Assembly (NCBI GenBank): GCA_964035545.1
Contig: OZ037767.1
Coordinates: 7,022,707-7,086,706 of the forward strand
DNA from: Bugula neritina
Lineage: Eukaryota; Animalia; Bryozoa
DNA length: 64,000 bases
Reading direction: 5' to 3'
A program made the position numbers and the translations under genes. Under the pieces are notes generated by a model. The model was given only the letters and a program-made list of their open reading frames with translations. It made no database searches and was not told the DNA's origin. Each line of letters begins with the position of its first letter. Position 1 is the first letter of the stretch. This document shows, piece after piece, positions 1 to 64,000 of this stretch.

Positions 1-1466
1 ACAGTTTCTTCAGCTTTTGACCTCTGATCAAAATACACAGCCAACAAACATGAGTAATTTAGTTTGCATTATGAAGTCATAAAATTTTTTCAGTTTTAAG
101 CCTATAATTTAGGTCGCTAAAAATATATCGTTTAGACAAAATTAGAGTCACCATTGAAGTGTATCAGAAATTTTTTTTTTTTGAGGTTTCTGAAATTTCT
201 GTGCTTTACATAACCATGTTACTTGCAGTAAGGTAATAATGAATGTCATTTACTTACAATTGCAAAATCCAAGCCCCGACAACTGCTGTAATTGCTAACT
301 CCTCTCTGGCTATTAAACCTTCTATACTATTAAATAATTACAAAATACTGTGTGAAAACTGATAAAGCTTAAAAGTAACATAACAGCAGTTCTATTAAAT
401 TTTAAACATTTTTATTTATTGGTGCAATAATTTAATTTAGACAAGTAGATATATATACTATTGCATAAATACAACCTAATACAGTTCATTATATGTAGAA
501 GCTTTCATTGAAACAGGAATACAATATAATTTATAGGACATTTGCTGGCAGTTGTACTTACATATGGCTCTAAAATATCGTCTTGAAGTACAGAAAAAAT
601 AAACTCGTCACTAGTTGTGTAAGAATCAAATATTGCCCTTCTTGTTCCATTATTGAAATTCTCAAAGAATGGTGAAAATGTTGATGATCTTTTATAGCGA
701 TTTCTGCTCTTCAAACTGCTTAAAAGTAGAAATATATAAGGTATATACAATATATTTAGAATTAGAAACATAATTTTCTTATTTATAGTTGTTTAAGAAT
801 TATAAAAAAAATTGAACTTGAAAACTTACTTGATCAAATTAGATTCCAGTGGCAATCCATCGAGTAACAATAATTGTACACTCACGCAAAAATATACTCT
901 CAATATATTCTTCGTTTGTGCTAAAACACAATAAAAAACGTTTTCAAGCTAGTGAATATTATTCATCGTCAAGTTTCAATTCTTGGTGTTTATATTTTTG
1001 CACTAGCAATGTACTTGGTAAGCCACTGCTGTTAGATTTCAGTAAAATTCATTTTTAAGAAACATACTAAAATTCTAAATAAGCAAATTTTTAAAAATCT
1101 GGTACTGCTACAATATTGACTCAAAGATTTTTAAGATTTTAAGAAATTTTATAGAGAAAGAAAATATATAATAATAATTCATATAATAATTTAGCATGCT
1201 CACCCTTCTTTTAGCTAGAGGTAGTCAAACTAATGCATAGCTATGTTAATATAATTTTTGTTAATATTTATTGTAACCATATTATAAAAATTAATTGAAT
1301 AAATACGCTGCATATGTTTTAATGTTCTACTAATAACGCTATGATACTATAACATTTTATTAAATTTATTATTGCTACAATGTTGAATAAAATACCATAA
1401 ATAAACTTGAGATTTCAAGAGGTTAGACATATAAGTATAAAAAAACAAATTAGTATTCTCACCCAT
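1..1466 (-). CDS. Possible 5' coding exons of a gene that continues beyond the left edge (hydrophobic N-terminus)
   Basis: Minus strand: ATGG|GTGAGA at 1466-1463; exon 309-258 (AG|CCAGAGAG...CAATT|GTAAGT); acceptor before 23. Joined, these read MAREELAITAVVGAWILQLGQKLKKL with consistent phases. No homology recognised. Confidence 0.35.
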
Positions 1467-2465
1467 CTTGTTATAAGCAGTCGAAACTAGTTGATATATT
1501 TATTATTAATATATGATTCCTAAACTTTCTTATTTAGTAACTAAACTATATTGACACAACAGCTGTTTTAATGTTTACCAATAGTCCAGCAAGTATAAAC
1601 AAATGAATTGTGAGTTGGGTTTATATACTCTTTCAATACCTACTCAAATGTACTCATAGCTGACTTATTTATGCAATCAGCATTTTTTGCAAAAATCTAA
1701 TTGACTGTGTTTAAAAATATAAATAACTTACTCAAGACAAAATTCATACGCACATGCAAGTTTCTAGTCTGTAAAAAAGATTGCTAAACTAATATAATGT
1801 TATTAATTAAACAGCTATATTACAACAGGCAAAAAAATTGGTATGCATGTCTAAAATTAGACATCAAGTTTGCATAGTTATTTTATATTTAGAGTTTGAA
1901 TCTTCATTTATAGTTTACAAATGTTTAAAATTAATAGTAATTGCAAAATATCTTATTATAAATTAAATAATAGAAATGGAAACATTGCCAAAGTTGAAAA
2001 TTGAACATCCCACATAGTGCAATAATGAAATGATACTTTTCTTGTATTGCAAAATTTATTTTCACACTTAAATATAAACCTGATAGCTTCCTGCTAGTAC
2101 TTTCCACAATGCCCGAGTTTGCAACATGTCTTTCACAGAAAAAATTGTTAATAAAAAAATATCAACAGCAAGTCTATAATATTACTTGCATCATTCGACC
2201 AAAAGAAGCATAATTTGAATATGTGTCTATATATGCTGAAAACCGAACATAGAGTTTTTCTCTACAAATTTAACAAACCTCACAAATAATTAATGAAACT
2301 TAATCTCCTAAAAGAAATTATTGGCAAATTTTGTGTCGTTGTAGTGAACATAACTGCATAAAATAATTTTGTTATTGAAAGTTTTGCTGTTTCTATTAGT
2401 TTTATTTGGTTTCTTCTCACAAATCTAATTCTGTGTGCATGCATGTACTAATTATAGTGCGTTTA

Positions 2466-2468
<3 letters not shown>

Positions 2469-2534
<66 letters not shown>
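2469..2534. repeat. (TA)n microsatellite
   Basis: Pure TA run seen directly. Confidence 0.97.
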
Positions 2535-2537
<3 letters not shown>

Positions 2538-5152
2538 TTTAAATTCTCTGAATTACATAATAAAAACATGTTCGCCACTTTATTTTATTTAGTACACAAC
2601 AAAGTTCTTCATTTTTGTCTACCTTATACAGCTGTTGCTGCTGATATACAAATGTCTGCTGCTTAAAACTGAAGAATTTTTAACAAACAAAACCAAATAT
2701 ATAAATATTTTTCAAATTTGCTCTATTTTTTGTGAAGTTAGTATATTAAAAATACAGGTTTAATTAATGATGATTTTTGCATTACAGCTAAGAACAAAAA
2801 CAGTGCCTTATTGTAGCAAAATTCTCTCTCTCAGCTTTTTTTTCTCTACATATTTATAATCAGCACATGAATATCTGGTCCCTGTTTGCTGGTGTGTTAA
2901 ATAAAGCAAAATGACACATTATTTTATTTGTTTTATTTATAAAAAAAGAAAGCAAAGGCATTCATTATAGTTAAACTATATTTGGTTGTAAAACAAAATC
3001 TTGATTACATATAATTTACTCAATATTTAAACCTTTCCACATGTTTATTGCGCTTCTTTTCTTTCCAATGCCTCGGTAATCCTTGAATCGTACAAAAACA
3101 TTTCTATCAGTGTTCAGGAAACTAGAAAGTGGTTGCAAAATGATTGTCGAACGCTAATAGCAAGTGTGTTATGTTTTATAATAAAAATTCGACAATAAAA
3201 GTATGTCACAAAACTTATTATATAACTCTATAGATATGAAAAGCTGTGTTTATACATTCACAATTTACATAAACCGAAAACTAATTAGGAGTGAAGACTA
3301 CAGTAGATTAACATTACAAAATGAGAGAAAAATATTACTGTTGTAGGGACATTGAACACCTTCGCAATTTCTGACACTATGAAATACCTACAGTTCACGT
3401 GAAGGAGGGTATATAGAAAGTAGAGCATAATTATAAACATGTAAATTATAAACTTATAAATGTGATAATCTTTTTAGGAGCAAAATCTAAAAGCTAGCTG
3501 CTTTTTATTGTTGAATAAATCTGTAAATATTGAAACAGTTGAAGTCGACCTCTACATAGAGTGTCAAATAGTCAAAGAATCACCCATTGTTATGTCTCAT
3601 GCCATTTACTACTCCATAACCACCAAATCTGTGGCAAGAGCTGTATACATTACATTTTAATCATATCATATGCAGTCAAACCTAATACTATACTAGAGCA
3701 AAAAGTACGTTGATTTAGTTTATCATATTTAGTACCCATAATCTGCGAATATATACATTAATATGGAGCACAAAAATACATATGTATATAGCTTATTTCA
3801 CATGTACGTCATTCTAAGTAAAAACAATTTAGCTGCTTTAAATGTATTTCCCTACTAATCAAAAATATTTATAAGATGAAAGTGTTTTTGTGGTCTGAAT
3901 AAGAAAGTAATTTAGCAAATAGCAGACCATCTTATTGCCACTTCTACCTTAACTGCTATACAGTTGAACTCCATCGCTAGTTTTCTGGCACTGTGCCAGC
4001 TCAGGAGAAAGCGATTGGAAAGCTTCATCAGTACACACTGTTAAATTCATTACAGTACATGAGAGATTGGCATGTTTTAACACAAAGCACCTGAAGTCAC
4101 GAGTCACTATTGAGCAAACTAAAGGTCAATATAGAGTGAGTGACCCCAGAAGTAATTGCAGTAAGGAAAATAGTAAATTATTTCCAGATTTATTATTAGG
4201 TCAATAGTCTACGATAGACCATATGTAAGTCGGTCGTTCTAAACAAAGATTTTCATAATAGATTAAATGCATTTCGGAAGTCACACCTAATATGGCATTT
4301 CAATTGAGATTTTCTTAGAAAATTGGGTAATCTTTCACATGGGTGAGCAGACATCAGCATTCATTCTCAGCTTTTTTGCATGTTGAAAGTATGTTAAATT
4401 TTGTTGAATTTCAGGTTTCTAACTCCCAATGCCAACTTCCAGGGTGAATCTCAAATTTCATATTTTAGCGTATTTAAGAATCAAATAAATATTTGAACTC
4501 AAAAACACTCTTGCAATAATAAAAAAATAAATGAGAAGCACAAAATTACATACTTGTTTCACACCATATTGGAATGTTGTTTGTGTGCGCAAAAAGAAGT
4601 ATTTTTGGCTGTAAAAACAACGTGTCTATTAATTCCATTATTTAGTTACACTTGGGGTGGACTTAAACAGTGAAATACTTGTAATAAATCCTTGTATGAT
4701 GGAGTATCATAAAAACTAACAAGTCTACCATGCAGATACTTAACAACACATTGCGATCTTTTTAATTGGATTTATTTAAACACTAGCTGCAGTCTTATAA
4801 AATATTAATGGCAAGCTTTATTCTGACAGTGTGCCACATCCACAATATTACACGACATGTCAAAATTTTTATATTTACAGGAAGCTTATATATTTATTAC
4901 TTATATTTATTACCTATATGTAAAAGTTTGTCCCTCATTAGCTGCTATTGAATTAGAAATAAGCACCAGCTGTGTATCTTTACTTTAGTGAAAGATTGCT
5001 TAACAATCTGAAAATATAAACCGATAAATTTTAGTGAAGATGTTCTTGATAATTTTTAATAACTTAATTTTAGCAATCATTTTTTAAGCATATTAGTTAG
5101 CTTCTTATTTAATTGATTATTGCTAGATGAACATATAATCAATTGATTCTGA

Positions 5153-5812
<660 letters not shown>

Positions 5813-5922
5813 GTTCCCTCGTCAGCACAGAACAGAGTACCATGGCCCACACCTTCGCCATAGCAGAAACTCACGTTTCTACTGAAGCATATTTAAAAGG
5901 TGCGTAAACTCAAGCCAGAGAG

Positions 5923-6114
5923 GGAGCAGCCGTGGTCTAGAAGTTAGAGCATTTGCATAGTGAACACGACATTGGAATCCCAGTAAAGGTAGTTGGTGAT
6001 GTTAGGAAGAGCATCTAGTCAAAATTGCTCCTGTACCTCATCTAAATAAGTCTTTAGCTTGATTTAACAAAAACATCCCTTTCCACCAAGGGTTTCACAC
6101 CGGGATGGCAACTA
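5923..6114 (+). mobile_element. tRNA-derived SINE with 18-bp target-site duplication
   Basis: A-box-like GTGGTCTAGAAGTTAG, degenerate B-box ATTGGAATCCC, core TTGGTGATGTTAGGAAGAGCATC. Flanked by TAAACT(C/A)AAGCCAGAGAG at 5905-5922 and 6115-6132 (1 mismatch). A related copy lies near 23040. Confidence 0.75.
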
Positions 6115-7858
6115 TAAACTAAAGCCAGAGAGCTCAAATAATTCTAGGAGTCACAAGCCTTGAAAAATGCTAGCTGCTCGAGTTTGTGACCATAGTTAAA
6201 GAGTTCAATCAGTGAATGTCATTGTCATGTATATATATTATATATGTACATAAAATTTATTATGAATTTAACATAGCCTGGTGTGGCAGTTAATTATTAC
6301 AATAAACTTGTCCGGAGTTGTGTTCCCCACTATTAAGGGGTTAAATTCTCAGTAGAAGAGAAGCAAAACAAACCCTGGCCATGCTATAATAATATGTTGT
6401 TGTTCTTCCTGAGCTTAAATAAATTTATGGAAATAGCAGAGTACCATATATAGAATTCAGTTGAAAGAAATTTAGTATAAAGTTAATTGACTAGCATTGT
6501 AAACAGCTCAATTATTTCATGGCATTCACAGCGACTTAAAAAGTATATCAGTATAAAAATATTATAACTCTATACAACCATAGTTATAAGTAAGGTTGTT
6601 ATCAAGTAAGGAGAATGAAATACTATTTTCGAGGTCATCTGCTTGCTATTTGAGATCAATTCTCATATTAACTACTCTTAAAAATGGAACTTAAGATTAG
6701 CTCTTCAACATATCTATGCAATCCAAATGCAAAATAGTCAAGGGTTAAAGGGGTTCTTTAAAAGAGGCTACCAATTACAGTAAGTTACAAAAAGTAAGTT
6801 AGTCTATTTTCTAATGTGTAAACATCTTGCATTCTATTGTGTTTATCTTTATATCCCTATATAAGGATGATTTTGTAGGCTGTTCCTTAATTTTAAATTT
6901 TCCCTCAATATTTTCAACTTATTCAACTGCTTAGAATTGTTGGAAAGTTGCTACACATTTGTGGAAGTGCTGTATTATAATAAGTTTGCTGAAATAAAAT
7001 TGTGCTTACGAATTACGGTGTAAGCTTACATTGACCCTGAAAATCAAGTTGAAAGCTGGGAGGGTGCAACTCTTACAACATTTTATTATTTTTCTCGAAA
7101 ATACAGATTAATAACTTTTCTACAATCTATTACTACACTGCAATAAAAGCCTGTAAAGTCAGAAGTTTATGCAAGTAGTAAAAGTTAGAGTGGCAAACAC
7201 TGACAAAATTGTATTAGTTTCGATTTCTAAAAATAAATAAAAGCAATTTTGACAAAAAATTATCTATAAAATGTATAAAGAAATAATTAGTAATGTTAGT
7301 CAACACACATTGGTACCTATGTATGGTATACAAAACTTGCTATAGCTCAGTGAGTCTTTCTTCATTTGAGAGATTTAGAACGTAATTTATAGGAAATTAT
7401 GAGATATTTAAGCTTAAAGACTGAGCAATAAATTTACTAAATTTAAAAAAAACAAACAATTTTAAGAAACTCAGTATAAAAGAGTTCAAAACAAGAGAGA
7501 TAACTATGCAATGAAACTAGTTGAGCTGTCGCTCTATTTAGGGTTAATTAGCACTTAGCTACCCACATGATTACAAATTAATTGAGCATATCAGCAATTC
7601 TGTCTCTTTACAATATTATGCAGCCTGCTACACTTTACCAACAAATTCTAAACAACAAATAAATTCTCATTAAAATTTTTTCTAAAAATGCATCAATAAA
7701 ACCATAAAACTGAATCAAAAACTGCACAAGCAGTCAATAGGTATGTCTGTATAAACAGAATCGGTCGAAATGGCTGGAAACTCAAACCCTGCCAAAATGA
7801 ATTCAGAACTTGTTTTCAAAACACTAAAAGTAAAAAATATGGAGGTTACTAAAGATTT

Positions 7859-9912
7859 TTAAATCTTTTTTCTTGATAATTCATCACCACGGTTACTTGG
7901 TAAACTGCCTTGACTCCCGTTATTATTAGCTTTTTCCTTATCTGTTGGCCTCTTTCTTGGATAAATGTATGCCTTGATGTAGAAATTGGTAAAGAAGAAC
8001 AGCATGGAAGACCCATATATTGCACTCCAGATGCAGAAATCATGGTATAATATACCAATAGTGCAGTACACCATGTCTATTAGAAACTGTATCATCTACA
8101 ACAAATAATTATAAACAGTAGATGATCATGTCAAATAATATTCAATATTCTAAAGCATTACATGGAGTTTTAGGCAGACAAATACAGCACCATTACCTAT
8201 GAGTATTAGCAACTAATAATTTCCTTCAACATTGGATTTTATATATTGCTGCAAGTCATAAATTTTATGCAAGAACAACACTGTTTAGTCTTTGCTGTTT
8301 CACTTTAAATAGCTGAAACTCTCATTAAAATACCAACAAACAGTTTTAATTTCTTTTACAAAAATAAAAATGTGTAGATTACAGAGGCAAAGAAGGATAT
8401 TCAATTGAAATATGGCTTCCAGATAAAAGAGTTGACAGATAAAATTTGAAAATTTAGTTTACTTTTATGGAAAGCTGTTATTGTTGCTCAACACTGAGCA
8501 CACAACATGCAACTCGAGACGCATCAATTAGGTGTTTACCGACAGCAGTGTTCAATCACTAAATATCCATATCAACAAACTGACAGCACATAGTAACTTC
8601 AGCACATAGTAACTACAATATTAGTAACTACAGTACACAGTAACTACAACACAAAACACAACACACAGTAACTACAGTAAACATTCACCTGAAACTCTGT
8701 GAGCCTCCTTTTCCATGCCGGCCTGGAAGATGATTTCACATAGCCAGTGTACCCGTAGTAAAAGTACATAATCACGTGAATGAACGAATTGAGAGCAATC
8801 CCTGGAGCTAAGGCTGCCCATGCAGAATACCTGAAATTAAATCCAACCAATTTATGTACATTTATCATACAATCTAGATTATATACATAACAGAATGTGA
8901 ATCACATGCTAATGAGCCCCCATTAGTCTTAAGTACCACCATTCTTAGTACTCTTTCAAATCAATCAGTTAAAACAAGCGACAAACAATATTATACCGAA
9001 AGCTAATATGTACTGTACCCTAAAATGTCAAAATGAAAGACAACAGATCACAAGCCAAGTTTTTCCTAAGTGGTAGTGGAGAAAGAAAATACTAGATAAA
9101 TTTCCAAACTATAAACACAAAATGTAACCTTTTTAGAGTAAAATTCTACTGTAAAATGTCACTCACTGAAGTGCATAGAACACTAATAAAACCATAGTAC
9201 TATGATGATAAACATGTAGCACAGTGATTTGTCTTCCCCTGTTCCTCAAAATCATGAAGACTGTATCCATGAGTTCCAATACTTTGGTGTAGCCATAAAT
9301 CTTAAAGTAGGGAGTCATCTCGGGGTTTTCAGAGTTAGAGTAGATTTGGTCAGCGTTATATAAAGCTACACTCAGTCCGACAAAAGTGTACAGACTCAAG
9401 GCTGAGCAAAGTATGTTGTAAAACAGCATCACCTAAAATATTAACAGATGGCTACTATTACAGCAGTATGAGAAATTACAGACGGTATTTAAAAAATCTA
9501 CTTCATCATGTATTTTCTATTTTTGGCAGTTACCAAAAACTTTCAAGTTCTTTGATTAGAAAATTATTAAACGTTTAGCATATCAAGTATTTTCCATGTT
9601 TGTATACTAAGCTTGTAAGTTGCATGGCAGTGTTGACTTGTGTCAAAGTGGAAATAATTAACTGAAATATTTGCTGCACTTTATATCACTTGTTCACAAA
9701 ATTTGATGATTTAACTTTAACCCAGTTTAGTTAGAGTTTAGTTAATACCTGTCTTCATCTATAGTTTTGCTTACCTTCAAAAGGCTTAATTCTTGATTTC
9801 GTTTATATTTTTTCCACATATGAGGACCAACAAATGTCAATACTACATAGGCAAGAAATATTGGAAAGATATTTAGTCTAAATAGTCGCCCAAGAAATTC
9901 AACAAAATGCAT
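7859..9912 (-). CDS. ELOVL-family very-long-chain fatty acid elongase (about 260 aa, 4 coding exons)
   Basis: Exons 9912-9775, 9432-9167, 8830-8689, 8095-7859; GT-AG introns, phases consistent. ELO motifs KVLELMDT, LHVYHH (HxxHH), NSFIHVIMYFYY, TEFQMIQF and a C-terminal RKKI. Paralogue not assignable. Confidence 0.93.
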
Positions 9913-11928
9913 CACTGTATTGTTGGTTTAGCCACTTTAGCCTCCAGAATTAGAACCAGTAAGTGAATTCACGTTGTTCTTAGCTTCACTGTAATTGCAT
10001 CTGCTAAGAATAAGATTGACTGTAAGATTTTTAGAGTGAGGACTTATAAAAATAAAACAATGAAGTTTCAAGTCTCAATGTTGCAATTAAATCTTGACGC
10101 TGAACTAAATAATTAGTATTCAATTTCAATTATAAATGAATTTAGATAGTTAAAATAAATTGCCAGTATGAGTATGAGTAACTGTAGGTGTGGCTCAGGC
10201 TCATCCACTTCCAGGTTACACTTGATCTTCTCTGCAAAAATGGTCGAAACTATAAGTTCAAGTATCAGTATGTGTAGCTTTATAACACATAAGTATAAGT
10301 ATAAATTAAATTAAAATACAGGTAACAAGCTCCAGCTGATAACCACAGTCATAGTGATATTGATAAGTGAATTAGTGATGCTGATACTGATAGGTGTAAA
10401 ACTAATTCTATTTCTAAAACTAAAAAAATTCAAGTTAAACATTTCTAAAGTTTTACTTTTAGTAAAATCAACAAAACATTTCCACAGAAAATGTGAGGGA
10501 TACCAAGTTAGACATGCTCAGTAGACATTGCGATTATTGTAACAAAAATCATCAAATCAAAACCCAACAGTCTACAACTTTTAAGTATTAAAATTTAAAG
10601 GTAAACACAACGTGAATGAATATGATAATGACCAAGCCGATGTGAATGCAAGGAAAAGCGGAAGTTCGGCCTGCCTCCCTGGATATTTGACCTTGCTCCG
10701 CAACCATAGTAGAGATTTTTATTTGTCAAAACGTCGTTGAAACGTATTCTCCCATAAAAAGTCGATAAAGGGAAGAGAGGAGTTAAAACTCTGACTTTGG
10801 AGGTATTATCGAGGGAGCAACACAGCAATGCCGATGCCATAAGAGTGAGACTAATCACTAAAACTGTAAAAGTAAAACTAAAAGTAACTGTAAGACTAAA
10901 AGTGGGCAATTGGTTGTATAGTATGTATATTACTACTTTACTTTATAAGTGTAATATTGCAACAAAAAAATAAAACGAATTTAATTATTATCTTGTAAAG
11001 ATAATTAAGTAACTTTAAATTTAATATTTTCAAAGTTATTGACTAGAAGAGTAGAAGTAAATCTAATACTAATAGTAATAGTAATACTAATACTAATACT
11101 AACAGACAATAGTAATACTAATACTAATAGTAATAATGAGTAAATAGTAATAGTAAATGTAATAGTAATATTCATATTGCCACAAATACTAATAATAATA
11201 GTATTAGCTAATAAGTTTTATTTTAGTTATAATGATATTGATAATCATTTAAATTTATATTGATATCAGATGTTATTATCTATGATAATATTAATATAAA
11301 CACAATTATATAACTGGAACCAAAAAAATGTTAGTTTTACAATAAGGTAAAAATAAAACTGCAAAATAATTCTGAAAATAATGTTTTCAAGTTAATTGAA
11401 ATTAAAAGTTAGAGTGAAGTCTATAGATCAATAAAGAATAATCTACTGTAAAAAAGATGCATGTATGCAATTTGCCTTTTTTTTATTATAAATCTGCAGA
11501 ACTTTAATAATACCACTCAACAAAGGTGCAAAAAACTATTGACCACCTTTACATCAAGCAGGTACAGTATCAGAAAAAAACCTATATTTCAAATGAATAG
11601 TTTTTTGTAGAGTCTTTTTAAATATGTAAAAGTTATGAAATGCTCTCAAACTAAAGCTTAAAATTAAATTAAACAGTTCAAGAATCTAATTTTTTGTTGT
11701 TGCCATTAGTATCCTACAATCCCTACAATCACAGTATCTGGATAAATCCTCCTCAATATGACATAAATTCTAAAAACTTGTTGTAACATATTGCACTGCT
11801 TGCTGCACCTACAGCTACATTGCATTTGCTCAGTTTTATTTAGTAGTGCCATTGATATTAATATCTACTATAGAAAAAAAGAAAAACTAGTTCAATTCCA
11901 CTGCAACTATTTTCTTTACAGCTACGTT

Positions 11929-14900
11929 ATGTCAGCTGACACAGCGTATCAAAGAGAGGCGGAGTCTCCAACAGAAGTAACTTACATACCCATCAGAGTG
12001 CTTGGCAAAGGAGCATTTGGGGAAGCTACATTGTATCGTAGAGTGGAGGTAGTTGTTAAATCTAGTTGAATTCACATAATATACATCCTTATTTTGAAGG
12101 ACTTCTCATCTAGAGTTTTAGTTAACTTAATTAGTTTAACTGATATATGAGTCACTCTGCTTGTTAAAGTCTAGAATCATTTTCTTGTACAATTACTTTC
12201 TCTCCTTTGTATAGAATTGTTTGCAATGATAATGTTACATGGCAGGACAACTCTCTAGTTGTATGGAAGGAAGTAAATTTGAACCGACTATCGACAAAAG
12301 AAGAGAATGATTCGGCGAATGAAGTGGATATACTGTCACTGCTTGACCATGCTAACATAATAACGTATTACAATCATTTCATTGACTCTGGTGTCTTGCT
12401 CATAGAAATGGAGTATGCTAACGGTATGTGAGTCGGTCAACCTTATTAAATATGCCGTAGAAAATGTAAACTATTTTAAATACAACGACTGGAATTTTCT
12501 GTACAAAGCTGAACCAAGTTTTTTCAAATATGTTATTTCTGAAAGTCATGAATTTTAAAATTTTTTATATAATGTATTGCTGTTAAAGATAGGTCAATAG
12601 TAAGATACTTAAATTCAAAGTCCCTGGGACATATTAGCATATGTTCAATATAATATTAGCTGACCTTGCTTTAAGATTTGTTTAATACAACATAGACCTT
12701 TCACTCTAAAATTTTGATCTGAGCAAATAATCAGATATAAAAATGCTTACTAACGTCATTTTAAAAACATTTTAGCTAAAAGGTATTGGTGATTTCTATT
12801 TAATAAAATGTACTTAAATTATAATTTAGCAAAAGATTCTACCATTGTTAGGAGTTCTACACTACATATATCAACCTTTTATGCTGTTATAGTCATCTTT
12901 CACTGCCACGGTTTTTCTTAAACTCTGAAAATGGTAGCTGTGGTGATGAAATGTTGGGTTTTAACATTTTAAAATGTTAAGGGATTTATAAAATACTTCT
13001 AGTTGACATTTTTATTGCTGAAATATTTTTAGTGAAAGCTGCAGCTATAATATTTAATTATTTATATCACGTTATACGGTCTATGTATAAACTATCTCCT
13101 TTTATGTATAAACTGCACCTATTAATTTGCAATTACTAGGTAAACGATTATTTCTGCAAAGTTTTCTGCAAATCTAAGCTGATCTTCACATGGTCGGGTA
13201 TCCATATACTCACACTGAAATAAACTTAACATCTTATGTTATACTAGGCATTGCTGCTTAGCAGCTACAGTTCTTCATAACACCATTCTCTCAGGGTAAT
13301 GCATTATCTTATTCGACGTTTTTCCCATCATAAACCTACCAGACATATATGTTATATTTTAGGAGGTAATTTATATCAGAAGATTGTGCAGTGTTCAGAG
13401 TTGCTGAGTGAGGATAAAGTAATCTGGTATTTTTATCAGCTAGTCTCGGCAGTCGCATTCATTCACGACGTCGGTATTATACACCGAGACATCAAGTCTC
13501 TCAACATCTTCCTTACCAAAGGTGGTTTGTGTAAGCTGGGAGATTTTGGCATATCTAAAGTTTTGGACTCCAAAACGCAAATGGTTGAGTCGGTGAGTCT
13601 GATAAGTTAATATCTCATAAATGCACTAAATTTATATTTTCATTTGCTTGGCGAAAGACAATTTTTTTGTACGAAAAGTTTGTAATATGAGTTGTCTTAC
13701 ATTGTTTGTACAAATTTGAAGGACAGGCAAAATTTTCCTTTAAAATGTAAGTGATTCGTAACTGGGTTTTATGTATGATTGAATTTTACTGTTACTGTTA
13801 ATGATACTTTCTTGATTCAAGTTCACCAGTGTCTTCTAGCCTCAAATAACATGTGTTCATATAATAATTAGATTGCCCAAAAACACAGTATTTTATAGAT
13901 CTGAAAATGTTAAAAATTTTAAACATTAAATCAACACTTTTGAGTTTTGTTCTACGGATTTTGATTCTGATACTATGTTGTCGTAAGTTATTATTTGTCA
14001 CCTTTCACCGCCATGTCCTAATCAGTGGCGGGTTTTCTAGTATGTTCTTATACTCTAATATGTTATTTTATGTACCTATATATTCTAGCATGCTTTGTAT
14101 TCCAGTATGTCGGGACGCCGTACTACATGTCCCCTGAGCTCATCAAAGGTGAATCATACAACTCTAAGTCAGATATCTGGGCGTGTGGCTGTGTTTTGTA
14201 TGAGCTGTGTACGCTGAAGAGGGTGTTTGAAGCCACGGTATGTACATATCTGTACTCTATATTGCTACTCTGTGATTATGGTAGACTAGTAACTGTGTGG
14301 GACTCCTCACTGTCATTTATTATGTATTTACTGTCTTCAGCCAAGTTAGTACCAACTTATGAGTGTAGTAAATTACATGGGTAAAATGAAATCATTCTAG
14401 TTTGTAGTGACAATATTACAACTAATATATAATCTATAGCATCTATGTGTACATTGTTTTTATTAAGCTTTGAATTATTGCGGAGTTTAATAATATTTTT
14501 ATTGATTTTTAGTATATAGTTATCATAGTATTCACTGAGTATATACTAATGCTTTTTAGCAATCAGTGTTAGAATACAATTACAGAGAAATTTAATAAAT
14601 ACGTCATATCTAAATTAGCAGTGATTTGTTACGTCTTTGATGCTTGTGAGTGTTTGCATAGATATTCTTATCAACTGAACGACATTCTATGTTTTATTTA
14701 TGTTTTATCATATAATTTTCTAGGACTTCTTACGCTGCATGATTTTTGTTAATCCATAAAAGGTCAACTGAAGTTGAACTATACAAACCTAATCTGTAAA
14801 TTCCTTGTTTTCCTATTCTGAAATACCGCAAGAGTTTAATGCTAAGCTGGTGAACCGTTCTTCTTTCTAGAATGCGCTACGGTTGGCTGCAGTCATCGTG

Positions 14901-17900
14901 CAAGCAGAATTTAAACCAATAGATGACTCGAGCTATTCCTCTAGCCTTCAAACTATGCTTACTGATATACTTAACAAAGACCCTGTACACCGTCCCTCAG
15001 CAGCTGACATGTTCCAGTATGAATGCATGCAGAAACATGCCAAGTATGTTTCTTGTCACCCTTATTTTATATAAAAATTTTCACATAGCTATTGCCGGCT
15101 GCTGCTCTAGTGTGTTTTGGATTATGTAGTAGCAGTTGTCAGCCCCTGAGAAATTACATTATAATGAAATATAGAGTTGGTATAAATAATGTGAGAAGTC
15201 ATTGAAAGCTCAAATATACCAACAAACTGACAGTTGAGTTGAAGTTGTTATGTAAGCTAGGTTTATGTTTCTGTTGCATATTTGAACTGCACTCAGCTTG
15301 TTTATATAATATTATATACACGTTGCTGTATTCTATACAACTAGTATTGATTTGATTTTTAATCCATGTGTTGTATTTGTTTAGAAAGTAGTGGATGTAT
15401 TTTAGAAAGGGTTACTGTTTTAATTTTTAAGCATTCCAAATTTTAAATCTCACAAGAAAATCATTTTCAAATAGTTACAAAGTTTAACTATTTTTAGTCC
15501 AGTTTTGCTAGTAATAAGAAGTTGGAAAACATTCATTTAGTAGCATATAATATAACAAAAACATTCGGCACTTAACCATTCACAACCCTGCATTCATCTG
15601 GTCACTGCGGTGTTATTCAAAAGGCCTTAGCTGTGTTTGGATAAGCTGTGAGGTCAGCACATTGTGTGTTACGCTGCCGCTACTGCTGCTGTACTTGTAG
15701 GGAAATTGAGTCATGTGTGTGGAAGTTGAACGCTTCTACTCGCTTAGCTCGACTCTCATCAATGGCTGTTGAATCTCAGCCAATTGTAGTATCACAGTCT
15801 ACTGAAGTAAGTTTCTCACATCTCTTTCTGTCTGTCTATTCGTTGAGTTTAGTTTGATACACTAATATTCTATTAGTTTACTATTATAATCATTTCTGCA
15901 TAAACTATTTTATCTAGTAGTATAAAAGATATTATTTTCACTATTTTTATTTGCGTTCAGTAATTTTAAAGAGTTTCTTCATCAGATTCTATAATTTTGC
16001 TGGTTTTATATAGAGTAGTACACAGCAAGTTGTCTTGCTTATTTATTGTGTATACATTATTTACCTTCGCAATGTTTTGTTGGCTTAGCAATTGAAATAA
16101 GCTTGACTCACCGATCTTTTCAGTATATAATAGGTACAGTTATCTTGTGTTACAGATTTACTCTCACACATGTTGTTGTTTACAGTTCTCTAATGTTTAT
16201 ACTTATTTAAAAACTTGACTAATTTGTTGGTAAACAATATTTTTAATTTAACATTTAAAACAAATTTTACTATTTGTAAGCTTTAAAATTAAAAAAATAA
16301 TTAAGTGCTCATTATTAGTTACTTTAGCTATACAGCAAAGTCCTATTTGTTTAGGTGTTTGTTTGGGGCGGTGGAAAAGTCACCCCTAGAATCATAGATG
16401 TGTTTAAAGATGACAAGGCTGCAGCTCAAATTTCCTGCAGCAAGAATCATTACGCTGTTGTAACAGTAGAGAAGGAGCTGTTCACATGGACTGTGAGTTA
16501 AATTTTTTATTTACCCATCATTATTGTATTCAGGAATCATATTGTTTGTTTTATATTTTGTAAACTGCTCTATTCAATTATTGGTTATTGGTGGAGTTAC
16601 TATTTCACTAAAGTTTAAAAATAAAAGAATGTTTTGGTGTATTATAGAGTTCTCATGGCCAGTCATCCATGGTAGGTCAGCTAGGTCACGGCGATGTGGC
16701 AGCGTATAAAAACCCTAAGAAGGTGGAGTCACTGGAAGGAATACCAGTTAAGCAAGTGGCTTGTGGCGAAGAGTTTACAATATGTCTGGCAGGTAAGCCA
16801 GTTGTTCCCAACTACACATAATCTTGAGAACTCAGTACTGTAATAGAATAGCCCGGACACTGATACCACTTGTTTCTTATGCCATGCTACCTGCAGTAGA
16901 GTGTCACATAAGCCATTCCACTAATGAATTTTAGATTTATAATATACTATTTAAATAGCTAAATTATATCCAGTTATCAAGGGTTTTAGTGAAAATAGTA
17001 GCTATGGTGATGATGCCGACAGTATAATTAGAAATTGTGCTAATTTTTCAAGCTACTGTACTATTTACAAATAACATTATTGGATTCTTTTGATTGAAAT
17101 TAATTTTGTTATGTCAATCGGATAAATAGTTAACAAGAGCATAGGGTTTCTAATTGCAAATAGCGTTTGACTGTCAAAACTGTACAAAAGAAATGTGTAA
17201 TTTATGATTAGAGTATTTTGTAACTTTTATTGTAAGTGATTTGTAGTTCAAGAAGCAGTTTATTAAGGTGCAGTAGTGGAGAAATTTCAAAGGCCCAAGT
17301 TCTTCAATTTTTTTTAAATTTCAGCCTAAAATGCGGGTTGAAATTCTTAAAAAATCACATTATAAGCTTTTCTCATTTTCTTCATTAAGTAGTCGAGATG
17401 AACGGAGAAGTAAAGGTTTACCAGCTTGCCATGATTGCGTGTAACTATTTTTGGTATGATTGACAATGCGGTCATACTGTATGCCTCAATTCAGTCACAC
17501 TTCTGCTCATTGATCAGCTTCATTATATTAGTACACAATGTTTCAGTATAATATATACTTAATCGTGTAATATACACTTAATGGTTTAGGATGTTGCCTC
17601 CATGTTTAAGTGTTTAGTTTATATAGATTTATTGGTTAACATACAATGAACAACCTTACAGTGTATCAGCGATATATAATAGTAGTAAATTAAAATAGCT
17701 AATGTATTTTGTGCTATTCACCTTGTTATAATAAATTCCAATTGTATTAAGATTTGTTTTGTATTATAAGGGTGTATGATTTATAGGCTAGATTATTGTG
17801 AAATGTAGATATGATGATAATTTTTCTATTAATAGAATTCCTGATACCAGGTCAGAAAAGTATTGAACTATTGTTAAAAAATAATTGTTTTTGCCAAATT

Positions 17901-20900
17901 CAATTGTTATAGCAAACAGTTTGACCTTTGCAGATGATGGGACACTATACTCTTTTGGTGGTGATTATTATGGGTGTCTTGCTCAAGACACTGAAGAACA
18001 GGTGCTTTCACCTACTCCCATCACTCAGTTTGATTACACGATTAGTCAAGTGTCAACAGGTGATTGCCATGTAGTTGTGTTGACACAGTGTGGGAAAGTG
18101 TTTTCATGGGGATGTGGAGAATTTGGTGAGTATGGCATGACAGCCTTTAACCTTACCACATCCTGTTTTATCAGCAATCTTACTTCATACCTGCTAGAGT
18201 TCAAGGTCAATGTTTTTGCACATTTATATCCTTATTTCCCAAATATTGGCTTAAGCACATTTTTACAATAGTAAACAATTGTTTGTGATGTTACATGCAA
18301 TACTAATAAAAGATTGTATCTAAACATTGGTTGGCTCTTTAACCACTTAGTATAGTTTTTTGATAACATATAATTTTTTTTGGCTTGAGCACATGTTTGA
18401 CCATAATAAACAAACTTATTGCTTTTATAATAGATTATCTTTTTTAATGTTGCGTGCAAGGTTAATAAAAGATCTTGGTTTACTTGTTAACCTCTCAGTA
18501 TAGTAATTGATAAAAAATATAATTTTCTTCTCTAATGAAAAGGTCGACTAGGAAATGGAAACGAAGACGACAGCTCAGTGCCTCAGCTAGTGACGCTGCC
18601 GGTAAAGCAGCGCATAGAGTCTGTTGCTGCCGGCCCAGACTGCACTTTCCTCATCACTAGTTCTGGTAAACTCTTAGCGTGTGGTAACAACGAGCACAAC
18701 AAACTTGGTCTGAACAGTGAAATCCGTGGGATAACAAAAAGGAAGGCAAAAGTGAGTGAGATACACTCATTCCCTATATACATCTCCTGTTTTTACAATT
18801 GGAAATATACAGGTTAAAAATGTGTTTTATAAAAAGATAAACTGGAAGTTTCATATTCAAACTAACTTAAAATTTGGGTTAAAACTGATGAATTTTTTTG
18901 CCTAGTATGTATTTAATACGTTGAACTAATTTTGACAGTGAAATATGTCAAACAGGAAGCATCTACTTGACTTTTCTCAGCTAATTTAGAAAAAAAATGG
19001 TACTTCTTACCATGTACTAAAAAAGTTTAGTACATGGTACGAAGATAATATAATTCTGATACAGGTGTGTTATGACACTCCTTGTCAACATAGTATGGCC
19101 GTAGTGAAGCATCTCAGAAACAACAGGATTACCCAGATCAGCTCAGGTCCCACCCACACTGCTGTCATTACAAGTAGGATTCATGTTTCCTGTTATCTAT
19201 AAATACTTTTATTCTATATTGTTTTAGATCAATGATGTAAGAACATGCCTTGGTAATTCTGAAAAGTTTCATCTTTATACATATTATTATTACGCATGTT
19301 TAGGCATGTTATCCTTTGACATATTATAACCTGTTTGAACATGTCACCTAAAAGCACATGTTCACACTTGATGTGTCACCTGCAGACTTTGGTCAGCTGC
19401 TAACATTTGGGAATAACAAGTATGGCCAGCTGGGTTTAGGAGACTTTAGGGAGCACCCAGGTATTAACCTCGTCAGTGGGGTGCTCGCTGGCAGGAAGGT
19501 CACCCAGGTGGCATGTGGAGATAACTTTACTGTCATAGCTACTGATGGTGAGTATAATATCTATTGTTAACTCAGTTTAGTAGCATATTTTGATTTTAAG
19601 TGTTGATACAACCCTTTATACTAACTACTAACTTTGTAATCGTGGAGTATTATGTTGTAACCCTAACGTAATACTAGTTAGTTTGCAAGTAAGAAAATAC
19701 TTACGCATCTGTGGATAACAAACTGCTGCTCAATAATAACCAATGATATTTACAGTTTTTTAATCATTTAAATATCATCAATTATTTTTGACCAAACAAA
19801 GATATCTTTGGTATCGTTCTAGTAAATGAAATTGCACCATTTATTCTAGTATATTTTCTGTTCTATTCCCTCTGCTATTGAGTGAGTTAAACATTTTAGA
19901 TTTACTAGTCGATTTTATTTTTAGACAACCAAGTATTTGCGTGTGGAAGTTGCAAAGATGGTCGTCTCGGAATAGCCGTATGTACACAGAACATAGCTCT
20001 GCCACGACCTATATTTGGATCTCTACACGCCGTTCCCAGCATCTGCAGTTCTTATTGGGGCACCATTTTAGTTGCAGGTCAGCATTGCTGTCAACTGTCC
20101 TTGCCACCTGCTGCCTGATAGTTGTTGTGTTAGACAGGCTCAATTTATTTGCTATTAAACTTAAAACTCAGCAAGAAATTATTTGATCTCCATAAAGAAG
20201 TAGTAAAAGAGAAATTTCAATAGGCTAAGTTTTTTAATTTCTTTTTATAAAATTTGATTTGAAGTGTAGATTGAAATTCTTTTGAGAACATAACTTCCTC
20301 TGCTTTATTTTTAATCTAAAACACATACCTTTCTCCATTACTCCTTTATTGCACTTACCTCACTATTTGATACATTATTTGCCTATATGTAGATAATTTA
20401 TCATCTATGTAGTTTGAGTTTAGGCATATACTTGTATATGTGTATTTAGCATTTATCTGTGTTGCTGTAGCTACTCAATCTATCTGTTCTGTTTTCAGTA
20501 TAATGTTTGGTTGTAGATAAAGTATTGAGTCAGAAAACTATCAATAGTTCTGGTGCTACTAAGTCTTTGACATCTATACCAGGTTAGCATGTCGGGTATA
20601 TATATAACATTTCTCTGGTTACAGCTTGTATCTGCTGCTTGAAAGTCTCGCTGCATACTTAAATCTTTCAACTGTGTGTCTGCTGGGAACATAAGGTTAA
20701 AATAATTATTTAACTTTTGCTAAACTGCAATATAGAGACCTGATTTTGTTGACACGAATGTACTTGAAGCCTTAGTAAAACTTTGAAGTACAATGTGTAT
20801 GGCTAGAAACTGAGTAATGTGAAAAGTTGTAGTAAATATATTTAAAAATGGAAAATAAGCCGTCAGTTATATACCTGTATCTATCTTATTGTAAGACTAT

Positions 20901-22616
20901 TAGTATTATAATTATACAGAGTTGTCTTCTCTAATATGTTATACGGAGTTGTCTCACTAATTTGATCTGTTGATTCAGATGAAGACGAGCCCTTCTCTGG
21001 TGAAGAAGCTGCATCACCGACCTCTAGCACTTGCATGATGATGAGCTCTACACCAGCATGGGTTAAGCAGGTGATAAGTTATACAATTCGGAATTAGAGG
21101 TCATATGAGATTATCCCATTGTAATTCAAACTTACTGAGAAATTTTCTAAAAAATATCTAGTAAAATTATAACTAAATAATATTATTATGTTGAAAAACT
21201 ACTGATTTCAATTTATATTGGTTTTATATTTTTTCAATAACATAAAACAGGTGAGATTTCATTTAAAAAAATGTTTCTGTGTTTTAACTTTTATTAAATT
21301 AAAACTACATTAGTTTAAATTAGTGTGTTCTTGCATTAGGAATTCCAAGAGGCTGGTGCTTCTAACCTCCCAGTTCCATCCTTACCAGACATTCCAGGAC
21401 TCAAACTTGATCTCGGTTCACTAAAGGAGGCAACTTCTCCAACTGGGGAATTTCTGCCCAACAGTGAAAATGCTGACTCGGCAAGTGCTTTACTCACAAA
21501 ACCTACTTTGACTTTGAGTGCATGAAATAGGTTCTAATATAAACATTTAAGAAAATTTGTAAAAAGTTGTGAAACTCAAATATTCAGTCAGCCCAATTAA
21601 ACATTTATTATTAGCAGCTGATTGGTCAGTTTCATATGAATCATTTAAAAATGGATTTAGTTGTGATGTGAAACAGCATCCTATCTACAATTTAGTACTT
21701 CCTGATTGCATTAGTGCATATAGTGCATTTAAATTGGCTTCATATAGCGCTTACTTATGCTTATAATAGCTAATTCAGAGTTGCTGAATTTTTTTGTTGG
21801 ACAAACAAGTTGGTTGAAAGTTTCGAGATAAACCAAGGCTGTAGCTGTTTCTACATCACATTATTGAGATAACTTTATGGTTTATTGTCAACTACTGTTT
21901 ATGTCTTCTTGATATCTCATTTGGCAGATAATGTATGACATGAGCTCATCATTAATATCCATAGTCTTTTAGCATAGCTTGATAAAAAGTGTGAGGTTGT
22001 TTTTTTAGTGAATAGTACATTAACAAGATTTTTTAAAATAAATCCTTTCCAAAATTTTGAAGAGCAAATATTCAGATAAAAACAGGTATCTTGGGTAATA
22101 ACGTAGCTTAGCAGTAAACTTTCTGGTTTAAAAATTAGCTGAAATCATCTATAACTTCAATATGTTTAGTCGGTTTGTTTTACATTACTTGAACGTCAAT
22201 TGTGTTACCATCTATTTTTAACTTCTTTGTATTTATTATAAATTTAATTGAACTGGTATTTTAATTATAAGCATCATATAGTTTTCACATCCTGTTCTCT
22301 TCACTATTAATTGGGGAGCAAATTCACATAAATGGAATAACGGTTCTAATCTCATACAGCTACATTTTAGGTATCTGTCTCCAAGATTGAGGACTTTGTT
22401 GTTGATGATACTGATGCTAAGAACAACAACATTTCTGAGTCAACCGTGGAAATACTGGACAAGCTGACTGCTAGAGTAAAGTATCTAGAAAGTGAGAACT
22501 TGCGTCTCACGGCAGACAATACAAAACAGAAGAAAGTTATATTACAGTTGGTGACCAGACTGGAGGGCGTTGACCCTGAGTTTGAGAGTTGGAGCAGCTC
22601 TCAACAGTTAGCTTAG
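11929..22616 (+). CDS. NEK9: NIMA-related kinase 9 (kinase + RCC1-like repeats + C-terminal coiled coil), about 863 aa, 17 coding exons
   Basis: Exons 11929-12048, 12246-12423, 13363-13592, 14106-14237, 14871-15043, 15701-15806, 16355-16492, 16648-16792, 17934-18125, 18543-18751, 19065-19173, 19386-19547, 19925-20077, 20517-20582, 20979-21070, 21340-21480, 22371-22616; all phases match. [28 protein letters not shown] is NEK9-like; [20 protein letters not shown]; RCC1 repeats (GQLGHG, GRLGNG, GQLGLG). Confidence 0.93.
17263..17400 (+). mobile_element. Interspersed repeat, probable non-autonomous DNA transposon end (related copy at about 20193-20348)
   Basis: AAGGTGCAGTAGTGGAGAAATTTCAAAGGCCCAAGTT...GTTGAAATTCTT aligns by eye with 20193-20285. 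The second copy has imperfect terminal inverted repeats. Both copies lie in NEK9 introns. Confidence 0.5.
20193..20348. mobile_element. Short MITE-like copy of the 17263 repeat family
   Basis: Left end TAAAGAAGTAGTAAAAGAGAAA versus right end TTTCTCCATTACTCCTTTA (imperfect inverted repeat); internal similarity to 17263-17400. Confidence 0.45.
21481..22370 (+). other. GC-AG intron (last NEK9 intron)
   Basis: TCG|GCAAGT donor in phase 0 joins TTTTAG|GTATCT, which opens the coiled-coil exon. No convincing GT donor occurs before the in-frame stop at 21523-21525. Confidence 0.7.
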
Positions 22617-22732
22617 TGTTGAACTGTTGATAGTCAACAGTTAGCTTAGTGTTGAACTGTTGATAGTCAACAGTTAGCTTAGTGTTGAACTGTTGATAGT
22701 CAACAGCTAGCTTAGTGTTGAACTGTTGATAG
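22601..22732 (+). repeat. 4 x 33-bp tandem repeat with an internal 9-bp inverted repeat, overlapping the NEK9 stop codon
   Basis: Unit TCAACAGTTAGCTTAGTGTTGAACTGTTGATAG; copy 4 has one substitution. Confidence 0.95.
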
Positions 22733-23039
22733 TCAGTTTAGGTGCAGTACTAGAGTATAGCCTGTGTTATACTGATACACACAATAAGTTGATTAATCTT
22801 CGTAATCTGTACCGACTTATTCATATCGCTGAGGTATACATCAAATGATACGAAAAGTTTATATAAAGTATAATGTAATACATTCACCACTGACCCATGA
22901 TTCGAATGGATCTATACAGGGTGCCCACCCTTACTAATAGATTTGCATTAACACCTGTGGTTGTGGTTTCATTTGATTGACACTGTTCCCATGCATTAAA
23001 TAAAAAATCCATTCCCATAATCCGAAGCATCTGAACGAA

Positions 23040-23190
23040 CGTAGTGATTGTGTCAGCTCATGAATTTGAATCCTGGCAGAGCTATTGGTGTTGTTAGGAA
23101 AGGGATTTGATTATAATTGCTTCTGTGTTGCTTTAAGTCATGTGACCATCATCATTTTCTTAAGAACCCCATCATTAGGGCTCCTCAAAG
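23040..23190 (+). mobile_element. Diverged second copy of the SINE at 5923
   Basis: ATTTGAATCCTGGCAGAGCTATTGGTGTTGTTAGGAAAGGGATTTGATTATAATTGCTTCTGT aligns with 5971-6033. Confidence 0.6.
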
Positions 23191-24152
23191 AGATAGAGAG
23201 ACTTTGACTATTTATGGCTTATGTGTTCTAGATAAAAAGAATCTTTTTTCTATTTTTGTGATTTGTTTCTTTTATATATAATTTTATTTATTTTTCATTT
23301 AGTGCACTAGCTTTATTATTATTGTAATAATATTTAGGTCATAGATTTAACATTTCATATGTTGTATAAAAATAGAGTTTTTAACTGGTGTAAATAAACC
23401 CGAATGGAAGGATGTATAGTTATAAACTATGTTATTAAGGCAATTTTTTAATTTGATGTTGGAGTAGACAAATCCCAAACTATTTTTATATGATAAATTT
23501 TATATTCTGAGGATTTTAGCTACATTTTTTATCTTGCATGTGTACAATACTTTTATTGTTAAAACTTGCTTATATACTAAGTTTATTTTTTAAATATTTT
23601 TGGCATACTAATGTTGTATAAGTTTTAAACAAAATTTATCTAAATTCTAATAATACGCAAAAGAAGCACATGGGGCTTTGTGTTTGTGATATATTAAGCA
23701 CCTTTGATAAACCTCTTGTGCAAATCGAATGTCAATATTCATAACATATATCTAGCACGCTAACTAATTTTTACCAAAAAACTGTACAGCAAAGTTATAA
23801 ATTGTTAATCATCATGTAATTCCAAATGAGTTGGAGCTGCTATTATTCAAACTGCAAGTTTTCCAATAAAATCACTATTATGTAATTAATATGCAATGCT
23901 ACTGCTATATAACACATTTGCAAAAGCTTTAGAATGTTTGCAACTTGTATAACTAATAATATTTGCACAACTTTATTTCAACATTTGGTAAAAGTTGTAT
24001 GTTGCTGCAAAAACTTTCTATTATTTATTCATAGTATAATGATAATCATACGAAACGATCAAGTCATATGGTACTTATGAAAGTTTACCAAAAAATAGCT
24101 TCTACAATAGTTCATGTTGTATTTTAGGAGTTGTCTTAACATTAAATACTCC

Positions 24153-24297
24153 ATTGGATCAAAAATTAGTTAGCAGGCAGTCACCCAATGACGATACACA
24201 TAGCTTTAGGCCAATGCGGTTTAGCGAATAAGAAATAAACCATCCAATCACTGATTTGTTTCTCCTCTGCCATAAACTGCATAGAGATCGCTTCAAA
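24153..24297 (+). promoter_or_regulatory. Cluster of four CCAAT boxes plus a CHR-like TTCAAA upstream of the ATG at 24298
   Basis: ATTGG 24153, CCAAT 24185, 24211 and 24244; TTCAAA 24292-24297. Confidence 0.55.
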
Positions 24298-25519
24298 ATG
24301 GCAGGAGAATGCCTTAGTTACGGTGCCTTTGGAGCTTATAGCACGTTATATGGAAGAAGCAATACGTTTTCGTCAGATTCACAGCATCAACAGCGTAGAA
24401 ACAGACGTGTTGATAGCTGGAAGAATTATTTATCAGATGGTAGAAGATATAAAACACCAACCGAGGAAATCGAAGCTAGGACTGGAAGTTCCCCTACAAA
24501 TAACAAAGATGACAATCATTATGATCACGTAGCCCATGCTGGATTACAAGGTATCTAATGAAATTAAGTTTTATATTTTAATTATTAATTTCAATTTAAT
24601 TGTTTGACTATTTTTAGTTTATTTTTATCACAAAAACCTAATGTATGTTATCAATTTTTATCAACATTTTCTATTGGAACTGTTTATCTAAAATACAATC
24701 AATAAAGTTATTGGCATTAAACAGTCTAAAGGTTTGAAAGTTGAAAATTTTGTTTAAGAAAATTGAAAATTATTTTTTTATTAATCAATTGTTACGTGCA
24801 TTTAAACTCACAGATTTTAATCCTGAAGTCACTTGGGTCGTTAAGCGATACATGCCCCTGGATGAAAGAACTTATGCACCAGTGCCTAGACATAAATATA
24901 TTTTGAGACCTAGCGGTGTTCCACCACCTCCACAATGGATTCCACCAAAAGCTGATAGTTTCCCTGAAGGAGTGAAGTTTTCACGACTTCGAGCAGAGCG
25001 ACAATCATACAGGTTTGAACAATTTTTCTGTTGTAGTGGCTTCACAAAGTAAATATTAAATTATTGTGTAGGTACATTTTGATTGTGCAAGATTGGCACT
25101 AATAAACTGTATTTTTAACATATTGACTTCAGCTCTGCACCTTACACAAGAGATGAAAAATGGTCCACACTTCGAGAGATGCTTCCATCTTCAGGCAGGG
25201 CAATTAGAACGCATGCTCCTAATTGGAGTACTAAACCTAGCACAGCTCCACCTATGACTAACACTGTTCAATCTCGCTTTCCTATCGTGGAAAGTCCTAT
25301 GTCACGGTATGCTTTACATCCTTGTACAGTAATTCCTCATTGAATATTATATATCTACAAAAATTTTGTTAAATATAAATAAAATAAAAAAAGGATTACT
25401 CAGATGAAAATCAATGTTGCATCAAAACATTTTTGCAGTATTGTAGTTTTAGTTTCACTGTTTGTTTCAGATTTGTGGCCGACATGCACCTTACAAACCG
25501 AGAGTTCAAGTTGTTCTAG
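24298..25519 (+). CDS. Uncharacterised 224-aa Pro/Arg-rich protein with a TEX49/SPMIP11-like C-terminal motif (4 coding exons)
   Basis: Exons 24298-24550, 24814-25012, 25133-25306, 25471-25519; GT-AG introns with matching phases. Ends RFPIVESPMSRFVADMHLTNREFKLF*. The family call is from recalled similarity only. Confidence 0.8.
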
Positions 25520-26533
25520 TGCCAACATCACTTCCCTTACACAGCTTTCTATTAAGTGGGATGCTATTAAATAATTGTGTTTATTTCCACTTGCTCACAC
25601 GCTATCCCTAGTCCTATTCATTGCTCAATACTACTGCATCTTCCTATAAACTATAATGCTATTATTTGTCTGCCATTGCATACAAATTTCATTTTAACAT
25701 GCTAGATAAGCACTTTAGGAAAAAGAGAAGATGAGAATGAGATTAACTAGTACTAATTAGTGGTACTGTAAGATAATAGGCTTTTTGCTATAGTCACCTA
25801 CTATGCTATATGCTTTTAAAAAGGTATCACAACATTTATATTATTCTGTTCCTCTGAATTTGTGATGCTGTTTAATTTTCTAAAATAAATATATAGCTAG
25901 TAAACAAACTGAGTGTTTTGATTGTGTAGTGCTTTGGCTGAGACAGTGACTAGACAAGAACAAACATTATACTTGTATTCTGGTAAAGAAATTCAAAATA
26001 TGATATTAACAGTTAGCTATAACATTACTTGTTCATGCCTAAATATATTAAATGGGGAGTAAGCATAGAAGTTTATATACAATTTCATAAAATTCCTTTC
26101 ACTTTTGGTAGAGAGTTGCTCAATCAAATAGCAATAGATATATTTTAGATTTTTAGAAAAGGATGGACACAAAATGTCAATAAATTAAAGATAATATGCT
26201 TCATATGCAAAATTCCAATAAACTTTTCTTTGCTGCGTAAATTAGGATAATTAACACACCTTTCAAATGTGGAAAAAATACAAACCACATGAAAACTATA
26301 ACATGTAAAGATTTCTTAAGCATTACACAACGCTTTTGAGATCAACATAAAAAATTAGTATTTGTATCTCTAGATATCTTAAGTATAAATAAATGAAAAT
26401 ATAAAATAAATTATTAAAATATAATCTCAATGACTAGATGCTGAAAATTTGACTATAGAGCAGACTCACAAAAAGTTCCTTTCAATGATTGTAAAAAGTG
26501 CATTCGTTCAATCACATGTTCTGTCGACTTTAA

Positions 26534-29500
26534 TTAGTCACTGTCAGTATCATAATCTAACTGACCATCAATATCACTGATCTCTATGTCAGGACACTGT
26601 AAGTCTTCACTAGCATGGAGGAAGTGACACTTTATAGGACAGTCGTCATTCGGTGGACGAGATGTATACATTCTCTCGTCAACCAGATCTTTGAATGAGA
26701 GAAAACTGAGCAGTGTATCCGGTAAACGTGTACGTAGTTGAGAGCACTTGTCAGGGAAGGAAGAGATGCAGTTGAAGAGTTTAGCTCGACTCAACTCTTT
26801 GAGAGATAGAGGTGATGATGATAATTCTGTTAGCCAATCACATACCTTCAGCTGCAAACAGTGATTAGATGAGAAATATTGTGTCATAATACATTGCGTG
26901 ACAGTATGAGATCCAATTTAATATCCCCCAAGTAACTTATGTATATTATGTTATGTATTGTCGTATAATGTATTATAATGCATTATATAAAATAATACAT
27001 ATATATGACGCAAAACACTATATGACACATTACATCATATAATGGTATATATAATATACACACACTTATGAAGCACATTATCATATTACTATAAACTATA
27101 CAGGTGATCGCAATGTTTTATTCACAAGAATTAAGCAGACCTTGTTCTGCAATGCCATGGGCCACTCTTTCCATTTTATCCAATCACTATTGAGACTTGA
27201 AGGATTGACATAGATGAGAAGTTTCATGAGGTTTACGAGGCCTGCTTCAGCTGCTAGAGAGACATAGCCCGACTCAAACTTGCAGCCCCAGTGAACCAAG
27301 GCTAATGAGCACTCTTCATTCAGCAAAGATATAGCATGGTGCAAAAGCTTCCTGCCCTGTTTGTCAGGCTAGAGATAAATGGGAACATATAAAGGAATGC
27401 CACTTCACTACATGCATGGAAGTAGGGAAATAAGACTTTTCTAGTTCCTTATTTACGTGAAAACTTTAAGTTCCAGCCAAGTTAACAGAAATTTAATTCA
27501 AATTATTAATAATCATGGGGCAGTAGAATAATTAGCGGGTTATAATTTTATATGATTAAAATATATGATACCAACTGGGTTATTATCAACTATCAAGGTA
27601 AACACGCCAAGCCCCTATGAACTGACAAAAATTCACGTTTAAATAATCCAACAGAGTTTTGACTTTTTTCCAATTTTGTTCATGCCTTCTTATAATAGCC
27701 GGTGTTTACACTGAATTTCACAATGTGTTTTCATGTGTGTGATATGTAATAAATCAATCATTTATAATTGTATCTCACTTGGCACTCCATACATAACAGT
27801 GGATTTGTTACATAACCAAGAATTGTATTAAGCCAAAACTCCATAAATTCCTGTTTCAAATTTCTAAGCAGTTTGAATAAATCATCAGCTAATAATTGAT
27901 TAATTAGAATTACTTTAAGTTGAAGTCACAATTGAGTTATATAATATAAAGCTAAAACTTTGACAAATATAAAGTATTTCAATGCTATCACCTAGTAGAT
28001 GTATATAATAAGGAAACCAGTTTCAATCCTGAACTATTAGTTGTCATAGAAAACTTGATGTTACTATAGAACTGAAATTCTATTAACAAACTAAACACTT
28101 ACTTTGTTAATATTATAACCATTTCTTACAAGACATCTAATTATAGAAGGCTTGGAGAGCTCAACAGCAATCGAAATGGGTGACATACCACTTTCGGATG
28201 CAACGTATTTCCGAGCATTGCTACGAAGTAGGAACTCTACTATAGAATATCTAAAAAATAAATATATACCAATCAATTCACAACACAACCTCATCAAACA
28301 TCAAAGTCTAACAATATTTAAATGGAACATTGAATAGAGAAAAGGCAATTGTTTATTAAAACATTAAATCATATTTTATTCAAATTAATAATTAAAATAA
28401 AAGATTCTTTACAAATTAATACGCAGCAAACCTTTCATAAGCGACAGCAAAATGCAAAGCAGTAAAACCCTCTTGTGTTCTGTGGTTTATGTTGCATAAG
28501 GATTTCACTAACAGTTGGCACATCTCAATATCATCTTTCAGGACGGCCCTGAAACAAACATATTTGTAAAACATGCAAAATTTAAAACAACTTCAAATAA
28601 AATCATTATTTCAAAATTCCATCAGTATACACTTTTGTACGTGTTTCCACTTTACCGAAGAATTTAAGAACTTCAAATGAAATGGCAATCATATTAAACC
28701 TCCATTATTCAGTCAAAAAGTAATATATTTGGTCAATTTCTCTAACTGTTTAAGTTTCAATACTGCTACAACCATAAAACTAGAGTTGTCAAAACCTATA
28801 ACAACAAATTTATGACTTTTAAATGTACTCTAATATAATGCTTGCTTCCACAATGTTGAAAATAACTCAATTACATGACCAATTTATCACAAGAACTCAC
28901 AATATCAAAGGAGTCTCAACCTCAGTGCTACAATCCAAACTGAATTGGTTGACGTTAGCTCCGCCCGAGATAAGGAGAGCAGATAACTCTAAGGATTGTG
29001 CCATCACAGCTCTGTATAGTGGAGTACAACCTAAATAAGACAAAGCCTCATAATTGTTAGTATATGTATTAAGAATATTATCATAGAACAAACCAGGCCC
29101 TTTCTGGTTTAAAGTACCCTAATAAAACTTTCCTTATAAGCATTCACTGCTAACTTAACTTGTGAATTATTAATGTTGTAGGTACAGTTCAAAACTTAAA
29201 TATCCATGAACACAATCGTTAAATCTTGAAAATATTTTGCCTAACCAAAACTGCAAGTGCTTCTATTATACTTAAACTCACTAAAAAACATTTTAAGAAC
29301 TATAGGTGCATTTGAGAGCATTTCTCTACAGTTGTATAAAACATGCATTACGTGAATATAACTGTATATGCATGACAAGTGACACATTAACCCTTTGCAC
29401 CAGTATACATTATATGTAGTGGACATATAAGCAAGCAAAGAGTGCAAGCAGTGAAGCACGTGCTCTAGTCTTACATGACAAAAGTAGAGTGTAAAAGCGA

Positions 29501-30179
29501 ACTTAGACACTACTAAAATATGAGCTGGTACCTCCACTTACTTTGTAACCTCTCTACCCACAAGAGCAAAGGCTATCTAAAAGTACAGGAATCGCTACAT
29601 GAACCCATTGGCTTTATGAGAAGGTACATGGTAAGTTGTATAGTGATAGAAACATTATGTAACAGCATGCACCTGTTATCTTGTCAGTAAAATCAACTTC
29701 ACACTTGAACTCGTTAACAAGAAGCTCAGCCAGTTCTACATTGCCATGGTGCACCGCCCACCTACAGAGGGAACACAACTCATTACAATATGGGCAAAAT
29801 TCATACTGAGTAGGGAACATGAAAGTTCGCCAAATATTACGAGTGTACAATAGGATACAATGCAAAGATACAGTCAGCTTAGATAACAGAAGAAAATCTT
29901 GTAGCAAACTTACCAAATAGCTCGTCTGCCATTTTGATCGCTTTTGTTAACATCAGCACCAACAGGCTTGGCTTCAAGCAGAGCTCGAGCTAAATTTATG
30001 TTTAGATTTTCACAGGCGTATATTAAAGCTGTGGGATGAGAAGGCTGCCGTATGTCGCCAATATTTGGGTCAACCTTCTCTCTCTTCATAATGTATTTGA
30101 GTGCTTTCAGCTGATTATTGTAAACAGCATCAAAAAATTTAACAGCTGCTGGTGAAGGTAGAGAAGCTGATGATGACAT
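26534..30179 (-). CDS. Ankyrin repeat and SOCS box protein (ASB-like), about 431 aa, 7 coding exons
   Basis: Exons 30179-29914, 29761-29673, 29030-28901, 28548-28432, 28250-28103, 27368-27141, 26851-26534; phases match. Ankyrin motifs TALIYA, GCTPLYRA, ETPLILA, GFTALHFA; SOCS box SPLSLKELSR...LPDTLLSFL. Confidence 0.9.
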
Positions 30180-30480
30180 GTCAATAGTTTGAAAATGTGT
30201 CTCTTTCACAATTGCTAAAAATTATAAACATAAACAAATACAGTTTTGCTCAGATATTAAATTTACTTGTGAGTAGCTCTCCTTCTACAATTTTGTTTGC
30301 AACTAAATATTTCAATAAATTGCAACCTTTGCCAAAAATACTTATCATCCTGAGTATGTATGTTGACATTATAAATAAACAAAGATTGACATTAATAACA
30401 TATTACAGAACTTTAGAAGCAAAAGTTGAATAGAAGGCTTTTGCTGTGACAGAATGACACAGTAATGACTGAATTGACTT

Positions 30481-30494
30481 GTTTCCATGGTAAC
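30481..30494. promoter_or_regulatory. RFX X-box motif
   Basis: GTTTCCATGGTAAC fits the 14-bp X-box consensus and lies about 300 bp upstream of the ASB-like ATG. Confidence 0.6.
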
Positions 30495-31047
30495 GCAAAA
30501 TACCTGACGCCTTAATGAATACTAAGAATACCATCCAGAGCTTAGCCATTACACAATAAATATCACTCTGCAATAATGCCTACAACTATTATTAACAACC
30601 AACAAAACCTAAATTCTAAATTAAATGTCCCATAAAACGTCTTAAAAACAAATTCAAAAAATTTGGATATCAAATCAGTTACATACCCAATTAAAAACAC
30701 AGACTTATAACTGCTTAGTAACCAAGACTTTTCAAAATATGATGCTGCAAATCTGAAGATATTACTATTAGTTAGACCATTGAATATGACACAGCGTCTA
30801 TAAGCTTCATTTTCCAAGCAAAAACAGTTTGAGTTTCAATGCAAGAAATCGATTTTTAACCAATTTAATGTAAGTAAATAAATTAGTTGTAGTATTCAAG
30901 AATAGCAGCTTAAATATGCAAAATCTACATGCCTATTAGTATTTATAACAATGTCAACTGGCCCCTCTAACTTTGAGTAGTACTAGTAGTAGTTTGAACT
31001 TATGAGACCCAGACTGCTTCACTTCAGTAGTTATAGTTATACTTACA

Positions 31048-32897
31048 CCTGTCGAAATACCTGTCGAATTCTTCTTCACACTGGACAACCCAAATGGATC
31101 AAAGGAGTGTGCCACATTCTTAACCAAAATTTACATTTTTAGGTCAGTAATCAGTAAGTGTGCTTAAAACTAATTTGCAGTGGAGTCAGAACAGGTAAGG
31201 TTAACCTGTCTGTGGTAAGTATGCTGTATTACATTGTGTTGCTGTCTGTTATTGAGGATTTAATCTTCATGTCTCTGATGGTTCTTGGTAGAAAACTATT
31301 GTGATAATTGCTATAATTAGTCGTAACTGATCGAGGAACTCCTTGGGCCTGGGATCTGGTTAGAACTGTAGATGATGTTTTGTTGACTATGTGATCATAA
31401 GATTTGGAGAGTGCTGGGTGGTGCTCCTCCTTGAACAGAATCAGGATAAGCAGGCAGAGGCGCTTGTTCCTCCTTCTGGATGCCAGCGGGGTCAGCCCAA
31501 GCTTTTCCATAGTTAGACTCACATCTTCCCGTCCTTTTATGTTGGCGATAAAACGAACAGCATCTGTCTGTACATTCTCTAGAGTGGCGATATCTTTCTT
31601 GCAGACGGGGTCCCAGACTGCGCATGCATATTCCAAGTGAGGCAAACATAGTGTTTTGTATGCAATGAGACGAGCGTGTTGTGGTGCCCAAAATAGAGCT
31701 CGTTTGATTATGTCTAAGTGTCTCTTTGCTTTTGCAACTTTAGTGTTAATGTGAGCATCAAACTTACAGTCAGATTTGAGCAGAACTCCTAGATATTTTG
31801 CGGGATTAACATGCTCCAAGACTAAACCATTAAGTGTGTAGTTTGGTAGATTTTGCGTTGGGTTGAAAGCCATAATCTTACTTTTGGAGATATTGAAAGA
31901 CATGCCCCACTTGTTGGCCCATATTCCTAACTTGTCGAGATTATGTTGAAATCTTTTGGCATCAACTGCAGAATTGACTGGCTGATACAAAAGAGTATCA
32001 TCGGCGAAGAGTCCAACAGAACAATCAAGGGAATTTGGCAAATCATTGATGAAGATCAGGAATAGGATTGGTCCAAGCACAGATCCTTGTGGAACTCCTG
32101 ATGTTACCGACAGTGGTTCTGAGATGTGACTCTGAAGGACAACGCATTGAGATCTGTTCGTCAAGAAGTCTGATATCCAGCTGAGAAGATAATTGCCAAT
32201 ATCGCCAATTGCCGCCAGTTTTTGCATCAGTAGCACATGGGGTACTCGATCAAACGCTTTTGTAAAGTCTAGAATTGCAGCATGGACACTTTGACGGGTG
32301 TCAATAGTTTGGAGTATGTCCTGCATTGTAGCGCATAATTGTGTTTCACACGACAGACCTTTTCTGAAGCCATGTTGACGGTTGTGTAATAGTTTATCAA
32401 CTTTTTTGAGCAGAAATCTCAAAACAAGATGCTCTAGCATTTTACAGGGTATACTGGTTAGCGATATAGGGCGGTAGTTATGAACACACTCCTTTGGTCC
32501 AGATTTGTGAAGAGGGGAGACATTGGCTGTCTTCCAGCTAATTGAGAGGTTTCCAGATTGCAGTGACACATTGAAGATGCGACTGAGGCATTCAGCAGTT
32601 TGCTCTGGAACAATATTCAAATGTGCTCTGCAGATTCCATCAGGACTGGGAGCTTTACCAGGTTTGAGCGTTTTATGAGGCTCAGAACGCCCGCAGGGGT
32701 GATGACTGGGACCTCGGGAAAAATTTGAGAGCATTTTGCAGTAAGCTGAATATCACAACTGAATTGTTGGTGAAAGTATTTATTGAGCAAGTTGGCACAA
32801 ATTTTGGGGTCTGTTACATGTTTCCCTTCAGGTGCGACGAGTGTGATTTGGTTTTGAGATTGGGTGAGTCCTTTTAAGTGTCTGTAGAAGTTGGTAA
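31048..32897 (-). mobile_element. 5'-truncated non-LTR retrotransposon (CR1/L2-group LINE)
   Basis: RT-containing ORF2 without the endonuclease domain. ACTTACA duplicated at 31041-31047 and 32898-32904 (TSD). The 3' tail is two copies of ACCTGTCGAA on a 12-bp period (31047, 31059). Confidence 0.9.
31229..32897 (-). pseudogene. LINE ORF2 reverse transcriptase, truncated and with one frameshift
   Basis: Motifs NYRPISLT, QHGFR, LDFTKAFD, GVPQGSVLGP, FADD, KYLG. The upstream segment (NFYRHLK...ANLLNKYF...VLSLIK) is in another frame and joins at the A-run near 32670-32674. Confidence 0.9.
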
Positions 32898-33059
32898 ACT
32901 TACAGTTGCAGTATGAGTATTGATATTAATTATAATTACTGTATAAAATTAAAAGCAACTCAAACTAAAACTTAAACTGTAAGTCAAAGTCAAAGTGTAA
33001 ATAACTAAATTTTAATTAAAACTGTAATTCAAATTGCGACTGTGAGTAATTGCGGATAT

Positions 33060-33451
33060 TGTGGTAAAATTATGTTGTGTGTGTGTGTCCTTTGTTACCG
33101 AGATCGGTACTTCGGTCCTCCGAAACACCGATATGCCGATTCTCGGCATATCGGAATACCGAAGTACCGAAATGCCGGATTCGGCATTTCGGATTCCCGA
33201 AGTACCGATATTCGGTATTTCGGGCCTCCGATCTCGGCAAACAAAGGAATGTCTTTGTCCTGCATGTATATAAAAGCCAGCAAGTTCCAGTATAGTTCAG
33301 TCTACTACTGGAGCTCGCTGGATAAAGACCATTGATTCACTCGGACTATACTACAATAAAGATTATCTACATTTTACCTTATTTCTCGCCTTGTTTCTCA
33401 TACAAGCATGTAACAGCACTAGTTTCATTCACAATCCACAAAACTATCACA
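33060..33451 (+). repeat. 5' LTR (392 bp)
   Basis: TGTGG...TCACA; TATATAAAA at about 33267; AATAAA at 33355. Differs from the 3' LTR at two positions by eye. Confidence 0.98.
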
Positions 33452-33452
33452 T

Positions 33453-33472
33453 TGGTGGCAGCGGTGGGATTC
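33453..33472 (+). promoter_or_regulatory. Primer-binding site complementary to the 3' end of tRNA-Leu
   Basis: TGGTGGCAGCGGTGGGATTC is the reverse complement of GAATCCCACCGCTGCCACCA, the 3' end of metazoan tRNA-Leu(AAG/TAG). It starts 1 nt after the LTR. Confidence 0.9.
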
Positions 33473-33502
33473 TACGAATAGCTAGTTGCTAAGAGAAATA
33501 GG

Positions 33503-34402
33503 ATGGCCCCAGGGGGCCCAGCCCCTGAGGCAGCAGCACCACCAGCCCTCACTATTGAGGCGCTGGTCACAGCCCTCCAGGGATTGCGGGGGCAAGGACA
33601 GGCAGCACCTGGTGACAGGTATCGCCTCCAGCCCCCGACTTTCGGAGGAGATGGAGACGTGGAACAGTTCATCAAAGAGTTTGAGGACGTGGCCGCCACC
33701 GCTGAATGGCCAGTACGGGTGCGCGTCCTCCAACTCCGGGCCTGCCTGACAGGCCGGGCCAGGAACTTCGCACTGGGACCCGACGAAGCCCACATCCTGC
33801 GGGCTCTTAGGGCCCGGTTCGGGTTGACCACGGAAGAGGCGTCAGACCAGCTACAAGTGATGAGGAGAGACCGAAGGACATCTCTGGAAGATCACGCTAA
33901 CGAGGTAGAGCGCCTGGCTCAGGCTGCTTTCGGTCACGCCACTGGCGACGATCGGAAGCGCCTCGTTTTTAACGCGTTCTTCCGGAGTGTGAACCACCCG
34001 GACCTCCAGCGGTACTGGCTAGCCGCGAAAGTCAAGAGCCTGGACGAAGCACTAGAGATGGGGAAGGCCTACTTCCAGGTGGAAGAGCCACGGAGGGCGA
34101 ACTACGCAGCTCGCCAGGTGGCCGGAGATGCAGAAGAGGTACCCCCAACCCCACAAGTGGCAGCAGCAGCTACCCCGTCGCCTGAGCAGACGCAGCTCAA
34201 CATGCTGATGAGCATGATGAAAGGCCTGCAGGCTACGGTGACGGAGTTGCAGCGCAACCAGACGGACAGGCGGGCTCCCCGCTCGCGGGACGACCCTGTC
34301 CGCCCCCCTATGCCCACTTGCTGGGAGTGCGGGATGCCAGGACATGTGAGAAGGCACTGCCCTAAGGGACAGAAGCCTTTAAACACCCGAGGCTCACGGT
34401 GA
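33503..34402 (+). CDS. gag: Gag (299 aa) with a CCHC zinc knuckle
   Basis: First ORF after the PBS; capsid-like PPTFGG..VEQFIKEFE..W region; CWECGMPGHVRRHC knuckle. Confidence 0.93.
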   Translation: MAPGGPAPEAAAPPALTIEALVTALQGLRGQGQAAPGDRYRLQPPTFGGDGDVEQFIKEFEDVAATAEWPVRVRVLQLRACLTGRARNFALGPDEAHILRALRARFGLTTEEASDQLQVMRRDRRTSLEDHANEVERLAQAAFGHATGDDRKRLVFNAFFRSVNHPDLQRYWLAAKVKSLDEALEMGKAYFQVEEPRRANYAARQVAGDAEEVPPTPQVAAAATPSPEQTQLNMLMSMMKGLQATVTELQRNQTDRRAPRSRDDPVRPPMPTCWECGMPGHVRRHCPKGQKPLNTRGSR

Positions 34403-34421
34403 ATTCCGCCACCCGTGGGCC
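34378..34421 (+). promoter_or_regulatory. Programmed -1 ribosomal frameshift signal (gag to pro-pol)
   Basis: T TTA AAC heptamer in the gag codon phase at 34378-34384; 6-nt spacer; stem GGCTCACGG (34391-34399) with CCGTGGGCC (34413-34421). The -1 frame is the protease frame. Confidence 0.85.
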
Positions 34422-35550
34422 CCACGCCAATCCGGTCCGGGATAGGACTCGGAAGACAACAGAAGAGACCTCTCCAGAGTCGACCTACATCGAGTGGCAC
34501 GCAAACCGGAGATCTCGGAGACCGAAAGGCCTACCCGATCCTCCTGCCCTGCCACTCGATACCCGGATGGAACTAGAAGAAACCGGATGGCAGGCACCTC
34601 GGAGATCTCGGAGACCGCAAGGTCTACCCGATCCTCCAGCCTGGCCACTCCGTAACCGGTTCGCGGGGTTGCCCGAGGAGGTTGTGGAGGAGGATTCAGC
34701 TTACTCGCAAGAGTATCCCGAGCTACCCTTCCGACCTCAGAAAACCCCCGTTGTCTCTAAGACGAAGAGGAGGCCCGCTGTGCGGACCCAAGTCGTGTCT
34801 CCCCCAGAGACTGACCGCTCCAGGAGCACCCAGCCGTATGGAAGCAGCTACTTCCTGCCCGGAAAGATTTCGGGTAAAGCTGCCACATTCCTACTGGATA
34901 CTGGGTGCACTACCAACCTGCTGAGTAGGCGTCTCTTTGACACCCTTGGTGCACGAGAGCGGGCGAGCCTCGAGCCGTATGAAGGTGCGCATGGTACGTT
35001 GGCGGACGGATCATGCATTCCTTTCTACGGCGTCATTTCACTACCTGGACGCGTCCGTGATCAAGCCGTTCACGAGACGTTCATAGTCAGCCAGCTGAAG
35101 GAGGACGCCATCTTGGGAATGCCCTTCCTGGAGAAACACCAGTGTCACATGGATTTCCAGAAGTCAGTGGTGGTGATGGCTGGGAAGGAACTTGTCTGTG
35201 TTGACAAGTTTGGCAGGCCCTTGGTGGGCGGAGTCCAGGTAGTGCGGGACTGCACAGTTCCGGGGAGGTCCCAGGCGACTCTCCGATGCAGAGTCAACTG
35301 CAAGGAGATCGCCGGCCTGGGGATGGTTGAAGGAACGCACGGAGCCATCCGACTAGCAAACAGCCTGAATAGGCTAGATTGTCGGCAAGAGCTCCTCGTG
35401 CAGTGCATCAACCCCTTCACGGAACCTGTCCGATTATCGGCCGGAACGATGGTGGGGAAGTACCACTCCATCCAGGAAGCGGATGTGGGTCCGGCGCTGG
35501 AGACAGTGGCCGACACCCAGAGAAACCCCCCTCACACCAGACGTGGCTGA
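34378..35550 (+). CDS. pro: Pol N-terminal part: aspartic protease (entered by -1 frameshift)
   Basis: FLLDTGCT catalytic motif and DAILGMPFL; open from the slippery site to TGA 35548-35550. Confidence 0.9.
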   Translation, partial: FKHPRLTVNSATRGPHANPVRDRTRKTTEETSPESTYIEWHANRRSRRPKGLPDPPALPLDTRMELEETGWQAPRRSRRPQGLPDPPAWPLRNRFAGLPEEVVEEDSAYSQEYPELPFRPQKTPVVSKTKRRPAVRTQVVSPPETDRSRSTQPYGSSYFLPGKISGKAATFLLDTGCTTNLLSRRLFDTLGARERASLEPYEGAHGTLADGSCIPFYGVISLPGRVRDQAVHETFIVSQLKEDAILGMPFLEKHQCHMDFQKSVVVMAGKELVCVDKFGRPLVGGVQVVRDCTVPGRSQATLRCRVNCKEIAGLGMVEGTHGAIRLANSLNRLDCRQELLVQCINPFTEPVRLSAGTMVGKYHSIQEADVGPALETVADTQRNPPHTRRG

Positions 35551-38500
35551 CCTGTATGGCGGAGCATGCGGAAACTGTACGAGTAGTACTGAACGCCAAG
35601 TACTGGCTCAACTACTCGCGGAGTACAGTGATGTCTTCAGTCGTGGCGATGGAGACATGGGGCTGACTAAGGTTATCTCCCACGAGATACCTCTGGCAGC
35701 CGGCACCACTCCCATCAGGCAGCCTACCCGACGTCTGGGCCCGGAGAAGGAGAAGGAGGTGAGCCGACAGGTACAGGATCTTCTGGACCGGGATCTGATT
35801 GAGCCTGCCCACGGTGCGTGGAGCTCCCCAGTGGTCCTGGTCAAGAAGAAGGATGGTAGCTGGAGATTCTGCGTGGACTACCGCAGACTCAACAGCGTTA
35901 CCATCCAGGACGCCTACCCTCTCCCACGGATAGATGAGTCTCTGGATGCCCTCGCGGGTAGCAAGTACTTCAGTACTTTGGATCTGCTTAGCGGGTACTG
36001 GCAAGTGCCCCTCAGTCCTGATGCCCAGGACAAAGCAGCATTCAGTACTCGCGACGGGCTCTGGAAGTGGAAAGTACTGCCATTCGGACTAACGTCCGCT
36101 CCGGCAACATTCCAACGGCTCATGGAGCAAGTCCTCAGTGGGTTACACTGGAAGACCCTCCTCATCTATCTGGACGATGTCATTGTCATCTCCCCAGACT
36201 TTTCGACTCATGTCAGTCGTCTGCGGGAGGTCTTTGACCGTCTCCGGGCAGCCGGACTGAAGCTGAAGCCCTCCAAGTGCGCACTCCTGCAGCCAGAAGT
36301 CACATACCTGGGCCATGTGGTTGGCCGTGATGGGGTCGCTACCGATCCAGAGAAGGTACAAGCTGTGAAGGAGTGGACTGTCCCCCGCGACCTCTCTGAG
36401 TTGCGTGCATTCCTGGGCCTAGTAGGGTACTACCGGCAGTACATACCTGGTTTCGCAGGAGTGGCTCAGCCGTTAAATCGGCTGACCGCAAAGGGAGTCC
36501 AGTGGCAGTGGACACAGGAGGAACAGCAGGCATTCGACCACCTCAAGCAACGACTAATGGAAGCGCCAATCCTGGCGTATCCTGATCCAGCCAAGGAGTA
36601 CATCCTGGACACCGACGCCAGCGACCACAGCGTGGGAGCCGTCTTGTCTCAAGTCCAGGGTGGAAGTGAGGTGGTCGTGGCTTACTATAGCAAGACTCTC
36701 GCGGCCGCCGAGAAGAACTACTGCACCACTAGGAAGGAACTCCTAGCAGTAGTCAAGGCGGTCAAGCACTTTCGGCCATATCTGTATGGGAAATCGTTCC
36801 GTCTGCGAACAGACCATGCATCACTGATATGGCTGTGTAAACGTGCAGAGCCCTCGAGCCAGGTGGCTCGTTGGCTAGAGATTCTTGCTGAGTTCTCTTA
36901 CCGGATAGAGCACCGTGCAGGCCGGAAGCATGGGAACGCCGACGGCATAAGCCGCCGGCCGGTAGAGGACTGTAAGCAATGCCTACACATTGAACAGCGG
37001 GACGGGGGACCCGCTCGCCTTGACGTGGAAGCAGGACTAGTGGAGGGCACCACCTACCAGTGGGAGCACGGCCATCTTCGGACCGAAACCCACCAGGACG
37101 GTGTCCAGGCACTCCACGCCAACCCTACTCTGCACCAGAACGTCAAGGAGCTGTGCCGACTCCAGGAGACGCTACCCGGCGCGGTAGCGGACATCTTCCG
37201 GGCCAAGAAGGAGGGCCGACGGCCTAGCGAGGAACAGCAGCAACAGGGGGACGTTGAGTTCCAACTCCTCTGTCGTCGCTGGGATGCCCTCAAGGTCAGT
37301 CCCGATGGCCTCCTGATGATAACGTTAGCAGCAGACAACCGCCAGCAGAAGAGGGACCGCGTCGTCTGTCCACGCGCCCTCCGGCGGGAACTGATCTGGG
37401 ACACCCATAAGCAGGCTCATGCTGGAGTCAGTCGGGTCATCAGGTGTCTGCGGCTACGTTGGTATTGGCCCGGAATGACTCGGGACGTACGACTGCGGGT
37501 ACGGCAATGCGAGGTCTGCCAAGCTAGCAAGCATGGCCGCCCCACGGAAACCACTGGTCGACGCCGGCTGTACGCTGGTCGACCGTGGCAAGTAGTGGCG
37601 GTAGACCTCGTCGGGCCTATGCCGTTATCCGCCAGAGGGAACACCTGGATACTGGTGCTCACGGACCACTTTACCCGGTGGGCGGATGCTCTGGCTATTC
37701 CAGACGCCACCGCCCCCACGGTGGCCCGGACCCTGGACCAACATGTATTCTGTTACCTCGGTTTGCCCGAGCAGATACATACAGACCAGGGTGCCCAGTT
37801 CCAGTCCCAGCTCATGGGAGACCTCTGCCGGATATGGGGGGTGAACCAGAGTCGGACCACCCCATATCACCCGCAAGGGAACGGAGTCGTCGAGCGGAAC
37901 AACAGGATGTTGGGTGACGCGCTCCGGAGCCTGCTGCTTGGTCGAGGTCAGGAAGAATGGGACGTGGTGCTGCCGCAGATCATGCGGGCTTACCGCAGCA
38001 CACCACACTCCGCCACGCAGGAGACCCCAAACTTCCTGATGTTAGGCCGAGAGACGCGGGTCCCGGAACACCTGACGTACCATGTTCCTGCCCCCGAGTC
38101 ACCGGTACACGAATATGTGGAGGGTCTGATGGACATCATGGGCAAAGCTCATGATGCGCTGCGCACCCAGCAGTGGCAGACCCGCACAGAGGACTCAGAG
38201 GAGCCCCCGTTGTACCAAGTGGGAGACTGGGTCTGGATGGTGAGTTACCGTAGGCGGCGCGGACAGTCGGCTAAGCTTCAGCCCAAGTTCGTCGGCCCCT
38301 ACTGCGTAGTAGAGGTGCTGCCCAACCACACATACCGTGTGGAGCGCTCTGGACAGGTCTCTGTCCAGAGCGAGCAGCGCCTCAAACCTTACCATGCCAG
38401 CCCAGACGCGGTGGGTCAGGCTCCACCCCTCTTGGAGCCCCACCGTCAGCCCAACCGTCGTGGACGGGCCACCCAGCCCCGTGAGGTGGAGATTATGGTC

Positions 38501-38809
38501 CCCAGGGAGGCGGACCAGGAGCAGGCTGCCCTGATAGAGCAGCTGGAGCGACAGCAGAGAGCGGAGCGGGAGCAGGAACAGCGGCAAGCCCTTGGATCAC
38601 AACCCTTCCTGGGGGAGGACACCCCCACCCCCGTACGGGGTGAAGACGGGGACCCCCCTACTAGGGCAGCCCAGGAGCCACCAACACCATCAGAGTCTGT
38701 TCCACTTGAGAGGAGCCAGCGGCCAAGAAGACCTCCCAGGTACCTGGCAGACTATGCTGTGGGGCACCTGGAGGGGCCCCCTCCTGAGGACGACCCCCCC
38801 CCACACTGA
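35483..38809 (+). CDS. pol: Pol: reverse transcriptase, RNase H and integrase (+1 frame relative to protease)
   Basis: RFCVDYRRLN, LPFGL, YLDD (RT); ILDTDAS, RKELLA, RTDH (RNase H); H-x3-H...CEVC, VDLVG/TDQG/VERNN (DDE) and GPY (integrase). The real homology starts near 35540; the GTG at 35483 is not a likely start. Confidence 0.95.
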   Translation: MWVRRWRQWPTPRETPLTPDVADLYGGACGNCTSSTERQVLAQLLAEYSDVFSRGDGDMGLTKVISHEIPLAAGTTPIRQPTRRLGPEKEKEVSRQVQDLLDRDLIEPAHGAWSSPVVLVKKKDGSWRFCVDYRRLNSVTIQDAYPLPRIDESLDALAGSKYFSTLDLLSGYWQVPLSPDAQDKAAFSTRDGLWKWKVLPFGLTSAPATFQRLMEQVLSGLHWKTLLIYLDDVIVISPDFSTHVSRLREVFDRLRAAGLKLKPSKCALLQPEVTYLGHVVGRDGVATDPEKVQAVKEWTVPRDLSELRAFLGLVGYYRQYIPGFAGVAQPLNRLTAKGVQWQWTQEEQQAFDHLKQRLMEAPILAYPDPAKEYILDTDASDHSVGAVLSQVQGGSEVVVAYYSKTLAAAEKNYCTTRKELLAVVKAVKHFRPYLYGKSFRLRTDHASLIWLCKRAEPSSQVARWLEILAEFSYRIEHRAGRKHGNADGISRRPVEDCKQCLHIEQRDGGPARLDVEAGLVEGTTYQWEHGHLRTETHQDGVQALHANPTLHQNVKELCRLQETLPGAVADIFRAKKEGRRPSEEQQQQGDVEFQLLCRRWDALKVSPDGLLMITLAADNRQQKRDRVVCPRALRRELIWDTHKQAHAGVSRVIRCLRLRWYWPGMTRDVRLRVRQCEVCQASKHGRPTETTGRRRLYAGRPWQVVAVDLVGPMPLSARGNTWILVLTDHFTRWADALAIPDATAPTVARTLDQHVFCYLGLPEQIHTDQGAQFQSQLMGDLCRIWGVNQSRTTPYHPQGNGVVERNNRMLGDALRSLLLGRGQEEWDVVLPQIMRAYRSTPHSATQETPNFLMLGRETRVPEHLTYHVPAPESPVHEYVEGLMDIMGKAHDALRTQQWQTRTEDSEEPPLYQVGDWVWMVSYRRRRGQSAKLQPKFVGPYCVVEVLPNHTYRVERSGQVSVQSEQRLKPYHASPDAVGQAPPLLEPHRQPNRRGRATQPREVEIMVPREADQEQAALIEQLERQQRAEREQEQRQALGSQPFLGEDTPTPVRGEDGDPPTRAAQEPPTPSESVPLERSQRPRRPPRYLADYAVGHLEGPPPEDDPPPH

Positions 38810-38873
38810 CTGTCACCCCATCTTGGTTGGAAATTCCCTCCATCACCCCGGAGAATTCCACCAAGAAGAAGAA

Positions 38874-40343
38874 ATGGCCGACCGAATTTCGGAAGACACT
38901 CGATCACGCGAGTTGTCTTTTCAAAATCCGGGGGAAATTCCCACGAGCCACGCGACTCGGACTTCAGCAGGTAAAACTTCTGAAGCACGAGGTTCGGCCA
39001 TTTCTCATTCTGACTTCACACGGCTCGCACGGCAGTTGCAACTCAAACTAAATTCTGATTCTAATACTCATTTTGATTTTATCACTGTTCTCCGTACGCT
39101 ATCAGCAGCTATGGGAATTACTCTACCAGATACACAATCAGGTATTTCTTCTAGATTAGATCCTCCAGTTGCGGAGTCTAGTCAAACTACAGTAGACTGG
39201 TCTTTACTAGACTTACTTGGTTCTGATTTCTTAGAACCGGAGGCCGAGATGGATCTTGGAGATGACTCTGCCATTGATACTTTGTTGAATCACGATGTAG
39301 GCTCAGTCAATTTCTGCGATACACCTCGGCCCTCGGTTTTTAACTTATCTCCATACACACCTGTGCCGAATTTCGGCGATAGTGAGACCGGCTTCTCACA
39401 GCCTCTACTATCTATTCTAGAGGAGCGAATGGACGTTGAGGAGGCCAGTCGGTCCGACTCCCCTCTCCCACCGGCCCTTGCTTCGGCTTCTACCAGCCAG
39501 CAGGCCGCCACCTCCTCCACAGAGGTGTGTTCCGCCATCGTTGGCCCTGACCCCAAACCGGTCGAGCTTCAGCTCACGGCCGGGGAGGAGCAGGGCATCC
39601 TACACGGCGACCACCTGCCAGCAGAAGAAGATACCTCCCCAATACTGGCCCTGCCTCGGGCCCTGGTCGCCCGCCAGTATTGAGTGACTGGACCCACCAA
39701 TCTAAAAATTGGCGATGCTTGCGGTGAGCCGGGCAACCGCATCTGCCATGAGTGTAAGAGGAAATTCTCCTCTGCACGGCGGCTGCGCGTACACGCCCCA
39801 CAGCACTACATCAACGTGTTTTGCCCGTGTGGGGAGTTCTCCTACCAGAGAGACTATGTGTTGAGACATCAACGCATAGCTCACTGCCACACGGGCTACA
39901 CGTTTGCTGTAGACCAGGCCTCCTTTCCCGAATTTCGGGACCTGGTGCTGCCACACGTGGCGGATCCCCACAAACGGGCTGCTCTCGCCCTGGGATTCCC
40001 CGCGTGTAGGCCTGTTCGGGAGGAAGAAGGGGAGCCCGCCGCGACACCCCAACCGGCAGCCACCCAGCCACTTCGGGTCATGCTGGCACGGGTCGGACCA
40101 GGTGCCAGGGCCGATTCATCGGACCTGGGCCCCCGACCCTCGGCGGCGGGCGAGAAGCAGACGCACCGCCAGCGACGTCCTGCCCGTGGTACCACCGACC
40201 ACCCTAGGCACCAGACGTCGGCTCAGTTGGCAGAGGAGGTACACCAGTTACGCCGGCAGCTCCGCCGATATGAAGAGGAGCTGGGGCAACTCCGGAGACG
40301 AGTTAGCCGCCTGGAGCGGGGTCGGTCTGGCGACCGCCGCTGA
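38874..40343 (+). CDS. Retrotransposon ORF3: acidic region + two C2H2-type zinc fingers + coiled coil, interrupted by one in-frame TGA (39681-39683)
   Basis: GAAATGG start at 38874. Track ORFs 38592-39683 and 39684-40343 are in the same frame and abut. CHECKRKFSSARRLRVHAPQH (C-x2-C-x12-H-x3-H), CPCGEFSYQRDYVLRHQRIAH and the heptad repeat LAEEVHQLRRQLRRYEEELGQLRRRVSRL. Confidence 0.8.
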
Positions 40344-40624
40344 GACTATTTGTATAGTATTTTCTTTCCTATTCTTATTTTTTTTTTTGTTTATTATATG
40401 TGTGTAAGTTCTTCATGTAATGTATGTACCTACTCATGCTCTGTTTTTCTTGTGTGTGCACAAATTTTTCCTGTTTTTTTTTGTTATCATTGTATTATTA
40501 CTATCACTGCATGTTTACCATATTTTTTTCTGTGTGTTACTTTCAACTGTGTGTTTTATTGTCGTGTCATTCCCTGTTGTGTGTTTGTGTTGTGTACGCC
40601 TCTTTATCGGAAAGCATGCTTTCC

Positions 40625-40637
40625 GATGGGGGGTGTG
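40625..40637 (+). promoter_or_regulatory. Polypurine tract region
   Basis: GATGGGGGGTGTG immediately 5' of the 3' LTR. Confidence 0.75.
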
Positions 40638-41029
40638 TGTGGTAAAATTATGTTGTGTGTGTGTGTCCTTTGTTACCGAGATCGGTACTTCGGTCCTCCG
40701 AAACACCGATATGCCGATTCTCGGCATATCGGAATACCGAAGTACCGAAATGCCGGATTCGGCATTTCGGATTCCCGAAGTACCGATATTCGGTATTTCG
40801 GGCCTCCGATCTCGGCAAACAAAGGAATGTCTTTGTCCTGCATGTATATAAAAGCCAGCGAGTTCCAGTATAGTTCAGTCTACTACTGGAGCTCGCTGGA
40901 TAAAGACCATTGATTCACTCGGACTATACTACAATAAAGATTATCTACATTTTACCATATTTCTCGCCTTGTTTCTCATACAAGCATGTAACAGCACTAG
41001 TTTCATTCACAATCCACAAAACTATCACA
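40638..41029 (+). repeat. 3' LTR (392 bp)
   Basis: Direct repeat of 33060-33451, followed by TSD ATAT. Confidence 0.98.
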
Positions 41030-42243
41030 ATATTAACTGTAGAGTTTCATAATCTTTCATTATAAAAAATTCCACAACTACACTAATAAACTTGCCACAA
41101 CTATTCCATTGCAATTACTAAATTAAAATTAGCATTAACCACTAGGACTAGTAATAGTAGCAGCTGTAGGGACTGGGCCTAAAATAAATGTATTTTTGTC
41201 ACCAACAGATGTCACGCGGCAACATAACTTATGTGTTGAAGTGGTTTTGTAGCCATCCTCATCGAAAAAAATGTAAATTAAATTATTTTAATAAATGTTT
41301 AAAATTAAATTTAAAATTAGCAAAAATTTCAATAATTCAAAAAAAATTTACGGTTTTTAAAAATGCTAAAGTAATAACATTAATATTGTAGCACCCCAGT
41401 TTTTAATCGCTAATTTTCAGCACGAGAACTTGGCTAGCTGAATTGCAGATCGCAGTTGCCATTGCAAATGTGAAATACTAAATAGTTATCATAACATTGG
41501 TGATTGCCATTTTAATTGCTGAACAAAATTTTTATCAGCAATTGAAAGCAGTTGCTGTAAGCTATTTTTATTAGCTTCTCTAAGGTTTAACTTTAAATTA
41601 TAAATATAATAATTTTAATTTAAACTTTAATTATTTATTTAATTAATAATTTTATAATTATATTAATATTAAATTATTAAATTTGATATTTATTTATTAT
41701 ACTTTTAGTTTTACTCTTGTAGTAATACTAATTGTTAATTTAAATGCCATATTGATGTTCATCTTTATATTGAATTGTATATCTATATAAAATTAAATGT
41801 GTTTATTTTATTCAATTATTGCGGTTGCCCAGCCCCATGGGCCATGGCCATTGGATTTGCCATTTGGTATATTAATTTATAATTAGAATTTATGTTCATG
41901 ATAGTTGAAGTTCATGTTGATATACTTCATTAATTAGTTTTCCAGTCTTTAAATAAATTTAACTCCAAGCTTTAAACTTGAATTCTTAAAGGAAAATGAA
42001 CTACATAATCATATTCATAACGATAATTATCTTAAACTGAAACTTTTAGGCAAATGTCAACTATTTGGCTAGTAGTACTACTACTAGTAATAGTACATTT
42101 ACTATCAATATGTTAATGATGTTTATAGTTTAGACTTTAGAACAATAGTATAATTAGTATGTTTATACAAGCGAAATTCTATCATTAAATCTATTTGTGA
42201 CAACATTTGTTCAACCAAAAATCTCTATTTTGAAAATTTAAAT

Positions 42244-42682
42244 GGTTTCGTCCGACTTAGATTCTTCCCACTTCGACGATTTTTTTATTTTGGTACAATA
42301 TATAGTACTAATATACAAATATAACTGTTGCATTTACTGCTAAACATGAAATAAGCTACCAAGCCAGCTATTTACTTTAACTCAATACTAATTTAGCTAC
42401 AGTTTATTTATTCAGAAAAACAGAATAAAATGCATAAATGCATTTCATGGTATATCACATACTGCTATATTACAACTTTTTCTAATTATATTTTGTCTAT
42501 CTTTTACCTTTAAGCTTAAGGTTTGTGCAAGATGGCTTCTTATAGAAGCATTGTTACTGTAAGTGGCTTGCTAGTGGCTTCTTTGCTTTCTATTATGTGC
42601 TAAATAATAGCATAAAATACATATATTACACTAAAATCTATAAAAATCGTCCAAGTGGGAAACGTCTAAGTGGGATGACACC
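42244..42682. mobile_element. MITE (439 bp) with about 41-bp imperfect TIRs and flanking ATTTAAAT
   Basis: Left end GGTTTCGTCCGACTTAGATTCTTCCCACTTCGACGATTTTT; reverse complement of the right end GGTGTCATCCCACTTAGACGTTTCCCACTTGGACGATTTTT. ATTTAAAT at 42236-42243 and 42683-42690. Confidence 0.8.
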
Positions 42683-42953
42683 ATTTAAATCACAGGTGAA
42701 ACTATTTTCTGCAAATCAAATATTGAGTCAATTTTTCATTTACTCATAAATTTTTGTTGCCTTGATGCAAATGCATTTGAAATCAAAACTGCCTTTGCTA
42801 TTCCAATTTGCTACAAACGTAAAATTAATTACTTCAGCTTATTTTCGTGTTCTAAAATTTGCCAAACCTTTCAAGTTTCAGTTTACACATAGTGTTATTA
42901 CACTAACTAGACATTTACGTTAACGCTGTGAATGAGTCCGACAGTGATACAAA

Positions 42954-45900
42954 ATGGCAGACGAAGTGTCAAATGGTCCCGATATGCCAGCAGCTACCAC
43001 TGTTAATGAGCAAGCTATTGAACAAGCTGAGAGAGTCAAGGAAACTGCCAACGAGTACTTTAAAAGTAAATGCACAAATACTATAATTATTGCCATACAC
43101 TTTATGATAATACTAAGAGTCTGTCCATATCTGTACGTTTCTGTTAAAATTGCATTTATTTTACATCATCTCTGTTTTTAAGAACTGGTGACGTTTACAA
43201 ACAAGATACCTCTTGCATTTTCAAAAACATCTAAATTATTAAATATATATTACGTTCAAAATGCAATATGCAGAGTTTCACCAGTCAGAAGATAGTCGTG
43301 TTGAAAACAATACTGTTTTATTTGTTTTTCATATTGATTTATGTTATTAAGACGGCAGATATCAATAGTTTTTTTCTATGAGAATGTCTCAATATGGACA
43401 GACCTTAGTAGTAGCACAGTACCAGAAGCAGTATTACTTCCTTAATACTTGAACTTTTGCAATAAATTGATCAGTCTGACTCATGAACTACTGAAATACT
43501 ACTATAAACATTAGTCAATTTGAGGTAATAGAAGGGATAAATTTAGAATTATTTTCATAATCATATTTTTAAAGTCATAGAATAACATATTTCCTTGTAT
43601 GGATTTATAGTTATGTCTAATCAATATACTGATAATACATGTGTGCCAAAATTAGTAATACCAAAACAGGGTTACGACTACTAATAATTATTATTAAATC
43701 AATTATGTTTTTTCACACTTGCAATTAGTATTTGCAAGAGAAATTTGCAAATATTTCCAGTTAATAAGAACAATAAACTTATTCAGTTACTTTTCTTTAC
43801 TGACTAAATATTAATGTTTGCAGTAGGGTAGGTCTATTTAGTTTCAAACTTTTAAAATTTCCTAAAAATCAAGTTTTCATTGAATTTATAAAGTAGTGTA
43901 GTTATCCGATTGAATTTTAATAACTTTGACAACTTTTTTTTTCAAGAATTCATGTTTTGATTGGCAGGTATTTAATGAATATTTGTAGGAATATGTGGGC
44001 CCAGTTGTGTCCTTAGACTTAAGATACATGTATGGTTACGGTTACTGCTCTCTCCTCCCTAAAGCCGGCAAACTTGAATTTTGTAGATCAAAACTATGAC
44101 GAAGCTATCAAGTTTTATACTCAAGCTATTGAAATCAACCCAAATGTTGCTGCATATTATGGAAACAGGTCTTTTGCATATATTAAAACAGAATGCTTTG
44201 GCTACGCCCTGGAAGATGCAAACAAAGCCTTGCAGCTGGACCGAGCTTTCTTAAAGGTGAGAACCAGGTTAAAAATGTTTCCATTTTTTCAAAAGTTGTC
44301 TTGCATTTAAGAGACAGTCTAACAGTCTGTTGGAACGATTATTCAAGATTCTTTAAATTATAATTTGTGATTTTTACTGGTTTTCCGGTAAATATATTAT
44401 GTTATAAGTAAACACTGCTGTAGTAAGTAGCTAGTAGCTGCTAAAGGAAATTTTGTATTTGAGTTTTTTTTGTTAGTCAGTATTTAGTCTATTGATTTAG
44501 TTGAATGCATTGAATCATTTTAGTGAAGTATCCAAAACTGTCAAAGTTTAATATCGTTCTTTTTGTAAAACTTTTGTACTATGCATCCACCACTAAAAAC
44601 TTTGTATTGTAAGTTGACACAGTTTCTTGTTCTAATCAATAAGATAATTTAGTTGACTAGTTGAATTTAATTCTACCTGTTGTTGGTGTAATTCTAGTGT
44701 CATGCCTTTGGCATTTTTATTAACCATGAAATATTCCTGTATATATAACGGTTTTAACTTTGAAGATGATCATAATGACAGTTGAGATATTAATGTAAAT
44801 GTTTAATAAGGTTTAGCTTATACGGCCTCAAAACAAAGAACAGATGTTCTAAGCTACCTGTTAGAGGGTTTGTGCCGAATACTTACTCTGTTTCACGTGA
44901 TATACTTGTAGGCTTACTATAGAAGAGCGTGTGCTAACATGGCGTTAGGAAAATTCAAGTTGGCTCTAAAAGATTTTGAAGCAGTGAGTCTAAAACTATT
45001 GATAGCGTCATTATCATTTACTGGTTACATACAATATGTCTCGTGAGGATAATTTCTTTCTGTGTTCAAAGACCCTAATCCGTAGTGTTAAACCAGTGGG
45101 TGAAACTGCAACAGCTACCAGCATAGCTGCTGTGTTTCACATTCCGCTCTGTTGCTAGCATTGATCAAGGTTAAGGGCCATGGCTTACCATCAAGGAGTT
45201 GTAATTCCATGGATATAAGTTAACTTAAAGTAGTTTTTGGTTAAATTGATAACGTTTGTAAAAGCCAGTCTTCATTTACAAATATTGTAGTCAGTTAATG
45301 TTTGCAATGCTGTTCAGGTTCATAAAGCTAGACCCAATGATAAAGATGCTAAGAATAAATACAAGGAGTGCGACAAAATCGTGAAGCAAAAGGCGTTCGA
45401 GAAAGCGATTTCCGTGGATTCTAAGAAGACTGACTTAGCCTTAGATATAGAGTCTACACTTGATGCATTGAGTGAGTGGGCAGCTTGCAACACTACTTAT
45501 TCCCAATACTGCTTACATATATGTCTACCGTGCCTATGTACTCATTTTACAATCTCAATAATATCACAATATTTGTTTAGTAAGTCTAGCTGTAAAACAG
45601 ACATTTATTACAGGTTTACATACTGACTTGAAACGCCAAAATATTACAAACGTAATATGCTGTTGTGTTGGTAAATAGTTTTGATTGCTGAACTCTATCT
45701 GGTTTTATTCTTCCTTGAAACAGCCAACATCACTACTGCCAGTTTACTTGCTGTAGGAGTACCACCTGAATATGATGGACCTCATCTAATCAATGGCCAA
45801 GTGACTGAAGAGTTTATGGAGGATTTGCTGATAGCTTTCCGAGACTGTAAGAAGCTTCACCAGAAATATGCATATCAGGTATTTACAACCCACAGTACGA

Positions 45901-48900
45901 GCTTTATTCACACTTCTTCACTAAGAACTGAAATATCATATGTTTAATTTTTTTTTCAATTCTACTATTGAAAATAGAGAATTATAGTTAATCTATCGTT
46001 GGTTTGAAAAAAAAAATTAATTTTTGATAATGTATATTATAAAGTACTGAGGGAAATTTTGCATGCAGTAGTTTATGAGTTCATAATTGCACTGCGAGTT
46101 GTTAACTTGCTTTCCTATAGTATACGCATACTTCAAGCAATATACACCATATTCTCCCACATTGCATCATATCATGCTGTTCATGTATCATTTTCTAATC
46201 TCCTCAGATTATGATTGCTGCTAAGAAATATTTCCAAGCTCAGCCCTCCCTGGTTGACATATCTGTACCAGAGGAAACCAAGTTCACGGTGTGTGGTGAC
46301 ATCCACGGCCAGTTCTACGACTTGCTGAACATATTTGAGCTCAACGGCAGGCCGTCCGCTGACAATCCTTATGTATCCTTTGACATCATTGCTGCCTGAC
46401 TCAGACCCCCTACTGATAGATTAACTAAGTGCTTCAATATATTATGCTTTAGCGTCCATGTTTCTTGGAATGTGAGTGGAAATGAGATACAATATACATT
46501 TATATGAATATTGTGGCTAGTTTGTGTAATGTTTCTCACCTAAAGTTATGATGATTTTCTCAACCAGTTGACGCATAAAGTGTTGGGGAAGCTGTGTTAG
46601 CAATTAATCACTTAATGCTCTTGGCAAGGCTGAGTATTATTTAGACTTCTGGTATTGTGGAGTTGTCTCCTTAACTGCTCGTTGTATACAGCTATTTAAT
46701 GGAGATTTCGTAGACCGAGGCTCCTTCTCTGTCGAGTGTATTCTCACTCTCTTTGGATACAAACTGCTCTATCCTGAAAGGTTCTACATGTCCAGAGGTG
46801 AGTTGCGACTTTTCTACTTCTCTGTGCGTTTCTTCACATTTACTTGCATCTAGTGATATGTAGGATTTTACTATATGTGAAAATTTATATAATTATTAAA
46901 CATTTACTCGGGTGAAATATGTTTGTTTAAATTTTGAATGGTTGAAATTTTACATCACAATATTTTTCTAATTATACAAAAGATGCAGTGTATACATGAC
47001 ACATATTTATGGTGTGTACAATAATATTAAGTAAACTCTAAGTTGTAGGTATGTTGACTAGTACCACAGAGTACATGTCATTTATTCTCTCCTGTGCAGT
47101 CTGTTACCAGGTGCAGCTGCTCAGCATGTCTACAGCGGCTGTCAGGTGTGCAATTACTAATGGAGTCATCTACTCTTTTCTGAGATTTGTTCTATTATCT
47201 TTAAAGGAAATCATGAGAGTGTGAATATGAATCAGATGTACGGATTTGAAGGGGAAGTAAAATCAAAGTATGCTGGATCACGTATGGTTGATTTGTACAC
47301 CGAGATATTCAACTGGCTACCTCTGTGTCACTGCATTGAGAATAAAATCCTAGTAAGTGCCTAGTCGATATCTCTACTCTTTCTAGTATCGCTACTCTTT
47401 CTAGTACTGCTTTAATGGCAATAACCTTTTTCATAAGCATGAAAGACAGAGATCTATTCATATTAAAACTTGTAAGCTCTATATAAATTGCCGTCACCCA
47501 TAACGGTGTTGAAATTGACAGCAAACTTAATCAATTTTTATATAATATAAATTTCCGGTGTTTAACAGAAGCTCCTGTTTTAATGATGCAGAGACCATAA
47601 TTCTGATTATTCTTATTCAGGTGATGCACGGTGGACTGTTTTCTGAAGATGGTGTAACTTTGCAGACTCTTCGGAATCTAGAAAGGAACAGACAGCCTCC
47701 AGATAGCGGTATAATATGTTTACTCTCTAGTTTAATCATTTATACTTCAATATACTTGTCTTCTCCTTTGTCTTATCACACAGCATCCATATTTTCCAGG
47801 GTTAATATATATTATAAAAATAGCATTTAAATGTTTTGCCTTTTGTGTTGATGCAACCTATAGAATTACTCAGGGCAAACAACTCCTGAGGCTTGTTATT
47901 GTGTGTGAAAGCCAAAGTTCAACATAAAATAATGGTTTTCTCTTTATACGATTTCTGTGTTTTAGTGTGATTTCAGTTTGTCTTTAATTAGCTGGCAATA
48001 GTAATTTTCATAAATAAAGATCTCAGTGTCATTATATCTGTGAATAGAACTAAATATTTCAATATGATAATAATTACTTAAATTACTTGATTCATCTTAT
48101 TGTAGGGCAAATCTTACTATATAACAATTATTTGTAAATATTTTATTTCTCTGGTTTTAATAATTTGTTTTATTGTATAGTGTCTAAATTACACGTTGCG
48201 CTCTAACATTTATCATTGTAATACATTTAAATATATCTGATGAGCTTGTTTACCTGAGTATGTCACCTTCCAACAATCTCTCTGACATCATGCCTTGGTT
48301 GCAGGTGCCATGTGTGACCTGCTATGGTCTGACCCTCAGCCTCAGCTCGGCAGATCTTCAAGTAAACGAGGGGTGGGCACTCAGTTTGGACCAGACGTCA
48401 CCAAAAGGTTTCTTAAGGAAAATAATTTAGACTACGTCATAAGAAGCCATGAAGTCAAACATGAGGGTTATGAGGTGATGCATGATGGAAAATGTATCAC
48501 AATTTTCTCGGCCCCCAATTACTGGTATGTTGAGAACTCATGTGTTGTGTTCATGTACATTATACTATGTTGTAATTGTAGCTGCTTTATAGGTCTGAAC
48601 TGAAGGAAAATTTTTGGTTTCCGTGGGATTTTTAATTGAAATTTTTAAAAATGGTGCATCACTTTTCAATATAAAGGGGCATAGTATTAATAGCCACTAA
48701 CTTTATCATTGGCCTTCCTAGGTTAAGTGCGAGTGTCCTCAGCTCTACCTGTATATCACTCCTGTGGTTTTTATTTATTTGATTGCAGATTTGGTCTCGA
48801 TTAAATTTCCACTAGCATCATGTGAGCTGGAGAATTTAGCAGCCCTAAATGTAGAGTCATTTAAGTAATTGACCTGTGCTAAGTCAGCAATTTTACCATA

Positions 48901-49982
48901 CGTATTTTGCATGCTGAGTGATAGACATTATTTCTTCTGGTATGTGTGCCAATATAATACATGCGCTAATATATTGTTTACAGTGACACCATGGGTAACA
49001 AAGGGGCTTTCATTACACTATCTGGTGAAGATCTCAAGCCAAATTTCACAACCTTTGAAGCAGTGGTAAGGGTTTTAGTAAATCATATTTCCATGTTTGA
49101 AGCTGCTTTGAAGCCAATCATGGGGTCTTTCAGTGATTATAGCTAGTGTATCATTGGTTGCACGGTGGTTTCATTACAAAGGAACACTGATTATAAGCTC
49201 TTAACAGTATTTATCAAAGGAATTAGAATTTTCATTACTCTGAAGATATCCACTAGTTCCTCATGTGTAGAACTCTGTTCAGCTGTAGCCAGTTTGAGGC
49301 ATGGAAGTAGTTCAACGTTTGATCTCAGTCTCTCTCAGCCAGTCCATCTTTTTGGCACAACCAATTGAAAATCATCAGATCAATCTGACATACTAAAGAA
49401 GAAGCAAAAGTTGCCAAAACCTACTGATACATAGTTCAAAATAAAGCTGTCAGTAACAAACTTGAATCGCATGACTAAGTAACAAAATAATACCTTACCA
49501 TTTACTAGTGAAAATAATTTCTACTAGTGCTATCAGTATTTGTGTTAGAAATTACCATTAGAGCAGCACTAGAATATCTAGTGGTACTGGAAAGAGTTGT
49601 GCAGAGGTGTATAGTCAATTTGATGAAAAATGAAGTTATCATCCCTTGAAAAATTAGCTGTAACTACCGTTTACACTGTACAGGTTCCCAATTATATGCA
49701 GCCAATTTTACTAACTCATACATAGGAATGCAACTACACAAGATTGCGACAATGAAAATACAATTACGCAACTCTCCAATCAAACTGGCTAAGATTGAAT
49801 TGAGAATAACTAATAATTATATTTTAAAATGTATGCATTGGTTGCAATGAGTATCAGTGTCTAACTGTTGATGTTTATTACCAATATTACTGCCTATTGT
49901 ATTGCACTTGTGACTTTTGCAGCCTCATCCCAAAGTTAAACCCATGGCCTATGCAAACCCGCTACTCAGTATGCTATCATGA
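42954..49982 (+). CDS. PPP5C: Serine/threonine protein phosphatase 5 (TPR + PPP catalytic domain), about 498 aa, 12 coding exons
   Basis: Exons 42954-43065, 44087-44256, 44912-44983, 45318-45471, 45757-45878, 46208-46372, 46692-46797, 47207-47352, 47621-47708, 48305-48524, 48984-49065, 49923-49982. Three TPRs; GDIHGQ, GDFVDRG, RGNHE, HGG, DLLWSDP, IRSHE, SAPNYC; C-terminal [12 protein letters not shown]. Confidence 0.97.
46373..46691 (+). other. U12-type (minor spliceosome) GT-AG intron in PPP5C
   Basis: 5' splice site GTATCCTTT; branch site TCCTTAAC at 46668-46675, 16 nt before the 3' splice site; no polypyrimidine tract. Confidence 0.93.
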
Positions 49983-51636
49983 TCAATCGTTCTTCCTCTG
50001 CTTTTGTTGGATTGAGTTTATTGTTACCATTGTTGCTCATTGCTCAAACTATTGGAGCTACACCAGCCTAGAGCGTCTACCAACCAACGGAAGATGCCAT
50101 ATTGTACGGTGTTCCATTTTATGGCTCTTGTAGAAAATTGAACAATTGCGGTCAGTTAAATTGACCTACATAATATTATTGTATATTGTAACTGACTAGG
50201 ATTTTATATATTTGTGCTATTATGTTTTATTGGACTGCATGCTGAACATTTGAAAACTTCACAAATCTTTATGCGCATGCTCTATAGATGCAACACATTT
50301 CTGTTTATCATTTGTGTTAAGAGCACTGAGCTAAGGCCACCATTTTACTGTTACCAAATTTACGAAACTAATTTTAAATTATTGAACTTTTCCTGTTAAT
50401 TTATGATTAGTTGATGTATAGAAAATCTGTTAGATTAATTTCTCCAATTGAGTCTAGTATAAGATAATTTGGGGACATAATTTTTTGCAGAGTTGGTTAA
50501 ACAAGTTCTCCAATGTTCATAATGTTTTATAAGGTTGAGTTTGCTAAAAAGTTGTGTAAATATACTCAAATTGCAGAAGTGAGACTTGGAAAGTTATTAG
50601 TTGACACTGTAGTGTACCAATACTCAAATACCACTTGTGAAAAAATTATTTCATTGTAATTTGAGTTTAACTTAAAATTACAACCAATTAGAAAGGGTTG
50701 CCCAACACATTTAAACAAAGTTTGAAGATTTCGTCCTTCACCTAGTATATAATATACTGTATATTTTCTCTAACTCAAAATACAATAAAAATATTCAGCG
50801 ATAAGTAGTAATAAGCAAAAGCACTCAACACCTAGTAAAATGAGATTTATGGACAAAATAAAAGATTCTAAATATGAAAATAATGTTTAAAAATATACAT
50901 CATTTCATTCGAGATGATAAAAATACTATCAGATTTTATGATTAATAATTTTACAGCTAAGCACAACATTCTAATGAGCAGGGCTATCTAAAATCTCAGT
51001 TCTTTGTAGTATGCAGGATAAAATAAATGTAATAAGATACCATCTTGTCAATTCTGAGCACAACGTTAAAAAAATTATGCCACAATATTGAAAATTATCA
51101 AGGTTATTCCAGAGGGACTCTCAAAGGCCAGTTCGACTACAACAATCAAGTAAAATGAAGCAGTCAACATCTATTAACGGCCTCTTCATGATGGGGCGTT
51201 TCCGTGAAAAATCAGCTACAGAAATGAATTATTTCTTGCTGACGAAAGCTTTGCATTCAATATTATAAAATTATTTGTAGCATTCAGTCTGGTGAAAATG
51301 CATAATTTTTGACCTCAACCAATCCAATATACAGGTTTTAAAAAATGTCTGGTTATTTAACGTGCAAAATTTACCATTTCTCAAGTCTACTTGTTTATGA
51401 AAAACAAACACGATATATATACACTAACTACACAGATAAGATGTCTGATTAATATTCTTGTTCATCACGTTGACTACATCATATCAATGCAAGATTCTAA
51501 TTTTCTTGAAACTATATCATAAAAAAATGCAGCAAATTAGTAAATAAAATTAACTTTTCAACATAATCGTACGAAATAGGTAGAACCTATTCTGGGTTTT
51601 TTACCTGTTGAACCTCATAAGTTCCATGCCATGTTT

Positions 51637-63061
<11,425 letters not shown>

Positions 63062-64000
63062 CTTAAATTAGCGAAAAGCAATTAACACAAATGAGATCGT
63101 CAAAATTGTTATAAATTTTTACTGGGAGGCAGAAACACAGACTTTATCTTCAAAAATACCTTTATGATTATTACAACCTTATAATTATTCACTGCAGGCC
63201 ACTAACTCTAGGACTAACAGTAGCTCTAAGACTAAGTGTAAGTATAAACCTTTATTATTGTTATCAAATTGAATTCAGTTTGAATTTGTTATAAATAATA
63301 AATATAATTAATTTATATACTTATAGTTATAGACTATAGTTATACTTATAGTTATAGTATAAAATTGAATATTTATATTAGTTCAAGTTGTAGCATTACT
63401 CAGTAAATGTAATTTACTGATACTCAGATAAACTTAAAGCAAATAATTAAAAAGTAATAACAGTACTAATAATAATATTAATATTAATAACTAACAGTAA
63501 CACTAATGGCAATAGTAAAATTTCAATTAGTAGATAATCATACTCATAATGATAATCACACTCACTGCTCAGTCTCACATTCACAGTGAATCACTAAATG
63601 GGATAATCATAATCATAATGATAATGATTAGGTTTAACTTCAAGTAATACTAACTTCAAGTAATACTAATAATCAAAATGCAATGTATTTATAAATATTA
63701 AAGATATTTATATTAATCGATTTAAAACTCTCTTAATCACGCGCACCGCAGCTGCAACCCTAGGCTTTTGCCAATAGGAATAAATTAACTGGGAACCTGG
63801 AAGTTGGGAAATAACGTCCGTGCAGAGGCTGCAGCAAAAGCCGGAGCCAAAGGATAGTAAGTAAATGGAATATTATTATATGTTTACTCACGTGGAGATA
63901 GATGAGACAATAATCAAGATCCTAGTGTATATTCGCAAATTATCATCATTATGTGGGTGTTTATTAGGGCTGTATTTTTCTATTACGCGAGCGAATGATA

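What the first reader, a model, noticed from the sequence alone, without database searches (positions are those of the whole stretch)
33060..41029. Candidate new system: a Gypsy retrotransposon encoding its own zinc-finger/coiled-coil regulator plus a matching operator array
Three independent observations converge. (1) ORF3 has the layout of a dimeric transcription factor (acidic/LxxLL region, C2H2 fingers, coiled coil) and none of env (no signal peptide or TM helix seen). (2) U3, just upstream of the TATA box, is a dense array of CCGA/TCGG half-sites. (3) The dyad CCGA-N3-TCGG is repeated through the element body, most densely in ORF3. A coiled-coil dimer reading inverted half-sites at fixed spacing is an established logic (GAL4-type factors), and self-encoded transactivators are known in complex retroviruses (Tax, Tas). 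A sequence-specific, CpG-site-binding anti-silencing factor (compare VANC of plant VANDAL transposons) is an alternative. I know of no described equivalent in an animal Ty3/Gypsy element, but I cannot search. The link between the protein and the motif is inference.
Basis: inference. Interest (0 to 1): 0.87.

Follow-up and report, generated by a model that had tools for sequence, protein, structure and literature searches.

The report
Gypsy retrotransposon with zinc-finger regulator gene
A young jumping gene in an invertebrate genome carries a conserved extra gene for a two-zinc-finger, coiled-coil protein and a conserved palindromic CCGA/TCGG array in its promoter, and the protein likely binds that array to keep the element active, which would be a self-made control switch not found in our literature searches for animal elements of this kind.

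Summary
This is a 7,970-bp Ty3/Gypsy element (LTRs differ at 2 of 392 bases, 4-bp target duplication) with a non-env third ORF. The dyad CCGA-N3-TCGG occurs 10 times inside and never in 56 kb of flank.

New here: (1) The ORF3 module is an unnamed, conserved family: 124 close homologs in two clades, 323 representatives, and bryozoan gene models. (2) The U3 array is a nested palindrome (z -12.8). Among other copies its CpG cores vary at 4 of 76 positions, its spacers at 20 of 66. (3) ORF3's disordered linker keeps an HP1-box-like motif in both clades. 

Corrections: U3 is mainly an 8-bp periodic array (N3 dyad at 2 of 18 junctions). Gag-pol enrichment alone is weak. This copy is broken (stop in ORF3, frame break in pol). 

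The protein-motif link remains inference: no relatives' DNA was obtained, so co-variation is untested. Best reading (0.42): ORF3 binds its own motif and favours expression in a methylating host. Rivals are a host-read array, an RNA export role, and self-repression. Close analogues exist (Sirevirus palindromes, VANC, CERV). Verdict: new variant of a known kind.

The parts
33056..33059 (+). left copy of 4-bp target-site duplication (right copy 41030-41033)
33060..33451 (+). 5' LTR (392 bp), TATA at 33267, AATAAA at 33355
33088..33248 (.). U3 nested palindrome: 19 CCGA/TCGG-type half-sites at mostly 8-bp period; outer stem plus three arms
33453..33470 (+). primer-binding site, tRNA-Leu type
   Evidence: the same 12-mer is assigned to tRNA-Leu with one mismatch in supplements of PMC13524379
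33503..34402 (+). gag with zinc knuckle; dyad at 33635; slippery-like heptamer near 34378 (read by eye)
34366..35550 (+). protease frame (-1 to gag); dyad at 35430; 72-nt duplicated unit 34495/34588
35378..38809 (+). RT-RNase H-integrase frame; out of frame with the protease near 35540 in this copy
38810..39110 (+). lower-GC (48%) spacer, open in the ORF3 frame; dyad at 38882; branch-point-like and yAG signals just before Met 39111
39111..39680 (+). ORF3 N-part: acidic, LxxLL; dyad at 39366; ends at the in-frame stop 39681-39683
39684..40022 (+). ORF3 zinc module: helix, C2H2 finger, CxC..H..C finger, strand, two helices; dyad at 39928
40065..40094 (+). HP1-box-like linear motif in the disordered linker
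40095..40343 (+). basic patch, dyad at 40133, and C-terminal coiled-coil helix
40606..40633 (+). perfect 22-bp palindrome with TCGG/CCGA ends (40606-40627) followed by the G-rich polypurine tract
   Evidence: read directly
40638..41029 (+). 3' LTR with the second copy of the array

Best explanation
This Gypsy element carries a conserved non-env third gene whose zinc-finger module likely binds the CCGA/TCGG sites of its own LTR and body, likely as a coiled-coil dimer or oligomer, and would thereby keep the element transcribed in a host that likely methylates CpG. Shown: the element, the conserved protein family, the motif enrichment, and conservation of the motif cores among copies. Inferred: separate expression from Met 39111 (perhaps by splicing), nuclear location, dimerisation, DNA binding to this motif, an acidic activation region, and an HP1 contact that would loosen or redirect heterochromatin at bound sites. 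This copy's own ORF3 is broken, so protein would come in trans from other copies.
For: Protein: 124 homologs from word searches, 76 of 124 with both fingers intact. Recognition-helix positions are nearly fixed in both clades (finger 1: R, R, V; finger 2: D, Y, R). All top-13 structural matches of the module are tandem fingers solved on DNA, though only Z 3.3-3.8 over about 50-57 residues. Acidic N-part and LxxLL-like motif in 24 of 28 clade-B and 2 of 5 clade-A members long enough to test. Coiled-coil-like C-end in 13 of 28 distant relatives vs 1.3 expected. 29 of the 40 longest listed homologs share one start Met; no Pol fusion found among 584-2000-aa proteins (weak).

DNA: dyad enrichment. 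Cores vary at 4 of 76 positions vs 20 of 66 in spacers, P 8e-5, despite being CpGs. Only 1 G-U in 65 pairs and equal folding of both strands suit a DNA-level symmetric element. Four of eight distinct dyads have 5-bp arms around a single base, too tight for a hairpin loop. In clade A the Arg at the 39928 site decays only to W (3) or Q (3) among 28, as a CGG codon would.

Precedent: VANC proteins bind short motifs that accumulate in their own transposon (PMC5735166).
Against: No relative's DNA was obtained, so co-occurrence of ORF3 with the array is untested. Only 2 of 124 close homologs carry a Gypsy pol tail that ties them to such an element. Clade B (51 of 70 rows) keeps nearly the same helices but lacks the peptide that fits the 39928 dyad. 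Finger 2 and the 5-residue linker are atypical, so the module may bind protein or RNA. Sireviruses without their extra ORF keep the LTR boxes (PMC2829016). VANC motifs lie in non-coding DNA, whereas 5 of 6 internal dyads here are in coding DNA, two in conserved peptides. An HP1 box more often means repression. The variant test uses non-independent contigs, essentially from one study, laid at 80% identity or more.
Confidence: 0.42

Rival explanations
1. The array is read by host factors (a small CpG island or a site for a host DNA-binding protein, as proposed for Sirevirus boxes), and ORF3 has an unrelated job, for example as a C-terminal extension of Pol that tethers integration to chromatin through its HP1-box-like motif.
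For: Sireviruses lacking the extra ORF keep LTR palindromes (PMC2829016). LTR CpG o/e 1.25-1.29. P0003 and P0004 run in one frame from a Gypsy pol tail into ORF3, and the window's ORF3 frame is open from 38538. Bryozoan gene models of the same family could be the true readers.
Against: A CpG island does not explain six fixed-spacing dyads in the body. No long fusion protein was found (weak). Clade B has its own conserved start.
Confidence: 0.23
2. The U3 palindrome works as RNA at the 3' end of the genomic transcript, and ORF3 is a Rev/CERV-like adaptor that binds it for export or packaging.
For: RNA fold -99.9 kcal/mol, z -12.8; still z -5.5 with cores fixed and spacers shuffled. Two partner pairs vary together in a way that keeps pairing and a wobble is resolved either way. 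Arg-rich patch plus coiled coil. CERV of Cer1 has a leucine zipper, NLS and Cys finger and is needed for export (PMC10309623).
Against: Any palindrome folds on both strands. Almost no G-U pairs. 10 of 17 variants at paired positions break the pair (mostly rare contigs). Cores are conserved as sequence. Internal dyads are too short for stable hairpins. Linkage of partner changes on one molecule was not shown. No Rfam match above chance.
Confidence: 0.17
3. ORF3 binds the same DNA sites but recruits HP1 to repress its own family, a self-limiting switch.
For: The only match of the published HP1a Access Code pattern in the 219-aa C-part is the conserved linker motif. Clade B shows P-R-V-x-L-x-R in 26 of 45 (0.05% in shuffles), the same residues named for KAP1's HP1 box (P486, R487, V488, L490, R492; PMC12126490). 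Sites spread through the body suit spreading of a chromatin state.
Against: Acidic N-part with LxxLL looks activating. The family is abundant in the three organism-A runs. The motif has 2 basic residues where the paper asks for 3-6, and the full published pattern fits only 1 of 45 clade-B members.
Confidence: 0.13
4. The array is a neutral by-product of tandem and fold-back duplication during reverse transcription, and the body dyads are coding coincidences.
For: 38-bp unit, 2.3 copies. Near-perfect symmetry could be kept by template switching. Two dyads sit in conserved peptides.
Against: Cores are far more conserved than spacers. Dyads exceed codon-matched expectation.
Confidence: 0.05

Closest known systems
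Sirevirus (plant Ty1/copia) repeated-motif boxes, PMC2829016
   Same: Palindromic CGG/CCG-core boxes clustered just upstream of the LTR TATA box, forming a CpG island; extra boxes at the 5' side of the additional ORF; an inverted repeat at the polypurine tract.
   Different: Copia, plants; extra ORF is env-like with no shown DNA binding; boxes persist without it. Here Gypsy, animal, zinc-finger ORF.
VANC anti-silencing proteins of VANDAL transposons, PMC5735166
   Same: Transposon-encoded protein plus a short motif accumulated in tandem in its own element (binding is shown for VANC, only inferred here).
   Different: VANDAL is a plant DNA transposon; AT-rich non-palindromic motifs in non-coding DNA. 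No homology detected by Pfam.
CERV of C. elegans Cer1, PMC10309623
   Same: Nuclear accessory protein of an animal Gypsy element with leucine zipper, basic NLS and a Cys finger.
   Different: Shares exons with gag, has a G-protein-like domain, acts in RNA export and is not needed for transcription.
Non-env ORF3s of bdelloid rotifer LTR elements, PMC5408684
   Same: Captured non-env third ORF downstream of pol in animal LTR elements.
   Different: GDSL esterase, DEDDy nuclease, coiled-coil or TM types; the word 'zinc' does not occur in the text.
Tax/Tas transactivators of complex retroviruses (recalled, no call)
   Same: Self-encoded 3' gene acting on own U3.
   Different: Retroviridae, unrelated proteins; not compared here.
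Bryozoan gene models XP_067940963/4, XP_067944745 (Watersipora subatra), KAF6040922/3 (Bugula neritina)
   Same: Same helix-finger-finger module (34-44% identity); some with a C-terminal coiled coil.
   Different: Annotated as uncharacterised cellular genes with isoforms, some with two modules or an extra shared N-domain. Direction of capture not resolved.

Membership tests
Ty3/Gypsy LTR retrotransposon | TG...CA LTRs, short target duplication, PBS and PPT | tested here: met
Ty3/Gypsy LTR retrotransposon | pol order PR-RT-RH-IN and Ty3-like RT | tested here: met
env-bearing Gypsy (errantivirus type) | third ORF is a membrane glycoprotein | tested here: not met
   max hydropathy 0.52/0.62; 3 of 124 homologs above 1.6; zinc-finger fold
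Classical tandem C2H2 DNA-binding factor | C-x2-C-x12-H-x3-H finger | tested here: met
   finger 1 in 92 of 124 homologs
Classical tandem C2H2 DNA-binding factor | second canonical finger joined by a canonical linker (TGEKP-type, recalled) | tested here: not met
   finger 2 is CxC-x12-H-x5-C with a 5-residue hydrophobic linker
Classical tandem C2H2 DNA-binding factor | fold matches DNA-bound finger pairs | tested here: inconclusive
   best Z 3.8, rmsd 2.7, 57 aligned; Foldseek E above 1
GAL4-type Zn2Cys6 factor | six-cysteine binuclear cluster | tested here: not met
   ligands are C,C,H,H and C,C,H,C; resemblance is only in the CCG/CGG half-site logic
VANC-type anti-silencer | protein binds a short motif of its own element | not testable with these tools
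   needs EMSA or ChIP
VANC-type anti-silencer | [quoted passage not shown] | tested here: inconclusive
   true for U3; 5 of 6 internal dyads are in coding DNA
VANC-type anti-silencer | encoded by a Mutator-like DNA transposon | tested here: not met
   LTR retrotransposon
Sirevirus | copia domain order, plant host | tested here: not met
Sirevirus | palindromic CGG/CCG boxes upstream of LTR TATA | tested here: met
HP1 chromo-shadow ligand (HAC, PMC12526061) | hydrophobic-x-V/I-x-aliphatic core with basic +4, conserved, in disorder | tested here: met
   core in 11 of 19 clade-A and 29 of 45 clade-B members vs 1.9% in shuffles; pLDDT about 50
HP1 chromo-shadow ligand (HAC, PMC12526061) | 3-6 basic residues between -4 and +4 | tested here: not met
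   2 in the window's motif
HP1 chromo-shadow ligand (HAC, PMC12526061) | binds HP1 | not testable with these tools
Rev/CERV-type export factor | made from spliced mRNA and binds genomic RNA | not testable with these tools
   only contigs were laid; acceptor-like signals seen

The most novel reading that the evidence does not exclude
A lineage of animal Gypsy retrotransposons encodes its own sequence-specific chromatin regulator: an undescribed two-finger module that reads CpG-containing CCGA/TCGG sites in the element, oligomerises by a coiled coil and contacts HP1, so shielding the family from host methylation. This would be an animal, retrotransposon counterpart of VANC, with the gene family shared between elements and bryozoan host genes.
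Probability: 0.33. Interest if true: 0.9.

Novelty: new variant of a known kind. Interest (0 to 1): 0.7.

Why it matters
How animal retrotransposons stay active against DNA methylation and HP1 silencing is largely open; the shown sequence-specific counter-silencer among the papers I read (VANC) is from a plant DNA transposon. Here a small protein module, a defined 4-bp CpG half-site and a candidate HP1 contact lie in one element, so the idea can be tested directly in vitro. Even if the link fails, the ORF3 module is a sizeable family with no Pfam model above cut-off for the window's copy and no close solved structure, shared between elements and host gene models.

Tried and rejected
No whole genome was held, so copies could not be compared in full. 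Scans for related loci gave nothing real: viral contigs (none confirmed; one GC-rich chance match, L003, no retroelement by tblastn), metagenome contigs (L001, antisense frame of a bacterial gene), genome contigs (L002, 16-residue match). No RNA holder was listed; this says nothing on expression. The 'longer' search found no Pol-ORF3 fusion (weak by the tool's own note). Foldseek on PDB and viral libraries: no match at E 0.001 or better. VIA on the whole piece returned only generic helices. Atlas: unnamed or generic C2H2 clusters. Rfam: chance hairpin only. The complex predictor was not available, so dimerisation was not modelled. Earlier findings: nothing shown. A zinc-finger code reading (finger 2 to G-N-A; A at that place in 12 of 18 U3 half-sites) does not extend to the internal dyads and is not used as support. 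A first count of HP1-box-like motifs in distant relatives (1 of 28) used a filter that dropped several distant members; the recount gave 7 of 40 vs 0.8 with a pattern tuned after looking, and 9 of 40 vs 4.9 (P about 0.04, one row in fact clade A) with the published pattern. The pol-tail-like motif in distant P0225 is not backed by BLAST. A BET ET-domain ligand reading of the linker motif is recalled only and was not tested. Literature: ten full-text searches showed no Gypsy C2H2 ORF3 with an LTR array; the library lacks most subscription papers and Repbase.
Full report
Element. The region 33060-41029 is a Ty3/Gypsy LTR retrotransposon. Its 392-bp LTRs differ at 2 positions and are flanked by a 4-bp duplication, so the insertion is recent. 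The PBS 12-mer is the one assigned to tRNA-Leu (one mismatch) in supplements of PMC13524379. Pfam gives zinc knuckle, protease, RT, RNase H and integrase in Gypsy order, and Ty3-G is the best solved relative. The copy is defective: the protease and RT frames do not join near 35540, and ORF3 has an in-frame stop at 39681-39683. 67 of the 124 close homologs run unbroken across that region, so the stop is a lesion. The family is abundant in three runs of one organism. The host was not identified; it is an animal with CpG-depleted DNA (o/e 0.43-0.44, TpG/CpA excess), and the named relatives of ORF3 come from bryozoans.

The DNA motif. CCGA-N3-TCGG occurs 10 times in the element and not in 56 kb of flank. 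The six internal sites beat all 1000 shuffles at k=2, 4 and 5 and rank first of 3,328 dyad/spacer tests. The three inside the likely coding part of ORF3 beat 2000 codon-matched resamplings. The two gag-pol sites alone are not significant if any spacer is allowed (P 0.06-0.07). In U3 the 19 half-sites follow an 8-bp period: 13 of 18 junctions have a 4-base spacer, 2 are N3 dyads and 3 are N2. The array is also a nested palindrome: -99.9 kcal/mol, z -12.8, equally on the other strand, with 1 G-U in 65 pairs, and still z -5.5 when only the spacers are shuffled.

Variation among copies. One search listed 32 difference rows; I used the 27 within the folded region, 24 of them inside 33097-33238. They fall at 4 of 76 core positions and 20 of 66 spacer positions (Fisher P 8e-5; 1 vs 15 for majority variants). 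Of 17 variants at paired positions, 7 keep pairing (two partner pairs, 33108/33166 and 33204/33216; a wobble resolved either way; one new wobble) and 10 break it, mostly in rare or single contigs. Linkage of partner changes on one molecule was not shown. The contigs are not independent, come essentially from one study, and X1 may be the source of the window. With those limits, the cores look selected as sequence, which favours a DNA-binding reader over a purely structural role.

The protein. Word searches gave 124 homologs, many of them decayed fragments; 92 keep finger 1, 95 finger 2, 76 both. A profile search found 323 representatives at E 0.001 or better. Among 70 members chosen for covering the module, the eight zinc ligands are kept in 68-70, and two clades at 44% median identity keep nearly the same recognition helices. 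The model of the module is confident (pLDDT 89.5, pTM 0.77): helix, finger, finger, strand, two helices. It has no close structural match; the top rows are DNA-bound finger pairs at Z 3.8 or less. There is no TM helix. The likely start is Met 39111: a clade-A relative begins at the same place, 29 of the 40 longest listed homologs share one conserved start, and acceptor-like signals precede it. Against this, two relatives run in frame from a Gypsy pol tail into ORF3, so a Pol fusion in some lineages is not excluded; the search of longer proteins found none (weak). These two are also the only direct tie of any homolog to a Gypsy element.

In the disordered linker (pLDDT about 50) ten residues are as conserved as the zinc module (0.69 vs 0.68; flanks 0.42-0.46). 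They are the only match in the 219-aa piece to the HP1a Access Code pattern of PMC12526061. The core occurs in 11 of 19 clade-A and 29 of 45 clade-B members that cover it (1.9% in shuffles; pattern written after seeing the alignment). Clade B has P-R-V-x-L-x-R in 26 of 45, matching the residues named for KAP1's HP1 box in PMC12126490. Against: only 2 basic residues where 3-6 are asked for, the full pattern fits 1 of 45 clade-B members, and enrichment in distant relatives is marginal with the published pattern (9 of 40 vs 4.9). Binding could not be tested.

Host genes. Of 20 distant or long members looked up, clusters with names were Watersipora subatra and Bugula neritina gene models. In a quick tree of 61 rows the element clades A+B form one group (SH-aLRT 97) and the bryozoan genes fall in three places with weak support. 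Capture from the host and domestication by the host are both open.

Mechanism. The simplest account that joins these facts is that ORF3 binds the CCGA/TCGG sites, cooperatively on U3 and as a dimer on isolated N3 dyads, and acts on local chromatin. I put DNA binding to this motif at about 0.55, split 0.42 activating or anti-silencing and 0.13 self-repressing. A host-read array with an unrelated ORF3 gets 0.23, an RNA role 0.17, neutrality 0.05. The deciding comparison, ORF3 presence against array presence in relatives, could not be run because no related locus was retrieved.

Comparison with print. PMC2829016 (passages): Sirevirus LTRs carry palindromic CGG-CCG boxes before the TATA box and extra boxes at their additional ORF, and keep the LTR boxes without it. 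PMC5735166 (passages): VANC binds short motifs in non-coding tandem repeats of its own transposon. PMC10309623 (abstract and section 9): CERV exports Cer1 RNA. PMC5408684, PMC7998251, PMC6338049 (passages): other accessory ORFs, no zinc-finger type. PMC13524379 (passages and two supplement hits): survey of env-bearing elements, 'zinc' absent from the main text. PMC12526061 (passages and section 19), PMC12126490 (passages), PMC13269885 and PMC13326412 (passages). Ten searches found no description of this ORF3 type; Repbase and most subscription papers were outside the library, and bioRxiv supplements were not available. Tax, Tas, GAL4 and the canonical finger linker are recalled, not looked up.

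Verdict. A real and unusual element: each ingredient has a precedent elsewhere, the combination in an animal Gypsy lineage was not found in print, and the key link is untested. New variant of a known kind; interest 0.70.

Noticed in passing
window 40606-40627: Perfect 22-bp palindrome with TCGG/CCGA ends directly before the polypurine tract.
   Followed up: no
window 33097, 33108, 33127, 33166, 33204, 33216: At six positions next to the cores this copy differs from many laid contigs in the same sense, as if the half-site flank had shifted in concert in one subfamily.
   Followed up: partly
window 34495-34566 and 34588-34659: 72-nt duplicated unit (83% alike) at the start of the protease frame, rich in TCGG/CCGA half-sites.
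   Followed up: no
window 31229-32925 (-): Non-LTR retrotransposon RT remnant (Pfam RVT_1) just left of the insertion.
   Followed up: no
P0225, P0218, P0203, P0210, P0230: Distant ORF3 relatives share an aromatic-x-I-P-basic motif (5 of 40 vs 0.1 expected; pattern chosen after looking), partner unknown.
   Followed up: partly
P0252, P0256, P0184: Bugula and Watersipora gene models share an extra N-terminal domain with no Pfam match; two are adjacent loci in Bugula.
   Followed up: partly
P0255, P0138, P0256: Three family members carry two copies of the zinc module.
   Followed up: no
window 7800-9450, 11900-22600, 26500-30200, 44000-49100, 51600-63100: Compact intron-rich host genes that look like a fatty-acid elongase, a NEK9-like kinase, an ankyrin protein, protein phosphatase 5 and glycogen phosphorylase (named by eye, no database call).
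   Followed up: no
window 22601-22735: 33-bp tandem repeat, 4.1 copies, 99% alike.
   Followed up: no

Follow-up and report, generated by a model that had tools for sequence, protein, structure and literature searches.

A probable zinc-finger tail of Pol in a Ty3/Gypsy retrotransposon of the bryozoan Bugula neritina

Described counterparts and the host element

Foamy virus Tas and the HTLV proteins Tax and HBZ are nuclear regulators of the LTR with acidic, zinc-binding or zipper parts, encoded by separate 3' genes and made from spliced or internal transcripts. Repeat arrays occur in many U3 regions, where host factors usually bind them. In the portions of the literature drawn on here, chromoviruses (e.g. 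MAGGY) carry an accessory folded domain behind the integrase GPY/F-SH3 within the Pol frame (PMC12440569; bioRxiv 10.1101/2021.11.30.470311), fusions of chromodomains and PHD domains to retrotransposons have been surveyed (bioRxiv 10.1101/2021.11.30.470311), and integration tethering has been treated (PMC8149907). VANC of the Arabidopsis VANDAL elements acts on its own transposon family via short repeat motifs that differ between families (PMC5735166), according to the text available of that source. In the sections consulted of PMC10309623, the animal Gypsy element Cer1 of Caenorhabditis encodes CERV, an accessory protein of the nucleus that is not an Env and has both a Cys-rich loop and a leucine zipper, and the accessible account of errantiviruses gives them an env of the F type or the HSV/gB type, with the order gag-env-pol in bryozoans (PMC13524379).

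In a window of 64,000 nucleotides of the AT-rich genome of Bugula neritina (contig OZ037767.1), we delimited a 7,970-base LTR retrotransposon at 33060-41029, in which a frame encoding two zinc fingers follows the integrase (Table 1). The element is a Ty3/Gypsy LTR retrotransposon: Pfam identified protease, RT, RNase H, integrase and GPY/SH3 in Gypsy order, the best PDB match of the element RT was the Ty3 RT (E 4e-95), and the order PR-RT-RH-IN, the TG...CA LTRs, the target-site duplication, the primer site and the purine tract are those of Ty3/Gypsy (Metaviridae). We take the primer-binding site to be of the tRNA-Leu type, and a slippery heptamer at 34378-34384 lies in the correct frame for a -1 shift from gag into pro-pol. 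Two 72-base direct repeats (83% alike, 34495-34659) were seen in the pro frame before the protease.

Table 1 Annotated parts of the element, in positions of the window
Feature	Position	Strand	Remark
Target-site duplication ATAT, 4 bp	33056-33059 and 41030-41033		flanks the LTR element
5' LTR	33060..33451	+	392 bp, TG...CA; 390/392 identical to the 3' LTR
CCGA/TCGG sites (18)	33098..33237	.	12/17 spacings 8 bp; same array in the 3' LTR, 40676-40815
Primer-binding site	33453..33470	+	same sequence in relative L001; L002 likewise
gag with CCHC knuckle	33503..34402	+	overlaps pro-pol
Protease part of pol	34366..35550	+	same frame as RT in relatives (tblastn of P0134, P0169, P0173)
RT-RNaseH-integrase-GPY/SH3, linker, RxxRxPxxLxDY near the end	35378..38809	+	
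N-terminal part of the tail, low-complexity spacer	38832..39680	+	N-terminal half of the ORF3 of the initial annotation (ATG 38874)
In-frame TGA	39681..39683	+	lesion of this copy
Conserved domain of ~110 residues	39684..40019	+	helix, two fingers, strand, two helices
Finger 1, C2H2	39744-39806	+	within the ~110-residue domain
Finger 2, CxC-x12-H-x5-C	39822-39887	+	within the ~110-residue domain
Basic patch RQRRPAR in a disordered linker	40167..40187	+	from sequence and structure model
C-terminal amphipathic helix, ~4.5 heptads, then stop	40218..40343	+	from structure model
Polypurine-tract-like stretch	40625..40637	+	5' of the 3' LTR
3' LTR	40638..41029	+	pairwise LTR match 390/392

Elsewhere in the window, a LINE-type reverse transcriptase fragment of 507 codons (31229-32752, minus strand) lies ~300 bases upstream of the element. 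The genes around it are presumably host genes, comprising an ankyrin-repeat gene (26534-30221, minus strand), a TPR gene resembling protein phosphatase 5 (44023-45947, plus strand) and a NEK-like kinase with RCC1-like repeats (~11767-22616, plus strand). A TA microsatellite of ~540 bases (5155-5692) is interrupted regularly by ACATGT.

The element is neither an errantivirus nor a chromovirus. Unlike the accessory domains of chromoviruses, its module combines a pair of C2H2 and CxC-H-C fingers with a terminal coiled coil and an acidic, low-complexity spacer, which spans ~170-460 residues after the integrase motif in fused relatives, and Pfam found no chromodomain in the element frames or in relatives P0173, P0156 and L002. 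The frame had been annotated as non-env, and we agree: it shows no env feature and no env family in Pfam, and in contrast to an errantivirus env ORF3 its product combines zinc fingers with a charged helix and a disordered spacer and has no glycoprotein feature. It differs from Tas, Tax and HBZ in belonging to the Pol of a Gypsy element, and searches of PDB and viral folds revealed no homology of the finger module to retroviral transactivators. CERV, as far as the source text goes, is spliced from gag-region exons and exports genomic RNA, and it is no integrase tail and lacks a pair of C2H2 fingers (PMC10309623), while VANDALs are DNA transposons with VANC as a separate gene whose binding is shown in the portion of PMC5735166 at hand; for the finger tail, binding is something that we infer. 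The finger tail is a real, conserved and apparently undescribed accessory module, and the literature text searched gave no account of it, although Repbase, GyDB, Dfam or supplementary tables could contain one. A term search of the accessible text of bioRxiv 10.64898/2026.08.24.746577 found retrotransposons and integrases unmentioned.

Position of the finger module in Pol

The initial annotation had described a sense-strand frame of ~489 codons after pol, at 38874-40343. Its position was right, but the frame is not open throughout, as a TGA stands at codon 270; the first in-frame ATG after it, at 40080, lies past both fingers, which sit in a 219-codon piece. The tail frame is more than a chance frame, since it has one stop over 38811-40340, where the remaining plus-strand frames have 22 and 13, and since a HMMER search with the 219-residue piece yielded 115 homologous cluster representatives at E<=0.001 (63 at 1e-10), many of which end in a similar helix. 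In three public runs (X1, X3 and X4), the contigs that differ from this copy at the TGA codon numbered six in X1 (1961 of a depth of 2047), seven in X3 and six in X4 (the whole depth in both), and all of them have a sense codon at 39681-39683 save one in X3 and one in X4 with a stop of their own. The TGA is thus a lesion of this copy, because nearly all sibling contigs carry a sense codon there, and on the same observation programmed readthrough of the TGA as a rule of the family is ruled out. Upstream of the place of this stop codon, 61 of the 75 aligned homologues extend by at least 20 residues.

Two frame breaks accompany the stop. One lies between pro and RT at ~35523-35531, at a C run, as judged against relatives with one frame, and the other between integrase and tail, between 38768 and 38832, a region that contains a run of nine C (38794-38802); the latter was not among the sibling indels listed (12 of 97). 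The element is a defective copy that inserted recently, or else in part a product of misassembly. Differences between siblings favoured third codon positions (23/40, p 0.001, from 40 of the 81 difference rows; 16/33 when counted by distinct site, p 0.05), which may be read as a weak sign of purifying selection.

Wherever a relative has the module joined to a pol end that can be read, both lie in one Pol frame, which goes against the separate ORF3 proposed initially. These relatives comprise three Pol clusters, the DNA loci L001/L002, and the proteins P0126 and P0128, and within the single frame of the three clusters and of L001/L002 the order is PR-RT-RH-IN-SH3, linker, acidic spacer, C2H2 and CxC-H-C fingers, and coiled coil. 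The three clusters are among 10 Pol clusters retrieved when the integrase end served as query, of which the representatives and 30 listed members were scanned; in these three, namely P0138/P0146/P0147/P0156, P0169/P0157 and P0173 (2236 aa, protease to end), a single chain contains RT or integrase motifs and, close to its C-terminus, the finger domain with a helix behind it. The remaining seven clusters have no such chain: four end at most 13 residues past RxxRxPxxLxDY, one is without the motif, the called protein of P0139 has a 414-residue tail that lacks fingers, and P0134, the closest Pol relative (73%), has a tail of 192 residues without fingers. At the DNA level, L001 and L002 were the near-complete ones among five loci; they are 99.6% alike and represent one family, in which gag overlaps a single frame of 1744 and 1760 codons, respectively, with the finger domain (E 5e-18 and 2e-17) and a helix at its end. 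In the other three loci, which are distant, no fingers were found.

P0126 and P0128 both start with the integrase-end motif, and the whole module follows in frame. P0126 is 72% identical to this copy in the finger domain; in the N-terminal part of the tail (38832..39680), identity is 31% to P0126 and 45% to P0068. The Pol lineages that share the place of the tail are ~60% identical in RT-IN. A tree of 13 RT-IN rows required two changes for the fused rows, with five forks open, and the integrase-finger fusion may have a single origin. A finger-alignment search of proteins of 1008-2875 residues, a weak search, found no fusion. We consider it very probable that the ORF3 is the tail of Pol, fused in frame in relatives and broken here by a frame break and a stop.

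Two observations adjoin these findings. The motif RxxRxPxxLxDY (38720-38755 in this copy) closes Pol in four clusters and, in those with a fusion, stands ahead of the tail; it may mark a processing or localisation site. P0108 and P0123 are open frames of 1145-1208 residues in which the finger tail comes straight after the protease, RT, RNase H and integrase being absent, and they are possibly non-autonomous elements that keep the tail.

Parts of the tail and the U3 array

The first finger had been described as canonical, starting at 39744 with the conserved F and L, and we confirmed it as C-x2-C-x12-H-x3-H. The second had been given an H-x4-H ending and is actually C-x-C-x12-H-x5-C. Among the ungapped rows of an 80-row alignment, the ligands of finger 1 were kept in 70/74 (C21), 74/76 (C24), 77/79 (H37) and 78/79 (H41) and those of finger 2 in 76/78 (C47), 77/78 (C49), 71/77 (H62) and 68/76 (C68), while H67, the His chosen earlier, was present in only 7/75; all eight ligands are conserved down to ~25% identity. 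Ligands and core of finger 1 fit PF00096, with a Pfam score of 19.5 bits that is below the cut-off of 25.2, and finger 2 departs from the two-His pattern of this family with a Cys as fourth ligand, making it a CxC-H-C variant. Pfam has no family for the finger domain, with weak generic C2H2 matches in at most 12 of the 76 rows. The first 112 residues of the 219-residue piece were modelled as one compact domain (pLDDT 96.2, pTM 0.85). A profile search with it found DNA-binding proteins that have C2H2 fingers in tandem (best E 1e-10), and the top rows of a fold comparison were finger pairs on DNA, with a weak match to Kaiso (Z 4.0, rmsd 2.8, 57 aligned). Foldseek with the finger domain returned no match at E<=0.001 in PDB or BFVD, nor did the helix before the fingers or the strand and helices after them have a fold match, which is not proof of a new fold. 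A homodimer predicted with zinc scored 0.14 compared to a mark of 0.32.

Neighbours in a protein atlas were unnamed or generic C2H2 clusters (0.87-0.91) and serve as leads. Finger patterns matched 50 times in metagenome contigs and 36 times in viral contigs, with no match confirmed, and a pol scan over viral contigs gave no match. When 20 homologues of the finger domain were looked up, two were gene models of another bryozoan, Watersipora subatra. The genes, XP_067940964 and XP_067944745, encode free-standing proteins with the finger domain and may be domesticated copies of it. In Watersipora subatra, P0009/P0117 carry the finger domain twice, followed by a coiled coil, and P0093 carries it once; P0026 also has it twice.

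Outside the fingers, most of the parts first proposed were found again. The acidic stretch has its best 39-residue tile at 39171-39287 (net charge -11, 10 W/F/Y/L), the LxxLL in the acidic region is present as LLDLL, and the Ser/Pro/Ala linker and the basic patch are present, the latter as a putative nuclear localisation signal. The coiled-coil heptads (40227-40313) have hydrophobic residues at 9/12 a/d places and form one helix, residues 179-216, in the model. The arrangement is not that of a bZIP, as 13 residues separate the first heptad from the end of the basic patch, which lies in a Pro-containing loop of low model confidence, and Pfam found no bZIP in the tail frame. Spacers were assessed for activation-domain character with the rule that combines acidic and W/F/Y/L residues (Kotha and Staller, eq. 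1; PMC10550315), for which the consulted text gives a predictive value of 0.2-0.7 in its revised form. Six of 14 spacers passed, five more were short by 1-2 units and three were clearly short, compared to 0/12 integrase-proximal linkers and 1/12 enzyme regions as controls. The spacer of this copy passed (21 tiles), as did 13/200 of its shuffles. LxxLL was found in the tails of 6/10 relatives checked, and a tandem acidic repeat of ~13 residues was noted in the L002 tail. Overall, the transcription-factor-like layout proposed at the outset (acidic patch, finger pair, basic patch, coiled coil) stands and recurs in many relatives. The finger domain, the activation-domain-like patch and the coiled coil recur in these relatives, so that the idea of a one-off captured fragment fails.

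The CCGA array comprises its 18 sites in 140 bases, with an orientation that alternates in runs, and ends ~30 bp before the TATA box (33269). No 4-mer reached that count in any of 300 shuffles, and CCGA/TCGG never exceeded seven per 140 bp outside the LTRs. The LTR RNA has a strong fold of stacked hairpins (z -12.2), which follows from the alternating array and is no separate evidence. The fused relative L002 has a different U3 array, with 12 CCAAC (0/300 shuffles) at 6296-6720, before the TATA box, and a single CCGA in its U3, compared to 18 CCGA and no CCAA in the U3 of this copy; the two finger domains are 27% identical and their finger helices differ. Family-specific motif arrays in non-coding DNA, as in the VANC system, were thus found with different motifs in both of the two LTRs examined, a small sample without a tail-less control. 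Neither R/U5 nor the 3' end of either of two distant loci showed a comparable motif excess. The CCGA array is a candidate binding array for the finger domain, although it may be host factors that read such arrays.

Possible roles of the tail

We prefer, tentatively and at somewhat less than even probability, a reading in which the tail is a regulator encoded by the element for itself, which binds the array in its own U3 so as to activate or protect a new insertion, because this reading accounts for most of the parts; we infer every step of it past the fusion. Gag-Pol would be made via a -1 shift, and the tail would enter the nucleus with integrase and cDNA, whether still joined to integrase or cut free by the protease. 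Two tails at a time, held by the coiled coil, would then occupy the alternating CCGA sites with their 8-bp spacing, the acidic patch would recruit activators at the LTR, and the bound tails would turn on the freshly integrated LTR or shield it, acting as an activator or anti-silencer specific to the element. The frames P0108/P0123 keep the tail without integrase, which fits a role apart from integration. VANC, acting on its own family via motifs that vary between families, does what this reading would expect of the tail. Against this proposal, the acidic patch of this copy is not significant in comparison to shuffles and 8/14 spacers fail the rule; P0134 has a tail without fingers and four clusters end near the motif. 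A protein made solely within Gag-Pol would also be packaged and low in abundance, which would be an unusual way to deliver an activator.

In this subfamily, the tail might instead have become a separate ORF3, with translation starting at the ATG at 38874 from a transcript that is spliced or begins internally. This ATG lies 64 bases past the pol stop, the closest Pol relative (P0134) is without fused fingers, P0007 and P0125 (479 and 563 aa) were called without an integrase tail, and the two Watersipora genes encode the domain as free-standing proteins. However, P0126 aligns to 38832-40337 in one piece (41%), so that the similarity starts upstream of this ATG, and it has no Met at that place; P0126 and P0128, which are closer relatives by their fingers, have the fusion; and this copy has two other lesions, one of them also at a C run, so that a third is to be expected. 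We therefore judge a separate frame improbable. A functionless captured host fragment or a chance open frame might be suspected from the three breaks in this copy and from host-annotated Watersipora genes that carry the domain, but this is largely refuted and leaves a very slight chance at most, because the eight ligands are kept (68-78 of 74-79 rows) down to the most distant homologues and the domain has the same Pol place across lineages; the third-position lean among siblings also speaks against it.

If the tail is part of Pol, it might remain on the integrase and steer insertion via host DNA or a chromatin protein, the U3 array being one for host factors. The tail does sit at the integrase C-terminus behind GPY/SH3, where chromodomains have a precedent (PMC12440569; MAGGY, bioRxiv 10.1101/2021.11.30.470311), and engineered zinc-finger-integrase fusions have been made for targeting (PMC8149907), according to the text of these sources at hand. 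Such tethering leaves unaccounted for the recurring acidic-hydrophobic patch, the distance of several hundred residues between folded domain and integrase, and the protease-plus-tail frames P0108/P0123 without integrase, and one insertion site of the element was seen (n=1). We regard it as the main rival, somewhat less probable than the regulator. The tail could instead have a structural role, in which it holds integrase on the cDNA ends or pairs the LTRs from the U3 array, like transposase on subterminal repeats, with no role in transcription. Both cDNA LTRs contain the array, and the tail is fused to integrase and has a coiled-coil end, yet the acidic patch is unexplained by this, the array lies directly 5' of the TATA box in both families examined, and tail-less relatives exist, which makes a purely structural role quite unlikely.

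Returning to the tail as a self-encoded regulator, a marine-invertebrate Gypsy lineage would have its own sequence-specific transcription factor on the integrase end, with an array that changes along with the fingers and a domain since adopted by hosts, a broader proposal that we put forward as speculative and at present unlikely. Extras at the integrase C-terminus set the insertion site of LTR elements or their escape from silencing, and those known in the literature searched are chromodomains and PHD-type readers. Here, a Gypsy lineage combines a transcription-factor-like module that has no Pfam family with an orderly, family-specific promoter array, and the finger/array pair offers a cheap and direct test of an LTR-specific, self-encoded regulator and of the co-change of fingers and sites.
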